Assembly: GCA_000004985.1 (NCBI GenBank)
Contig: GG738856.1
From: Naegleria gruberi
Lineage: Eukaryota
Length of the DNA stretch: 64,000 nt
Strand: one strand, 5' to 3'
Part shown: in pieces, positions 1 through 64,000 of the stretch
How positions within the stretch are numbered: the first letter of the stretch is position 1
How the letters are laid out: each line of letters starts with the position of its first letter
The notes under the pieces: model-generated
Database searches by the model: none
The model's input: only the letters and a program-made list of their open reading frames with translations
Told to the model about the DNA's origin: nothing
Made by a program: the position numbers and the translations under genes

Positions 1-3
1 AAG

Positions 4-354
4 GTGAAGGCAATGTTACTTCTCAATAATTCTGGATCCTTCCCATATTATCTCTATGAAAACTTTGTAAATAGTGATACTGATATGGTTCTATATGAAA
101 AAATTGAACATTCCCTAAGAGAATTTTACATCAACTCAATGATGACAGTGTTTGACATCTTTCAACCACAAGGAGATGAATTCAATGTAGATATTAATGA
201 AACCTATGTAATAACGAAAGAACTTGCCATCAGTGCATTCAAAAAGAATCAAAGTGTTCTATTCTGTGTATTTGATAGTACTTGCCCAAGATATGAATTT
301 TCAATCATTACACAAGAAATACTCAATATGTTAACAAGAAAGAATCTTCTTTAA
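4..354 (+). CDS. 3' portion of a CDS that probably enters from upstream of the window. It is a hypothetical small protein, possibly with a longin/SNARE-like or TRAPP-like fold.
   Basis: The ORF is open from the window edge and the track start is GTG, not ATG. The profile is a small mixed alpha/beta protein, and no motif is confidently recognised. Confidence 0.3.
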   Translation: MKAMLLLNNSGSFPYYLYENFVNSDTDMVLYEKIEHSLREFYINSMMTVFDIFQPQGDEFNVDINETYVITKELAISAFKKNQSVLFCVFDSTCPRYEFSIITQEILNMLTRKNLL

Positions 355-387
355 AAACCAAATAGTTATTTATTATTTTTAATACAT

Positions 388-2595
388 TTACTTTCTATTT
401 TTCTTTCCCTTAATTGGTTCTTCAATTTCAGGTTCTTCCTCTTCTTCCATTAAATTTTCTTCAAAATCAATGTCCTTCAAATCGTCAGCACTATATGATG
501 TATAACCGTAATCTTCCACAATTTCTTCTTCTTCTTGGACTTCTTCCTTGACACCTTCACCCCAAGTTAAATCAGCACCGACTGTAATCTTACCAGCCTT
601 CTTGTGTCGTACCCAAGCTTCAAGAGCAACTTCAGCCTTAGCATCTTCATCCTTGAATCTCAATTCAGCTTGTTCCTTAGATTCAACTGGTTCAATAGTT
701 GGTACATCAGTAATGAGAGTATCAAAGCTTTCAGCAGCTCTCACCATTTCAACCAACAAGTTTTGTAAATAGTTAATATTTTCCTTTCTTGTATCATAAA
801 TACCACTGATCAATGTCACTGATTGTTTGTTATCACTGAATCTCTTCTTGTATTTAGCCTTCATGTCTCCCTTAACAATCTTGATAAAGTTTTGTCTAGC
901 AATTTCAGAAGTGAAATCAATATCAGAAAGTCTAACTGTCAGTTTAACAATCTTATCTCTTGGATATTTAATACCATCATGACCGAAACCATATGAGAAT
1001 TTAGTAGAAATATGGTGAATTGGAAGTCTTGTTTCAGCAACATATTTAGATTGATAGAATGGCAACAATTCTCTGAGTTCTGGTCCTGATCGGGAAGCTC
1101 TAGCATGACTAACAATTGAAGTAAGGTTTTCAAGGTTAAAGATAGCTTTGAATGGTGATTTACCATCTCTCAATTGCTCCTTAATCTTTTGTTGGAGATA
1201 ATTAGAGAAGAGTGAATCCTCACTTTCAGCTTCTTCGAATACTCTAATATCAAAGTTAGCATCAGTACTGAATGCTTCCAATTGTGTTTGTAAAAATCCA
1301 TAAGTATCATTATCCAACTTTTCAATATTATCCAAAATGTTAGTCTTGAACTTATTGTATTCTTCAACGCTAAAGATTGGAGTAATTTGACTCTTATATT
1401 GTTTAAATGCAGAACCAACCATTTCCATAAAGTCTGGAGTTCCTTGTTCTTGTTGATAACGAGTTTGAATATCACTAACAATATTACTTTGGAGACTGAA
1501 GAGATGAGCTTGTGGATTAGCAGTCAAAAATTCACTACGAATCTTCAAGAAGGCAGAAAGCTTTTCAACCAAAGGAGAAAGTTGTGGATATTTAGTCTTG
1601 GTCTTATTCAACATTGTTGTTTGAACTTCAGTAGAAAGAGCAACAATCTTTTGTAAAGTTTGTTCAACTTGGCTCAATCTAGTAGTAAAACATTGTTCGG
1701 CAGTGTAATGCAAAGACATTCTCAAAACTTTAACTTCTTCTAATTTGTTAAAAGTTTCAGAGAGAAGTTTAGCTTCATCCTTTGATGAAGTTGTTTGTGT
1801 GAAATGTCCATTAACATATTCGTTATGGAAGGATTGTAATTGTTGTTTAAAGTTAACAATAACATTCCATTGTTCGTTGAGCCAGTTAAGGAGAGGAGTA
1901 TGATTTTGGTGGATAGAGCTTTGGAGTTCTAATTCAATAGGAATATTATGGAGGAAATCATATGAAGGTCTAACAATATTGTTTTGAGTGATAAATTGGT
2001 CTAATTTTTCCTTATAAACACGGAATTCCTCACTATCAAAAATTCTTTCAACCAATTCATCAGCAGTTAATGTAGCTGTAGGAGACTTTTTGTGAGATTT
2101 AAACATACTAATAAGTGTTTCTGATGGAATTGTTGATTGAATGAGTTGATAATTTTCCATATTAAAGCCAGTGAATGGTGCAGCCTTGTTAATGTTGAAG
2201 AAGTTTTCAAGGTCGGCAACTTCATGTTCAATTGTTTTTGTGAGTTTTGTTCCGGTGTGTTTACCTGTTGTGTATGTTGTTTCTGTGGATGAGGTAATTG
2301 GCAAGTCTACTTTGATATTAAAATCTGGTTTTAATAAAACACGTTCGCTTGTACTTTTTCTAGAAGCAACATTTGGATTAGATTCTTGAGTTTCCTCTAC
2401 ATGAGAAGCATTGTCGAGCTTCTTTTGAAGAATTTCTTGGAATTTTGGATGAGTATTGATTGGATAAGTAATTGAAGGAGGTAAATCACTCAAGTATCTA
2501 TACTTGGCTGTAGTTTTCAAGGAATTAAAAACTTTCAGGGCAAATCTGGTAGACATCTTCGCGCACGGGTTTTCAAAATATTTTTTTTTGTACAA
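388..2595 (-). CDS. Hypothetical conserved protein of about 720 aa with a strongly acidic Glu-rich C-terminal tail.
   Basis: Long uninterrupted minus-strand ORF. The track start at 2595 is TTG, and the first ATG (MSTRF...) lies near 2556. The C-terminus reads EEVQEEEEIVEDY...EEEEEPEIEEP followed by KGKKNRK. I recognise no family. Confidence 0.5.
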   Translation of the reverse strand: MYKKKYFENPCAKMSTRFALKVFNSLKTTAKYRYLSDLPPSITYPINTHPKFQEILQKKLDNASHVEETQESNPNVASRKSTSERVLLKPDFNIKVDLPITSSTETTYTTGKHTGTKLTKTIEHEVADLENFFNINKAAPFTGFNMENYQLIQSTIPSETLISMFKSHKKSPTATLTADELVERIFDSEEFRVYKEKLDQFITQNNIVRPSYDFLHNIPIELELQSSIHQNHTPLLNWLNEQWNVIVNFKQQLQSFHNEYVNGHFTQTTSSKDEAKLLSETFNKLEEVKVLRMSLHYTAEQCFTTRLSQVEQTLQKIVALSTEVQTTMLNKTKTKYPQLSPLVEKLSAFLKIRSEFLTANPQAHLFSLQSNIVSDIQTRYQQEQGTPDFMEMVGSAFKQYKSQITPIFSVEEYNKFKTNILDNIEKLDNDTYGFLQTQLEAFSTDANFDIRVFEEAESEDSLFSNYLQQKIKEQLRDGKSPFKAIFNLENLTSIVSHARASRSGPELRELLPFYQSKYVAETRLPIHHISTKFSYGFGHDGIKYPRDKIVKLTVRLSDIDFTSEIARQNFIKIVKGDMKAKYKKRFSDNKQSVTLISGIYDTRKENINYLQNLLVEMVRAAESFDTLITDVPTIEPVESKEQAELRFKDEDAKAEVALEAWVRHKKAGKITVGADLTWGEGVKEEVQEEEEIVEDYGYTSYSADDLKDIDFEENLMEEEEEPEIEEPIKGKKNRK

Positions 2596-2933
2596 TTAAA
2601 AATTTATTTATTTTTTAAAAAGTAATATTGAAAGTTTTCAGAGTAGCCTATTCTGAATGATGGCCTTGAAGGAAGAAGGTTTGTTGTTATCAATTATCAT
2701 CATTACTTTAAAAACTGCTCAAAATCATTTAATTTCAAGAGTATTTGCAATGTATTATTATCGATAATCAAATAGAGAGTGATGATAAAATTGAAATTCA
2801 TTTGATGATGATTTAAAACTATTAAAAGAATTCATTTTGATCATCAAAATAATTCTAAAATTTGTTCATGATTTTAAACGTACGATCTTCTTTATTGACA
2901 ATACGTTAACGTGTCAAATAGACAACAACGGAT

Positions 2934-3308
2934 TTACTTTTGCTCCTTTTGTTTCTTTCTCTCTTCTTGTTCCTCTTCTTGTTTTTGAATAATAGCATCA
3001 AAACCAGCAGTCTTCTTCAAATAAATTTGGATCTTAGCCTTTTGGAAGGATTGTTCGTTTTTACTAGACACTGGAACAGTAGAAGTTTGGATCTTTGAGA
3101 TAGTAGCGAGCTTTTGGTTCTTCAAGATTTCAGCACATGAAACAACAGTATTGATGGCACTACCTAAACCACTAAGTTCAATCTCTTCGTTATTCTTCAA
3201 GAATTTCTTGGACAAATAAACGTAGAAGGAGAGAGATTGTTTGGTAGCAGAAACTTGAATCTTGTTGTCATCTTGCTTGCCTTGTGGTACGTTGCTAGAA
3301 GTGCTCAT
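2934..3308 (-). CDS. Alba-like DNA/RNA-binding protein, of the Rpp25/Pop7/Alba superfamily.
   Basis: A 124 aa ORF with the Alba-family signature layout (..SFYVYLSKKFLKNNEEIELSGLGSAINTVVSCAEILKNQ..) and a Lys/Glu-rich tail. Confidence 0.5.
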   Translation of the reverse strand: MSTSSNVPQGKQDDNKIQVSATKQSLSFYVYLSKKFLKNNEEIELSGLGSAINTVVSCAEILKNQKLATISKIQTSTVPVSSKNEQSFQKAKIQIYLKKTAGFDAIIQKQEEEQEERKKQKEQK

Positions 3309-3948
3309 TTCCTTTAATTATGATATGCTCGGTACTAGAAATAATGATGATGATGTTGATAGAGTATTATCAGACGTTGTTGATTGCCTGCACTGTTAAT
3401 GTCTACTTAGATGAACGATCGTTTTTTTTTGTGTGTAAAGACAGCAAGCCTAGCTTCTTGTTAGCAGCTTACAAAATCAATCTCGTTAGAAGGAAGCCTC
3501 ATTTTTGCCCAAGCTGAGTCTCAGGTGTATTATGAAGAGGTTGTTTTTAGACTTACTTTAGCACACGTCTCGCTTGCAATTCCGAAGTTGTCAAATCTAA
3601 AAAAAGACTTGAAGTAATGAGAAGATTAATGTGAATTCCCAATATTTGTGTTAATATTCTGGTTAAATATATTAATTTTCTGTCAAGTTAATAAGTTAAT
3701 GGTTCATCCATTATGATAGTGAATGAAAATTAAAGAAAATCATGGTTTACTAATGAAAGGAATATTTGCAAATCCTAATTGAGTACTCATTCTTTCAATA
3801 ACTTTACAAATATGTTCATAATCTTCTTCATTGGATTCTATAGTATTTGAAATTTTATATTCCACAAGTTCAGTAATATACGGTATCAATAATAATCCAA
3901 TTCCAAAATAAATAATATCACACGATCTATTTTCCACTTTTTCAACTA

Positions 3949-5355
3949 TTATAAATGATTGAATTGATAAATATATCGAGTATACTTACTTGAAATTCTT
4001 GTTTCGGTAAAGAATATATAACTTGGTTGAGATAGAATGAATAGATTAATATATCTTCTGAAACATTTATCAATAGCTCTGATAAATAGTTTCTCCTTAT
4101 GAAATTTCACACTTTTATATCTATTCCACATCTTTTTCATCAAGTTAAAGTACATTTCAGAATATTGTATGTATGGATCTTCCAATAGAGTAGCTGTTTT
4201 TGTTACATTCTCATTGAAGAGATGTTCCATTTCTTCTCTTGTTGGATAGATTGATAAATCTACATGACATGAAGTATGCTTGTTTTTCAATTTCTTGTAA
4301 ATGAAATCGATTGATTTTTGAACTCGTTTTTGAAAATATAATCTTATGGAATATGGTGTATTGAGAATGTTTCTTCCTTGATACCATGGATTATTTTCTT
4401 GATTATATAAATAGAATACTCTTGTGAGGAATGGACGAACAATACTTGTTCTAAATAAATGACTCACAAACAGTTTTTCAAATTCATTCAATAATTTAGG
4501 GTAATCTTTTGGAAGATACAGATCAGTTCCATAATTGGTGGTCAAATAAGGATATGCAGCATTATAATTATAAACATAACATCCTACTTGTTTAGTATTT
4601 TCATTAATTTTCACAAATGGATCAAAATTGATTTGTTCAGTTCTATATCGTTCATTGACCAATTCTACATTATAGGAATAAGAGGAAAATTTGTAATTTT
4701 CATCTTCCGTTGGTTTTTTACAAGTATCGAATCCAATATCCAAAAAGGAAGTAAGAGGATTATTACTATTAAACAATATCGAATAAATATACGAGTTTCT
4801 AATATTAGTAGTATCTACATCTTCTGGTTTGTCTTTAATATATCTCAATAGACGATGTACATGTGTAGATTTAATCAATCTATAAAAGAATTGAAAGAAA
4901 ATATAAAAATCCGAAACATTTTTCACTCCAAAACACTTTCCATAATTAATATCATAAAAAGCATGATTAAAATAGACACTAATCATCAATGCACAAATAT
5001 CATTTCTTGATGTTAAAAGTGCTCTTCTCACACATTTATCAACCTCCTCAAATTGATCATCAACTTGATTTAATTTCTCTCTCATTAATTTCTCTGTTGT
5101 TTGTTGAAATAATTCTTCATTTTCCCTACTCCAATATTCACCTCTTCTCCAATTTTCAATCTTTTCCAAGGCTCCGAATGGTAATTCTTGTTGAATCTTT
5201 CTCCTCCAAAAGTGATCGGATTGAAATATTAATTTTCTTATTTTTCTATTTAATTTGGACCAACAATTGATCACCTCCCGAAGAGTACAATATTCAGCAA
5301 TGAAGAAACAAAAAAAATTATCATCCTGCAGACATAAATTAATAAATGGTTGCAT
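3949..5355 (-). CDS. F-box-like domain protein, hypothetical.
   Basis: A 468 aa ORF. The N-terminus (FFCFFIAEYCTLREVINCWSKLNRKIRKLIFQSDHFW) fits an F-box-like helical motif. The rest is Tyr/Asn/Phe-rich with no recognised domain. Confidence 0.45.
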   Translation of the reverse strand: MQPFINLCLQDDNFFCFFIAEYCTLREVINCWSKLNRKIRKLIFQSDHFWRRKIQQELPFGALEKIENWRRGEYWSRENEELFQQTTEKLMREKLNQVDDQFEEVDKCVRRALLTSRNDICALMISVYFNHAFYDINYGKCFGVKNVSDFYIFFQFFYRLIKSTHVHRLLRYIKDKPEDVDTTNIRNSYIYSILFNSNNPLTSFLDIGFDTCKKPTEDENYKFSSYSYNVELVNERYRTEQINFDPFVKINENTKQVGCYVYNYNAAYPYLTTNYGTDLYLPKDYPKLLNEFEKLFVSHLFRTSIVRPFLTRVFYLYNQENNPWYQGRNILNTPYSIRLYFQKRVQKSIDFIYKKLKNKHTSCHVDLSIYPTREEMEHLFNENVTKTATLLEDPYIQYSEMYFNLMKKMWNRYKSVKFHKEKLFIRAIDKCFRRYINLFILSQPSYIFFTETRISSKYTRYIYQFNHL

Positions 5356-5458
5356 TTTTTTTGTAAAGAATTCAAATTATTATTTATTATTGTTGAATAC
5401 TTGTTCTATAATGATTAGTATTAATACTTGTTCTATATAATGATATAATATGAGTTTT

Positions 5459-7851
5459 TTATTCTTTCAATAACTTTTTAATCTTTTTGTAAAGATATTT
5501 AGCAGGTAAATCATTTGGATTATGTTCCATAAAATCTTTCATAATATTCTTGGCAACTTCTAATTGAGTTTCTTGTAAATAATATGAAAATGCCTTATTG
5601 TAATCAACCCATCGATTCTTTCTTTCCTTATCTTTCAATTCATACATCCATTCATCTGTTAAAGTATCTTGTAATTCACCAATTTCGAATAGATTAATTT
5701 TCTGACCTTTTTGCTTTGAAATGAGTGAACAACTAGTTTCTAATAAAAATTGTTTTCTTCCAACAAATCGAGAGGAGAATTGTTCAGATTGTGAATGAAT
5801 AATTTCTGAAATTATGAATGAAATGTTAAATTTCATTGCATGTTTCATCATTCGTTGTAAATTTTGTGATAAACTTGACATGATTGTGAAAACTTTTGAT
5901 TCTCTAGTTCCGTAATTACCACATTTGGAAGTTTGGCTATGAACTGCAATTCTAAATGAGAAATTTTGAATTAAATCTGAATTTTGTTCAAATATTCTAT
6001 CATTCTTCCATTTCTTTGATAATTGTTGTAATCTATCATATAATTTAAAAGAGAATAATAATGATTTCTGACAATGTTGTTTGACTTCTGACACACTATT
6101 CAATGATATTACAATGGATTGATTTTCAAAACTACCCAAATATGCTCCAGACTTTGAACTTGTTTGTTGTAAAATTTCAAATAATTCACTCATCAATCTA
6201 ATAACTTCATTGTTATCTAAAATTGAAAACCAATCTTCAATTCCATCCAAATAAATTAAACAAGCACTAATATCCTTACTTTCCATTCCAATTTTAAACA
6301 TTGATGATTTGGAATCTGAGACTGATTTTCTTAATGAGTTTTTCAAATCAACACTTGAAAACATTCCATATTTGGATTTGGCTGCAGAATTTGTTGATTT
6401 TCTATAAGTGGATTCTGAAACAGCTTCTTGTTCTACTGCTGTATTATCACCTGTGTGTTCTAGTTGACTCAATAAATGGGATGGAATAAAAGCTCTATAT
6501 TGTCTAATTTTGGTAACCATTTGTGAAAAACCTTGTTGTAATTGAGAAATTTCTGTAAATCTACTTGGAACAATTACCAAATCCAATTCCATTCTTGAAA
6601 GACTATCAAATAATTCAATTAAATTCCAAAATGGTTTTGAAATTCTATAAGAGGAATAAATTCCCAAAAATGTTCCACCCAAAATTATCATTATACCACA
6701 AACAATGCCAACAATGATGGCAATGACCATATTTCCTATAAATGTCCATCTTGGAATGGTTACTGCAAATATCCAATCCAGCCCTGTTTGTGTGCAATAT
6801 CTGTAAACACTAATTTTGTAGAACGTATTCGAAACATCACCGAATGAATTGCAAGGTAACTGAAAATTTGGATAACTTTGATTAACCCAATGATATAAAT
6901 TTCTACTGTTATCATCCATTTGATCAACTGTAGTACTAATATTGAATGAATCAGGATAGCTCGCTAAATTATTGTAAAAACTTTACAAAAACAAATTACA
7001 ATCAACTTACTTGCAACTACAATTTGTGAACTAGTTTCAATAATCAATCCAAATGAACCACTATTCTCTCCCTGAGTAACATTCTTCAAGAAGAAAGTCA
7101 AATCAGAAACTGAAATTGCCATTTTCAAATACCAATCATAACCTTTAGCTCTTTGTGAATTTTCCTTCGAGTTGACTAAACCAACAAATCTCATTGGTAA
7201 ACCATTTAATTCATATAAATGAGTAAAGAATGGTTGACCAGGTTTCTTATAAATCATATTAGCAATAGCTGAATCAGAAGTTGGTGGTAAAGTTGCTAAA
7301 TAAATTGGACATGCTGGGAATATGACACATAATTTAACTGTAATTCCACTAATTGGTGAGATGAAAACTTTGATGAGTGGTTCATTAATGACATATCCAA
7401 TGGCATTGCTTTCATAATTGTAAACTGTCAATTCTTTCATTATGGATTTGTGAAAAGTAGTTTCGGATAAAGTAAACGAAGCTATTGAGGAATCTGCAGT
7501 GTTGATATCTGAAACATTGGTGAATGAATTCATGATTTGATATTTGGCAGTTTGAGAGGCAATCACGAATTGATTAAAAGTTTGATCAACGTATGAAATT
7601 AATTTATCCTGTTTTAAGGAAACTATTGAATCTGACATTTCTTGTAATGAAATACTAAACGAAAGTATCCAAATAATACTTTGAATAAATACACTGCATG
7701 TTACTGCTATTATAATAATGGAGAGAATGCAAAATTTAATGGACACTAATTTTCTATTCGAATCTAATTCATTCATTGAACTTTCAGACGAATCTTCATC
7801 TATTGTTTTATCTCCTTTTGATAGAGTGGTAATGGGTTGAATTCTTGCCAT
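5459..7851 (-). CDS. Membrane protein with an N-terminal extracellular/TM region and a degenerate class III nucleotidyl-cyclase homology domain (pseudo-cyclase). Two exons, modelled as join(7851..7011,6963..5459) on the minus strand.
   Basis: Track ORFs 6964..7851 and 5459..6919 are joined by a 47-nt intron with a GTAAGT donor (minus strand, plus positions 7010..7005) and a TTTAG acceptor. The phase-1 junction reads ..QIVVA|T|SYPDSFNISTTVDQMDDN.. in frame. There are TM helices at the N-terminus and around residues 330 to 360 of the joined protein. The C-terminal region aligns to the cyclase domain (ACLIYLDGIEDWFS; FRIAVHSQTSKCGNYGTRESKVF..NLQRM), but the GDAY metal-binding Asp and the NTxSRMES Asn are missing. 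Confidence 0.55.
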
Positions 7852-7997
7852 TTTTCTTTATGATTTTCTCTGAAATCTGTTTCAAATTCAATAAGAAGTA
7901 GTTCAACTATTATTGTAGTTTTATGTAATGTTGACTGATTGAAGTGTAGTTTATGTGTGTAGTACAAACTAAATATATATGTTTGTGCTTGGATTTC

Positions 7998-8011
7998 CTT
8001 TCTCTCTCTCT
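7998..8011. repeat. Short (TC)n microsatellite in the divergent intergenic region between the two cyclase-family genes.
   Basis: The sequence reads ctttctctctctctcta. Confidence 0.5.
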
Positions 8012-8915
8012 AGGGTTGAGAATATAATTTACGTTTTGGATGTTCCTGAAACATCAATAGACATCATCAACATTAATATTTTTGTCAATAGAATTAAAAA
8101 GCACTGTACTGAGTAGTAAACACGAATGAGGCACATAAAATTGAATATAAAACTTGAAGCCCCACAAGTGTGTTAACCTCTGATGAACTTGCATGGTTGG
8201 GTATATTTTATTTTCCGATCAAAACTGTTTGCAAACAATGAAAAACAATAAATTTTGTCGTCATGCACTAAATTAAAAAAATATTTATTTTCCAACCTAA
8301 TGATGAATTGATTCTTCATCTTGATAGAGAGAAGATTGTGTCAACCTCTCACAATGATCCTTAATTTATATTTGTATTCTTTAATTTCAAATTACTTGAT
8401 CAAATTTGACTTGGCCGATATTAAACTCACCCCGAATGTGCAACTTCATTTCTCAACTTCATTCTACAAGAGATTGTTTTGATTCAAAATTTGTGCATTT
8501 TCAAAGATTTAGACTTCTTAATCAATTATTTAATTTTGGAACGATTCAAAGTTGTATGAATCGAATAGTATCTTCTCAAATTATCCATCAATTTTCAAAG
8601 ATAGTGTTCATGGCTCAGAATATATTGGAGGTCTGAATCTCTATGAACCCATCAGTGTTTGTAGATAAATCACTACCTATCAAAACTTTCCAATTGAGGT
8701 ATAAATAATCACAATAGGACAACTCTATAGATTGCAAAATTTAATATTTGTGTTTTAAAAAGCTCGATTAGCACAGAATTAAACAATATCTCTTGAAATC
8801 AATCCAAAAATGTACAAAAAATTAGTTCACCGAATAATAAAAACACAAATTTTCATACACCTTTACCTTCTTTCGAATAATAATTTGTAGTTGAAAACTA
8901 GTTTCTTTCAAAAAA

Positions 8916-11900
8916 ATGTATAAAGTTAAAACCACCACTGATCCAATAACCATTACAAATAATAGTTTGATAATAGCAGAGTCAACTGAAATAAAAGAGG
9001 GAAGTGTAACAGGTGTTGATAATTCATCTCAAATACTTTCGTCTGCTTCAAGTTCTTCATTATCAGCTCTGACTGGAAAGAGTTTAGTTTCGTCTTTACT
9101 TTCTAATATTTATTCTATCATTATTACATTTCGTCCAAAAGAAAGTTTGAATAATTCAACTTCTAAAATTGTTTGGGCGATAATTTTTCATATTTATTTA
9201 ATTTATAATTCAATTGTTGTTTCGTCATTTCCAATACCTTATTCGAGACAAGACGAATCTAAATTATGGGGTTATATTCCAGCATGGATTTGGAGAGTTT
9301 TATTCTTTCCAATGAATTTTGGATGTGAATTTTATCCATATGAAGCAATTGTAACATTATCAATACTATTTCTAGTTTTGGAAATTGCAACTATTTTTGG
9401 ATTTTATTGGTGTAGATGGGCTTCTAAAAAAGGAGGTAAATTATATGAAAAAGGTTTGTTTAATGGGTATTAAAATTTAAATAATTTTTAAAATAATTTT
9501 TCAATAGTTAAACAAATCATTCAAGCAATTGTTATCTTTTATAGAATTTTTACCATTTTTATAATTTACATTCATAGTTTATTACTTTCTCCTAATATTT
9601 CAGATATGACTTCCTATTTTTATCCATCTGTTTCATTTACTAATACTCCACATATTGTATTTGCTTGTGTTGGTGTGATTGGTATTATACTAACTTTAGT
9701 AATTACCATTTTTGGAATTTATTTAACAATTGAAACAATTCCACCAACTTCATACAAAACATTCTTTTCACTTGCTTTAATTTATCCATTCTGTTCATTA
9801 ATTGTCACTAATCAAATAAGTGTCATTGCAAATATTATTTGTAGTGAAAAATTCTCCTTCATTTCCTCAATTATTAAGATTATTCTAAATATGGTAGTAT
9901 TCTGTTTAATGTTTAGAACATTTCCATTTTTTAGAAAATGGGAAAATTGTTTCTTCTTGGGAATTGTTGGTTCTAAAATTTTGGCGCCAATTGTTCCCTT
10001 AGTTTTACATTTTGTTAAGGGAAATGACATTATTGGCGGATCATTGACAGGTGTCACATTTATTGCAGCCTTAATTGGTTTCGTATTAGCAAGTCTATTT
10101 TCCTATATTTATTCCAGTTTACATTTGAGACATGTTAGAAAATTATTGGATTACAAATCAGAAACAAGTAATACTTTACAATATTTGGAACATTCAAAAG
10201 ATGTACAAAATTCAATTTCACTCTTTCTTCGATTTTCATTAACTCAAACAAGAAATTTGACAAATTTAGAAGGAAGTGATTTTGATTTTGCAAAATATTT
10301 TGTTTTACAAAATGGAAAAAACATGTCATCTGCTGAAATGTTAATTACCTGTTCAATGTTTATTGCATTTGGTCAATTGGAGGGATATGATAAAAGTCAA
10401 GCATGTGCACTTGGTTTAGCATGTTTACAAAAAGCAGCAAAGAATTCACCCAATCAAATTCAAATATTTCACATCATGCTAAGAATGGAAGAATTGGAAC
10501 ATTTAGCCTTTCATGGAAATAATTTGGAAGTTTTAAGAAGATTGGAAACTTTAGAAAAAAAGGTAAAAATTTTAGGAAGAGCTCACAAAACATTTTTTAA
10601 AGAATTATTGAATGAAAAGCCAAAAATTACAAAATTGGAAAATATCAATCGTACATGTTGTGTACTTTACAATGAATGTGATAAGATTTATGAGAATTTA
10701 TTGAATATGAGTAGAAATAATAAGGCACTTTTGAAATCTTATGCTTCCTATTTGGAAAAATATAAATGGGAATTCCAATTAGCTCAGGAATTTTATGAGG
10801 AAGCTCAAGAGGCTGAAGAAGATAAGAAAACTGCACAAATTATATTGAAATCTAGACGAAAGTCAATGAAAGGTGAAATTCCACAACCAATTCCAGAATC
10901 AGCAAGTAGAAGATTCAGTATCACCAATACTTCATATATGAATGATGAAAATTGGGATTCGGTTAGTTGTGCAGCAGCTGAAGAGAATGAAGATAGAAAG
11001 GATAATATCATTAGAAGTGCTATTAATACTCCTATGAATACTTTGATTTATTCATTATCTTTCTTATTGATTAGTTTAGTTTCAATTATTGCTTTGGCTA
11101 TCATTGCACCAATGGCATTGAGTTATTCTGCAACCATTGATATTAGAATGTCAATGCAAGAGAAAGTATGCTTAATGTCAGGTGTTCCTTACAAGATGCT
11201 TTCACAAATCAAAGCCCTCCAATCAGAACATGCCTTGAGAGGTTTCATTTCTCCTCAAATGAAAAATTCAACCTATACTCAAACTAATCTCATGTTAGAT
11301 TTAACAGAAGAAGTAATAAGTGCAGGAAGTAATGGTAAACTAATTCCAGAAGTAGTCCAAGCCTATTTAAATAGTGAATATATTGTAAGCATTCCAATTA
11401 AGAATTATTCACTTGAAAATACTTCAATTATTCCTGAATATTCACAAACTAATACTTCACTATCTTTCTATATGGGTACTATTCTAGCTCAGGGTAGAAA
11501 TGTTCTGTTACAATTTTCAGATTTGGAAACTTTGACAACTCATTTGGATAACAATTATCCATTTTTATTTTTCTATTACAATAGAATGGTCATGACAAAT
11601 GCATTTAACAAATTTTGTACAACATTTGTGAATGCTAGTGTTGATTCATTGGATCAGAATTTCAATTCTTTATTAATTGCTTCTTGTTCAGTTATGGTAG
11701 TTTATCTATTTTTGGCAATTTCTTACTTGTTAGTAATGCGTATGCATACTAAGAGAATTACTATGGAAATTAAGGGCGTATTCAAAAAGATTCCAAAAGA
11801 TGAAATTGGAAAAATTTATCATAATTTTGATAAGAAATTGGACGATACCATGAATTCATTGAATTCATCCATATTGAAACCTAATCGTTTAATTATTTTA

Positions 11901-13862
11901 TCAGGTTGTGTTACCATTCTAATAGTTTGTATGGGTATTATTTTGATTCTCATTGAGTATAAACTAAATTCAGATAGAGCTTCACTTTCAATGAATAATC
12001 TCAGTATAATTAATAGTGTATTATATAGAGTTTCAAGTGTTAATTTCAGAGTTAATGAAATGATTCAAAGATCAAAATATAGTCAATTGACTACTTTTAA
12101 TCAATTGAGAGATTCAAGTGTAACGGATATTCAAGCTATTCAAAAATATTGGTATTCCATAATTTTGGGAAATGATAAATCTGGTTATCAATCAGCAGTG
12201 GTTGGAAAATATTCAGATATTGATGCTCAATTGAGTAATACATGTAATGATACTATTGAAATGAATTTTGCAAACACTACTAATGATAACTTATGTTTTG
12301 GATTGAATGATTTCATTACTGAATTCATTTCTAGAGCTACTGAATTGAATGAAGAAGCTTTTAAACTATCTGATTCGACAAGTGACTTGACAAGAAGATA
12401 TATTGATAGACTTTTCTATCTTTCTCAAGTATTGACTCAACAATTATTAGGATTTGTATCTAAATTTGTTGCTCATGAAAAAACTGCTCAAACTTACATT
12501 ACAGCAACTTCAATTTCTGTTACAATTATTGTAATCATTGTAATGGGAGTATTGTGTTTCAATTCTTTACTTAGTTTTTGGAAGGAACGATTCTGCTTGA
12601 GAATGCTATTGAATTATCTTAATATGGAAGTGATTGAAAACACTTTCCTATTGAAGGAATATGTCATGTCCAATTCTGTTTCATTTTCAAATACTACAAC
12701 AAAAATTATGGGAAAGCTCAATAAGATTCATTCAGAGGATAGCTCAACATGTGGTGATGAATCCATTCTAATGGTCAAAACAGTACTCAATGGAGGTGTC
12801 GATGCAAGTATTCTTTGTAATAGAGAAGGAAGTATTACAATATTTAATAATGCCGCTGAGGAAATGTTTGGTTATGCAAGAGCTGATGTTTTAGGTGATG
12901 CAATTCAAACTCTATTCACAGAAGAATATTCATCTCGATTGACCAAATTAATGAGTTCAGAATCAACATGTAAAGGTGATACCTTCGAAGCTATTGGATT
13001 ACGCAAGAACAAGTCAACCTTCAACTCAAAAGTCAGTGTTTCAGTCACAACCTACGATAAGAAACCCATGTTAATTGCCTTTATTAGAGATGTAACTCCT
13101 GAAAAGAAACTAAATTTGTTAATTTGTGAAGAAAAAAAGAAGAGTGAAGATTTATTATTGAACATTCTGCCACAAGCAATGGCTTCACGATTGAAGAATG
13201 GTGAGACGAATCTGTACGAAAAATTCAATGATATTAGTGTATTTTTTAGTGATATGGTTGGTTTTACATCGATGAGTTCTGGAATGCAACCAAGTGAGCT
13301 AGTTCAAATGCTCAACTCAATTGTGCAGGGTTATGACAAGTTGACAGAAGTTCATGGAATTGACAAGATTAAAACCATTGGTGATGCTTATTTTTGTGTT
13401 GGTGGACTTCAGGCAAGCAAAACTTCTGATCATCCAGAAAAGATGTTGGCATTTTCAATTGACATTATGTCATTTTTAAGAAGAACTAATGCTTCCACTA
13501 ACAAACCAGTTAATATTAGAGCAGGAATTCACACAGGTGAAGCAGTAGCTGGCGTAATTGGATTTAAAAAGTTTGCCTATGATTTGTGGGGAGATACTAT
13601 TAACACAGCTTCAAGAATGGAGTCAACCGGAGTTCCAGGAAGAATTCAAATTTCCAGAACAACCTATGAAAGAGTTTACGATTTGGGTTTTGAATTTGAA
13701 GAGAGAGAACAGGAAGTGAAAGGAAAAGGAAAAATGAAATGTTACTTGTTATCGAGTAAACATCATGAAAATCCAATGAATTTTCAAGATGATGATGTGA
13801 ATATTAGAACATTTCAGAGTACAGAGTTTTTGAGTTTGAAAGAACATCACGATTGTAAATAA
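8916..13862 (+). CDS. Receptor-type class III adenylyl cyclase with multiple TM segments, a TPR-like region and a PAS domain. Two exons, modelled as join(8916..9468,9604..13862).
   Basis: Track ORFs 8916..9473 (TM-rich) and 9606..13862 join through a 135-nt intron (GTATTA donor at 9469, TTTCAG acceptor at 9603). The leftover G plus AT gives GAT, which runs in frame into ATGACTTCC. The PAS-like segment is SILCNREGSITIFNNAAEEMFGYARADVLGDAIQTLF. The cyclase domain has every catalytic residue: FSDMVGFTSMSS, IKTIGDAYFCVGG, RAGIHTGEAVAGVIG, and KFAYDLWGDTINTASRMESTG. The Lys/Asp specificity pair predicts adenylyl-cyclase specificity. Confidence 0.7.
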
Positions 13863-13893
13863 ACAAGTATCTTGTTGGTATTCGAAAGTTTTA

Positions 13894-14286
13894 TTAGAAA
13901 CATTCAAAATTTAAAGAATACAAATTCCAAGCAGATCTAGCACCATTGACAATAACATAAATTTGATCTTTCATTTGGTCTAATCCATTGTAAACATAAG
14001 TAATTCCATTTTCAACACTTGTAGCTCTGTAATCAAATTCGGAAAAACTTGGAATTGAATTCTTTTTCACAGCGACATTGACAGCACTTCCAGAACTAAC
14101 ATTCAAAATGAATTTAACTTGAGAACATTTCAAATCAGAGATGGAAGCTTGATAATATTTTGGATTATTTTGAACATAATCTGAAATCCAATTTCCTTTC
14201 CAGTGGTTGACTTGTTGAGAGTTGACCATGAGAGTAAAGCTCATTAGAATAAAAAGGAGCAATAATACGAAACTGAATCTTGACAT
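13894..14286 (-). CDS. Small secreted protein with a signal peptide and 2 Cys. It is a candidate secreted beta-sandwich protein or effector-like protein.
   Basis: A 130 aa ORF. The N-terminus MSRFSFVLLLLFILMSFTLMVNS is a typical cleavable signal peptide. The mature part has alternating polar and hydrophobic residues typical of beta strands. Confidence 0.4.
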   Translation of the reverse strand: MSRFSFVLLLLFILMSFTLMVNSQQVNHWKGNWISDYVQNNPKYYQASISDLKCSQVKFILNVSSGSAVNVAVKKNSIPSFSEFDYRATSVENGITYVYNGLDQMKDQIYVIVNGARSAWNLYSLNFECF

Positions 14287-14512
14287 TTTTTAATACGAAC
14301 AATTATTGTGAGGGCTTGAAATCTGTTCATTTTTAATACTGTTAAACTCCTATAGTTCCATGAATTGTTTCCAGTTTCAATTTATTTTATCTAAATACGA
14401 TTTCCAAGTAGATTTTTAAAAGGAATTTACACATCTCTATTAGAAACTTATTCCATTTCACAAAATTGTAATTCGAACTTGTGGAAAGCTCATTTTACTA
14501 CAGTTTTACAAT

Positions 14513-15445
14513 TTAATAATAGTAATCATCATCAGAACCATAATAAGGTGATTCAATCCTATCATGAGCAAATGTAGTCATGTAATAGAATTCATCACTG
14601 TCATAATAAGTGTTCATTGATGGTTTCCTAATGAGATAAGAACACACCAAACGGAAAGCATCATCACAAATATTAGAAAGTGGATGATCTTTAAGAATAG
14701 CATTGGAGCATTCTGATTTTCTACCATTTACTCGAATCAAGTAAGCAGGTTTGACGCACTCCCATGCCAATTTTTCTCTTCTCATTCTTGAATATTTCAA
14801 TAATTCATCTTTAACTTTCTCATTATCTTTCACTCTATTTGAAAGTCGAATATAATCAGCTGCGCTTAAACAAGTACACTTGCTGTGAAGTGCTTTGATT
14901 ATTTCAAGATTTGGATTTGTAGTGCATTGATTGAATAGATCATTGTAATCTATATCCTGAAATTTGATAGTTATCAAAATATTGAAAGCTTGAACATTGC
15001 CATAAATAACAGAATAGTAAAGTGCTCTTTTCCTATCATCTTCTCTCTCCACCCGTTCAAGTAACCATTGCATGATCTCACAATTTCCACTCTTTACAGA
15101 TTTTGTGAGCGGATCTTCCTTGCCACTATCAACAATGAACAATAAATCCTTATTCTTACACTTGCTGTAGAGAAACTTGACAGCATCAAAGTTTCCACTC
15201 TCACATGCAGCAAGGAATGGTGAAGTATTTCTATTATCTTTGGTTAATAATTGTGAACCTGCTGAGAATAAGCATTGAATAATGTAAAGACTCGTGTTTT
15301 TGAAACGACATGCATGAATGAGAGGTGTTGCTCCATTTGAAGTTTTCATACTCATTAACTTTCTATTGGTTGATAGAGAAAGCACTTCAGAATACTGATT
15401 CTTTTCAATACTATTAATTAAACTAGTGAATTGATCTGCTGACAT
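14513..15445 (-). CDS. Ankyrin-repeat protein.
   Basis: A 310 aa ORF with repeated ANK-like units (GATPLIHACRFKN..; TSPFLAACESGNFDAVKFLYSK..; DPLTKSVKSGNCEIMQWLLE..). Confidence 0.6.
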   Translation of the reverse strand: MSADQFTSLINSIEKNQYSEVLSLSTNRKLMSMKTSNGATPLIHACRFKNTSLYIIQCLFSAGSQLLTKDNRNTSPFLAACESGNFDAVKFLYSKCKNKDLLFIVDSGKEDPLTKSVKSGNCEIMQWLLERVEREDDRKRALYYSVIYGNVQAFNILITIKFQDIDYNDLFNQCTTNPNLEIIKALHSKCTCLSAADYIRLSNRVKDNEKVKDELLKYSRMRREKLAWECVKPAYLIRVNGRKSECSNAILKDHPLSNICDDAFRLVCSYLIRKPSMNTYYDSDEFYYMTTFAHDRIESPYYGSDDDYYY

Positions 15446-15586
15446 TTTTTACAGTTCAATTTGTGAAAACTTTTCAGACTTCCTTTTTCCTTATTTATTC
15501 AATTTTGAGACTTCCCATCTCTACAAAAAAGAAACTTGCTAAATATACGGGTGATGAGTGTTTACGGTCAGCAAATACAGCTGATA

Positions 15587-18001
15587 TTATTGTAAATCCT
15601 TCTCTTGTTCAGAGTGGAGGGCACGAATGAAATCTTCTTTCAATATTTGTGAAACATCACTAATTAGAAAATTTTCTTTCGTCCTTAGTGATACTCGTGG
15701 AGCAATTATTGAGACTCGAGTGAGAAGAAATAAATTCAAACGTTCAATAACTTGCTCGACAGTGTCATTCTGTGATATGTCAATTAAAACAGAAACACGA
15801 GAACCTTCCAATTTGATTTTGATTGTATGAATTTGAATTTTCTCTGTGGAAACCTTGACTGGTGTTTGATGCTGCATAGGTGGTGAATCGTTATAATATA
15901 TCAAAGTCATCTCTAGAGGAGAAAAGTTGTCAGGATAGAGAGGTCTTAACTCAATAGGAAATTCAGGAGTTTTCATTTGGTTATTAAAAACTTGTCTAAT
16001 TCTGAAATATTCTTCATTGGCTTCACTTGCATATTTGTTCTGATTACATTTTAGAAAGTAAGAAATTCGCAGTTCGTGCGCAGGTTCAAAATTTGGTTCA
16101 CTTTGCAATACTCTATCAATGTAACCAAGTACCTTTTCAGTGTGTTTCAACTTTGCATGAATGGAAGCTATGAATATTAAAATTGTAGAATTATTGGAAT
16201 AGTTTTTCAATAATTGCTCAGCATACGAAAGACCATTCTCATATTCATTGAAAATAACTGATAATTGAGAGGCAATCATACTCAAAACATCTGATTCCTC
16301 AAAATGGTCCAGCATTTGCTTGAAAATTTTCTTGGCTTTTTCAATCTCTCCAATTTCAGCATAGTACTGAACTAAATAAACATAGATTACCAAGCAATTG
16401 GGTTCCAATTCTCTTGCTTTTAGAAAATCTGGGAATGCTTTAAGCTTTTCTTCTTTTGTTTTACCAACTTGATAAATAATTATTCCTCTTTTCAAGTAAT
16501 AATGAGCTAAATCATCTAAACTGTTCCCATATTTTTCCAATATTTTAGTGTATTCAGCAATAAGGATGAATGTTGAGCCCATTTGCTCCAAAATACCCAA
16601 TTTGGCATTAATGACAGGAATGGAGAAATGTGATTTCAAGGAATTATCCAAACATTGTAGAGCTTGCTTAGTGTTACCCTTGTAGAGATGTAAGAATCCC
16701 TTCAATTGCTCCAACACATGACCACTGTTCGGATCTTGGTGTGTATTGAATTTTCTTGAGAGAAATTCCAAAGACTCAAGCAGTGTTAATGCCTTGGAGA
16801 TGTTTGGTAACTTTCCTCCATAAACTCTCTCCCAAACATGTATATCATCTCTTGATAAAAACATGGCCAAAAGCAAGCCAACACAGTATTTGATTCTAAT
16901 TTCAACAGCATCATCAATAGATAATTTCATATAATATTTGTCAAGTATTTCTATTGAATCTTCAATACTATTGGCATTCAAATGAGAAAGTATTCTATTC
17001 ATTTCTAAAACTCCTGTAAATTCTCTATCACCTATTATTTGGAGATTGTTGCATATGATTAATCTAAGATTATTAATGGTTAATATTTCCATTGCATTCA
17101 ACGATGATAATCTCTCCTTCTTATCATATGTTAGAAAGGATAATAATAGTAGCTCAAAGAATTGGTCAACCTCCCTCGTAGAGATTTCATTGATGAATTT
17201 TGCTTGAAACACTTCACTCCATGTATTCTCAATGGTTGCTTGTGTATTTTCGAGTTTTAAATTTAGAAATCGAAAATCACATTCATCTACAATATCCTTA
17301 AAACTAATTGTTGACTCGGGGAAGAGTATTTTGAAAAGTACAACACCCATACTCCAGCAATCGACTTTGTAATCATAGAGTCTATGTTTAATTGATTCAG
17401 GTGGTAAATATTCAAATGTTCCCCTATGTGTTTTCTTGGTGTTTTCAGTTTGTAAGGTTTCTCCAAAATCAGCCAATGCAATCTCAATAAATGTTTCATT
17501 TTCTTCATCAAATGATTTGACAAGAATGTTTGAAAGTTTGATATCACAATGAACAAGATTATGTTTGTGTGAAATATTGACAGCAATACATAATTGTGTC
17601 ATGATTTGACCAATTAGAAAATCAGTCAATCTCTTTCCTCTTGATGTGAAATATCTTTCAATAAATGTTTCCAAATCTCCATACTTGTAAAATGGCATTA
17701 CAATCCCAATATTGGAATGATGATTAATGTATTCCAAACTCTCTACCAAATATTCACATACAATACTCTTTCTCAAATTAAATATCTTCAATTCCTTTTC
17801 AATAATGAATTCTCTTTCCTCTTCTTCTAATAAATTAATAATTTTCAATGCAATTTCATGGTTTGAACAACGATCAAAGCATCGATATACAACTCCGTAA
17901 CCTCCTTCTCCAATAAACAGCGGATTCAAAAACCTGTCACAAAAAGAAGAAGGGAATGCATAAGGTTGACGTGACATTTTTTTGTAATGTGACACTGTCA
18001 T
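15587..18001 (-). CDS. Ser/Thr protein kinase (non-RD, HCD catalytic loop) fused to TPR/Sel1-like repeats and a C-terminal beta-grasp-like segment.
   Basis: An 804 aa ORF. Kinase motifs are GEGGYGVVY, the Lys in EIALKII, HCDIKLSNILV, DFGET and LPPE. The repeats are helical TPR-like units (e.g. YYAEIGEIEKAKKIFKQMLD). The C-terminal segment is KIKLEGSRVSVLIDISQNDTVEQVIERLN. Confidence 0.75.
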   Translation of the reverse strand: MTVSHYKKMSRQPYAFPSSFCDRFLNPLFIGEGGYGVVYRCFDRCSNHEIALKIINLLEEEEREFIIEKELKIFNLRKSIVCEYLVESLEYINHHSNIGIVMPFYKYGDLETFIERYFTSRGKRLTDFLIGQIMTQLCIAVNISHKHNLVHCDIKLSNILVKSFDEENETFIEIALADFGETLQTENTKKTHRGTFEYLPPESIKHRLYDYKVDCWSMGVVLFKILFPESTISFKDIVDECDFRFLNLKLENTQATIENTWSEVFQAKFINEISTREVDQFFELLLLSFLTYDKKERLSSLNAMEILTINNLRLIICNNLQIIGDREFTGVLEMNRILSHLNANSIEDSIEILDKYYMKLSIDDAVEIRIKYCVGLLLAMFLSRDDIHVWERVYGGKLPNISKALTLLESLEFLSRKFNTHQDPNSGHVLEQLKGFLHLYKGNTKQALQCLDNSLKSHFSIPVINAKLGILEQMGSTFILIAEYTKILEKYGNSLDDLAHYYLKRGIIIYQVGKTKEEKLKAFPDFLKARELEPNCLVIYVYLVQYYAEIGEIEKAKKIFKQMLDHFEESDVLSMIASQLSVIFNEYENGLSYAEQLLKNYSNNSTILIFIASIHAKLKHTEKVLGYIDRVLQSEPNFEPAHELRISYFLKCNQNKYASEANEEYFRIRQVFNNQMKTPEFPIELRPLYPDNFSPLEMTLIYYNDSPPMQHQTPVKVSTEKIQIHTIKIKLEGSRVSVLIDISQNDTVEQVIERLNLFLLTRVSIIAPRVSLRTKENFLISDVSQILKEDFIRALHSEQEKDLQ
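17456..17710. repeat. Arm A of a roughly 255-bp near-identical inverted repeat, lying in the kinase core of the minus-strand kinase gene.
   Basis: By eye, the reverse complement of this segment matches 18321..18575 at about 97% identity. The flanking sequence of the two genes has diverged. Confidence 0.7.
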
Positions 18002-18032
18002 TCTGAAAAAGAATCCAAAAAAATCTGGTCAA

Positions 18033-20519
18033 ATGATCAGTCAAACTCAACTTCCCTCATGTTTTGGCAGTCGTTTTTCCAATCCTACACCAGTTGGAAA
18101 AGGAGCATATGGCACCACCTACTCATGTATTGATACACAAAATGATGATCAACAAATAATTGCTTTAAAAGTGATGCAACCAAGTGAAGGGACTGGTGAT
18201 ATTGCACTTGTAGAGAGAGAAGAAGAAATTTTCACAGCCATGAAGAATGTTCAGTGTGAATATATTGCCAAGAGTATGGAATTTCTAAATTATTTCGAAA
18301 GTGATGGTAGTGGTGGTTACATTGGAATTGTAATGCCATTTTACAAGTTTGGAGATTTGGAAACATTTATTGAAAGATATTTCACATCAAGAGGAAAGAG
18401 ATTGACTGATTTTCTAATTGGTCAAATCATGACACAATTATGTATTGCTGTCAATTTATCACACAAACATAATCTTGTTCATTGTGATATCAAACTTTCA
18501 AACATTCTTGTCAAATCATTTGATGAAGAAAATGAAACATTTATTGAGATTGCATTGGCTGACTTTGGAGAAACCTTTCGAACTGATCACACAACCAATA
18601 CAGATAAAAAGGGAACAGATGACTACTTACCACCAGAGGCCTTTGATGGCAAGTACGGATTCAAGATTGATTGCTGTAGTATGGGTGTTGTCCTTTTCAA
18701 ATTGCTTTGTCCACCAACTGATGTATCTATTAGAAACTATTTGGGAGAATGTCAAACTAAATACAAACACAAACAGCGTAACATTTTCTTTAGCCATTAT
18801 TGGTCAAAGAAGTTGGCGAAATACATGTCTGGTATTGAATATCTCAAAGATCAACCATTACTACTTTCAATGGTGAATGGATTTCTAACTTACGACAAGG
18901 AAAGTAGACTCACCATATTGAATGCTCTCGATCTATGTTGCATGATTATTATGATGCACATACATGGACAGAATAATAGTGTAAACTTAGACAATTTGGA
19001 GAATCCTTCACCTGTTTTGATACTATATGATCAATTATCATTGATTTCAGATTTCAATAATGGTTCAATGGAATTGTTATCCAAATATTACAATGAAACG
19101 AAGCAAGGAAATAGTTTAGGTATTGCATACATGGTAGGATTAATCTTTTGTAGCAGTCTATTGAAAAGAGATTTCAGAATTTGGGAATTTCAATTTAATT
19201 TACAAACACCCATTACCGATACAGCAACATTGGACAAAATGATACAAGATCTTGATCAACTATCACTGAAAATTAAGACCAATGAGCCATACTTGGGCTT
19301 TATATTTGAACAATTACATGCCATTTCACTAATGAACAAGAAAATGCCTGAAAAATCTTTACAAAGATTGGAAAACTCTACAAATTCATTCTTCACATTG
19401 GCATGCCAAAAAAAAAAGTTACTACTTGTAGAATTATTGAATGGAATGACTTATTCGTTGGTAGATGAATATTCCAAGCTAATCAAACTTTATGGTGACA
19501 AGAGTATGCTCTCTGGATACTTTTATTACAAAAGGGGTGTAATGTTATTCACCCTTTCTAATGATCATCAAAATGGTATAGCTGACTTGATACATGCAAG
19601 GAATTTATCACCAAATAGTTTGGGATTATATGCAATTATGGTAAACTGCTTTTTAACTATTGGCAGTATTGAAAATGCAAAACAAGTGTTTGAGCAAATG
19701 TTGTTATTGTCTGAGCACTTTGAGATTAATAGGTTAAACTTTATTGCAATGTTTTTATCCAATTGTTTAGGTTATTTGGATAAAGCATTGGAATATGGTG
19801 AAAAACTTACTAGTCAAGAACTGTATAGCAAGGACCCTGTATTACTTCTCTTTTTATCCAGAATCTGTAGTAATAGAGGCGATAGCTCAATGGAATTGGG
19901 TTATATAGAAACGGCATTGGATATAGATCCACATTGTTATCAAGCTCACCAAATGAAAATCCTATTTTATAGAGCAGCTTTGGATTTCACAGCAGAAAAA
20001 GAAGCTTTGCTCAAGTATACAGCTCTGAAAAGGCAAAACCTTTTGCATACCTCTGAATTTCCCATTGAACTTTTACCACTATTACCAGATGGCTCACCTC
20101 TTCCAATATTATTACTAAATGAACCTGAAAAGGATGTTACAAGAATTAAGGAAATTACTTTTAAGGAAGCTGAGAAGACTGTTCAACAATTTGAAACCAT
20201 TCAACCATCACTAATGCAAGAACCTACCACAAATGATTCAATTCTTTCACCAGAAATCATCATGCAAATCAAAGTGAAATTCAAAGGGAAAAACAATGCT
20301 GTTTTCATTGATATTTTGAAAACAGATACAGACATTCGTCAAGTATTAGATCGCTTGAATAAGATTGGAAACGAAAAGAGTACAGCATATGTTAATAGAG
20401 TGGCATTTTCAATAGTGAAAGACGATGATTGTATTTTAATTACATCAATTCATCAATTATCTAAATATGATGAAGTAGTGGCTCTCACAAGTGATGAAGA
20501 AAAAGAGTTTTGGGCGTAA
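18033..20519 (+). CDS. Ser/Thr protein kinase with TPR/Sel1-like repeats. It is a paralog of the divergently transcribed gene at 15587..18001.
   Basis: An 828 aa ORF. Motifs are GKGAYGTTY, IIALKVM, HCDIKLSNILV, DFGET and LPPE. About 85 aa of the kinase core are nearly identical to the neighbouring gene. Confidence 0.75.
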   Translation: MISQTQLPSCFGSRFSNPTPVGKGAYGTTYSCIDTQNDDQQIIALKVMQPSEGTGDIALVEREEEIFTAMKNVQCEYIAKSMEFLNYFESDGSGGYIGIVMPFYKFGDLETFIERYFTSRGKRLTDFLIGQIMTQLCIAVNLSHKHNLVHCDIKLSNILVKSFDEENETFIEIALADFGETFRTDHTTNTDKKGTDDYLPPEAFDGKYGFKIDCCSMGVVLFKLLCPPTDVSIRNYLGECQTKYKHKQRNIFFSHYWSKKLAKYMSGIEYLKDQPLLLSMVNGFLTYDKESRLTILNALDLCCMIIMMHIHGQNNSVNLDNLENPSPVLILYDQLSLISDFNNGSMELLSKYYNETKQGNSLGIAYMVGLIFCSSLLKRDFRIWEFQFNLQTPITDTATLDKMIQDLDQLSLKIKTNEPYLGFIFEQLHAISLMNKKMPEKSLQRLENSTNSFFTLACQKKKLLLVELLNGMTYSLVDEYSKLIKLYGDKSMLSGYFYYKRGVMLFTLSNDHQNGIADLIHARNLSPNSLGLYAIMVNCFLTIGSIENAKQVFEQMLLLSEHFEINRLNFIAMFLSNCLGYLDKALEYGEKLTSQELYSKDPVLLLFLSRICSNRGDSSMELGYIETALDIDPHCYQAHQMKILFYRAALDFTAEKEALLKYTALKRQNLLHTSEFPIELLPLLPDGSPLPILLLNEPEKDVTRIKEITFKEAEKTVQQFETIQPSLMQEPTTNDSILSPEIIMQIKVKFKGKNNAVFIDILKTDTDIRQVLDRLNKIGNEKSTAYVNRVAFSIVKDDDCILITSIHQLSKYDEVVALTSDEEKEFWA
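18321..18575. repeat. Arm B of the inverted repeat, in the kinase core of the plus-strand kinase gene.
   Basis: See arm A. The shared segment encodes IGIVMPFYK(Y/F)GDLETFIERYFTSRGKRLTDFLIGQIMTQLCIAVN(I/L)SHKHNLVHCDIKLSNILVKSFDEENETFIEIALADFGET. Confidence 0.7.
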
Positions 20520-20585
20520 AGTTCTAGAAATGTTGGCAAATCTGAATTGTTGTTGTTCAGGAATTTTATTAATAAAGGGATATAA

Positions 20586-31694: not shown

Positions 31695-32780
31695 ATGCAA
31701 CAAGCTGTTCTTGGAGGCCAATTTCAAACACCTTCAAAGTTATTTCCCTTACTGATGAATTCGGGAGAGGAATTTTCAAATTATGATGATGAGGATTTCT
31801 ATCGGGATGATGCTAAGGAAACAACATCAAGCTCGCGACCGGATATGACTTTACTGAATTCTCTGAAGGAGTGGATTAATGTATTGGTAGGATTGGATTT
31901 GGTGGAAATTAAAACGCAAAATCCATTACAGAGTTTTTTGAATTGTTTTAAGGACGGAGTATTGCTGTGTAGAATTGTTGAAAAGATTAAATTAAAACAC
32001 ATAACTTTTAACAAACATCCTGGAGGAAAGGAAGTTGTTGAGAGGGAAAATTTTCAAACATTCTTAAAGGTAAGTCACAATCAGGCCTAAATCGATTAAG
32101 AGAATACCACAGGAATTGGTAGGTTGGGTATAATTCCTAATTATATTGAATATTTCATATAGAACATATTATTCGGATCAACTAAAATTGAGTCTGTTAT
32201 CAAATATGAACCCAGTGATTGGGCTAAATATTTCAATTCAAAAACAGAGCACTCACAACTATTGCTGGAAACTTTAATTAGAATATCCAGATGTGCTTCG
32301 AGAAGAACCAATTTCAATGGTCCATTATTGGATTTGGATCTTAATTCCTCGACAAGCTCTCAAATAATTGAAAGCACCCCTAAAAATCAGATGGAAAATT
32401 TGAATGAAGAAAACACAAAACAAATAGAACCTACTTCTGAGTCTAGGAACAATCGTATCGACGATTATCATAATACCTCAACCATAAGAAACTTTCAAAC
32501 AAAATTAAAACCAAACTCTAGAACTTTCAAGGAAACAGCACTATTCAGTTTAAGACAGTTATTGGATGATCTGGAACTTGAAGACGACGACTTTGAAGGA
32601 ACTGATATGATACCAAAGCAGAAATTTGATACCATGTGCAGTGACTACGAATTACAATTGGAAAATCTGAGATTTATCATTCAAAAAAAGAATTTGCAAA
32701 TTGAAAAGCTTCAACTGGAAAAGAAACAACTAATGAAAACATTAAGCATTACCCAAGTTGAAGTAAAATTCAATGATTAA
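31695..32780 (+). CDS. Calponin-homology (CH) domain protein with a C-terminal coiled coil. Two exons, modelled as join(31695..32069,32163..32780).
   Basis: The CH-like segment is KEWINVLVGLDLVEIKTQNPLQSFLNCFKDGVLLCRIVEKIK. A 93-nt intron runs 32070..32162 (GTAAGT donor, TTCATATAG acceptor, phase 0) and the reading frame continues as NILFGSTKIE.. The coiled coil is near the end (LQLENLRFIIQKKNLQIEKLQLEKKQLMKTL). Confidence 0.55.
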
Positions 32781-33829
32781 TTACCGTTTATTTCTTGATA
32801 TTTCTTGGCTTTGTACTTTCTGTAGAAAATGACACCTCCAACAATACCGCCAACAATTACACCTACAGCAATGACAGCAAAGATTATGCCAAAAGCAATA
32901 CCAACAGCATTTGAAGGTTGTTCATAATAGAATACGGATGGAAGGTAAGCAAATTCAGGCAATTCTGGAATATCTTCCTTATTGACCAAGATGTTAATAC
33001 TGTACAAGCCAGAATTCAAATCTGAAACAATTCCCTTATCCAATCTACATGTTGTAACGCCATTCAAATCAGTACAACCTTGCAAGTTGATTGGCTTATT
33101 TCTGCAACCACAGACAGAAGCAATGTTAGCAGTGGCAGAGTTTGGTGACATACAAGCAACATAAGCTGGGGTAGGAACAAGTTCATTCTTACAACCTCCT
33201 TCAGTTTCTGAAGCACAATAAGTTGGAGTGCTGAATGAGAGAGCTCTGTCATTAGGTAAAAAGTTCAATCCTCTATTGTCAGTTGTAATTAAATTAACTC
33301 TTCCAGCAATTTTAGTGGTATAACCAGATATTACAATTCTAGAAACAACACCCTTAGTAACTGGTGTAATGGCAATATAATAAGCAATTTGAGAGGTACA
33401 TTTAACATTTGGACCTCCTTGACAAATTCCTGTTGGATATTGGAAAGGAGCAGTTGGTTGAATAACAAATTGTCTATCATAATTAATTGCTGATGGAACC
33501 CATTTATCACTGAAATCACAAGGTGATTCTGGAGTAGCACTACATTCCTTAATAAAGATATTAGCTCTTCCGGAACAAACTTCAATAAAACCAGACAATA
33601 GAGTCATATTCATGGTAGCCTCAACTGATTCTAATTTGTAATAGACAACATCATCATCGTCATCAAAATTATAAGTAGCCTCCTCACCAGGATAAATAAT
33701 ATTAAAATCATCAGGATCAACACCCTTGACCACCATCACGCCAATGATGGTAAGCAACATCATCATCATCAAGAAGCGAACATTAAGGGAGAATTGTTTC
33801 ATTTTTTCGAGTGAGATTTTTTTAAGCAT
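32777..33829 (-). CDS. Type I membrane protein with a signal peptide, a Cys-rich ectodomain, a single C-terminal TM helix and a short basic cytoplasmic tail.
   Basis: A 350 aa ORF. The N-terminus has the hydrophobic stretch LMMMMLLTIIGVMVV. The ectodomain carries at least 14 Cys. The TM helix is AVGIAFGIIFAVIAVGVIVGGIVGGVIFY, followed by RKYKAKKYQEINGN. Its 3' end overlaps the convergent CH-domain gene by 4 nt. Confidence 0.5.
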   Translation of the reverse strand: MLKKISLEKMKQFSLNVRFLMMMMLLTIIGVMVVKGVDPDDFNIIYPGEEATYNFDDDDDVVYYKLESVEATMNMTLLSGFIEVCSGRANIFIKECSATPESPCDFSDKWVPSAINYDRQFVIQPTAPFQYPTGICQGGPNVKCTSQIAYYIAITPVTKGVVSRIVISGYTTKIAGRVNLITTDNRGLNFLPNDRALSFSTPTYCASETEGGCKNELVPTPAYVACMSPNSATANIASVCGCRNKPINLQGCTDLNGVTTCRLDKGIVSDLNSGLYSINILVNKEDIPELPEFAYLPSVFYYEQPSNAVGIAFGIIFAVIAVGVIVGGIVGGVIFYRKYKAKKYQEINGN

Positions 33830-34838
33830 TGTAGGGGCGTCCTTATATCAAATGGATACAGTAAAAAAATACCTCATTTCAAAAACCAGCGATCGCAACT
33901 CAGAAGCTCAGCAGTCAGCGCGCTAATTTTTTGAAAGCCTCAACTCTTTCTCACCTTACCAACACGAGAATCCTGCAACTCGTTATCTTGCTCTTTTTTA
34001 TTCATATGTGAACCGTAGATCGTACGTAGGTGGTAACCAGCTAATAATTCGTAGATGACATGATATTATCACTACTGTAGTGAGGATGTTTGGTTCTTTG
34101 TTACAATGTGCGAATTGACTTTTAGAGGAAAGTACTTCTATTGTGTGTTTAAAAATTTAAAATAGAATGTTAAACCAAAGTATCCATCAAGTGATTTCTC
34201 TCTCTCTTTACATGAACATCAAGTATTGGTTTTTATCATGCTTGATGTTGCCGTTGCAAAAGTAAAAAAAACAACAACACTTGAAACTGTGGTCATCATT
34301 ATAGACTCATGGACAGTCAAAAGCTTTCTTTAAATCGAGTACTATCCTACAAGTTTCATTCATGAAAATTTTTTAAATGAGCCTGTCAGTCATCATTAGT
34401 ACAAATTAGGTTTACTTGTTCGAAATAGTCCAAAAAACCGTTCGCGTTTAAGACGGTATTTTTTTTTGTACAAAAACAAAATAGGATGCCCAAATCGAAA
34501 GGTTTATTCACTGAAGAGGCACCATTAAAAACACGTATGTGGAAGATTTTCACTGTAATAAGGATGTTTCTCTTTCAGAAAAAAACATATTCCTTCCAAA
34601 TGGAAACTACCATGAATCATTTACAATGCATACATGAATTTAAATATGCAACTTTATATTGGAAATGGAAAGAAACGAAAGTATTCAGTGAACATTGACC
34701 CAGTTTATTATTAGATCTGTATAACAGTTTTTCCACTAATTGCCAGCTCTTAATTCATTTAAGAGTTAGCTGTTATTATTTAATTCTCACAAAAAAACAA
34801 AACAACAATAATCAATATATAACTAATCTGCATTCGAA

Positions 34839-35603
34839 ATGTACTTTACTAAACCTGAAGATTATGGCTTACTCGAGAGTGGTCCAACTATGAACTATTG
34901 GATTTGGGTACCAACATTCCTTACTATTGCCTCCATGATGATCTCTGTCATTTCACAATATTTCTCCTATTTGTGGCCTGCTGTAGAATATAAGAAACAA
35001 TTCAAGAATAAGACAACTCACTATGTGTTCCTTTCATATGCTGTTAACCATACACTTTCTGCTATACTGACCACATTCACAATTGCCTATGCTAGATACT
35101 ATGGTACTTGTTATGAATCTAACATTTTTGAGATGGGTGTTCTCGAGTTGATCAAGTATATCCTTACTGTGATATTATGTGCTGTTCAACAGGTGGTCAT
35201 CTATGACTTTTTAATTTACCTTTTCCACAGAAGTTGTCATGTTAATAAGTGGATGTATATTCATATTCACAAATGGCATCACGAGAATAATACTCCACGA
35301 GGAATCTGTGATGGAATTTATGGTGATGCCTTTGAGGGAACTTTGGTGGCTTACTTTGCTGTTGGTCAAATGATGTTTTTCTCATTGCCAGTCAGTTCAA
35401 TTTGTCTCTTCTTATTGTATATTAGTTTCTTTGTCCAATTGAATCACAGTGGAAGAAAGGTTAAGATTCCATATTTCTATACTTTCAAATCCCATGCCAT
35501 TCACCATCGTCATTTCAAATATAATTTCTCTGAACACATTCCTTTGTGGGATTATTTGTTTGGAACATTGAAGTTGGACGAAATCAGTGACAATCAATTC
35601 TAA
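34839..35603 (+). CDS. Fatty acid hydroxylase / sterol desaturase superfamily protein with three His boxes. Copy 1 of a tandem pair.
   Basis: A 254 aa ORF with 4 predicted TM helices. His boxes are HRSCH (HX3H), HKWHH (HX2HH) and HAIHHRH (HX2HH). Confidence 0.75.
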   Translation: MYFTKPEDYGLLESGPTMNYWIWVPTFLTIASMMISVISQYFSYLWPAVEYKKQFKNKTTHYVFLSYAVNHTLSAILTTFTIAYARYYGTCYESNIFEMGVLELIKYILTVILCAVQQVVIYDFLIYLFHRSCHVNKWMYIHIHKWHHENNTPRGICDGIYGDAFEGTLVAYFAVGQMMFFSLPVSSICLFLLYISFFVQLNHSGRKVKIPYFYTFKSHAIHHRHFKYNFSEHIPLWDYLFGTLKLDEISDNQF

Positions 35604-36393
35604 ATTGCAACCTGTAGAAATACTGTACATTATAATATTATTCGAAACTCTAGAGGAAGGGCGAAAGACCTTTCAATCCGAATGAGGCCAAAGAGCCACT
35701 CAAATTGCAAAGGAAATTTAACACAAAGATCCACAAACAATGAATCATGAAATAAACTTCTCACATTTCCATTCTGAAAAACGAAACGAATTTTTATTCC
35801 AATCTTGGAGAGTGACCACCTAACATTGTCATTGCACCAAATATCAATTACACTTTTTAAACAGAAGTACAATACCAATTTGGTAATTTAAAAAAGAAAA
35901 AAGGATAGTGCTACTAGTATCAGATCCTCGTTTCTTCATGGTTTCGTTTAATTAACACGTAGTTTTACAATAAGAAATGAAATTAGATAATTAAATAGTA
36001 ATACTAGTTGTGAAATCCAATAGTGTTGAAATTTTTCATTTGTTGTCTATTTGAAATTCATTGAGATTCACCAAATATTTAGAAACATTATTTGCGTTGT
36101 GTCAACTCTTTATCTTTTTAGAAGTATCCCACAAAATATGTATAAAACTCTTCACAAAATCAAGTCCTGTTTTAGTCAACTACCGAATAGTTATTACCCG
36201 CACTAAAGCGACTTCCTTCAATGAATGGGTTTTTATTCGAAAGGGCATTTAATTTTCATCTAAGTTGTGTCCTGCCAAAACTGCATCATAATTCACAAGT
36301 GGCATATAATTCTCATGAATTGTTGACCAGTAATTTTGAAACATTTTATTAATAATACTGAAAAAAACAAACACAATTCAAAACTAATCTCAA

Positions 36394-37158
36394 ATGTACT
36401 TTACGAAACCTGAAGATTATGGCTTGTTAGAAAGTGGTCCAACTATGAACTATTGGATTTGGGTACCAACAGTGCTCTTCCTGGCTTCCATGGCTGTTTC
36501 CGTTCTTTCACAATGGTTTTCCTATTTGTGGCCTGCTGTAGAATATAAGAAACAATTCAAGAATAAGACAACTCATTACGTTCTCCTTTCATATGCTGTG
36601 AATCACTTCTTGAGCGCTCTGCTGACAACTTTTACAATTGCCTATGCTAGATACTATGGTTCTTGTTATGAATCCAATATATTCGAAATGAGTTTCTTGG
36701 AAATGTCCAAGTACATTATCACAGTTCTGTGGTGTGTTGCCCAGCAGGTACTTATCTATGACTTTTTAATCTATGTCTTCCATAGAAGTTGCCACGTTAA
36801 TAAGTGGATGTATATTCATATTCACAAGTGGCATCACGAGAATAATACACCAAGAGGAATCTGTGATGGAATTTATGGTGATGCCTTTGAGGGAACTTTG
36901 GTGGCTTACTTTGCTGTTGGTCAAATGATGTTCTTCTCATTGCCAGTCAGTTCAATTTGTCTCTTCTTATTGTATATTAGTTTCTTTGTTCAATTGAATC
37001 ACAGTGGAAGAAAGGTTAAGATTCCATATTTCTACTCGTTCAAGGCACACGCTGTCCATCATCGTCATTTCAAATATAATTTCTCTGAACACATTCCTTT
37101 GTGGGATTATTTGTTTGGTACCTTAAGATTGAGTGAAATCAGTGATGACCAATTCTAA
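36394..37158 (+). CDS. Fatty acid hydroxylase / sterol desaturase superfamily protein. Copy 2, a tandem paralog.
   Basis: A 254 aa ORF about 85% identical to copy 1 at protein level. The His boxes are the same. The 5' leaders are also similar (..aactaatct..aaatgtacttta..). Confidence 0.75.
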   Translation: MYFTKPEDYGLLESGPTMNYWIWVPTVLFLASMAVSVLSQWFSYLWPAVEYKKQFKNKTTHYVLLSYAVNHFLSALLTTFTIAYARYYGSCYESNIFEMSFLEMSKYIITVLWCVAQQVLIYDFLIYVFHRSCHVNKWMYIHIHKWHHENNTPRGICDGIYGDAFEGTLVAYFAVGQMMFFSLPVSSICLFLLYISFFVQLNHSGRKVKIPYFYSFKAHAVHHRHFKYNFSEHIPLWDYLFGTLRLSEISDDQF

Positions 37159-37304
37159 ATTAATATTATTGGAGAATGTTATTCGAATCAATATTCTCTT
37201 TGAAACACATAAAAATCTCTAAATAAAATTGTTTAATTTATAAATATTAATATTTAACAGCCATTACAACACAAAATAGTCACTCTCTACAATTATGGAG
37301 ATAT

Positions 37305-39470
37305 TTACAATTCTTCAAAGCCAGCAAGTTGATTTGAGACAACTCTACTGACAGTGTCAGTGATACCTTCACCTCCAGAAACCAATTCTCTGATACCGCT
37401 ACTTTGTGCCCATTGATCTCCTAATCTATTGATATTTTCACTTGATTGTTCCAAAAGATGATTCAATCTTTGCAATCCATCAACCATGTAATTTTGCAAC
37501 ATGTCTTGTAATTGATCCTTAAGTCTTCTTCTAACATTATTCTGAATGTAACCAGATAAAACTCTCAACAGAATTTCGTGATGTTCTGCATGAGTGAATT
37601 TCAATTTCAAGTCATCAATATCGACAGTGATAGAGTTGTATTTGAACCATTCAGTATCACCAAGTTCATTAGTGGATGTATCAACATTAATCTTCAAGTG
37701 AATCATAACACCATCATCTCCAGTATCAATATTCAATAAACCTTCATCAGAGAGTTGTGGGAAAGAGAATCTCTTGAACCAAAATTGAACATCCTTAAAG
37801 TGGAATACTATTCCACTCAAGTGCAATACAAGGGTTGATTGAGTTCCTTGGAGACTATCAGCAAGCTTATCTTCACTATAATCAATGTCTGTAACAGAGT
37901 GACCAGACATTTTAACATGTGATGGTAACAAGTCAGATGCATTCATTCTCAAGCCCTTCAGTTCATATTCAACATTCTCATCAACATAATGAATATCCAA
38001 ATCTGTAAAAGATGATACAGTTTCCTTAATCATAGACACCATCATAACCTTCAATTCATTCAGANNNNNNNNNNNNNNNNNNNNNNNNNNNNNNNNNNNN
38101 NNNNNNNNNNNNNNNNNNNNNNNNNNNNNNNNNNNNNNNNNNNNNNNNNNNNNNNNNNNNNNNNNNNNNNNNNNNNNNNNNNNNNNNNNNNNNNNNNNNN
38201 NNNNNNNNNNNNNNNNNNNNNNNNNNNNNNNNAGTATCTACGAGTGTCCTTCTCAACTTGATCTAACAATTTGGAAAGCTCCTTGTCATTGCTGAATGCC
38301 TTATAGATATCTTGCAATGATTGTTCCATATCCTTGATGATCTTTTCATTACCAACCCATTGGATTAACAACTTTTCACCATTCTCTTTCATATTGATAA
38401 AGTACTTGTCATTTTGCATTTCCTTAACCAAATCGTTAACGTTACTCTCAATGTTATCATTGAAAATGAACTTGAGTTGATCGAACATGTTGGAGAATCC
38501 CAAAACTGCCTTTCTGTAAGATCTATTTGAAGAGAATTCCTTGATAAGTTCACTAAATCTATCATAAATTTGGTCTTCTAACTTTTCTTGCTTTAATTCA
38601 GCAGATTTGACATCTGACTTGGTAGGTTCTACTGATGCAGCAACAACCTTAGTCTTTTGCTTCTTGGAAGAAGATTCAACACTGGATGATTCTAAGAATG
38701 GCTTTTCCCAATCACTCTTATTCTTTGGAGTATCTTCAGTAACATCCATTTGATCCTTAACCTTCTCTTTCAACTCATCATCATCATCATCAAGATTATT
38801 GACAATTCTTTGAATGGCAGCTCTTGAGACCTTCGTTAGCTTGTACATGAATGTTAGTGAGGCTCTTATTTGACAATACTCTCAAATAGTTCAATGTATC
38901 AACCATTAAAAGTCTAAATGAGTTGGATCTAAACAGTTCAAAAATAAAATTGGAAAAGTTCTGAACTGATTCATAGAAAGACTTGGTTTCTTGATTGAGT
39001 TGGTCATTCACATCACTTGTGGTATCCTTAACTACATGTACAACTTTATCAGAGTACTTGTCAATGAACATGTTGGTATTGTAAATGAATTGTTGCAATA
39101 CCTGATCCTTATTCTTCTCTTCAATTAATTGTTTAACAATGTCTAACAGGTGAATAGCACGTTCTTGAATATTTTGACTTGATGTGACATATTGTGATGA
39201 TTTGTCAACAATATCTTTCACCTGTTCAACACCACTCAAAAGTTGTTCATTAGAAGGAATTTCACCCTTGGTAAGAGACTTTAATCCTTCAATGGTTTGA
39301 TCAATTGCCTTATTGTCAACTGTGACATTAACAATATTCTCTTGGATGTTTTCCTTTACCTCTTGAACAGTATCAGCAATTTTAGGAGTAATAGTTGTAG
39401 ATGAAGATGGATTCTTGATTTCTACCATTTCCAATGTTTTGTTGTTTTTTAATTGTTTTAATTTCTTCAC
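37305..39470 (-). CDS. Hypothetical multi-exon gene interrupted by the assembly gap. It joins three track ORFs into one mostly helical / coiled-coil protein with a C-terminal beta-rich domain.
   Basis: ORFs 38796..39470, 38060..38848 and 37305..38054 are colinear on the minus strand. The first two overlap in different frames. A 40-nt GTATTG..ACAAG segment near 38850..38890 would rejoin them as a short intron. The N-run 38065..38232 sits between the second and third. Confidence 0.35.
38065..38232. other. Assembly gap, a run of N.
   Basis: 168 consecutive N characters in the sequence. Confidence 0.99.
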
Positions 39471-39927
39471 AATATAAAATTATCAACTTAAATTAATTAA
39501 GTGAAAAGCTAATAAGAGTAATTTCCATATCCTAGTTTTGATTAATTAATACATTTACTATTTTTTAGTGTTATCCGAGTCTAGTCTATCCACTTGTACT
39601 TTTATGAAGTATTGTACAAAATTACAAGTGAATATGAGCCTACAAGGCACAATCTTGTCATCATGATAATTTTGTATTACTGTAAAATCCTATGGATCAT
39701 CTTCATTATCATCCAAACATTTTACTAGCAAGAACAAGATAATAAAACTATCATCATCATATGAATTTGACTCAATTTAAGATTTGAGTCATCATACTCA
39801 AGGTGGTTATCAAAATCTAATTGCTTGATGAAGGCTTTCAATCAATTTAGAGAATTTTTTAAAAATAAAAATTAAATTAAAAAAATAGACCAACAACAAC
39901 TTTCATCACACATTTTCCTCTATCAAA

Positions 39928-40221
39928 ATGAACAATCAATATAATCCTCAACAATTCAATCAAATGCAACAACAACAAATGATGCAAAATTATCAAAGAC
40001 AACAACAACAACAAATGATGCAAGAATTACAATTAAAGGAAGCTATGGAACTTTTCAATGAAATGGTTAGACACTGTGTTGATAAATGTGTTGAAGAACC
40101 AAAAGGAGACAAGTTAGATGATGTTGAAAAGGCTTGTATCACAAAATGTGGAGTTAAATATATTAAACACAATATGCGTGTTACGGAACGATTCCAAGCT
40201 GGTATGCAAAATCAAAAATAA
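39928..40221 (+). CDS. Small Tim (Tim8/9/10/13 family) mitochondrial intermembrane-space chaperone with twin CX3C motifs and a Gln-rich N-terminus.
   Basis: A 97 aa ORF. It contains CVDKC..(25 aa)..CITKC, the twin CX3C zinc-finger-like motif of the Tim10/DDP family. The N-terminus is Q-rich (NPQQFNQMQQQQMMQNYQRQQQQQMMQ). Confidence 0.7.
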   Translation: MNNQYNPQQFNQMQQQQMMQNYQRQQQQQMMQELQLKEAMELFNEMVRHCVDKCVEEPKGDKLDDVEKACITKCGVKYIKHNMRVTERFQAGMQNQK

Positions 40222-40270
40222 ATTTAATCCAAATTTTGTTTTTAATTGATGAATCGGAAATGTCAAATGT

Positions 40271-40729
40271 TTAAACTTCAATGTTGAGTGGTTCTTCTGG
40301 TGGTTTGTATCCAGGTTGAGCAGGTAAATCTTTGAATGGTTGAACACCAACTTGTATTGGTATAAGATTCCAATCAATCTTTTCGGCTTCAACTCTTAAT
40401 TCCTTTGGAAGAGCTTCCAAAGCAGACTTTTTTAATTTAAGTCTTCTCTTGGCATCATTACGGGCTTTTTCTGTGATTCTCTTCTTTAATAAAGACCAAG
40501 AATTGGCCAACATTTCGTCCTTTTTAAATTGTTGTGGTGTTTTAGGAATTCTAGGTTTATCCACTGGACGAATATAGTCCTTTGCGGATTCTATTAAATA
40601 TGAAAGTTCTTGAGGTGTTGGGTTCTTTGGAATTGCGTAATTTCTAGTAGTTATTATTGATGATGAATTTATGGCCGAACATGATGAAACCTTCTTCACC
40701 AAAGAAGCCGATTTTGAAAGTGAGAGCAT
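40271..40729 (-). CDS. Small basic protein with an N-terminal presequence-like region. Possibly a mitochondrial ribosomal protein, mL40-like.
   Basis: A 152 aa ORF. The N-terminus is Ser/Thr-rich and amphipathic (MLSLSKSASLVKKVSSCSAINSSSIITTRNYAI). The core is Lys/Arg-rich (KKRITEKARNDAKRRLKLKKSALEALPKELR). Confidence 0.3.
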   Translation of the reverse strand: MLSLSKSASLVKKVSSCSAINSSSIITTRNYAIPKNPTPQELSYLIESAKDYIRPVDKPRIPKTPQQFKKDEMLANSWSLLKKRITEKARNDAKRRLKLKKSALEALPKELRVEAEKIDWNLIPIQVGVQPFKDLPAQPGYKPPEEPLNIEV

Positions 40730-40998
40730 TTTTTTAATTTTTTGAAAATTTAAAAATGAATTTTCTCTTCTTACTTGAATTTTGGCCTCAACAGGAGAGT
40801 GAAATTCTTGATATCATATGTATTTGTTAACAAGAAAAACTATTATTAAGAGTAACAAGTAGATTCAAGTTTGTTGTTGTGTGGATATTTTCCTTTTAAA
40901 AAAGTGAAAGAACATTGTACAATTATGGCGCCAAAAAAATATTAAAATTAATAAAAAAAACAACCAATTAGGATACCTAATACTTTAAATAAGACGGA

Positions 40999-41772
40999 AT
41001 GGATTTTTCGTTTGTGTCGATCGATCTTCCCATGATTGAAAAAGAATATAACAATCAAATGGCTAGTAAACAGGAAGAAATGCTTTCGGAGACAAATAAT
41101 ACAAATAATTCAGAGTATGAAATTAATGTTTCCTTAGAACTTTCTAGGGATGAGAATACAATTCAACAAGAATTACAAGAAAATAATCAACAGAGAAATT
41201 TTGAAAAGGAAGCTAGTGAATTGCTGGTATACGTGAAGGAATTATTGGGAAGAAATGAGGAACAACAGGCTTTAATTGAGGGGTTGAAACAAGATTTGGA
41301 AAAGGAACAAACTAGGAAAATACTAAATGATGTAAATTCCTGTGTTAGGCACAAGAAGGCAGTAAGCAGGTTAATTGATGATAGTTTACGAAAAGATAAG
41401 GAAATTTTACAATACAAGACTATATTTGCTCTTTTGAGGAATGCAAAGACTGAGGAAGAGGCACAGACAATTTTAAGGGATTTTGATGAGTCAGGAAAGA
41501 AAGAGCATAGGTCTCCAAACATGAATGCTAAAAGTCCTAAAAGTGTCACACCTTCCAGGTATTCCTCTCCTAAAAGCCCTCCAACAGATACCTCCCCAAA
41601 CACTAAGATTATTGAATTGAGGAAACAATTGGCAACATCAAGTTCAAGGAATAAGAAATTACAACAGGAAGTTGAAAAGTGGAAAAATTTAGCAAGTAGT
41701 TACGAGAAGATGTTTGGAATTGTAAAAGTTAGTGTATCTTTACCAAATGAAAATAATGAAACCAATGATTGA
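40999..41772 (+). CDS. Hypothetical coiled-coil protein with an SP-rich segment.
   Basis: A 257 aa ORF with heptad-like Glu/Lys/Gln-rich stretches. The SP-rich segment is KSPKSVTPSRYSSPKSPPTDTSPNTK, which could hold phospho-sites. Confidence 0.4.
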   Translation: MDFSFVSIDLPMIEKEYNNQMASKQEEMLSETNNTNNSEYEINVSLELSRDENTIQQELQENNQQRNFEKEASELLVYVKELLGRNEEQQALIEGLKQDLEKEQTRKILNDVNSCVRHKKAVSRLIDDSLRKDKEILQYKTIFALLRNAKTEEEAQTILRDFDESGKKEHRSPNMNAKSPKSVTPSRYSSPKSPPTDTSPNTKIIELRKQLATSSSRNKKLQQEVEKWKNLASSYEKMFGIVKVSVSLPNENNETND

Positions 41773-41779
41773 AATCAAA

Positions 41780-44700
41780 TTAGAAACGTCTTGTTCTTGT
41801 TCTAGTTGCTGTGGTAGTTGAACTTGTGGTCGGACTGGAGCTTGTAGCCGTGTTTGAAGAGGAAGCAGTACTAGAGGCAGTGCTGTTATTATTGGTATTA
41901 TTGTTACTTCTTGATGAGATAGTGCTAGTACTAGTGACCGTATTGTTGTTGTTTCTTGTATTGGCAGAACTGCTTGGTCTTTCGGTAGTTCTAGAAGAAA
42001 TGGAAGGACTCGAGTTATTGGAATATGGTGATGAGGTATCCTTGCCTTCATAAAAATCTTTAAAGAATTTGATTAATTGAGCAACAGAATCATTCTCCTG
42101 GGACAGCTTTTTAACAATGAGAGCAAAGTATGAATCTTCTTTGAGAACTGCAGAGCTTTCTATACCATTTAGAGCACAATATTTGGAAACCATCTTGGTT
42201 TTGAGAGTTTCACATCCTTTTCTCAAATTTTCATCCATGATTGGATTGCATACAATCTCAATGAAAACCAAATCCAATATCATGGAATTGAGTTGTAAAA
42301 CATTAATGGGATTTACCTTCAATTCAGGATCAATTTTCTTATTTTCCAGAAGATTCCAAAAGAATGGAATTTCCAACATGTGCTTGAAGTAAAGTTCCAA
42401 AAGTTTAGCTGCAATAGGTTGTTTTTGAAGTTGAGGGAAACTTTCAAACATGGATTGTGACTTTTTCACATATGATACAAACTTTGTGACAGATGAAGAA
42501 ACAACCAACTTTCCAAGATCTGTGCTTGAGAGACCTTCCGCAGTTGTGCTAGGAGAGTAGAGAGTATGAAGAGGATAATTCTTTGGTTCTCCCAATTTCA
42601 TTTGGTCCATTATAATGGCAATACGATTATCACAAAATCTCTCAATAATCTTTTGGTTAATATCGTGTGTACTCTTCAAGAAAAGAGAGAATTGAACCAT
42701 TTCAATACCAAATAATTGTTTCATCTTTTCGAAAAACTTTGGAAGTAGATGGTATCTAACACTGCTGAGGTTACAAATCATGCAACAGAATTGTTGATCA
42801 CTCAAGTGAGTATTAGCCATCTTGAAAATATCCAAAATGTATTCTTCCAGCATATCTTTGACAGGATTGACTGCTGCTTGATAAAGGAAAACATTAGCAA
42901 CTGGCTTTAAATACTCTACATATTCATTAGCAAACTTGTAGAGATATTTACCACTATCTGTTATAAATACAAGGCTACTATTGTTAGCAGAGCTTGATGT
43001 TGTTAAATTTGGTGAGTGTGAATCCCAAGCATAATTGAATCCTTTCCAACTTTCATTGGTCACTAGTTCGGTAAGATGTGAAGCCTTTAAATCCATAAAG
43101 TGTTGAATGGAAACTTCCAAGTCACGTCTAAAGAACTCTGTGAGTAAGTGTTGAACTGAGAGACCTTGAATATTCATTTTCTGTGAGTTTCTAAATGCTA
43201 TTGTGAGTGCTTGAGTCATTTTCTTGAAATCCATTTTCAAAACTGGTCCTATACCCTTTTTGAATTTCATGCAGAACTTTTCAATGGTTTGGGTGACTAC
43301 CCAATTGATGAAACCGCTGTTGTGTGCTCCGTGAGGAATATTCGAAAGGAGTTGAGCAGCCTTCTCACTCACTTTTGCTGTATTATTGGCTGTATTTCTG
43401 TGACGACTAGAAAGATTGCCAGGGTTTGATGAGGGTTCTTCTTCAACTGATTTGGAAGTTTCTTTCTTCAATCCATCTCCAAAAATGATGATATAGTTTT
43501 CGCAAACCTTGGCAACTGCATTGAAGAATCTTGCAGAAAGTTCTTCACTTAATGCCAGAGGGTCACCAATTGAAATGTGAGAAAGTACTTCATCAATCAT
43601 CTTACTTTGTGCATCCAAATAGACACTGATAGACTCCTCCTTATTGTTCAAAATGGTCAAATATTTTACAACAAGCTCACTATAGGAAGGGCTTCTAGAA
43701 TTTACAAGTTCAATAAGTAACACTTCAACAAATCGTTGAGCTGTTTGTTGGAATTTTTCAACAATTTCGACCTCAGATTCGGTATCATCTTCAATATCCT
43801 CTTTTGATTTTTTCATAGTTGGATCAGTCATGAATTGTTCAACAATATTTCTTCCAAGATCATATAATTGAATACTTGACTCAAAATCTCTGATTTGTAA
43901 GGCATTATAAAAGTCATTATTGATGTCTTTGATTTTAGTCATGACCTTATCCTTCAATTCTGATTCGCTTTGTGAACTATTTGTTGATTTTCCTTTAGAT
44001 TTGAACGAATTTGACAATTCTCCCATCAATGTTGATGTTGAATTTAAACTCACTAGCGCATCACCAACAGTACTCTTCATTTCATTCCACAAATTACCCA
44101 ACTCTACTAATTCTCCATCCATTTTTTCAATGTGTTTAGAGGTTTGAATAAAGAATCCATAGTGATTATATACATCTGTAATCAAATTGCTAGAGACAAC
44201 TTGTTCCATTTTACGAAGCACTTTTTCATTGTGACCAGAAATATTCTTACTAATTTTGGTGATTTTTTCTTGTTGAATCATTTGAAATTTCTTACCACTA
44301 ATAATAGTTTCAGCTTCATGACCAGCAACTGTTACTTCCTTTGCAATATTCTTTGTGGTTTGAACTGCCTTCTTTACAAGTTTCTTTCCAGGGTTTAAAA
44401 GTTGTTCTTTCAAATTATTATTCGAATTATTTTCCAAAAATTTACTATTTGCAGCTCCAACTATTTAAATGATATGAAATAATTTAATTCAATATTTAAA
44501 ATATTGAACAATAAGAAACAAACCTGCTGTAGGAGATGAGGGGGAAATTGGATCATCTAAATCATCATCGTCATTTAATTCATATTCTTGGTTATCCTTT
44601 TCTTGATTATCCTTTTCATTATTTGTAAATCTATTAAATACTCTCAAATTGGCCTTGTCAAAATTCAACAATTTCTTTTCCATTCTCTTGTCATATTTTG

Positions 44701-45010
44701 ATTTATCCAAAATTGTATTTACATAATAATGTGGATTAAATTCTTCGTGTGAAAATGGTTCTAATAATTCAATCATTTCATCAGTTGTTGGTGGTTCCTC
44801 TTCCGCTTTTAATTGTTTATCAATTTGAGTGACACGTGACAATGACAGAATATCCTCCAATGTTACAGTACCATCTGTATTGGCAAAGTTAAGTGCTGTA
44901 TCTTGTTTACCAACAATATTATCAACAGTATGAGTAACTGTCGATTTAATCGTTGAAATTAGTGTTTGTGGTTTGAATGACGTTCCGATATCATGTAATA
45001 ACGTTGCCAT
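41780..45010 (-). CDS. Large helical protein, possibly an Exo84/Vps51-like tethering-complex subunit, with a Ser/Thr/Asn-rich C-terminal tail. Two exons, modelled as join(45010..44524,44460..41780).
   Basis: The 885-aa track ORF starts at a TTG, so its 'M' is an artefact. The upstream 173-aa ORF (ATG at 45010) joins through a 63-nt intron (GTTTGT donor, TTTAAATAG acceptor, phase 1) to give ..SSPTA-V-GAANSKFLENNSNNN.. in frame. The N-terminal region FNPHYYVNTILDKSKYDKRMEKKLLNF resembles the Vps51/Exo84 N-terminal motif. The C-terminus is low complexity (SSRSNNNTNNNSTASSTASSSNTATSSSPTTSSTTTATRTRTRRF). Confidence 0.5.
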
Positions 45011-45497
45011 TTTTTTTAATAATATTGGCCATCAAACATCAATCGAATTGGCAGAGGTCAATATTCATTCATGTAATTTAATAATTATAAATTATTTAAA
45101 ACTGTCGAATTTAAATATCTGAAGAAAAGAAATTGAAGTTAACTTTTCATTCTCTTAATTCTTAATGTTTTTGTTGGGCATTTTGTTTTTGATGCACATA
45201 AAAAGACTGTTCTAAAAATACACTACAATTTCCAATAATTTTAAAAAAAATGGCCACCGTCCCACACTCAATTTTTTCATACAAAGGTTTTGATGTAGGT
45301 TTTTGAAGATTAATAATGGATGATTGTTTATACAATTGGTGGTGATGATAATGACAAATTATGATGAAATTTATTGTTTTTTGTGAATGATTATTGTTTG
45401 ATATTAAAATTTTGGATGATCGGATCAATGAATTATTAATATTATTATTATATACAATAATTATTAGATTGATATTGCATCAAAGAATGCTGGACCT

Positions 45498-45980
45498 ATG
45501 GTTTTATTCTTGGGTTCAACTCCGAATATGGATGAATTAAAGTCTTTTGTTTCATCACTTTATGGTGAATGTAAAATAGTACCATCTCCACAAGAAAGAA
45601 AGGCCTTGCAATCTTCATTGGAACATGCTGAACCTGAATTGATTCAAGGAGATGTAACCTTTGTGCCAAAGAAACCATGGGAAGGTTTAAAGTTCCCAGA
45701 ATTGAGACCATTAAATAAGACAGAACAAGAAAAGAAATTAGATGATATTGTTGCTGAAAAGGGATCATCTGATGAATTCAAAGATGCCTATAAGGTTCAA
45801 CTTATTAAGAAGGCTGAAATTGCTTTGTACAAATTGAATCTTGCCAATAAGAGACATCAAGCTTTGATGCTTAAGAATGAGCTTGACACTTATCGTACAG
45901 TTGCTCGTGAATATGGTGAAAATTCCAGAGCTCGTGTTGAACATCAATTGAGACTTGAATCTCGTTTGGTTGATCTCTAA
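45498..45980 (+). CDS. Small hypothetical helical protein.
   Basis: A 160 aa ORF. The likely real start is the second ATG (MDELKSF..) near 45528. The C-terminus is coiled-coil-like. Confidence 0.35.
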   Translation: MVLFLGSTPNMDELKSFVSSLYGECKIVPSPQERKALQSSLEHAEPELIQGDVTFVPKKPWEGLKFPELRPLNKTEQEKKLDDIVAEKGSSDEFKDAYKVQLIKKAEIALYKLNLANKRHQALMLKNELDTYRTVAREYGENSRARVEHQLRLESRLVDL

Positions 45981-46078
45981 ATCATGATCCTTTTGTATAA
46001 ATAATTGTAAATTTACCCAATATAATAATAGCACTATCTTTGCACTGATTATTTGATAAATTTTTCAATTTAAAAAAA

Positions 46079-46897
46079 ATGTTTTCAAATATTTCTCTCC
46101 CCAAACTTGCCAGTTCCGTACCTGTTCAATTACAATTCAATACAACAAACAACATTACATCATCAGCCGGCTCGGAAGAAGATAACATAAAATTGAGGAG
46201 AATTGTATTGATGAGCGATACTCATCAATTCTACGCTCGGCACATTGAACATTTGGAAAAGGCTTTGGAAGGATCCAACAAGGAGGAGAGAATTCTTCTT
46301 CATTGTGGTGATTTTGGTTTCTATGGAAAGGAACAACCTGTTCTTAATTTTAATCAAGAATTTTTGGCCAAGATCAAACATTTGTTTTCTTTCATTATTG
46401 TAATTATTGGAAATCATTCGAGTCCACTAATGGAGGCATTAGATTTCAATGTTGAAAAATTCAAAGAATTGTATCTTTCGAATGCTACTCATTTGTTATT
46501 TGATTCGAATGTAAAAATATGTGGTTTAACAATTCATGGAATATCATGGAAATCAAAGAAGGAAGACTCCTTTCAATTTTCCAAATTTCCAGCTTCTCAA
46601 CATCAAGCCCTTATTAACAAATTGAAAATGGAAAAGTATAACATGATTCCACAGGATGTAGATATCATTTTAAATCATGAGCCACCACAAGATATTTTCG
46701 ATGATGGATCTGGAAGCGCAGCATTCAGAAAATTCCTATTTGAAAAGGCAAATAATTTGAAAAATTTAAAATTTGTGGCATTCGGGCATGCTCACTCAAA
46801 GTATGGGCATGAGAATATTGATTTAGGAGAAGGGAAAGTCAAGTTTATTAATGCAGCTTTGAATAATACGAATGCTCCTTTCTATTTTGATTTATAA
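46079..46897 (+). CDS. Calcineurin-like metallophosphoesterase, of the MPP superfamily.
   Basis: A 272 aa ORF. MPP motifs appear in order: SDTHQ (GDxHG-like), CGDFGFYG (GDxxDRG-like), GNHSSP (GNH[ED]) and FGHAHSKYG (GHxH). Confidence 0.65.
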   Translation: MFSNISLPKLASSVPVQLQFNTTNNITSSAGSEEDNIKLRRIVLMSDTHQFYARHIEHLEKALEGSNKEERILLHCGDFGFYGKEQPVLNFNQEFLAKIKHLFSFIIVIIGNHSSPLMEALDFNVEKFKELYLSNATHLLFDSNVKICGLTIHGISWKSKKEDSFQFSKFPASQHQALINKLKMEKYNMIPQDVDIILNHEPPQDIFDDGSGSAAFRKFLFEKANNLKNLKFVAFGHAHSKYGHENIDLGEGKVKFINAALNNTNAPFYFDL

Positions 46898-46957
46898 AGG
46901 GTAAACTAATGAAATGGGAATTGAACTTTATGCTACTAAGTGAGAACTTGAGAAACT

Positions 46958-48514
46958 TTGTTGAACTTGGAACTTTATATTCACTGGAACCAAAGACAAA
47001 CAGAAAAAATGGTTCAAAACGAAACCGTGTCTGATACTAGTTCTACAAAATCGCAATGCAAACAGAATGATTTTAATTTCATGGCGCTGGAGTTACTATT
47101 TGAAACTGCTATTAACTTTTTAAAAGTTAATGAAATTTTTAACTTAGCCATATCATGTAATCTATTCTATTCTTCAATATTTTGTAATCCCAATATGTGG
47201 ATAAAATTAGCAAAAAGAGAAGGAATGTATGAGGATGGAAATACTTCAATCGAGTGCAAAGATATGTTTCGTATTGGTAGGTGCATATCTGATTTCTTAG
47301 ACATTGTTATTAAAAACAAAAGCTGGCATTTATCTCATGAAGAGATCACAAATATTTTCAGAGAAACTTGTCCAAACACCAAACTTGTTCATTTGGCTTA
47401 TTTATTGAGAAGTGGCTATTCTGTTGAGAAGAGAAGATTGGTTATTGGATATGTATTACCTCTTTTTAGAACTTCAGAACACTATCGCGAAACATTGCAG
47501 AAAATATTTATTGATGCTTGTTTAATGGAGCCAAATAATTCCATCCTCTCATATTCATTCACTTCCTCATATTATCATGAATTGATGGAAACTAAGGAAG
47601 TTGATGCTGCGTTGTTTACTACTGCTCTCAGACGTAATGGCAGTTTACTTTGGTTAAACGAGTTTTTATGTACTTTGATGGTTAGAAGATTCGACAAAAA
47701 CAATTTAGAGGACAGTAACTATGAAATGGCTATTTACTTACTAAAACTGAAACACCAGCCACAAAACGGAGCTATTTCAACTGTTTATCAAATATTTCAA
47801 TTATTTTATAACAGAAAGCAAGATTATATGGAACATTTCAAAGAAATTCTTAGAAATCCTAGTTCATCCAAGCTGGTAATTGAAAATTTACAAATTTTCA
47901 ACCAAGTGTTTTTAGAAGAAGTCATTACAGCACCACATAATCTTTATGTTAGAAAGGAATATTGTAAAAAGTTCTTTACCACTAAGAGGGATTATGTTTT
48001 AAATAATGAATTGGAAGAAAAGGCATTCAATTTTTTTATTAATTATGAAGGATATTCATGGGAAATTGATTATTTGTTTTCCAATTTTATTCGACTAAAG
48101 GAAAGTGCTGGAGATGAATTTTACGAAAAACACAGACATCACTTTTATGAGATTTTCTTCACTCACTGGAAAGAAGCCATAGAAAAACAAGAAATGCTTA
48201 TTGAGCTTTCGAAAATTGATCTTAAGAGAACTGTTGATGAAATGCTAAACGCTGATCCACCCATTTATCTATCATGTATTTTTTCGAAATTGAAACAAGC
48301 AACTCAAATTATTGAGATATTTAAAACCTATTCGAATGAAATTGAAAAGAAGGAGCAAGAAATATTATTTTGCAACCTGACACATGCTTTGAAAAAAGTT
48401 CTAATCAAACATTATAATGAAAAGACAAAAAAGTTTCTGTTGGATATGATAGATTGGATGACACCAGTTTATCCCAAGGCAAATGAACTATGTCAAAAGA
48501 TCTTGCAGAACTAG
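46958..48514 (+). CDS. F-box-like hypothetical protein.
   Basis: A 518 aa ORF. The track start is TTG, and the first ATG (MVQNETV..) is near 47009. The F-box-like helices are LELLFETAINFLKVNEIFNLAISCNLFYSSIFCNPNMW. Confidence 0.4.
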   Translation: MLNLELYIHWNQRQTEKMVQNETVSDTSSTKSQCKQNDFNFMALELLFETAINFLKVNEIFNLAISCNLFYSSIFCNPNMWIKLAKREGMYEDGNTSIECKDMFRIGRCISDFLDIVIKNKSWHLSHEEITNIFRETCPNTKLVHLAYLLRSGYSVEKRRLVIGYVLPLFRTSEHYRETLQKIFIDACLMEPNNSILSYSFTSSYYHELMETKEVDAALFTTALRRNGSLLWLNEFLCTLMVRRFDKNNLEDSNYEMAIYLLKLKHQPQNGAISTVYQIFQLFYNRKQDYMEHFKEILRNPSSSKLVIENLQIFNQVFLEEVITAPHNLYVRKEYCKKFFTTKRDYVLNNELEEKAFNFFINYEGYSWEIDYLFSNFIRLKESAGDEFYEKHRHHFYEIFFTHWKEAIEKQEMLIELSKIDLKRTVDEMLNADPPIYLSCIFSKLKQATQIIEIFKTYSNEIEKKEQEILFCNLTHALKKVLIKHYNEKTKKFLLDMIDWMTPVYPKANELCQKILQN

Positions 48515-48913
48515 TTCTGATAATGTTGTAAAAACCTTTCTTTGTAACAATAAGAAAATCTGTTGTTTCTTCTAGGTTGCGATTCTACTAGAAATTGACT
48601 CAATCAAGAGAGTGTTAGACAAGAAAATTGTGGTCAACAGCCCTCTAACTAATTAATTGGCTTAATCTTTTTGTTAACCCTCAGCACACTAAATTCATAA
48701 TTCAACAAGTGTTACATGACTCTGATTGAACTCCGATTGTTCTAGGAAAATCAAAACTCACAATAATTCAACCATCTTCATCTAATACATTCTCTTTCCC
48801 AATTAGAAAGCCATTTAGAAAAAAAATGTTTGCAAGTCGGTCAATCCACAATGATGGTTCGTTTTTTAATGCATTTTCTTCCGATTTAATATTCAATCAA
48901 TATTATTGAATAT

Positions 48914-48950
48914 GTTCAATATATTCAATATATTCAATATATCAATATAT
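48914..48950. repeat. Microsatellite-like (TTCAATATA)n, about 4 units, just upstream of the GTPase gene.
   Basis: The sequence reads gttcaatatattcaatatattcaatatatcaatatat. Confidence 0.6.
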
Positions 48951-48994
48951 TAAATCATGATGAAATATAATTATCGGAAATCACAATATTAGAT

Positions 48995-49695
48995 ATGATC
49001 AGCAATGAAGTGGAAATGCTATTGAATGATCCTGATTTTAAAATCAAAATAGTAATGGTTGGATCTCCTAATAGTGGAAAAACATCATTAGCTACTCGAT
49101 TTGCTAAATGTGAATTTGATATGAATAAATCGTATGAACATTCTACAGATACGAGTATTCAGTTGGCTAAAATTGATGTCAATGATAAACAAGTTACAAC
49201 TGAAATTTGGGATTGTATCAGTGAATTGGGAGTTGCCCATGAGGAAAAGAGAAGATTACAATATTTGAATACTATGGCTTTTATAATTTGTGTGTCACTG
49301 ACTGATGAGTCAACTTTGGAGGATGCTCTTCATTATGTAAGTTTTTTTATTGGAAACCCAAGTTTCAAAACATGAATGGAAATTGGATTATCTCAATTTT
49401 AATTATATAGTGGATTCCTGAAATTAAGAAATATTCACCTGATACACCAATTGTCTTATGTGGATCTAAACTTGATCTTGTTAAGAATGATTCTTCAATT
49501 GGAACACAAAATCAAAATAGGTATACTACTTATGAACACATGGTTCATCAAGCTAAAAGAAGTAAATGTAAAACCTATGTGGAAACAACGTGCATATCAG
49601 ATGTGACAGTTGTTCAATTATTTGCAACAGCAATCCAATGTGCCTTAGGTCTTTACAAGGACGATGACTCTTCCAAAAAATGCTCTCTCATGTAA
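48995..49695 (+). CDS. Ras-superfamily small GTPase, Rho-like, with an atypical G3 region and a C-terminal CaaX box. Two exons, modelled as join(48995..49336,49411..49695).
   Basis: Exon 1 encodes the P-loop GSPNSGKTS and ends ..DALHY. A 74-nt intron follows (GTAAGT at 49337, TTATATAG| ending at 49410, phase 0). Exon 2 encodes WIPEIKKYSPDTPIVLCGSKLDL (a Rho-family W.PEI motif; the G4-like motif is CGSKLD) and ends KKCSLM, which is a CaaX box. The canonical DTAGQE (G3) is replaced by IWDCISELG. Confidence 0.7.
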
Positions 49696-49849
49696 ATTTC
49701 ATAAATCAATTGTAATTAATTATCCTTCTCCAAACATTCCTTGAATATTCACTTGAAATGTAATTAAGAATTAAAAATCTCTCAATCAATTTAACCCTCA
49801 ATAAAAATTTACAAACAATTTTTTTTAAGCTAAAATTAGATTTAAAAAA

Positions 49850-52393
49850 ATGCTTGGACAACAACAATCGGATTCGGAACGTAAATTTCTCTCTCGTTTG
49901 ATCAGCTCGCAAAAACAATCACAACAATATGTTGATGAGGGATTGAAAGCTAAAGCAAGAGCCTTGATTCCTGTGGATCAAATTCATGAACGAGCACAAG
50001 AAAAATACAAGATGAAAAAGGAGAATGATCCAAACTCTAATCCATTGTTGGAACGTTTCATCATTCAAGAGTTATTAAATTGGTTTAAGAGTGATTTTTT
50101 CAAGTGGGTTAATAATCCTCCTTGTGATCATTGTCAAGCAACAAATACAAACGGAATGGGAGGAGTTGCTCCTAATGCTTCGGAACAACAAAATTTAGCT
50201 GGTATTGTTGAATTGTATTCATGTCCAAATTGTAGACAAACTACCAGATTTCCTCGATATAATTATGTTGGAAAATTATTGGAAACTAGAAGAGGAAGAT
50301 GTGGTGAGTGGGCTCAATGTTTCACTTTAATGGCCTCAGCTATGGGATATGAAGCAAGATATGTTCTTGATTGGACTGATCACGTTTGGACTGAGGTTTA
50401 TTTGGATGGATGGTGTCATGCTGATTCATGTGAAGGAACACTGGATTCACCAATGATGTATGAAGCTGGATGGCAAAAGAAACTCTCTTATATTATTGCT
50501 TTCTCTGCAGAGGAAGTAATTGATGTCACAAAAAGATATACTCAAAATTTCTATTCTGACGACTTCCAACAAAGAAGAAGAGCTCAAGGCATTAGTGAAC
50601 CTTGGTTAGAAAGCACATTGAAAAACATTAATGAGCAATTGCATGTATTTATGCCACCTTACAGATCTACCTTCCTTAAAAATAGACAAACAAAGGAAAA
50701 AGATCAAATTGAACAAAAGCAAAAATCCTCGTCTGACCTCACATTGGAAGAACAAAGAGGAAGAATATCCGGCTCTGAAGAGTGGAAGAAGTCTCGAGGA
50801 GAAACAGGCAAAACATCTTGTGATGACGATAGCTGTCCTGTTCCTCAATATAAGTTAGAGCAATCTGTTGTGGATAGCCTTAAGCTCTATACCAACAAGA
50901 TTGAAGTGAATAAGAAAACAAATTCTCTATCTTGTCTAGGAAATTGTAGAGTTTTGAATGATAATTCAATCATAATTACAGAAAACAAGACTTCTCAATG
51001 CGGTTCAATAGTGTTTAATGATCAGTTGGATGTGCGTGATATGGTTATTGAATTCTCGTTCCAACTTACAAAGAATGGAACTGGAGCCGATGGGTTTGCC
51101 CTGATTATGCACTCCAATGATAATGCTGCACAAATGGGAGCTCCTGGTAGTGGAATGGGATATGAAGGAATACCAAACTCTATTGCAATCGAATTTGATA
51201 CTTACCAAACCTTCGATAGAACAAGAGATCCAGATTCAAACCATATCTCTATCCAAACAAGATATGACAAACCAAACTCTGCACATCACGACTATTCTCT
51301 CAAATGTACAACAAGTCTTCCTATTACTCTTTCAGATGGAAAAATTCACAACTGTCAACTTCTTATCCAAGGAGGGAAATTATCTATTATTTTAGAGAAG
51401 GAATATTTGATACTGAAGGATGTATCTGTTGATTTTGAGAGAGTATTTGGAAAGGGAAAGAAATTTAGAATTGGCTTAACTGCTTCAACAGGTGGTTTAT
51501 CAGAAGAACACAAAATTGTAAATTGGTCCATCCTCACAAAAACAACTAGTACTTCATATGTTCTCTTTGACCAAGTGAACATTGCAGGTGTTGAGAAAAA
51601 ACTCAAGGAATTGATTTCTCGTGAACCTAGTCCTACAATTACAGATATACAAGTTCAATCGCTTTTGAATGTGAGTGGTTGGAAAATTACAGAAATTTCC
51701 TTAGTGAATTCTATCCTCAGACAATGGAAATTCGAAAACCTCTTCCCAATTATTGACTTGTTGCGTATTGCCATTGTAAACAACAAGACTGTCTCAGATA
51801 CATTCTCCAAGCTTTTCATACAGAATCAAAAGGACCATTTATTATTGAATATCTTTAACAAGACTAGTGAGGCAACAGTTGAAAATTCGTACGCCTACTG
51901 CCTTGTATCTCTTAGACTTATTAACAATCTCTTTAAGGAAAGGTTAGGTAGAGTCTATGTTAACAAGTTCACAGACAAAATCTTGGAACAGTTGACAGAA
52001 AGCAAAATTTTCACCTTACAACCAACCTCAAAACCTGCATATAGACAAACGTACGGTGCTCTCCTTCACAATCTCTCACTATTATTTGTAAATGAGCTTC
52101 CAGATGAAGAAATGATGGTTAGGTTATTCTCCACCTCCTTTGAAATGTTGGAAAAAGAGATTTCAAGAGAAGACTTTGATGAAAGTGCTTGTCAATATGC
52201 TATCAAATCGTTAACAATACTTCTCAAGGTTGATTCAAAGGAACAACCAACCGATGAAGAGGACAGTATCATGCATGGTCTTGCCTTAAGTATGGACATT
52301 CATAGTTTAGTGTTGAAATTGAAGACAAGAAACCTTGCCAATGTGGATTTGTGTTCTCTTCTCAACTCATTAGAAAAACAGTTTGGAAATTAA
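49850..52393 (+). CDS. PNG1: Peptide:N-glycanase (PNGase) with a transglutaminase-like core, fused to an L-type-lectin-like beta-sandwich domain and a C-terminal helical region.
   Basis: An 847 aa ORF. The PNGase core has the zinc-binding CDHC..CPNC and the catalytic Cys motif RRGRCGEWAQCFTLMASAMGYEARYVLDWTDHVWTEVY. The middle region is ADGFALIMHSNDNAAQMGAPGSGMGYEGIPNSIAIEFDTYQTF..DPDSNHISIQT, which matches the legume/L-type lectin pattern (ADG[LF]AF..GG.LG...N..VAVEFDT..N..DP..NHIGI). The C-terminal roughly 250 aa are helical. Confidence 0.8.
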   Translation: MLGQQQSDSERKFLSRLISSQKQSQQYVDEGLKAKARALIPVDQIHERAQEKYKMKKENDPNSNPLLERFIIQELLNWFKSDFFKWVNNPPCDHCQATNTNGMGGVAPNASEQQNLAGIVELYSCPNCRQTTRFPRYNYVGKLLETRRGRCGEWAQCFTLMASAMGYEARYVLDWTDHVWTEVYLDGWCHADSCEGTLDSPMMYEAGWQKKLSYIIAFSAEEVIDVTKRYTQNFYSDDFQQRRRAQGISEPWLESTLKNINEQLHVFMPPYRSTFLKNRQTKEKDQIEQKQKSSSDLTLEEQRGRISGSEEWKKSRGETGKTSCDDDSCPVPQYKLEQSVVDSLKLYTNKIEVNKKTNSLSCLGNCRVLNDNSIIITENKTSQCGSIVFNDQLDVRDMVIEFSFQLTKNGTGADGFALIMHSNDNAAQMGAPGSGMGYEGIPNSIAIEFDTYQTFDRTRDPDSNHISIQTRYDKPNSAHHDYSLKCTTSLPITLSDGKIHNCQLLIQGGKLSIILEKEYLILKDVSVDFERVFGKGKKFRIGLTASTGGLSEEHKIVNWSILTKTTSTSYVLFDQVNIAGVEKKLKELISREPSPTITDIQVQSLLNVSGWKITEISLVNSILRQWKFENLFPIIDLLRIAIVNNKTVSDTFSKLFIQNQKDHLLLNIFNKTSEATVENSYAYCLVSLRLINNLFKERLGRVYVNKFTDKILEQLTESKIFTLQPTSKPAYRQTYGALLHNLSLLFVNELPDEEMMVRLFSTSFEMLEKEISREDFDESACQYAIKSLTILLKVDSKEQPTDEEDSIMHGLALSMDIHSLVLKLKTRNLANVDLCSLLNSLEKQFGN

Positions 52394-52399
52394 AGTGGT

Positions 52400-54600
52400 T
52401 TAAAGTTTACTTGGGGTGTGAGTTCTATTATTGTTATTATTGTTGGTGTTCTGAATATTTCTTTGAGGTAAGGAAGGCAGAGGTGAGATTGGTTTAAAGG
52501 AGTATACCTCTTTAAGGGTCTGGTTTGGAGTATTGTAAATATTATTCAACTCCCTCTTAATGTCACATTTTACATTCAATATACATCTCAATAAAGGCTC
52601 CAATTGATCGATTGGGATTGAGAAATTAATGCTCGGAATTAAAAGTGGTTGCACATGACCTGATGTTCTGTCAGTAAGCTTGTACTTGACATTGCTTGTC
52701 ACTAGACCTACTAATTGTCCTTTAGCATTGAAGATTCCTCCTCCGCTATTTCCATCATGAACGTGGGCTGTTGTACAGACCATAGCTCTCTTATTTCCTA
52801 TATAAACAACCTTGGATACAATACCCTTAGTAATTGTACATTGTTTTATAGATCTTGAGGTATTCAATGGTTGCATCAATGGAAATCCAACAACATAAAC
52901 GTCCTCTCCCTCTTGAACATCACTAGAACATGGCAAAATTCCACTCGTTTCGATTAAGTTTGATTGCACTAATTGGCAAACACTTGATTCATGAATTTTC
53001 AGCAAAGCAACATCAAGCTTGATTTGGATTAACATAAGAATAGTGAAAATCAACTTACTGGACCAGAGCTGCAATAAAGAATCAAATCTGCCTGATGGAA
53101 TTTATGACTCTTTTCGTTATCCCTCAAATCATAATCCAATTGAACAACGATTGAAAGGTGATCAGGTAAGAAAAAGGTGCCATCCTCCTTCTGTTGCATG
53201 AAAGGTGCCATCACATGTGAATTAGTCATTATATCTACAAGACTATTGTTAAAATAAATGCATTAATCATACTTACAACCAGTATGGGTCAATAAGATTC
53301 CAGTTGCCCAAGTATTATTAATTATTATGAGTGCAATCTTATTTCTGGTAATATTGTAAATATCATTTGATTTATCCATAACTGGAAGAATAATATTAGG
53401 TGATGTTCCAATAAATTTTTCTCTCAATAGTTTTACAAAAGGATCAATGGAAATTACAATATTCAATCCATTACTCGAGGATATAGAACGAACAGGTAAG
53501 GTACAAAACTAGAATCATTTCCATCAAATGTAAATATTATATAATAAACTTACTCCTACACACTTGGTTTGTGTAATTACTCTCGCAAAGACTGGAGCTC
53601 CTTCACTTCCTGGATGTATCTGACAATCTGTAATGATGGCCAAATTTTGAGAATTATTATTGTTATTAATCTTGTTACAAATAATTCCTTTTGTTAAATG
53701 ATTGGAAAGGGAATGAGGTGAAAGTAATCCGAAAGGAGATGAAACAATGAATAAATCATCTCCCTGTGAAAGAAAATCTCCATTATATTCCACATCTGGT
53801 ATGGAAACTGCATAGTTTTTCAAACTTTCACAGTTTTTAATCTTGAAAACAGCCATAGTTGATGGTGTAATCAGTGAAGAAGGTATTTCCACAGAATTAT
53901 TTGGCATTTGTTGGTCATCAAATTTAGAATGAGGTTCCTTGAATGAGGATTTAAGAGTATGTCCAACATTCTGATTTCCCTTCCTCACCAATGGATGGCC
54001 CCAATACCAACCTTGTAATTGATTAGTCATTTGATGAATATATTTATCAGTAGTAGTATGTGAAAATAATCCCATTAATTGAATATCCGACTTGACAAAT
54101 GAGCTCACTGAATTATGAGACAGTTTAAGATTAGGCACTTTTCCAAATCGTTTCACTTGTGAAGGAAGAATTTCATTAAATAACATATCTCCATTTGGTA
54201 GAGTAATAGTCACTTTACAATTTAATTTTGGTATAATTTCCACAATACTTCCTTCTTCACTCTGTTTTGAAATATTAGAAATAAACGGAGACAATAATGT
54301 TCCACTCGTAATGACAAAATATGTATTTTCCTCCTTATTAGATTTAATTACAAATCCACTGGATGAATAACTCAAACTCTCTCCGCCAGCATCAGTCATA
54401 TCAGCAAGAAAGAAGGGAATTTGAAGATGTGATTTAGTAGAATTCGGAGCACATTGTCCAGTCATACAAATCATCACTGAATCTCCAAAGGATTTTTCTC
54501 TAATTAATTGTGAAGATCCTTCTTCTCCTCCCGATCCGAAATTATTGTGATGAATAAATAAATCCATGTTAGTACTATCACCCGAAGATCCATTAATCAT
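52400..54600 (-). CDS. Trypsin-like serine protease with two protease-like domains and a C-terminal -SKL (PTS1). A peroxisomal processing protease of the Tysnd1/Deg15 type. Four exons, modelled as join(54600..53554,53508..53277,53234..53059,53017..52400).
   Basis: Three track ORFs, two of them TTG-started, are connected by short introns. The first is 45 nt with a GTAAGT donor at 53553 and a CTAG acceptor. The second is 42 nt with a GTAAGT donor at 53276 and a TTGTAG acceptor. The third is 41 nt with a GTAAGT donor at 53058 and an AATCAAG acceptor. The joined protein has the catalytic His motif ..LLTHTG|YIMTNSHV.., the Asp motif ..SSGP|LDVALLKI.., and the Ser motif GNSGGGIF. It ends ..THTPSKL*, where -SKL is a canonical peroxisomal targeting signal 1. 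Confidence 0.6.
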
Positions 54601-54706
54601 TTTTTTTTAATTTTATTTTTAAATAATAAGAATAGTGTAATGTTTATTGTGTTAACAATGACCAATGACCTCATCAAAAGTGATGTGACCTATCATTAGG
54701 TATAGT

Positions 54707-56170
54707 TTAATTATTTTTGTTATCTTTTTGTACTTCAGAAATGTGTTTCATTAATTTTTTGTTGTTTTCAGCCATTGCTTCAATAATATATTTGTTATTT
54801 TCAGTTATTGCCTCAATAAGTACTTCTGTAATTTTGTCAATAATGTATTTGTTATTTTCAGCCAGCAAATTTCTGTGTTCCAAATTTTGATCCTCATCTC
54901 TTTCGACTGCCTTACTTGAAAATAAAACGCTTGAACTAGAAATAGATGTTGTATCATCTTCATGAGCGGTCTCTGTTGCTAGAAGAACATCTTGAATTTG
55001 ATTGGTGTTTGGATTTACAATTTTCAAACCTGTGAGAGCTACTTGAATTGAATGGATAACATCTGTATCTTGTCCTTGAGTTGGGTTAGTGTTTGGATTT
55101 GCAACTTGTTGACAAGGCAAGCATTCGGTATCTTCAAGGTTAGCACCTGGAATCTTTTGTTTAACAGGTGGTTGCTTCTTGATTTCCTTCTTGCTCTTCT
55201 TTGGTTCTGTTTTAAGAGGTGTGCTTTGTTCTTGAATTGGGTTGTTTGCAATAGAAACTTGAACAGTTGAAAGAGCCTTACATTGCTTAATGGTAGGTTG
55301 TTTCTTGCTCTTCTTTGGCCCATACAAGACCTTTGCGGCATCTTGAAATTCCTTTCTTTTTGCTTTCTTGGTGTCGACAACAATTCTCTTTACCTTTTCA
55401 AAATCATCTTCTCTCATGTTCAAAATATCTGACACTGTTTCAACACCCTTACATAAATCCTGTTGAATCTCTTGATGCAATTCAAAAGAGTAAAAATCAA
55501 GTTCTCTCCTAATCTTGTTAAATAATGTAATGGAAATATGAGCCTTATTGTTGCTCTCTAGGAAGCACTTGGTGATCTGTTCTTGCAATGAAGAATTAAT
55601 ATTCCAATTGAAGTACAATAGGGCTCTAACAAGACAATATCTGGAAGACTTTGAGTAGCCTAACTTTCTAAATATTTCGTCTAATTCATCATTCTTTAAA
55701 TCAACAGAAGGTTCTTCCTTTACTCTATCAGCCTTCATTGTTTCTCTAATGCAATCCATAATCACTTGTTGTTCAACACGATCAGAGCCTAATTTAATAT
55801 AATCAAGATAGTTTCCGTTATAATTGGTGATGACCTTTGTTACTACATGGTTAACCTTAGGGATGTTTGAAACCTTCTTTGGGATTATGTTAATAAGAAG
55901 ATCCTTGAGTGCTGTGCTATCAGAAAGATAATCCATTAAAATCATAACCAGTTGAGAATTACTTTTAAGCAATTCTTTCATGGTAGAAGGTTTCTTCTCC
56001 AAATTCAAATAACGTTTCCAATCTGATTGTATTTGTTGAACAGAAAGCAATATCAATACAAGTTCCTTTGGAGGAGCATAAACATTGGAGGTGGTAGTGA
56101 GGTGGTTTATAACAATTTGAAGAAGATTATTCATCTCCTCAACTCTTGAAGTGTCTTTTTGTGCTAACAT
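54707..56170 (-). CDS. Hypothetical protein with a Lys-rich central region and short C-terminal tandem peptide repeats.
   Basis: A 487 aa ORF. The C-terminus has repeats ENNKYIIDKITEVLIEAITENNKYIIEAMAENNKKLMK, encoded by a roughly 45-bp imperfect tandem repeat near 54745..54870. Confidence 0.4.
   Translation of the reverse strand: MLAQKDTSRVEEMNNLLQIVINHLTTTSNVYAPPKELVLILLSVQQIQSDWKRYLNLEKKPSTMKELLKSNSQLVMILMDYLSDSTALKDLLINIIPKKVSNIPKVNHVVTKVITNYNGNYLDYIKLGSDRVEQQVIMDCIRETMKADRVKEEPSVDLKNDELDEIFRKLGYSKSSRYCLVRALLYFNWNINSSLQEQITKCFLESNNKAHISITLFNKIRRELDFYSFELHQEIQQDLCKGVETVSDILNMREDDFEKVKRIVVDTKKAKRKEFQDAAKVLYGPKKSKKQPTIKQCKALSTVQVSIANNPIQEQSTPLKTEPKKSKKEIKKQPPVKQKIPGANLEDTECLPCQQVANPNTNPTQGQDTDVIHSIQVALTGLKIVNPNTNQIQDVLLATETAHEDDTTSISSSSVLFSSKAVERDEDQNLEHRNLLAENNKYIIDKITEVLIEAITENNKYIIEAMAENNKKLMKHISEVQKDNKNN
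54745..54870. repeat. Imperfect roughly 45-bp tandem repeat (about 3 copies) inside a coding region.
   Basis: The unit ttatttgttattttcag(c/t)(c/t)attgc(t/c)tcaata recurs three times. Confidence 0.5.
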
Positions 56171-56342
56171 TTTTTTTAGAGTTTGATCGTAAACATATAA
56201 GCCTTCCCTTAAGCTGCTTTGTTTTCAAAGTAAGCTGATAGAGTAGGATCCATAATTACTTCTCTATTCAAGTGAGGAAGATAATCTGTAATTGGAGCAA
56301 TATAGAAATTAAATCTCATTAGTTATTAATAATTGACAAAAT

Positions 56343-58121
56343 TTATTGGGAAGCAGTTGCAGTAGGTGGGGGTGATGATTGGTTCTTTCTTTCCTCCATA
56401 AATTGAACAATCTTGGAATAAACTGCTTTGGAATAGATGGCGGCACGACGAACAATTTCAGATCTAATTCTTTGAGTTTCAACAGTAGATCCACTCAACA
56501 TATCTCCATTTTCAATGAGTCTTCTAGCCAAGTATGGCATAACATCAGTAACACTACCAAATGGAACATATTTTCCAACATTATATCCGTGATAAACCAA
56601 AGCATGAGATAAATTATCACCCATACCATAAAGTTGAGCAAACATAACACGTGGATCCTTCTTTTCAAATCCATACTTTTCAGTTAACAATCTACTACTC
56701 ATTCCCAAAGTGTCTTGGTTGTGTGAACAAATGAGGACACCAATATTTCCTTCACTATATAAATTATCGAGACAAAATTCAACTCCTCTAACATAGTTGA
56801 CGTGAGTTTCCAACAGTGTTTGTTGGAAAGGATATGGTATACCCATTTCGTTAGATCTAATTGTTTCAGATTTCATATAAGCACCTCTAACGAGCTTTGA
56901 ACCATGATGTAATCCGTTTTGAGTTAAAAAGTGATAATCGAATTGTAATCTATGGAGAGCATCCTTAAGATACATTTGATAGGTATTATAAACAACTGGT
57001 GTTTGTCTATTCTTCAAAATTTCCTTATTATTATACTTGATGCTCATCATCATGTACAATTGATCAATTGCAGCTTGATAATAAGTTTGTTCAGCATCAA
57101 CCAACAAACTCATTCCATTCTTGACGCAAGCATCACAGAGCATTGTGAGTCTTTGAATAACTCTACCCAATTTTGTTAATTCAACTTGAGAGAGAGGTTC
57201 CGGCGGTGTGTTTTCATTCAAGTTAAATGCAACAGTTCTAGGATATTGCTTGACAGTATATTCTTTCATTAAATCAAAAGTGCTGACATCAGAGGCAATA
57301 TCTCCAAAGAAATAAATATTAGTATTGAGCAATTTCTTGGCATGTTCAGATTCTGGGAATAATTGAACATAACATAAAATCTTACTCAATCTTTCCAAAA
57401 GGATACAACTAGAGATACCAGTAACTTTTACAACACCAAATGGACAAGGCAGTGGCTCATTAATACCATCTCTCTTCATGGCTCTATTTTGTTCTCCCAT
57501 AAATTCAATTGATTCAGCAATTACTTTGCAAATAGAATCTTCAACAACTTCTGAGCTATCTACATTAATAACAGAAGTTTCCAATGGTTGAACTGGACCT
57601 TCAACACTATAATCCAAGATACAATGCATTTTTTTGTTTTGAGTTACATCCACAATGGCCTTTTTGGTTTTTGGTAAAGTTTCACCTCCACAGAAATATT
57701 GGAAATAAGAATATTTAACAGCTTGAGAAACAACAGGTCCTCCTTTCTCAAGAATTTCAGCACCAATAGTTCTAACACCTGGCAATCTGCAACTTGTTAA
57801 AGCAGTATAGGTTTTCAATAATTGCCATGATGAAACTTGGTCATAATAAAGTTCAACTTTGGAAAAATCAATAGAAGTATTTCCACTAGTCCATTTCTTT
57901 TCTTGAGTAGCAATTCCTCCATCTTGTTGATTATTAACAATAGTACTTGTGGAAATATCCTCTGTTGTTGCTGATGATGAAGTTGCTTCTTGTTGTTGCA
58001 AATTTGTTCCTCTCATCATTGCCGAGCAACAGAAATTTCTACTTGTTTGAGTAGTAATAATAGAATTGGTTATCTTGTTGCTAACAGAGGCAACAACTCC
58101 TCTTGAACATTTAGTTAACAT
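56343..58121 (-). CDS. PUT1: Proline dehydrogenase (proline oxidase), mitochondrial.
   Basis: A 592 aa ORF. The C-terminus has the PRODH signature QLYGMGDNLSHALVYHGYNVGKYVPFGSVTDVMPYLARRLIENGDML. The N-terminus is presequence-like (MLTKCSRGVVASVSNKITNSIITTQTSRNF). Confidence 0.8.
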   Translation of the reverse strand: MLTKCSRGVVASVSNKITNSIITTQTSRNFCCSAMMRGTNLQQQEATSSSATTEDISTSTIVNNQQDGGIATQEKKWTSGNTSIDFSKVELYYDQVSSWQLLKTYTALTSCRLPGVRTIGAEILEKGGPVVSQAVKYSYFQYFCGGETLPKTKKAIVDVTQNKKMHCILDYSVEGPVQPLETSVINVDSSEVVEDSICKVIAESIEFMGEQNRAMKRDGINEPLPCPFGVVKVTGISSCILLERLSKILCYVQLFPESEHAKKLLNTNIYFFGDIASDVSTFDLMKEYTVKQYPRTVAFNLNENTPPEPLSQVELTKLGRVIQRLTMLCDACVKNGMSLLVDAEQTYYQAAIDQLYMMMSIKYNNKEILKNRQTPVVYNTYQMYLKDALHRLQFDYHFLTQNGLHHGSKLVRGAYMKSETIRSNEMGIPYPFQQTLLETHVNYVRGVEFCLDNLYSEGNIGVLICSHNQDTLGMSSRLLTEKYGFEKKDPRVMFAQLYGMGDNLSHALVYHGYNVGKYVPFGSVTDVMPYLARRLIENGDMLSGSTVETQRIRSEIVRRAAIYSKAVYSKIVQFMEERKNQSSPPPTATASQ

Positions 58122-58678
58122 TTTTTATTGTGTGGTATGTTCGGGTTCAGGTGCAGCTGAAGAGGATGACACACTTGGATTTTTCGTTGGAGGTGATAAT
58201 AGAGTTGGAGAAATTTGCTTGGGAAACGGTTTTCTTCTGTATGTTGGCAAGCAAAGGTTTGAAGACTATTTGGAGGCTGGTTGTTCGTGTTTGGCGAAAT
58301 TCGCGCAATTCCACCATACACAACCCGCACAATCCGGAGAACAAGATAATTGGAATGATGATTACAATGATGTTGTTTTGAGGTCTTTTAAGGAAGAGTA
58401 TTGTTTTACTTTATTTGAGAATGTGTGGTAAAAGGGAAATTATTGTTAAATGGAAAGAGAAACAATCTGGCAAAAGTTACCTCAAATGTGCAATTCTTAA
58501 TTCTTCTTTAAAAAAACAATTTCAAATAGATTAAGAAATTATTTTGGTTTCTCCCAGTTTAATTCTGATGCAAATCTCAATTGTCTTCATCATTCAATAA
58601 TTATTTTAATAATTTAAATATCATAATTATTTGCGGGAATGAAAAATACCACAAGAAGTTTTTTGATTTAAAAAAAAC

Positions 58679-59893
58679 ATGTTAACAATGCATCACTGTG
58701 TAGCACCAAAACTCGGTCGTTTGGTTTCCGATTCTAGAAATTCAATCAAATTGACATTCCGAACACTATCTCTTCTCCAACAACAACAACAACAAGGAAG
58801 AAGAAATTTTTCATCATCAATTTTGCTGAATAATAAGAGTTTTACTAATCAATTAATTATTCAAAAGATGGGTGCCATCACACCACAAATGAAAAACAAG
58901 ATGGCAAAAAAGACTAGAGTGAATAGGGAAAATCATGAATTAATTAGTGAAATGGATAATTTAGTATTGAAGGATGATTCACCTATTCTTGCTCAGTCGG
59001 ATGTTTTGAAAAAAGAATTGGTTGAATTTGTTGCAAATTCTCAAGTTAAAACAGGTTCCGAAATTATTGAACATACAGCCAATCGTCAACATTACTTTAC
59101 ACAACAAGAAATTGCCAAAATTCATGGCGTTTACAAGAATAGTGTGTTCTTCAAACATACTAAAATTAGTTTGGAAAAATACTTTTTAAATTATAATGTA
59201 CTTGTACACAAATCTAAGGAACAAAATGATTTATATTATATTGGACATCAATTATTGAAATATATACTTACTAAATATTTTAATGAAAACCTTTCGTTAG
59301 TTCAAGAATTGATGGCTGAAGGTAAAACTCTCAACATTATCAATGACAAGATTACAAAAGATTTCCAAATTAAGGAACATTTACTTGAATATTTCTTGAA
59401 TAATAATCAATTATTCTACATTTATATTCAACAAAATAACTTGAAGGAATTAGAGCCACTCTTAAAAGATATCAGTTTTACTTCGAACGATTTTATTAAC
59501 AAGTCTGCACACGAGAGAATATTCAAGGCGATTATTGGTAATATTTACATGAATATTGAATCTTTTGATATTATGATGAATCATGTTTTATATCCTTTCA
59601 TTGTTAAGGAATTTATACCTAGATTTACAGAGCTGACCGAAAGCAATCTAGCTCAAATTTCTACAAAGAAAGCGTTTGAGAAACAAATGACAATCGTTGA
59701 GCAATTTGAATACTTCCACATGAGACAATTTAAAACACTCCCAACCTATTCATCCTTAACAAACAGCTTTGAACAAACTCAAATGGTACAAATCTATTCC
59801 TCAGACCAACAACTTTTGTCAATTGGTTATGGAATTGATTACAAGACAGCTAAAGAAGATGCAGCAAGAAGAGCTATTTTACATTTTTGTTAA
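58679..59893 (+). CDS. Mitochondrial protein with a degenerate RNase III-like domain and a dsRBD-like C-terminus. Possibly mitoribosomal mL44 (Mrpl3-like).
   Basis: A 404 aa ORF. The N-terminus is presequence-like (MLTMHHCVAPKLGRLVSDSRNSIKLTFRTLS). The C-terminus (DYKTAKEDAARRAILHF) resembles the end of a dsRBD. The segment ERIFKAIIGNIY resembles the RNase III-like region of mL44. Confidence 0.35.
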   Translation: MLTMHHCVAPKLGRLVSDSRNSIKLTFRTLSLLQQQQQQGRRNFSSSILLNNKSFTNQLIIQKMGAITPQMKNKMAKKTRVNRENHELISEMDNLVLKDDSPILAQSDVLKKELVEFVANSQVKTGSEIIEHTANRQHYFTQQEIAKIHGVYKNSVFFKHTKISLEKYFLNYNVLVHKSKEQNDLYYIGHQLLKYILTKYFNENLSLVQELMAEGKTLNIINDKITKDFQIKEHLLEYFLNNNQLFYIYIQQNNLKELEPLLKDISFTSNDFINKSAHERIFKAIIGNIYMNIESFDIMMNHVLYPFIVKEFIPRFTELTESNLAQISTKKAFEKQMTIVEQFEYFHMRQFKTLPTYSSLTNSFEQTQMVQIYSSDQQLLSIGYGIDYKTAKEDAARRAILHFC

Positions 59894-59923
59894 ATAAAAT
59901 TTAGTTGTGAAATATATATAAAG

Positions 59924-60887
59924 TTACAAGAAGTACATTGCCTTATTGGATGGTTGTATGTTATGGTCAATAGGAACTTCCTTAAAGCTCTTAAATTCTC
60001 TGCCCAAGTTATCATCAAAAGCTAAAATACTGGCCATGTTACCGCAACGATAACAATAGTTTGGAGCTGACCAAACTGTAACCAAGTTTTGTTCTGGGAA
60101 ATGATACTTGTATCCTTCTTGCACCAATTGATGCGCACGACAAATAAGTTCAAGATTGTTCAAATGATTGAATTCAGATGTGACACGACTTCCAAACAAC
60201 CAACCAGCACCACGAGGAGAAACAGCCCAAGTTTCAATATTTTCTGGATCAGACCACATGACATCACAGAATGGACCTTCATGTGGAATTTCTTGTCTAC
60301 GATCAATAGTTCTCATTTGATCCAAAGTACGAATATCGGGAGACAAACCTCCGTGAACACACAAAACTCTTCCATCAATAACAGCAGCAACATTGAAACA
60401 GTCAAAAACTTCACAACAATATTTCCAAGCGTTAGCATTACCATATTTACGTTGACATTCATCATAGAAACCATAGATTTGAGTAATTTGACGAGATTCG
60501 TGATTACCTATTAATAATAAGAAAACGGAATTAATATTCAAACAATATAAAATACATACCACGCAATAAAGTCATACGTTCTGGATATCTGGCCTTCAAG
60601 AGCATCAAATAAGTCAAAGTTTCCAAGCTGTTGTATCCTCTATCAACAAAATCTCCCATGAATATATATCTAGTATCTGGCAATTCACCACCTGTCTTGA
60701 ACAACTCTAACAAGTCGTGGAATTGACCGTGGATATCACCACATACTGTTACAGGGGATGAAACAGGTTGTACGTTAGATTCTTCAATCAAGATGGACTT
60801 GACCATATTACATAATTTCTTCAAATCTTGTTCAGGTAAATAATCGCACTTCTTTACCTTCTCTATCCATTGATCCAATTCAGCCAT
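59924..60887 (-). CDS. SIT4: Serine/threonine protein phosphatase 6 catalytic subunit (Sit4/Ppe1/PPP6C ortholog). Two exons, modelled as join(60887..60560,60507..59924).
   Basis: The N-terminus [59 protein letters not shown] and the GDFVDRG motif are present. A 52-nt intron (GTATGT donor, TTATTAATAG acceptor, phase 1) restores ..[35 protein letters not shown].. The protein continues ..[55 protein letters not shown] and ends YFL. It is about 303 aa, with PP6-specific residues throughout. Confidence 0.85.
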
Positions 60888-61437
60888 TTTATATATATAT
60901 TGTTGGAGAATCTAAATATTGAATATATTCAAACAATGATGATGAGAGAGCAATAACACAATACAAAGCGGTTAAAAATCAGCAAGAAAAAAAAAAGAAT
61001 ACGCACACTGAATGCTCGGTATTTTTTTCAACTATTTTTAAAAAAATATTAAAATCAAAAAGCTCCTTTGTATCATAACTGCAAAATAAAGCCTTTTGGG
61101 AGGCAATAATATTTGTTGTTTCGAAGAGTTATTTTGAGAGGAGAACTTGGATATCGATGATAATGAATATTATTAAGAATCTTACTTGAGGAGATTACGT
61201 GGAGAGTTGTAATTAATCTAAAAAGAAACTCTTTCTCAATCTTGATGTTTGTGGCGTGATATTCTCAACCAATTATCTTTGAGAAACACCGAGAGAAATA
61301 GTTGTACTGGTAACATTATTGTAATAGTGGTAGAATAAGCGTGTCCAACATACCATCGCTGATTTTTCACCAATCAAAAAAACGATCCAACATCTAATCA
61401 TCATTGCACTACTTGCAGTTATTTATTAACACAAAAC

Positions 61438-62330
61438 ATGAACAGGGAAAAGGTTGTGGTTCTTCTTGATGAAAAAAAGTTTATGCATCGTGATGATAGA
61501 TTGATCATTCTTTTACGTCATGTTTTGAGAACACCAACCTACTCATTGAAAGATATTATTGGGAATAGATTACCGAATGCATCTAATTTTTTCCAATATC
61601 CTTGTGATGTTGTTATTGATGAGAGGAGATCATTATTATTTGTTAGTGATTGTGGAGAGTTAAATATTCAAGTTTTTGATTTACACTCTAGGGAGTTAAT
61701 GTATAATATCAAAACAGTTGATAGACCAAGATTTATGGCAATGTATTGTGACTCCTTGATATTTAGTTCCGAAGACGGATTTGTTTATAGATTCGATCTA
61801 GAAACTCGTAGTGAAATTTGGAAATCTTCTGGAAAAATGTCAAATCCTTGTGGAGTTATTGTTGATGAAATGAGAGGATTAGTTTTTGTTTGTGAATGTG
61901 GAGGTAATACCATCCAAACTCTTTCGGCCGAAACCGGAAAAGTGAGATCAATACTTGTTCTGACTCCTAAAAGGCCTACTCTTTTCTACAATAATGATAA
62001 TATTCCTTCAGTGAGCAATCCCTATGGTATTGCATTCAGTTTGGATAGAAATTATTTTGTAGTTTCTTCAGTTGTTAATGCAAAAATTTACTTGGTTGAT
62101 AAAAAGGGAAAAATTGTGCATTCCTTTGGAGAACACGGCTCAAAACCAAATCAATTCAATTTTCCATCCAGCTTGGAGGTTTCCTTAAATCATTTGGAAA
62201 CCAAGCTCCTCTATACAGCAAAGAAGCACTTTACCAGCCAAGAGGATTGTCTATCGATCATGCAACTGGTGATCTTTACGTAACTGATTATGGACAGGAT
62301 AGAATTTGTGTTTACTCTCAATTCAACTGA
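61438..62330 (+). CDS. NHL-repeat (six-bladed beta-propeller-like) protein. The last blade is shifted into another frame, either by a frameshift or by a non-canonical intron.
   Basis: Track ORF 61438..62283 holds NHL blades (YPCDVVIDERRSLLFVSDCGELNIQVF; NPCGVIVDEMRGLVFVCECGGNTIQ; NPYGIAFSLDRNYFVVSSVVNAKIYLVD; FGEHGSKPNQFNFP). From about 62195 a different frame reads a complete consensus blade, ..APLYSKEALYQPRGLSIDHATGDLYVTDYGQDRICVYSQFN*, ending at 62330. There is no GT..AG intron of suitable length. Confidence 0.5.
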
Positions 62331-62633
62331 GTTTCTGCATGGCATTTATTACTTGTTGATATTTCATAAAAGCGATTAAGATTCAACAAAGAGTCTACCA
62401 AATCAATGAGTTATTGAGAATAGTATTTAAGTAGGAAATTGTGAAACTCAGTAAGGCAATTGTTTAGTTGTACATCATACTATTAAATACACTTCTTTTA
62501 TAGAGTTGACACACGTTGATTGAATGGAGTACAATGCTAATAGCACAACAAGTATCTCTAATGTTTTGTCAAAGCTTGTCATACTATTTTAGAAGTATTC
62601 TGCTTTAGCTTCAAATTTGCTTTAATAAAAAGA

Positions 62634-63876
62634 ATGTCATCATTAGCAAGATTAATTTCAGACCATGTAAACTTGATAGAAAGTCTTTCATCATCGAATT
62701 TATCTTTATTGGATTTTGAGAATACTGATACGAATATCACCCTTGCAGAGTTGGACCCTCTTTATCAATCAATTGTTGGAATAGTACTTTCGTCCATTTT
62801 CTTTGTTTTTTTCAATATCTTGATAATAATTGTTTCGACCACGTTAATTAGACCAAAAGCAAGAAACGAAATGAAACGAAACCAATTCATTATGGTTGCA
62901 ATGGTCTCTGTCTTATCCCTAATTCAATGTTCAGGAATTATTTCAAGGATTTTTTGTGACCTCCTAAATATTATAATCGTTTCTCAATACCAGGACTTTG
63001 TGTCAGCAAATTATTTGCCAGAATCTCAAGAGTTTATTGACACTTTTCAAAACATTAATTGCTCACTGACAACAACACAGACTGGGATTAAATTCTCTTA
63101 CCTCATCTCAATGCATGTCTTTGATTCTTTCGAATGTTTCTTCATTGGAATGAATTTATTGATGATGGTTCTGATAATGAGCTTTGTTGGAAATGTTTTC
63201 CTTGAAACTGTAAAGCAAGCTGGGAGTAGGAAGGACTGGAATTTACGTTCCACAAGATGGTTGATGATAATTCTCAATTCCTTCACATGTTTGTTTTGTG
63301 GTTCGTTTGGGGCAATTATTATGGCAGTGTCTGTTATTTATTTCTTCATCAAGATGGGAATGTTGGAGAATTTTGAGTTTATTCTATTTCTAATAGGATA
63401 TATTATTTACTTTCTTCAAATTTTTATTCACACAATTATTTCAATTGTAAGTTTCTAATTCAGTTATTCTAATCCTTTGACATTTGCAATAGATTGTTGC
63501 ATTTAAGGTTTTACAAACAATCAAAACTCAAACATCTCAACAAAACAAGCAACAAACCCAACGACCAATCATTAAGATCATTTCTCTTCAAATTGCATTA
63601 ATAGCTGCAGCTTTATCTCAAATCATTGCCTTGGCATGTATAACGGTTGTGGATTATTGGAGTTACATGTCTATATTTTACAATTTCAGCAATTCTATTG
63701 GAATTTTCTTATTTGGAATTGTCACCATTCTACTCTATCATCCAATTTTCACAGATTCTGTAAAATTTGTGAATGATTTGCCCAATTCTATTCAACCAAT
63801 TGGTTCAAGAGTGAAAAGAAATAGTCTCTTTAAAAAACAACCACAAATTATTGACAATTCATCCATTGTTGTTTAA
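62634..63876 (+). CDS. Seven-transmembrane receptor-like protein, a putative GPCR. Two exons, modelled as join(62634..63446,63493..63876).
   Basis: A 46-nt intron runs 63447..63492 (GTAAGT donor, TTTGCAATAG| acceptor, phase 0). The downstream 81-aa track ORF is TTG-started, so it is a continuing exon. The joined protein of about 399 aa has 7 hydrophobic helices in a 3+2+2 layout. A Gln/Thr-rich loop (KTQTSQQNKQQTQRP) sits between helix 5 and helix 6. Confidence 0.5.
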
Positions 63877-64000
63877 ATATTTAATTACTTTTCAAAATAG
63901 TTCCAAGAAAGTAATTTTTAATTTACTTTCTAAAAATAGGCAAATTAATTTTCTTAACTTTTTAATCAAAAAAAAATGCAAGACTTGAAAATTGGTACTT

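What the first reader, a model, noticed from the sequence alone, without database searches (positions are those of the whole stretch)
15587..20519. Head-to-head kinase-TPR paralogs sharing a roughly 255-bp near-identical inverted repeat confined to the catalytic core
Two divergently transcribed genes encode proteins with the same architecture: an N-terminal non-RD Ser/Thr kinase, then TPR/Sel1-like repeats, then a C-terminal beta-grasp-like segment. Their annotated start codons are only about 31 bp apart, so the promoters and 5' regions must overlap. Overall the proteins are diverged. However, the segment encoding IGIVMPFYK..HCDIKLSNILV..ALADFGET is about 97% identical at nucleotide level in inverted orientation (17456..17710 versus 18321..18575). 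That pattern suggests recent gene conversion, or selection keeping the two catalytic cores identical, and it forms a potentially recombinogenic inverted repeat. Massive expansion of such kinase-repeat proteins is a known feature of arbuscular mycorrhizal fungal genomes.
Basis: seen in the sequence. Interest (0 to 1): 0.65.

Follow-up and report, generated by a model that had tools for sequence, protein, structure and literature searches.

The report
Gene-conversion patch in paired Naegleria kinases
Two old, back-to-back duplicate kinase genes of the amoeba Naegleria gruberi share one 257-base stretch that is almost identical because one copy was recently pasted over the other (gene conversion); it is a clean example of a well-known process, not a new kind of element.

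Summary
Arms 17454-17710 (-) and 18321-18577 (+) are 257 nt with 5 mismatches (98%), inside two divergent ORFs whose ATGs lie 31 bp apart. The rest of the two genes is saturated: 55% nt identity overall (50% outside the tract), pS 0.70.

The excess identity is at silent sites. Tract dS is 0.05. Conserved residues use the same codon in 79/81 cases inside the tract and 104/228 outside (P=1e-19). Protein-level selection alone therefore cannot explain it. Interlocus gene conversion between adjacent inverted paralogs is the best explanation.

The window is Naegleria gruberi, not a mycorrhizal fungus. The family is tiny: these two genes plus one single-copy gene each in N. fowleri and N. lovaniensis. 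The duplication is therefore old and lineage-specific.

The proposed architecture is supported: a non-RD kinase (HCD), a TPR superhelix and a C-terminal ubiquitin-like beta-grasp domain.

A second paralog pair in the same window, tandem fatty-acid hydroxylases, has a similar ~250-nt high-identity patch. Such tracts therefore seem routine in this genome.

This is a new instance of a known phenomenon, of modest interest. Open points are donor polarity, whether the patch is a long-maintained island or a single event, and how two genes are transcribed from a 31-bp spacer.

The parts
15587..18001 (-). Gene A: 804-aa kinase-TPR-UBL protein, identical to N. gruberi XP_002679852.1 / NAEGRDRAFT_47422
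   Evidence: ORF; exact database match; Pkinase E 4.7e-40 at aa 30-304
18033..20519 (+). Gene B: 828-aa paralog. The GenBank model (781 aa, 'serine/threonine protein kinase') starts at Met48 = window 18174 and is probably truncated at the N-terminus.
   Evidence: ORF; 781/781 identity to P0002 from residue 48; N-terminal motifs conserved in all 4 family members
18002..18032 (.). 31-bp spacer between the two divergent ATGs (TCTGAAAAAGAATCCAAAAAAATCTGGTCAA). It lies close to the symmetry centre of the ancient inverted duplication.
   Evidence: other divergent ORF pairs in the window are 269-1064 bp apart
17454..17710 (-). Conversion tract, arm in gene A (codons 98-183: hinge, alphaD-alphaE, catalytic loop HCDIKLSN, DFG)
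   Evidence: 257 nt, 5 mismatches to the other arm; dS 0.049; 79/81 identical codons at conserved residues
18321..18577 (+). Conversion tract, arm in gene B (codons 97-182)
17711..18320 (.). 610-bp segment between the arms. It holds both 5' coding ends (N-lobe codons 1-97 of A and 1-96 of B) and the spacer. It is diverged (about 50% nt), with a 5-6 codon indel right at the 5' edge of the tract.
17090..17914 (-). Protein kinase domain of A (aa 30-304)
   Evidence: Pfam PF00069 138 bits; nearest solved kinases are CDPK, ULK3 and DCLK1, E 1e-24 to 1e-20
18090..18929 (+). Protein kinase domain of B (aa 20-299)
   Evidence: Pfam PF00069 104.8 bits
15980..16804 (-). TPR-like alpha-solenoid of A (aa about 400-674)
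   Evidence: TPR_19 28.9 bits vs cutoff 25 on the isolated C-terminal part; the profile hits bona fide TPR proteins in several stretches; AF2 pLDDT mostly 63-88 with paired helices, and Foldseek hits to CTPR/OGT-TPR at E 3e-8
15590..15832 (-). C-terminal ubiquitin-like (beta-grasp) domain of A (aa about 724-804)
20265..20516 (+). C-terminal ubiquitin-like domain of B (by alignment to A)
   Evidence: alignments

Best explanation
Genes A and B descend from an old inverted (palindrome-like) duplication in the Naegleria gruberi lineage and have since diverged to saturation. A 257-bp segment of one copy was recently copied non-reciprocally onto the other. This is interlocus gene conversion between adjacent inverted paralogs. 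It reset that segment to near identity, and five differences have accumulated since.

The segment encodes the kinase hinge, alphaD-alphaE, the catalytic loop and the DFG motif.

Shown: the mosaic pattern, its silent-site signature, its sharp limits and the age of the duplication.

Inferred: the mechanism was homologous recombination, either repair of a break in one arm using the other arm 0.6 kb away or heteroduplex repair.

Also inferred: recombination needs pre-existing identity, and the flanks are only about 50% identical. The most coherent history is therefore that this segment has been homogenised repeatedly since the duplication, as a shrinking 'island' that never escaped conversion. The flanks escaped. 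On the 5' side the island ends at a 5-6 codon indel, and on the 3' side at the fast-evolving activation segment.

Inverted orientation allows such exchange without deleting anything. A crossover would merely invert the 610-bp spacer.
For: - Sliding codon windows: third-position identity is 0.97-1.00 across A codons 98-183 and 0.2-0.5 elsewhere.
- Nei-Gojobori estimates: tract dS 0.049 and dN 0.017; outside, pS 0.70 (saturated) and dN 0.68.
- At conserved amino acids the same codon is used in 79/81 cases inside the tract and 104/228 outside, Fisher P 1.4e-19.
- The longest perfect run is 106 nt, against a maximum of 26 in 10,000 permutations.
- There is no third copy of the tract in the window. 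No other protein in 5.8 billion carries it.
- The N. lovaniensis and N. fowleri relatives are single-copy with no partner within 10 kb.
- Outside the tract A-B identity is 34%, against 28-30% to those orthologs. Inside the tract it is 96.5%, against 42-58%. The tract history therefore conflicts with the gene history.
- A second paralog pair in the same window (34839-35603 / 36394-37158) has a 251-nt patch at 97% identity in an otherwise roughly 80% identical CDS (85.5% overall including the patch), with silent-site excess (P 5e-5). Conversion tracts of this size therefore recur in this genome.
- Conversion between adjacent inverted paralogs is documented elsewhere (PMC3966223).
Against: - Only one genome is available, so donor and recipient cannot be assigned and no unconverted allele has been seen.
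- Flanks at about 50% identity would normally block homologous recombination. A single recent event by classical HR is therefore hard to initiate unless the island was already similar. That history is inferred, not shown.
- There is no GC-biased-conversion signature: GC3 is 0.21 in the tract and 0.29 in the flanks.
- The raw reads were not inspected.
Confidence: 0.85

Rival explanations
1. A single recent replication-based template switch (quasipalindrome correction or microhomology-mediated copying across the fork between the two inverted arms) overwrote one arm, rather than recombinational gene conversion.
For: The arms are inverted and only 610 bp apart. The flanks are too diverged (about 50%) for efficient homologous pairing. 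Template switching needs only microhomology. The 5' edge is abrupt and sits at an indel.
Against: From my own knowledge, documented quasipalindrome corrections are usually tens of bases, not 257. The tandem, direct-orientation hydroxylase pair in the same window shows a similar ~250-nt patch, and an inverted-repeat-specific mechanism cannot explain that. The outcome is indistinguishable from gene conversion in a single genome.
Confidence: 0.08
2. The identity is kept by purifying selection on the nucleotide sequence itself, for example an embedded RNA, regulatory element or overlapping reading frame, without any copying between the genes.
For: Alternative-frame ORFs run through both arms (17287-17586 -, 18445-18876 +). 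The tract is also the most conserved part of the protein across species.
Against: - Two sequences that had diverged to saturation cannot become identical at 79/81 synonymous codons by constraint alone.
- There is no Rfam match.
- The alternative-frame ORFs start at TTG and diverge as soon as the tract ends.
- The N. fowleri and N. lovaniensis orthologs are only 42-58% identical in protein over this segment, so no extreme constraint exists.
Confidence: 0.02
3. Assembly or sequencing artefact: reads from one gene were mis-placed into the other, creating a false identical patch.
For: Only one public assembly exists. The locus could not be retrieved from any other assembly.
Against: - The patch is in frame and exactly collinear in both genes.
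- It carries 5 private differences, including a two-base codon change (ATT vs TTA).
- At 257 bp it is shorter than a Sanger read, so single reads would span it into unique flanks (inference).
- A second pair in the window shows the same kind of mosaic.
Confidence: 0.03
4. The inverted repeat is a functional switch. Reciprocal recombination between the arms flips the 610-bp spacer, swapping promoters and N-lobes between the two kinases, and the identity is maintained for that purpose.
For: The geometry fits. The arms flank both 5' ends and the 31-bp spacer. An inversion would produce two intact chimeric ORFs, because the arms are in the same codon phase.
Against: No evidence exists of the alternative orientation. 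No recombinase gene lies nearby: the neighbours are ankyrin and NHL-BTB proteins. 257 bp at 98% identity is what passive conversion leaves behind.
Confidence: 0.02

Closest known systems
Interlocus gene conversion between adjacent inverted paralogs (e.g. C. elegans hsp16 inverted modules and the inverted hsp70 pair, reviewed in PMC3966223)
   Same: Head-to-head duplicated genes a few hundred bp apart; non-reciprocal homogenisation detected as sequence identity far above that expected from the age of the duplication.
   Different: There, whole genes or modules are kept near-identical. Here only 257 bp (about 10% of each gene) is homogenised, inside paralogs that are otherwise saturated at silent sites.
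Arm-to-arm gene conversion in large palindromes (human Y-chromosome ampliconic palindromes; my own knowledge, Rozen et al. 2003)
   Same: Inverted arms with a short spacer are kept identical by intrachromosomal conversion. A crossover gives an inversion rather than a deletion.
   Different: Y palindromes are 9 kb to 1.45 Mb and identical along the whole arm. Here the ancient palindrome has decayed everywhere except one sub-genic island.
Sub-genic mosaic conversion between diverged paralogs (e.g. human RHD/RHCE in opposite orientation, CYP21A2/CYP21A1P microconversions; my own knowledge)
   Same: Short tracts of tens to hundreds of bp are transferred between neighbouring paralogs, giving patchwork genes.
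   Different: Those paralogs are more than 90% identical overall, so pairing is easy. Here the flanks are about 50% identical, which makes the persistence or initiation of conversion the unusual aspect.
Quasipalindrome correction by replication template switching (my own knowledge: Ripley 1982; Lovett laboratory work)
   Same: An imperfect inverted repeat becomes perfect by copying one arm from the other.
   Different: The known events are short (usually under 50 nt) with short spacers. It was not shown to operate here.
Kinase-repeat proteins of arbuscular mycorrhizal fungi
   Same: An N-terminal Ser/Thr kinase followed by helical repeats.
   Different: The organism is different (a heterolobosean amoeba). 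No Sel1 repeats were detected. A C-terminal ubiquitin-like domain is present. The family has 1-2 members per genome rather than hundreds.

Membership tests
Interlocus (ectopic) gene conversion tract | A contiguous segment whose identity significantly exceeds that of the rest of the paralog alignment | tested here: met
   252/257 identical against a 50% background, P about 1e-63 or lower; perfect run of 106 nt against a maximum of 26 in 10,000 permutations
Interlocus (ectopic) gene conversion tract | The excess identity extends to synonymous sites, so it is not explained by protein-level constraint | tested here: met
   Tract dS 0.049 against saturated outside; same codon at 79/81 conserved residues against 104/228 outside, P 1.4e-19
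Interlocus (ectopic) gene conversion tract | The tract's history conflicts with the history of the flanks (old duplication, young tract) | tested here: met
   Outside the tract A-B identity is 34% aa, similar to the 28-30% to N. fowleri/N. lovaniensis. Inside it is 96.5% against 42-58%.
Interlocus (ectopic) gene conversion tract | Non-reciprocal transfer with identifiable donor and recipient | not testable with these tools
   No second N. gruberi-clade genome or allele is available.
Interlocus (ectopic) gene conversion tract | No independent third source for both copies | tested here: met
   No other copy in the window. The next-best protein in the 5.8-billion database is 30% identical.
Eukaryotic protein kinase, non-RD class | Pkinase domain above the Pfam gathering score, with catalytic residues present | tested here: met
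   138 and 105 bits against a cutoff of 31.7. GxGxxG, the IALK lysine, D-x-K-x-x-N and DFG are visible in both ORFs.
Eukaryotic protein kinase, non-RD class | No arginine preceding the catalytic aspartate | tested here: met
   HCD in A, B and both orthologs
TPR repeat proteins | Sequence match to TPR models | tested here: inconclusive
   A: TPR_19 28.9 bits (cutoff 25) and TPR_14 26.1 bits (cutoff 23.5) on the isolated C-terminal part. B: no Pfam TPR hit. The A+B profile finds many genuine TPR proteins at E 1e-16 to 1e-4.
TPR repeat proteins | Superhelix of paired antiparallel helices | tested here: met
   AF2 model, aa 400-660, pLDDT mostly 63-88, regular 13-14 residue helix pairs. Foldseek top hits are consensus TPR and the OGT TPR domain, E 3e-8.
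Sel1-like repeats | Match to the Sel1 model (PF08238) | tested here: not met
   No Sel1 hit in either protein, even at E up to 10
Ubiquitin-like beta-grasp domains (RA/RBD, PB1, DCX, UBL) | Beta-beta-alpha-beta-beta grasp fold | tested here: met
Ubiquitin-like beta-grasp domains (RA/RBD, PB1, DCX, UBL) | Sequence membership of a named family | tested here: not met
   Only PI3K_rbd at E 0.008, 16.8 bits against a cutoff of 22
Mycorrhizal-fungus kinase expansions | Glomeromycotina origin and a large paralogous family | tested here: not met
   ORF A is an exact match to Naegleria gruberi XP_002679852.1. Only 4 family members exist in the databases.
Invertible DNA switch | Both orientations of the segment between the inverted repeats exist, and a dedicated recombinase is present | not testable with these tools
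   Single assembly only. The neighbouring ORFs are ankyrin and NHL-BTB proteins.

The most novel reading that the evidence does not exclude
The 257-bp patch is not a one-off accident. It is a conversion island kept homogeneous ever since an ancient palindromic duplication, because selection tolerates or favours an identical catalytic scaffold in both kinases. Meanwhile the N-lobe, activation segment, TPR and ubiquitin-like domains were free to diverge. This would be sub-genic concerted evolution persisting past silent-site saturation of the rest of the gene. A stronger variant adds occasional crossovers between the arms that flip the 610-bp spacer and swap N-lobes and promoters between the two genes.
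Probability: 0.2. Interest if true: 0.5.

Novelty: new member of a known kind. Interest (0 to 1): 0.3.

Why it matters
This is an unusually clean natural example of how small a gene-conversion island can be, with the rest of the two paralogs at silent-site saturation. Together with a second ~250-nt patch in the same 64-kb window, it indicates that homologous recombination between nearby paralogs is active in Naegleria gruberi, an organism whose sexual and recombinational biology is still inferred mostly from its gene content.

Practical consequences:
- Trees or dS estimates for this pair will be wrong unless the tract is masked.
- The public gene model of one paralog appears truncated.
- Any probe, primer or guide placed in the tract will hit both genes.

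It does not reveal a new type of genetic element.

Tried and rejected
- Looked for the locus in other assemblies to polarise the conversion. The look-up of encoding contigs has no record of either protein. A metagenome scan with the A+B alignment found only unrelated kinases at 23-26% identity.
- Looked for more family members. The word-indexed search, the exhaustive profile search with the non-kinase part and a search seeded with the N. lovaniensis protein together give only four proteins.
- Synteny with the N. lovaniensis and N. fowleri loci: none of eight window neighbours is found there.
- Embedded RNA: no Rfam hit at E up to 1.
- GC-biased conversion signature: absent.
- A possible second mini-tract (17325-17369 / 18662-18706, 45 nt, 84%) has identical codons at 8 of 9 conserved degenerate residues. 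Read off the codon table, my rough estimate is P about 0.01 before correcting for about 70 comparable windows. Silent sites between it and the main tract are at background. I did not count it as conversion.
- The 29 nt 3' of the core (17425-17453, 69% identity) are made of single-base non-synonymous differences. The stretch is too short to interpret.
- Alternative-frame ORFs through the arms: rejected as by-products of the identical sequence.
- Literature: no paper mentions NAEGRDRAFT_47422 or its accessions. Searches for the Naegleria kinome and for promoter/UTR data gave nothing on this pair.
Full report
**What is there.** The region holds two long uninterrupted ORFs on opposite strands. Gene A is 15587-18001 (-), 804 aa. 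Gene B is 18033-20519 (+), 828 aa. Their ATGs are separated by 31 bp.

The repeat finder reports an inverted repeat with arms 17425-17710 and 18321-18606: 286 nt, 95% complementary, 610 nt apart. It is the only inverted repeat of 60 nt or more in the whole 64-kb window. A base-by-base comparison puts the core at 17454-17710 against 18321-18577. That is 257 nt with five mismatches (98.1%) and perfect runs of 106 and 104 nt.

**Is it more than chance or protein constraint?** A codon-aware alignment shows 41% amino-acid and 55% nucleotide identity overall. Third-position identity is 0.2-0.5 everywhere except A codons 98-183, where it is 0.97-1.00.

- Nei-Gojobori estimates are dS 0.049 and dN 0.017 in the tract. 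Outside it, pS is 0.70 (saturated) and dN 0.68.
- Where the two proteins have the same residue, the same codon is used in 79 of 81 cases inside the tract and 104 of 228 outside (Fisher P 1.4e-19).
- The 106-nt perfect run was never approached in 10,000 permutations of the variable sites (maximum 26). 252/257 matches against the flank identity has P about 1e-63 or lower.

Selection on the protein cannot make silent sites identical, so sequence was copied between the genes.

**Limits of the tract.** The 5' limit is abrupt and abuts a 5-6 codon indel (HHSN in A against FESDGSGGY in B). The 3' limit falls just after DFGET, at the start of the activation segment. Of the five differences, two are synonymous. 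Three produce Y/F and I/L replacements.

**Where the window comes from.** ORF A is an exact match to Naegleria gruberi XP_002679852.1 (NAEGRDRAFT_47422), on a 602-kb contig. Residues 48-828 of ORF B are identical to an N. gruberi protein annotated 'serine/threonine protein kinase'.

The rest of the window fits this origin (my own knowledge of the genome). It has about 32% GC and dense, mostly intron-less ORFs. It also encodes a PAS-adenylate cyclase, ankyrin and NHL-BTB proteins, and proline dehydrogenase. The suggested link to arbuscular mycorrhizal fungi is therefore wrong.

The public model of B starts at Met48. It omits the Gly-rich loop and the VAIK lysine, which align well with A and with both orthologs. 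The 18033 ATG is the better start.

**The proteins.** Both have a Pkinase domain (E 4.7e-40 and 6.5e-30). Both carry GxGxxG, the beta3 lysine, HCDIKLSN and DFG, so they look catalytically competent and are non-RD kinases (HCD). The nearest solved kinases are CDPKs, ULK3 and DCLK1, with no clear subfamily.

- **Middle region.** It gives only marginal Pfam TPR hits in A and none in B. However, a profile of the two non-kinase parts finds hundreds of genuine TPR proteins. An AlphaFold model has confident (pLDDT mostly 63-88) regular helix pairs over aa 400-660. Its best Foldseek matches are consensus TPR and the OGT TPR superhelix.

**Family and age.** Three searches give only four members: A, B, N. 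lovaniensis XP_044549810 (981 aa) and N. fowleri FDP41_002607 (1127 aa) (one search names the N. lovaniensis protein). In those two species the gene is single-copy. It has no partner within 10 kb and different neighbours.

On ungapped columns outside the tract, A-B identity is 34%. A or B against the other species is 28-30%. N. lovaniensis against N. fowleri is 55%. Inside the tract A-B is 96.5%, against 42-58% to the orthologs. The four-taxon distances favour ((A,B),(Nl,Nf)). The simplest history is therefore an inverted duplication in the N. gruberi lineage, old enough for silent sites to saturate, followed much later by homogenisation of one 257-bp segment.

**Mechanism.** The best-supported explanation is interlocus gene conversion between adjacent inverted paralogs. 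This process is documented for head-to-head gene pairs in other organisms (PMC3966223).

The pattern is shown; the mechanism is inferred. The one puzzling aspect is that the flanks are only about 50% identical, which is far too diverged for efficient homologous pairing. Two readings remain.

1. The segment has been converted repeatedly since the duplication and simply never escaped. It would be an island that can only shrink, bounded by an indel on one side and the rapidly changing activation segment on the other.
2. A single recent event used a mechanism that needs only microhomology, such as replication template switching between inverted arms.

I favour the first. A direct-orientation paralog pair in the same window shows a similar patch. 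These are the tandem fatty-acid hydroxylase genes at 34839-35603 and 36394-37158. The patch is 251 nt with 7 mismatches, third-position identity is 0.93-0.97 against 0.37-0.77 elsewhere, the permutation P is 4e-4 and the codon test gives P 5e-5. That argues for a general recombinational process with tracts of about 250 nt, not for something specific to inverted repeats.

**Rejected or unlikely alternatives.**
- Nucleotide-level constraint from an embedded element. There is no Rfam hit. The alternative-frame ORFs diverge outside the tract. Protein identity to the orthologs is only 42-58%.
- Assembly artefact. The patch is in frame, carries five private differences, is shorter than a Sanger read, and a second example lies nearby.
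- A third donor copy. None was found.
- A purposeful invertible switch. The geometry allows it and an inversion would give intact chimeras, but there is no evidence for it.

**The 31-bp spacer.** Other divergent ORF pairs in the window are 269-1064 bp apart, although tandem genes can be as close as 39-66 bp. Either both genes have extremely short leaders and share a minimal bidirectional promoter, or each is transcribed from within the other's 5' coding region. This cannot be resolved without transcript data.

**Verdict.** The gene-conversion reading is supported. The selection-only and mycorrhizal readings are not. This is a new, tidy instance of a well-known process in a little-studied protist. 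It is useful for annotation and for thinking about how conversion islands persist, but it is not a new kind of system.

Noticed in passing
window 34839-35603 and 36394-37158 (+): Tandem fatty-acid hydroxylase paralogs (PF04116), 85.5% nt identical over exactly the CDS, with unrelated flanks. They contain a 251-nt segment (35229-35479) at 97% identity whose silent sites are also near-identical. This is probably a second gene-conversion tract of about the same size as the kinase one.
   Followed up: partly
window 18033-18173 (+): The public N. gruberi model of gene B starts at Met48 (18174). It lacks the Gly-rich loop and the VAIK lysine, which are conserved in gene A and in both orthologs. The gene model looks truncated at the N-terminus.
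   Followed up: yes
L001 10001-13183 (N. lovaniensis) and L002 10001-13384 (N. fowleri): The single-copy orthologs have Arg in place of the beta3 lysine (IALRV), a GxGxxA loop and a catalytic loop HCD[LI]SLKN. Lys and Ser are swapped relative to HCDIKLSN in N. gruberi. They may be pseudokinases or use a shifted lysine. They also carry long low-complexity inserts before the ubiquitin-like domain.
   Followed up: no
window 17287-17586 (-) and 18445-18876 (+): Alternative-frame ORFs of 99 and 143 codons run through both arms of the repeat. They share sequence only within the tract and start at TTG, so they are probably by-products of the identical DNA.
   Followed up: partly
window 15956-15961 region of gene A (aa 681-691) and the equivalent in gene B: A short motif, FPIEL-PL-PD-SP, between the TPR region and the ubiquitin-like domain is among the best-conserved non-kinase stretches across all four family members. 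It may be a linear docking motif.
   Followed up: no
window 20742-21725 (+): Five 168-nt direct repeats (63-74% identity) inside the neighbouring NHL-repeat + BTB gene (20586-22937). They correspond to the NHL beta-propeller blades.
   Followed up: no
window 26175-27453 (-) and 38060-39470 (-): Pairs of same-strand ORFs overlap by 26 and 53 bp (26175-26825/26800-27453; 38060-38848/38796-39470). These may be single genes split by a short intron or a frameshift. The three ORFs scanned had no Pfam hits; 38796-39470 was not scanned.
   Followed up: no
window 17325-17369 / 18662-18706: A 45-nt secondary inverted match (84%) encodes DC-SMGVVLFK with mostly identical codons. It may be the remnant of an older or discontinuous tract, but it is not significant after allowing for multiple windows.
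   Followed up: partly

What the first reader, a model, noticed from the sequence alone, without database searches (positions are those of the whole stretch)
48995..49695. Atypical Rho-like GTPase missing the DxxGQ (G3) switch-II motif but keeping a CaaX box
The protein has a P-loop (GSPNSGKT), a Rho-family W.PEI motif, a C-terminal CSLM prenylation box, and a small insert-like region. The canonical DTAGQE is replaced by IWDCISELG, so there is no Gly or Gln to support GTP hydrolysis. The G4 N/TKxD motif is also altered (CGSKLD). This resembles constitutively GTP-bound or nucleotide-free atypical GTPases such as Rnd, RhoH and RhoBTB, which act as scaffolds rather than switches.
Basis: partly seen in the sequence, partly recalled or inferred. 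Interest (0 to 1): 0.5.

Follow-up and report, generated by a model that had tools for sequence, protein, structure and literature searches.

The report
Divergent Rho-type GTPase gene in Naegleria
This is a real, already catalogued Naegleria gruberi gene for a lipid-anchored Rho-family GTPase that lacks the residues normally needed to hydrolyse GTP, so it is probably an "always-on" protein like animal Rnd/RhoH, one of many divergent copies in a family of over 80 genes.

Summary
This is exactly XP_002679727.1 "small GTPase" of Naegleria gruberi NEG-M, an amoeboflagellate and not a fungus. Herman et al. 2021 already list it as a Rho-family "Rac", the 1:1 ortholog of N. fowleri Rac18.

No alternative splice or reading frame restores DxxGQ. 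Orthologs in N. fowleri, N. lovaniensis, Willaertia magna and three unnamed relatives share four features:
- no Gly at position 12 (Pro or Ser instead)
- no Gln at position 61 (E, D, I or K)
- a 2-residue insertion in switch II
- a CaaX box ending in M or Q

The residues that bind nucleotide and Mg are kept. dN/dS is about 0.13, so this is not a pseudogene.

The best reading is a farnesylated Rho protein that binds GTP but hydrolyses it poorly, convergent with Rnd/RhoH. This is inferred from sequence only. Loss of Gly60, the SKLD G4 motif and the TCI G5 motif are specific to the N. gruberi lineage.

The annotated start is probably wrong. A conserved 5' exon (48826-48856, MFASRSIHND) followed by a 136-nt intron precedes it.

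Interest is modest, because Naegleria has many Rho paralogs with degenerate G3 motifs.

The parts
48826..48856 (+). Proposed new first coding exon (MFASRSIHND plus 1 nt, phase 1). It is missing from the annotated model.
   Evidence: Joining it to 48993 gives an in-frame MFASRSIHNDDMISNEV.... The same peptide begins the annotated N. fowleri ortholog XP_044568557.1 (MFASRSMHED), Willaertia P0006 (MFVSKSINND, no intron there) and L006 (MFSSRSIHG). The start sits in an AAAAAAATG context like the orthologs; the annotated ATG at 48995 does not.
48857..48992 (+). Proposed 136-nt phase-1 intron (GTTCGT...TATTAG) containing a 9-nt tandem repeat
   Evidence: It has the same position and phase as the first intron in N. 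fowleri, N. lovaniensis and L006. If it is not spliced, the reading frame hits stop codons. TCAATATAT x6.6 lies at 48897-48955, and its copy number differs in L008. No RNA evidence is available.
48993..49336 (+). Main 5' coding exon (annotated CDS starts at ATG 48995). It holds the N-terminal helix, G1, switch I, G3/switch II and beta4-alpha3.
   Evidence: It is identical to the ORF fragment P0001.
49061..49084 (+). G1 / P-loop GSPNSGKT. GxxxxGKT is intact, and Ras position 12 is Pro.
   Evidence: Position 12 is P or S in all orthologs, never G.
49142..49153 (+). Switch I STDT, the candidate Mg-binding Ser/Thr (T35 equivalent)
   Evidence: Ser50 aligns to the T35 column. Thr53 is invariant in the orthogroup.
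49208..49231 (+). Degenerate G3 WDCISELG. Asp57 is kept, T58C, A59I, G60S, Q61E, then a 2-residue insertion.
   Evidence: No D..G[QHTNSE] occurs in any frame of 48700-49800.
49337..49410 (+). 74-nt phase-0 intron between ..LHY and WIPEI
   Evidence: An intron occupies the same site in N. fowleri, N. lovaniensis, Willaertia, L002 and L003.
49411..49695 (+). 3' coding exon including the stop codon: WIPEI, G4, insert, G5, CaaX
49465..49476 (+). G4 SKLD (Lys and Asp kept; Ser replaces Thr/Asn)
   Evidence: Orthologs outside the N. gruberi lineage have TKxD.
49480..49539 (+). Insert-length segment at the position of the Rho insert
   Evidence: It aligns to the Rac1 insert with only a 2-residue gap. 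AlphaFold2 predicts a low-confidence loop here, not a helix, in both the N. gruberi and N. fowleri proteins.
49582..49596 (+). Altered G5 ETTCI (canonical is E[CV]SA[KL])
   Evidence: N. fowleri, L003 and Willaertia have EVSAKE. Only N. gruberi and its close relative L002 have TTCI/TTCL.
49681..49692 (+). CaaX box CSLM preceded by KK
   Evidence: It is conserved as CSLM, CLLM, CLIM or CLIQ in all full-length orthologs.

Best explanation
The locus encodes a functional, membrane-anchored (probably farnesylated) Rho-family small GTPase. It belongs to an orthogroup found in Naegleria, Willaertia and three unnamed metagenomic relatives (N. fowleri "Rac18").

The protein most likely still binds guanine nucleotide and Mg. 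It lacks Gly12 and Gln61, the two residues used for intrinsic and GAP-stimulated hydrolysis. The N. gruberi lineage also lacks Gly60, the switch-II residue that senses the gamma-phosphate. It would therefore stay mostly GTP-bound and work as a constitutively "on" effector binder or scaffold, controlled by expression, turnover or localisation rather than by a GEF/GAP cycle. This is the same logic as animal Rnd and RhoH, reached independently.

Shown here: gene structure, Rho-family fold and sequence, the substitution pattern, its conservation in orthologs, and purifying selection.

Inferred: nucleotide binding, hydrolysis deficiency, farnesylation, and the mode of regulation.
For: - Identity and gene model.
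- Rho family: Pfam Ras at 1.4e-20. The top 60 PDB sequence hits are all Rac, Rho or RhoE. The AlphaFold2 model has pLDDT 89 and its top 50 Foldseek hits are all Rho family. It scores 30 or more bits higher against nearly all N. gruberi Rac sequences than against Ras sequences. Published Table S8 lists it as Rac.
- Signature conserved in orthologs: position 12 is P or S, position 61 is E, D, I or K, and a +2 insertion in switch II occurs in no other sequence of the 67-sequence alignment.
- Binding residues kept: G10, G15, K16, T/S17, F28, a switch-I Ser/Thr, W56, D57, K117, D119.
- CaaX ending in M or Q is kept in all full-length orthologs.
- Purifying selection: omega 0.13 against the close relative L002 at dS 0.34, while introns and intergenic DNA are full of indels. 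Omega is 0.11 between N. fowleri and N. lovaniensis.
- Absence of Gly12 plus switch-II changes is the stated basis for GTPase deficiency in Rnd and RhoH (PMC13236570).
Against: - There is no biochemical evidence at all.
- Pro12 is the one position-12 substitution that leaves H-Ras non-transforming and catalytically competent (PMC6662853, PMC6813200). From memory, Glu at position 61 has been reported to support hydrolysis in Ras, although Der et al., as cited in PMC6813200, found it reduced.
- Rap-type GTPases work without Gln61 because their GAP supplies the catalytic residue.
- In N. gruberi, G60S and the TCI G5 motif could weaken nucleotide binding or sensing.
- The N. lovaniensis ortholog appears truncated, which hints that the gene is dispensable.
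- Expression of the N. gruberi gene was not checked.
Confidence: 0.55

Rival explanations
1. It is still a cycling switch. It hydrolyses GTP by a non-canonical route, either through intrinsic catalysis helped by Glu77 with Pro12 tolerated, or through a dedicated GAP that supplies the catalytic residue in trans, as RapGAP does for Rap.
For: - The nucleotide-binding residues are conserved.
- G12P H-Ras is catalytically competent and non-transforming (PMC6662853, PMC6813200).
- Position 61 is acidic in three lineages: E in N. gruberi and L003, D in Willaertia.
Against: - Position 61 is not conserved in the orthogroup. It is Ile in N. fowleri and N. lovaniensis and Lys in L006, which argues against a conserved catalytic role.
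- Gly60 is Ser in three lineages.
- No partner GAP has been identified.
Confidence: 0.2
2. In the N. gruberi lineage the protein has become a nucleotide-independent pseudoGTPase. It would be a prenylated scaffold whose G domain no longer binds or senses nucleotide.
For: N. gruberi and L002 have three extra departures that are absent from N. fowleri, L003 and, except for the first, Willaertia: G60S, TKxD changed to SKLD, and SAK changed to TCI/TCL.
Against: - The P-loop GxxxxGKT, Phe28, Asp57, and the Lys and Asp of G4 are all intact and under purifying selection.
- There is no rate acceleration relative to N. fowleri (26 versus 23 unique changes, not significant).
- From my own knowledge, a T-C-x type G5 occurs in nucleotide-binding Arf proteins.
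Confidence: 0.15
3. It is a decaying or non-functional paralog in a massively expanded family, and the odd motifs are simply degeneration.
For: - N. gruberi has more than 80 Rho genes, several with degenerate G3 motifs.
- The N. lovaniensis ortholog lacks its C-terminal third.
- The gene evolves fast. N. fowleri and L003 are 53% identical here, while a neighbouring protein is 85% identical.
Against: - The ORF, splice sites and CaaX box are intact.
- Omega is 0.13 at dS 0.34 against L002, with non-coding flanks full of indels.
- Orthologs are retained across the Naegleria-Willaertia split, with family-specific motifs conserved ([ED]KR[KR]xQY, the KKC-aaX tail, the MFxSRSI N-terminus).
Confidence: 0.05

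Closest known systems
Naegleria Rho-family expansion: N. fowleri Rac18 (NfowleriV212_g5951.t1; presumably the same gene as XP_044568557.1/FDP41_007759), listed in Herman et al. 2021, BMC Biol 19:142, Table S8
   Same: This is the gene itself. XP_002679727.1 is listed there as a Rho-family "Rac" and as the 1:1 ortholog of Rac18. My spliced N. fowleri model equals XP_044568557.1 exactly.
   Different: In what I read of the paper and its supplement, the gene is only catalogued. The loss of Gly12, Gly60 and Gln61, the switch-II insertion and the conserved N-terminal exon are not discussed, and the N. gruberi model was left uncorrected (blank sequence cell, no asterisk).
Rnd1-3 (RhoE) atypical Rho GTPases of animals
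   Same: Both have a non-Gly residue at position 12 and a non-Gln residue at position 61. Both are single-domain Rho-fold proteins. RhoE/Rnd3 is the 2nd-best sequence hit and the 2nd-best structural hit. From my own knowledge, Rnd proteins carry an N-terminal extension and a farnesyl-type CaaM box, and this orthogroup has both.
   Different: There is no specific relationship: Rac1 64.5 bits versus RhoE 61.5. Of the N. gruberi sequences I compared, the closest is the canonical Rac XP_002668590 at 81 bits, so the similarity is convergent. Rnd keeps Gly60 and SAL; this protein has Ser60 and TCI, plus a 2-residue switch-II insertion.
RhoH
   Same: RhoH lacks Gly12 and has an altered G3/switch II, and is regarded as GTPase-deficient and controlled by expression level (PMC13236570).
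   Different: From my own knowledge, RhoH is restricted to vertebrates. From memory, it keeps DTAG and has Asn at position 61. There is no orthology.
Canonical Naegleria Rac (for example XP_002668590.1, the ortholog of N. fowleri Rac16)
   Same: It is the best-scoring N. gruberi paralog among those tested (81 bits). It shares VEINDKxV, PDxPIILCGTKxDL and a CaaX box.
   Different: It has the canonical GDGAVGKT, DTAGQE and SAK motifs, no switch-II insertion, and a shorter beta5-alpha4 connection.

Membership tests
Ras-superfamily small GTPase (Pfam PF00071) | Profile score above the curated cut-off and a G-domain fold | tested here: met
   73.9 bits against 21.6. AlphaFold2 model with pLDDT 89.3 and the six-strand/five-helix G-domain order.
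Ras-superfamily small GTPase (Pfam PF00071) | G1 P-loop GxxxxGK[ST] | tested here: met
   GSPNSGKT at 49061-49084. G10, G15, K16 and T17 are invariant in the orthogroup.
Ras-superfamily small GTPase (Pfam PF00071) | G3 DxxG(Q) | tested here: not met
   The sequence is WDCISE: Asp is kept, Gly60 is Ser, Gln61 is Glu. N. fowleri, N. lovaniensis and L003 orthologs keep DxxG, but none has Gln.
Ras-superfamily small GTPase (Pfam PF00071) | G4 [NT]KxD and G5 SA[KL] | tested here: inconclusive
   G4 is SKLD, with Lys and Asp kept and Ser in place of Thr/Asn. G5 is TCI instead of SAK. Orthologs outside the N. gruberi lineage have TKxD and SAK.
Rho family | Closest sequence and structure relatives are Rho, Rac or Cdc42 rather than Ras, Rab, Arf or Ran | tested here: met
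   The top 60 PDB sequence hits and the top 50 Foldseek hits are all Rho family. Scores against N. gruberi Rac sequences are 36-81 bits, against Ras sequences 24 or fewer. Published classification as Rac.
Rho family | Rho insert helix between beta5 and alpha4 | tested here: inconclusive
   A segment of Rac1-like length is present; the alignment to Rac1 crosses the insert with a 2-residue gap. AlphaFold2 predicts a low-confidence loop (pLDDT about 54-58), not a helix, in both N. gruberi and N. fowleri.
Rho family | C-terminal CaaX prenylation box | tested here: met
   CSLM, conserved as CLLM, CLIM or CLIQ in orthologs. Actual prenylation was not tested.
Rnd / RhoH type GTPase-deficient atypical Rho | Non-Gly at position 12 and non-Gln at position 61 | tested here: met
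   Pro25 and Glu77 in the 208-aa numbering. All orthologs have P or S at position 12 and E, D, I or K at position 61. The criterion is as stated in PMC13236570.
Rnd / RhoH type GTPase-deficient atypical Rho | Orthology (specific sequence affinity) to animal Rnd or RhoH | tested here: not met
   RhoE scores 61.5 bits and Rac1 64.5 bits. A canonical Naegleria Rac scores higher, at 81 bits. The orthogroup was found only in Naegleria, Willaertia and unnamed metagenomic relatives.
Rnd / RhoH type GTPase-deficient atypical Rho | Constitutive GTP loading with negligible intrinsic and GAP-stimulated hydrolysis | not testable with these tools
   This requires recombinant protein and nucleotide assays.
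RhoBTB | Rho domain fused to tandem BTB domains | tested here: not met
   The protein is 208-219 aa with a single domain. Pfam finds no BTB domain.
Nucleotide-free pseudoGTPase | Loss of the residues that bind phosphate, Mg and guanine (P-loop Lys/Thr, Asp57, Lys and Asp of G4) | tested here: not met
   All are retained and invariant across the orthogroup.

The most novel reading that the evidence does not exclude
The amoeboflagellate lineage that includes Naegleria and Willaertia independently evolved its own class of farnesylated, GTPase-dead "always-on" Rho proteins. The class is marked by a unique 2-residue switch-II insertion, a conserved MFxSRSI N-terminal peptide and a non-helical insert. 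The N. gruberi lineage is moving further, towards a nucleotide-insensitive pseudoGTPase (G60S, TCI G5). This would be a case outside the animal lineage of the Rnd/RhoH solution arising by convergence.
Probability: 0.4. Interest if true: 0.4.

Novelty: new member of a known kind. Interest (0 to 1): 0.25.

Why it matters
If the protein is confirmed as GTPase-deficient, it would show that "always-on" Rho proteins regulated by abundance rather than by GEFs and GAPs arose more than once in eukaryotes. It would also give a handle on how Naegleria uses its very large Rho repertoire for amoeboid crawling and phagocytosis. Naegleria is a model for actin-based motility, and N. fowleri is a brain pathogen.

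There is also a practical result: the N. gruberi reference gene model appears to lack its first exon.

The gene is already catalogued, several sister paralogs are equally degenerate, and no function is known, so the finding is incremental.

Tried and rejected
- **Alternative splicing restoring DxxGQ.** I enumerated every in-frame GT..AG intron and scanned all six frames of 48700-49800 for D..G[QHTNSE]. None was found, and G3 lies inside a continuous exon.
- **Fungal origin.** Rejected. Neighbouring ORFs are exact matches to N. gruberi NEG-M proteins.
- **Unannotated gene.** The first word-index search returned only an ORF fragment, which suggested the gene was unannotated. The exact look-up showed that the 208-aa model is XP_002679727.1.
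- **Pseudogene.** Rejected on dN/dS and ortholog conservation.
- **Faster evolution in N. gruberi than in N. fowleri.** A Tajima relative-rate test was not significant.
- **Positional orthology of the N. gruberi copy.** N. fowleri, N. lovaniensis, L003 and Willaertia share an upstream neighbour family, but none of those neighbours is found in this window. Orthology therefore rests on sequence and on Herman et al.
- **Tool limits.** The alignment-based word search missed the N. fowleri/N. lovaniensis cluster (one search compared). The afdb50 fold library was unavailable.
- **L008.** This short contig turned out to be a near-identical N. gruberi-like fragment with a chimeric or erroneous end. 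It was useful only for repeat copy number.

Full report
**What is there**

The window is Naegleria gruberi NEG-M DNA. The ORFs at 49850-52390, 15590-18001 and 58679-59890 are exact matches to XP_002679728.1 (peptide N-glycanase), XP_002679852.1 and XP_002679729.1. The window is 32% G+C and gene-dense.

Joining 48995-49336 to 49411-49695 across a 74-nt GTAAGT...TATAG intron gives an open 208-aa protein. This protein is exactly the annotated XP_002679727.1 / EFC46983.1 / D2V849 "small GTPase". The guess that the host is a fungus is wrong.

**Is the odd G3 an artefact?**

No. The WDCISELG stretch (49208-49231) lies in the middle of a continuous exon. No in-frame alternative intron restores a DxxGQ motif. 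No D..G[QHTNSE] exists in any of the six frames of 48700-49800. Orthologs from other species show the same departure (below).

**What family is it?**

- Pfam Ras scores 73.9 bits against a cut-off of 21.6.
- The 60 best PDB sequence matches are all Rac, Rho or RhoE, at about 1e-16.
- An AlphaFold2 model built on a 67-sequence alignment is confident (pLDDT 89.3, pTM 0.87). Its 50 best Foldseek matches in the PDB are all Rho-family proteins: RhoA, Rnd3, RhoB, Cdc42, Rac1 and Rnd1.
- Against N. gruberi sequences printed in a published table, it scores 36-81 bits to Rac paralogs and 24 bits or fewer to Ras paralogs. The best match is the canonical Rac XP_002668590.1, at 81 bits.
- Herman et al. 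2021 (PMC8296547), Table S8, already lists XP_002679727.1 as a Rho-family "Rac" and as the ortholog of N. fowleri Rac18. Their supplementary text reports more than 80 Rho genes in N. gruberi and nearly 50 in N. fowleri.

**The Rho insert**

The alignment to Rac1 runs through the Rho-insert region with only a 2-residue gap, so a segment of the right length is present. However, AlphaFold2 predicts a low-confidence loop there rather than a helix, in both the N. gruberi and N. fowleri proteins. I therefore score that defining feature as inconclusive.

**The orthogroup**

An exhaustive HMMER search with exon 1 found only a handful of close relatives among 1.8 billion representative proteins. Tracing them gave the following:

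| Source | Protein or locus | Notes |
|---|---|---|
| Willaertia magna | KAL9641611.1 and KAL9643207.1, 221 aa | two copies |
| N. fowleri | XP_044568557.1, 215 aa | my hand-spliced model from locus L004 matches it exactly |
| N. lovaniensis | XP_044555451.1 | appears truncated, see below |
| Close N. gruberi relative | L002 | 92% aa identity, with the same PNGase gene downstream |
| Unnamed metagenomic relatives | L003, L006 | |

All members share these features:
- a P-loop G[ST][PS]xxGK[ST], in which Ras position 12 is Pro or Ser and never Gly
- conserved Phe28, a switch-I Ser/Thr, and Trp56-Asp57
- E, D, I or K at position 61, never Gln
- a 2-residue insertion in switch II followed by [ED]KR[KR]xQY; this insertion occurs in none of the other 57 GTPases in the alignment
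- W[IL]PE
- a KK-CaaX tail ending in M or Q

Gly60 is kept in N. fowleri, N. lovaniensis and L003. It is Ser in N. gruberi, L002, Willaertia and L006.

The SKLD G4 and the TCI/TCL G5 occur only in N. gruberi and L002. The other members have canonical TKxD and SAK.

**Is the gene functional?**

- Against L002, dS is 0.34, dN is 0.044 and omega is 0.13 over 143 codons, while the intron and the 3' intergenic spacer are full of indels.
- N. fowleri against N. lovaniensis gives omega 0.11 over the first 149 codons.
- N. gruberi is not evolving faster than N. fowleri (26 versus 23 unique changes).

This rules out a pseudogene in N. gruberi.

Two caveats remain. The gene as a whole evolves fast: N. 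fowleri and L003 are 53% identical here, while a flanking protein is 85% identical. In addition, the N. lovaniensis copy appears to have lost about 220 nt covering everything after GTKMDLV.

**How it most likely works**

The residues that hold the phosphates, Mg and guanine are conserved. The residues used for hydrolysis (Gly12, Gln61) are gone in the entire orthogroup.

A 2026 review gives exactly this as the reason that Rnd proteins and RhoH are GTPase-deficient, constitutively GTP-bound and regulated by abundance (PMC13236570). By established CaaX rules, a final Met or Gln directs farnesylation, and from my own knowledge Rnd proteins are farnesylated in the same way.

My best reading (confidence 0.55) is therefore a farnesylated, GTP-binding, hydrolysis-deficient Rho protein that acts as a constitutively active binder, convergent with Rnd and RhoH.

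It is not a member of those subfamilies, because it has no specific affinity to them. It is not RhoBTB, because it has no BTB domain.

Hydrolysis deficiency is an inference. Pro at position 12 is the one substitution that leaves H-Ras catalytically competent (PMC6662853; PMC6813200), and some GTPases without Gln61 use a GAP-supplied residue. Against a conserved alternative catalytic residue, position 61 varies freely among the orthologs. A nucleotide-free pseudoGTPase state is possible for the N. gruberi lineage but is not favoured, because the binding residues remain constrained.

**Gene-model correction**

A conserved N-terminal peptide precedes the annotated start. 48826-48856 encodes MFASRSIHND. 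It is followed by a phase-1 GT..AG intron of 136 nt (48857-48992) that joins in frame to 48993, giving a 219-aa protein.

Supporting evidence:
- The same peptide begins the annotated N. fowleri protein, which has an intron at the same site and phase. It also begins the L006 fragment, and the Willaertia protein, which has no intron there.
- The upstream ATG has the A-rich context seen at the orthologs' starts. The annotated ATG does not.
- The intron holds a 9-nt tandem repeat whose copy number differs in another N. gruberi-like contig.

No RNA evidence was available.

**Novelty**

The gene is annotated and catalogued, and the kind of protein (atypical GTPase-deficient Rho) is known. The same published table shows other N. 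gruberi Rac paralogs with equally degenerate G3 motifs, for example ELWELSSLKNYD, LWDLPCRDGYD and LWDLGCHPGFE.

What appears to be new is:
- recognition of a conserved Naegleria-Willaertia orthogroup with the Rnd/RhoH-like signature
- its unique switch-II insertion
- the missing first exon in the reference model

I rate this a new member of a known kind, of modest interest.

Noticed in passing
window 48826-48992: The reference model XP_002679727.1 seems to lack its first coding exon (MFASRSIHND) and a 136-nt intron. The peptide is conserved at the N-terminus of the N. fowleri, Willaertia and L006 relatives.
   Followed up: yes
L007 4001-4700 (N. lovaniensis, PYSW02000002.1): Relative to N. fowleri, the N. 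lovaniensis ortholog has a deletion of about 220 nt that removes the insert, G5 and the CaaX box. It also has an extra intron-like insertion inside the G4 motif. This is either a recent pseudogenisation or an assembly error.
   Followed up: partly
L002 134-173; L004 4867-4989; L006 ~829 onward: Intron positions change quickly in this small gene. L002 has an extra 40-nt intron just before the conserved one. N. fowleri has a 123-nt intron that splits the P-loop (GSPSTG|KT) and is absent from N. lovaniensis and N. gruberi. L006 has an intron right after switch II.
   Followed up: partly
window 49850-52393: The neighbouring peptide N-glycanase combines a transglutaminase/Rad4 core with an L-type (legume-like) lectin domain and a C-terminal PUL domain. 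From my own knowledge, this differs from the PUB...PAW layout of animal PNGase.
   Followed up: no
window 34839-35603 and 36394-37158: Two tandem 254-aa paralogs, 89% identical in protein and 85% in DNA, with histidine-box motifs (HRSCH, HKWHH, HHRH) typical of membrane fatty-acid hydroxylase/desaturase-type enzymes. I did not run them against Pfam.
   Followed up: no
window 38065-38232: A run of 168 N (an assembly gap) lies inside or next to the ORFs at 37305-38848 on the minus strand.
   Followed up: no
window 9606-13862; 15587-20519; 20586-22937: A large PAS-domain adenylate/guanylate cyclase, two divergently oriented protein kinases (one with a TPR tail), and an NHL-repeat plus BTB protein. 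From my own knowledge, cyclase expansion is typical of Naegleria signalling genes.
   Followed up: no
L003 1080-2555 vs L004 5706-7118: The downstream TPR-like neighbour is 85% identical between L003 and N. fowleri, while the Rho-like protein between the same two genomes is only 53% identical. The GTPase therefore evolves much faster than its neighbour.
   Followed up: partly
window 48897-48955; L008: The 9-nt tandem repeat TCAATATAT (about 6.6 copies) has one copy fewer in a near-identical N. gruberi-like contig that sits in an unrelated NCBI assembly (GCA_006365155.1), which looks like contamination of that assembly.
   Followed up: partly

What the first reader, a model, noticed from the sequence alone, without database searches (positions are those of the whole stretch)
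52400..54600. Four-exon reconstruction of a PTS1-tagged two-domain trypsin-like protease of the Tysnd1/Deg15 type
Three separate track ORFs, two beginning at TTG, become one protein when three very short GTAAGT introns (45, 42 and 41 nt) are removed. The two splice junctions flanking exon 3 land on the catalytic His motif (TG|YIMTNSHV) and the Asp motif (GP|LDVALLKI) of a chymotrypsin-fold domain. The Ser motif GNSGGGIF lies downstream. The C-terminus is -SKL, a canonical PTS1. A second, more divergent protease-like half sits in the 358-aa first exon. This combination defines the peroxisomal matrix processing protease.
Basis: partly seen in the sequence, partly recalled or inferred. Interest (0 to 1): 0.5.

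Follow-up and report, generated by a model that had tools for sequence, protein, structure and literature searches.

The report
Naegleria peroxisomal processing protease gene

Summary
On the minus strand, four exons (54600-53554, 53508-53277, 53234-53059, 53017-52400) are separated by three GTAAGT...AG introns of 45, 42 and 41 nt. They join into one 690-aa reading frame ending in -SKL. The window is Naegleria gruberi NEG-M.

- **Gene model.** All three intron positions are conserved in N. lovaniensis. Orthologues from Naegleria, Willaertia and a more distant relative align without gaps across every junction.
- **Family.** The product has a C-terminal Trypsin_2 domain (Pfam 8e-27), no PDZ domain, and His433/Asp487/Ser576 at columns invariant in 111 relatives. 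Relatives that carry a source name are called "glyoxysomal processing protease" (plant DEG15) or "peroxisomal leader peptide-processing protease" (animal TYSND1). About 125 of 151 top relatives end in a PTS1-like tripeptide.

Peroxisomal import and removal of PTS2 presequences are inferred from the family, not shown here. No transcript evidence could be obtained. Verdict: correct interpretation, a routine member of a known family, low interest.

The parts
53554..54600 (-). Exon 1 (1047 nt, aa 1-349). ATG at 54600-54598. Encodes most of the N-terminal degenerate protease domain.
   Evidence: tblastn to N. lovaniensis covers aa 36-349 and ends exactly at this boundary.
53509..53553 (-). Intron 1, 45 nt, GTAAGT...TAG, phase 0, 20% GC. 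In-frame TGA if retained.
   Evidence: Same position in N. lovaniensis, where the intron is 82 nt.
53277..53508 (-). Exon 2 (232 nt, aa 350-426 plus the first base of codon 427). Encodes the last strands of the N-domain, the linker and the start of the catalytic domain (NNTWATGILL).
53235..53276 (-). Intron 2, 42 nt, GTAAGT...TAG, phase 1. In-frame TAA if retained.
   Evidence: The alternative 34-nt acceptor breaks the frame. Same position and phase in N. lovaniensis, where the intron is 55 nt.
53059..53234 (-). Exon 3 (176 nt, rest of codon 427 to aa 485). Carries catalytic His433 (CAT, 53217-53215) in YIMTNSHV.
53018..53058 (-). Intron 3, 41 nt, GTAAGT...AAG, phase 0.
   Evidence: Same position in N. 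lovaniensis, where the intron is 44 nt.
52400..53017 (-). Exon 4 (618 nt, aa 486-690 plus the TAA stop at 52402-52400). Carries Asp487 (GAT, 53014-53012) and Ser576 (AGC, 52747-52745) in GNSGGG.
   Evidence: Pfam Trypsin_2 and Trypsin.
52403..52411 (-). C-terminal Ser-Lys-Leu, a canonical PTS1 tripeptide.
   Evidence: Conserved in Willaertia (-SKL), re-spliced N. lovaniensis (-SKL), P0004 (-AKL), Acrasis (-SRL) and about 125 of 151 family hits.
53413..54495 (-). N-terminal degenerate (pseudo)protease domain, about aa 36-381, interrupted by intron 1. The triad equivalents are Thr101, Thr248 and Glu333 (GAA, 53604-53602).
52649..53355 (-). Catalytic trypsin-fold (Deg/HtrA-type) domain, about aa 401-608, interrupted by introns 2 and 3.
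   Evidence: Pfam Trypsin_2 aa 417-590 and Trypsin aa 414-594. Solved-structure sequence hits to SplE, DegP and DegS.

Best explanation
The locus is the Naegleria gruberi orthologue of the peroxisomal processing protease TYSND1 (animals) / DEG15 (plants).

Shown here: a four-exon gene encodes a 690-aa protein. It consists of an N-terminal degenerate trypsin-fold domain with all three triad residues replaced, a C-terminal Deg/HtrA-type serine protease domain with an intact His433-Asp487-Ser576 triad, no PDZ domain, and a C-terminal -SKL.

Inferred from the family: the folded protein is carried into the peroxisomal matrix by the PTS1 receptor PEX5. There it acts as an endopeptidase that removes the N-terminal PTS2 presequence from proteins imported by PEX7. 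It may also trim some PTS1 beta-oxidation enzymes, as TYSND1 does. The inactive N-domain is needed for activity or oligomerisation, as N-terminal deletions of AtDEG15 suggest.
For: - Gene model: searches give frame restoration, gap-free orthologue alignment over all junctions, and identical intron positions and phases in N. lovaniensis. In a 99.2%-identical environmental strain all splice sites are kept and the only coding indel is 3 nt. Short GTAAGT introns of 42-52 nt are the local norm in the window.
- Family: Pfam Trypsin_2 at 8e-27 with no PDZ. An exhaustive HMMER search found 179 proteins at E<=1e-30. The members that carry names are called glyoxysomal processing protease or peroxisomal leader peptide-processing protease (also N. 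lovaniensis).
- Direct comparison: BLASTP gives 3e-37 to Fraxinus DEG15 over aa 70-683 and 5e-23 to Owenia TYSND1.
- Conserved residues: all family-invariant residues are present, including H433, D487 and S576.
- Targeting signal: a PTS1-like C-terminus in about 125 of 151 relatives.
- N-domain.
- Organism context from the literature: Naegleria has peroxisomes, PEX5 and PEX7 (PMC7549135). N. gruberi PTS1s are mostly -SKL (PMC7549135). Its acyl-CoA oxidase is predicted to carry a PTS2 (PMC3178647, table 3).
- Family function: PMC3830196, PMC3573110 and PMC3473262.
Against: - No transcript evidence. Junction-spanning 22-23-mers were absent from metagenome and metatranscriptome contigs.
- The exact 690-aa product is not on record in the protein collection.
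- Localisation and substrate cleavage are untested.
- In N. gruberi the classical PTS2 substrate, 3-ketoacyl-CoA thiolase, is predicted to use PTS1 instead (PMC3178647). [quoted passage not shown] The substrate set may therefore differ from that of plants and animals.
- Substitutions against the near-identical strain (6 synonymous, 8 non-synonymous, 1 codon indel) are too few to show purifying selection.
Confidence: 0.8

Rival explanations
1. It is a peroxisomal TYSND1/DEG15-type protease, but in Naegleria its main job is not PTS2 removal. Instead it carries out general processing or turnover of matrix proteins, for example internal cleavage of PTS1 beta-oxidation enzymes or quality control.
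For: N. gruberi thiolase is predicted to be PTS1-targeted, and only acyl-CoA oxidase is listed with a PTS2 (PMC3178647, table 3). TYSND1 also cleaves the PTS1 enzymes Acox1, Hsd17b4 and ScpX (PMC3573110). The title of the Helm et al. 2007 paper, as cited in PMC3473262, speaks of dual specificities of Deg15.
Against: PEX7 is retained in all three Naegleria species (PMC7549135). Published descriptions state that members of this clade all have the capacity to cleave PTS2 (PMC3830196). The catalytic domain is conserved at every family-invariant position.
Confidence: 0.15
2. It is an ordinary Deg/HtrA quality-control protease of another compartment, and the -SKL ending is coincidental.
For: The best solved-structure matches are DegS, DegP and DegQ.
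Against: There is no PDZ domain. The protease domain is C-terminal, behind a family-specific N-domain that is colinear with DEG15. The nearest named relatives are all TYSND1 or DEG15. The PTS1 is conserved across heterolobosean orthologues and about 83% of family hits. No solved TYSND1 or DEG15 structure appeared in the matches, so Deg/HtrA hits are simply the nearest available fold.
Confidence: 0.03
3. The ORF pieces are not one expressed gene: either a decayed pseudogene, or a gene spliced differently from the model.
For: No transcript data were available. The exact product is absent from the protein collection. The annotated models in N. fowleri and N. lovaniensis differ from one another at junction 1 and at the 3' end.
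Against: Frame, catalytic residues and PTS1 are intact. Intron positions are conserved between species. Exon 2 and exon 3 sequence is conserved as far as Willaertia and Acrasis. The only alternative acceptor breaks the frame. The differences in the sister-species models are explained by mis-annotation: read-through of the N. lovaniensis 3' end restores conserved strands and -SKL.
Confidence: 0.02

Closest known systems
Plant DEG15 / glyoxysomal processing protease (Arabidopsis At1g28320; Deg/HtrA clade IV)
   Same: Colinear over almost the full length (BLASTP 3e-37, aa 70-683, to the Fraxinus orthologue). Long N-terminal region followed by the protease domain. No PDZ. His-Asp-Ser triad. C-terminal SKL. 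Shared N-domain motif SPFG...TD...PGxEG.
   Different: Lacks the long plant loop between His and Asp: 54 residues here against 96-128 in the two plant sequences measured. The calmodulin-binding site and the GPDP-MRKHAF motif of higher plants (PMC3830196) are not evident; the window has ...TGQCAPNSTKSHLQIPFF at that place. About 24% identity.
Animal TYSND1 / peroxisomal leader peptide-processing protease
   Same: Same architecture, triad and PTS1. BLASTP 5e-23 to the Owenia orthologue over aa 277-643. The scallop and Nematostella orthologues are in the same HMMER hit list.
   Different: The animal proteins are shorter (about 560-570 aa) with a tighter His-Asp spacing of 36-38. The first ~270 residues align poorly. 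TYSND1 self-cleavage and PTS1-enzyme processing are not testable here.
Heterolobosean orthologues (N. fowleri, N. lovaniensis C9374_000523, Willaertia magna ABK040_015491, Acrasis kona 'glyoxysomal processing protease')
   Same: 57%, 57% and 41% identity over most of the length for the first three. Same intron positions in N. lovaniensis. Same His-Asp spacing of 53-54. -SKL or -SRL ends.
   Different: The published N. lovaniensis and N. fowleri models lose the true C-terminus, and with it the PTS1. The N. fowleri model also drops 13 aa at junction 1. N. lovaniensis has a 305-aa gene between the protease and the PNGase gene that has no match in this window.
Plant DEG7 (active plus degenerated protease domain in one chain)
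   Same: One active and one inactive trypsin-fold domain in a single polypeptide. In DEG7 the inactive domain mediates oligomerisation (PMC3194040).
   Different: DEG7 is about 1000 aa with four PDZ domains, belongs to a different clade (III) and is chloroplastic (PMC3473262). This is an analogy of design, not membership.

Membership tests
TYSND1/DEG15 peroxisomal processing proteases (Deg/HtrA clade IV) | Trypsin-fold (PA clan, Deg/HtrA-type) catalytic domain placed toward the C-terminus | tested here: met
   Pfam Trypsin_2 at 8e-27, aa 417-590 of 690. C-half alone gives 6.4e-20.
TYSND1/DEG15 peroxisomal processing proteases (Deg/HtrA clade IV) | Intact His-Asp-Ser catalytic triad | tested here: met
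   H433, D487 and S576 fall in columns that are 100% conserved in 111 family sequences.
TYSND1/DEG15 peroxisomal processing proteases (Deg/HtrA clade IV) | No PDZ domain | tested here: met
   No PDZ family reported up to E=1 in Pfam.
TYSND1/DEG15 peroxisomal processing proteases (Deg/HtrA clade IV) | C-terminal non-cleaved PTS1 tripeptide | tested here: met
   -SKL. Conserved in orthologues and in about 125 of 151 family hits. No dedicated PTS1 predictor was available, and actual import was not tested.
TYSND1/DEG15 peroxisomal processing proteases (Deg/HtrA clade IV) | Long N-terminal region homologous to that of DEG15 and TYSND1 | tested here: met
   Colinear BLASTP alignment from aa 70 to Fraxinus DEG15. 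Family-conserved G280, P289, G291, N300, G305, D325, G331, E333 and G334 are all present.
TYSND1/DEG15 peroxisomal processing proteases (Deg/HtrA clade IV) | Closest named relatives are TYSND1 or DEG15 rather than other Deg/HtrA proteins | tested here: met
   In the HMMER search of 1.84 billion representatives, six of the ten hits sampled for names carry one, and all six are called glyoxysomal processing protease or peroxisomal leader peptide-processing protease. The only other label was a generic 'S1-C subfamily serine protease'. Bacterial 'serine protease Do' hits come only at E about 1e-8. No formal phylogeny was made.
TYSND1/DEG15 peroxisomal processing proteases (Deg/HtrA clade IV) | Cleaves PTS2 presequences inside peroxisomes | not testable with these tools
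   Needs biochemistry or genetics.
TYSND1/DEG15 peroxisomal processing proteases (Deg/HtrA clade IV) | Host organism has a PTS2 pathway (PEX7 and PTS2 cargo) | not tested
   From the literature only. PEX7 is present in N. gruberi, N. fowleri and N. lovaniensis (PMC7549135). N. gruberi acyl-CoA oxidase has a predicted PTS2, but its thiolase has a PTS1 (PMC3178647, table 3).
Higher-plant DEG15 subgroup | Long loop between catalytic His and Asp, and an N-terminal calmodulin-binding site | tested here: not met
   The His-Asp spacing is 54 aa, against 96 and 128 in Fraxinus and Ceratopteris. The calmodulin site was not tested formally. These are subgroup features, not family features (PMC3830196).
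Canonical Deg/HtrA (DegP/DegS/HtrA1-4 type) | N-terminal protease domain followed by one or more PDZ domains | tested here: not met
   No PDZ domain. The protease domain is C-terminal.

The most novel reading that the evidence does not exclude
The whole TYSND1/DEG15 family, not just this gene, may be an ancient fusion of a dead protease domain and a live one. In the dead domain an almost invariant Glu (95% of 111 sequences) sits where the nucleophilic Ser should be, within a conserved PG-x-EG motif. [quoted passage not shown] It also suggests that the 'elongated N-terminus' of the plant Deg literature (PMC3473262) is a substrate-binding or oligomerisation pseudoprotease. In N. gruberi thiolase is predicted to use PTS1 and PEX13/14 are undetected, so the enzyme could serve an unusual client set. 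The structural part is well supported here. What is uncertain is whether it is new, since structure databases probably already show it, and whether Naegleria's substrates really differ.
Probability: 0.3. Interest if true: 0.35.

Novelty: new member of a known kind. Interest (0 to 1): 0.15.

Why it matters
Mainly as annotation.

- It gives a clean, homology-supported gene model for the N. gruberi peroxisomal processing protease, with exact exon boundaries, catalytic residues and PTS1.
- It shows that the public models of the N. lovaniensis and N. fowleri orthologues lose the PTS1 through mis-splicing or truncation. That could make in-silico peroxisome inventories miss them.
- It adds one component to the evidence that Naegleria keeps a working PTS2 import and processing route, although PEX13 and PEX14 have not been found.
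- It documents that the family's N-terminal region is a degenerate protease domain.

None of this changes current understanding of peroxisomes.

Tried and rejected
- I therefore used orthologue P0003 and the window's exon 1 as structure targets.
- **Transcript evidence.** Junction-spanning exact 23- and 22-mers for junctions 2 and 3 gave no hit in metagenome contigs.
- **Exact-sequence look-up.** The 690-aa product and two shorter-start variants are not in the collection. The neighbouring genes are there as N. gruberi NEG-M RefSeq proteins. I could not tell whether the reference annotation has a different model here. Three UniProt accession slots lie between the flanking D2V850 and D2V854, which suggests it does.
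- **Word-indexed searches are lossy.** One search missed the 98%-identical P0005, and one search missed the Naegleria orthologues. Absence from these searches is not informative.
- **afdb50 Foldseek library.** It was unavailable, so there is no direct fold match to TYSND1 or DEG15 AlphaFold models. The PDB holds only Deg/HtrA relatives.
- **GTAAGT enrichment.** There is none in the window. The argument rests on position and conservation, not on motif counts.
- **Alternative 34-nt acceptor for intron 2.** Rejected because it shifts the frame.
- **mafft --add --keeplength.** It mis-placed the query. The family was realigned from scratch.
- **Kurochkin et al. 2007 (PMC1794383).** Not held in the library.
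- **dN/dS against the 99.2%-identical strain.** Too few changes to be useful.

Full report
**What is in the sequence.** The feature lies on the minus strand. An ATG at 54600 opens a 358-codon ORF. It is followed by ORFs of 67, 59 and 224 codons in other frames. Three segments separate these ORFs: 53553-53509, 53276-53235 and 53058-53018. Each begins GTAAGT and ends AG. They are 45, 42 and 41 nt long and 20-27% GC, against 29-38% in the flanking coding pieces.

Removing them gives one 2073-nt frame of 690 codons plus TAA (52402-52400). The junctions read ...KCVG|FCTLPV......THTG|YIMTNSHV... (phase 1) and ...SSGP|LDVALLKI.... GNSGGGIF follows downstream, and the product ends ...RTHTPSKL. Introns 1 and 2 are multiples of three but carry in-frame stops, so they must be removed for the catalytic domain to be made. 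The only other nearby acceptor for intron 2 (34 nt) breaks the frame.

Exon 1 encodes 349 aa rather than 358. The exon 3 piece is a fourth ORF of 59 aa.

**Is the gene model real?** GTAAGT as such is not over-represented in the window (22 found, 22.7 expected). The case rests on position and conservation.

- Proteins from N. fowleri (57% identity), N. lovaniensis (57%), Willaertia magna (41%) and a more distant relative (27%) align across all three junctions without gaps. The one exception is a 13-residue hole in the N. fowleri model at junction 1.
- In the N. lovaniensis genomic locus (L001) there are introns at exactly the same three codon positions and phases. They are 82, 55 and 44 nt long.
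- A metagenome contig 99.2% identical to window 49895-54859 keeps every splice site. Its only coding indel is 3 nt, in the poly-Asn tract.
- Elsewhere in the window, ORF pairs are bridged by similar GTAAGT or GTATGT introns of 42-52 nt (24353-24394, 63447-63492, 7010-6964, 3989-3946, 60559-60508). The lengths seen here are therefore the local norm.

No transcript evidence could be found. Junction-spanning 22- and 23-mers are absent from the metagenome collection.

**Source organism.** Four neighbouring ORF products are exact matches to RefSeq proteins of Naegleria gruberi strain NEG-M, on a 602-kb scaffold. One is the convergent upstream neighbour, peptide N-glycanase XP_002679728.1 (49850-52393). 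The exact 690-aa product is not in the protein collection, and I could not establish whether the reference annotation holds a different model for this locus.

**What the protein is.** Pfam gives Trypsin_2 at 8e-27 (aa 417-590) and Trypsin at 5.7e-12, with no PDZ domain.

An exhaustive HMMER search with a profile of the heterolobosean orthologues found 179 proteins at E<=1e-30. Most are 500-800 aa long and align from the second half of the N-terminal region through the protease domain. Ten of these hits were sampled for names:

- Fraxinus and Ceratopteris: "Glyoxysomal processing protease, glyoxysomal", the plant DEG15.
- Scallop, Nematostella and Owenia: "peroxisomal leader peptide-processing protease", the animal TYSND1.
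- Acrasis kona: "glyoxysomal processing protease".
- The other four carried no specific name. Three had none, and one was labelled only "S1-C subfamily serine protease".

UniRef also gives the N. lovaniensis orthologue the TYSND1 name. Direct BLASTP of the window protein gives 3e-37 against Fraxinus DEG15, colinear over aa 70-683, and 5e-23 against Owenia TYSND1.

In a 112-sequence family alignment, the window protein carries every residue that is conserved in at least 85% of sequences, except four substitutions: Leu298 for Phe, Thr418 for Ser, Ile44 for Val and Tyr657 for Trp. His433, Asp487 and Ser576 fall in columns that are 100% conserved.

Of the 151 top family sequences, 74 end in SKL, 15 in SRL, 10 in AKL and 8 in ARL. 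About 125 in all have a PTS1-like tripeptide. Willaertia ends -SKL, P0004 -AKL and Acrasis -SRL. N. lovaniensis ends -SKL once its 3' end is read through.

These are the published defining features of Deg/HtrA clade IV: a protease domain shifted toward the C-terminus, no PDZ, a His-Asp-Ser triad and a non-cleaved PTS1 (PMC3473262, PMC3830196). Membership is supported on every feature that can be tested by sequence.

- Profile-profile comparison of the family's N-half with its C-half gives 99.4% probability and E 2e-21 over 197 columns, spanning the whole fold.
- Pfam on the N-half alone gives Trypsin_2 at 26 bits, just under the 27.6-bit cut-off.
- A full-length model of the Willaertia orthologue (pLDDT 78, pTM 0.83) matches DegS, DegQ and DegP by Foldseek.

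In the alignment of the two halves, the catalytic positions in the N-domain are Thr101 (for His), Thr248 (for Asp) and Glu333 (for Ser). The Glu lies in a PG-x-EG motif that is conserved in 95-100% of family members. The N-domain is therefore a pseudoprotease, and this is a family-wide property rather than a peculiarity of this gene. It extends into exon 2. The plant Deg survey I could read lists this region only as an "elongated N-terminus" (PMC3473262). I could not check whether later work describes it as a dead protease domain.

**How it most likely works.** The sequence shows an intact serine-protease active site, a canonical PTS1, and orthology to TYSND1/DEG15. The rest is inferred from the family and from published Naegleria data.

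- The protein is imported by PEX5 into the peroxisomal matrix. Naegleria has peroxisomes, PEX5 and PEX7, and its predicted PTS1s are mostly -SKL (PMC7549135).
- There it removes PTS2 presequences from PEX7 cargo, as DEG15 and TYSND1 do (PMC3830196, PMC3573110). It may also process some PTS1 enzymes.
- One nuance applies. N. gruberi thiolase, the classical PTS2 substrate, is predicted to carry a PTS1, whereas its acyl-CoA oxidase is predicted to carry a PTS2 (PMC3178647, table 3). The likely client set therefore differs from the textbook one.
- N-terminal deletions abolish AtDEG15 activity in planta (PMC3830196). This fits a required structural or substrate-binding role for the dead domain.

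**Differences from the known members.** The spacing between catalytic His and Asp is 54 residues. That equals the family median, is longer than in the animal sequences (36-38) and is much shorter than in the two plant sequences (96 and 128). The plant-specific loop is therefore absent. The plant calmodulin-binding region is not evident.

**Rivals.**

- A non-peroxisomal Deg/HtrA protease is contradicted by the architecture, the named relatives and the conserved PTS1.
- A pseudogene or a differently spliced gene is contradicted by the conservation of frame, catalytic residues and intron positions.
- A peroxisomal protease whose main role in Naegleria is not PTS2 removal cannot be excluded. It is the main residual uncertainty.

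**Verdict.** The observation and the interpretation are both right. This is a routine orthologue of a well-characterised eukaryote-wide enzyme, already named in sister species. Its value is as a corrected gene model, and interest is low.

Noticed in passing
window 52394-52399: The stop codons of the convergent PNGase gene (+, ends 52393) and the protease gene (-, ends 52400) are only 6 nt apart, so their 3' UTRs and poly(A) signals must overlap on opposite strands. The re-spliced N. lovaniensis protease likewise abuts an opposite-strand gene (L001 8272 against 8273-8275).
   Followed up: partly
L001 6001-8275 (N. lovaniensis PYSW02000010.1): The public N. lovaniensis model C9374_000523 (641 aa, ends ...CSA) appears mis-spliced at its 3' end. 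Reading straight through restores the conserved QPLLLPSINFSIP strands and gives a 697-aa protein ending -SKL. The N. fowleri model (689 aa) lacks 13 aa at junction 1 and ends ...LSNK without a PTS1. Such models could be missed by PTS1-based peroxisome inventories.
   Followed up: yes
window 49850-52393 (+): Peptide N-glycanase (XP_002679728.1, 847 aa, single exon). Its N. lovaniensis orthologue carries Pfam hits to an L-type (legume-like) lectin domain and a PUL domain in addition to Transglut_core and Rad4. This looked to me like an unusual domain combination for a PNGase.
   Followed up: no
L002 1-4958 = window 54859-49895: An environmental metagenome contig (ENA ERZ929261, run ERR1078381, project PRJEB11402) is 99.2% identical to this stretch of N. 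gruberi NEG-M. A very close strain was therefore present in that sample. Prokaryote-style gene calling on it produced the unspliced 358-, 59- and 210-aa fragments found in the protein databases (P0005, P0029).
   Followed up: partly
L001 8272-9234 (-): N. lovaniensis has an annotated 305-aa low-complexity gene between the protease and the PNGase. It has no tblastn match anywhere in the window, so this is a local synteny difference or an annotation artefact.
   Followed up: partly
window 24353-24394, 63447-63492, 7010-6964, 3989-3946, 60559-60508, 32070-32162, 49337-49410: Other candidate short introns (42-93 nt, GTAAGT or GTATGT donors) that join adjacent long ORFs in frame. Several neighbouring 'separate' ORFs in the window are probably exons of single genes, for example 23069-24385 with 24425-26095, and 6964-7851 with 5459-6919.
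   Followed up: partly
window 54707-56170 (-) and 56343-58121 (-): The two ORFs upstream of the protease (487 and 592 aa) are not on record as exact proteins, although their neighbours are. The reference models there presumably differ in start codon or introns. The 487-aa product is low-complexity and Lys/Asn-rich, and no function was looked for.
   Followed up: no
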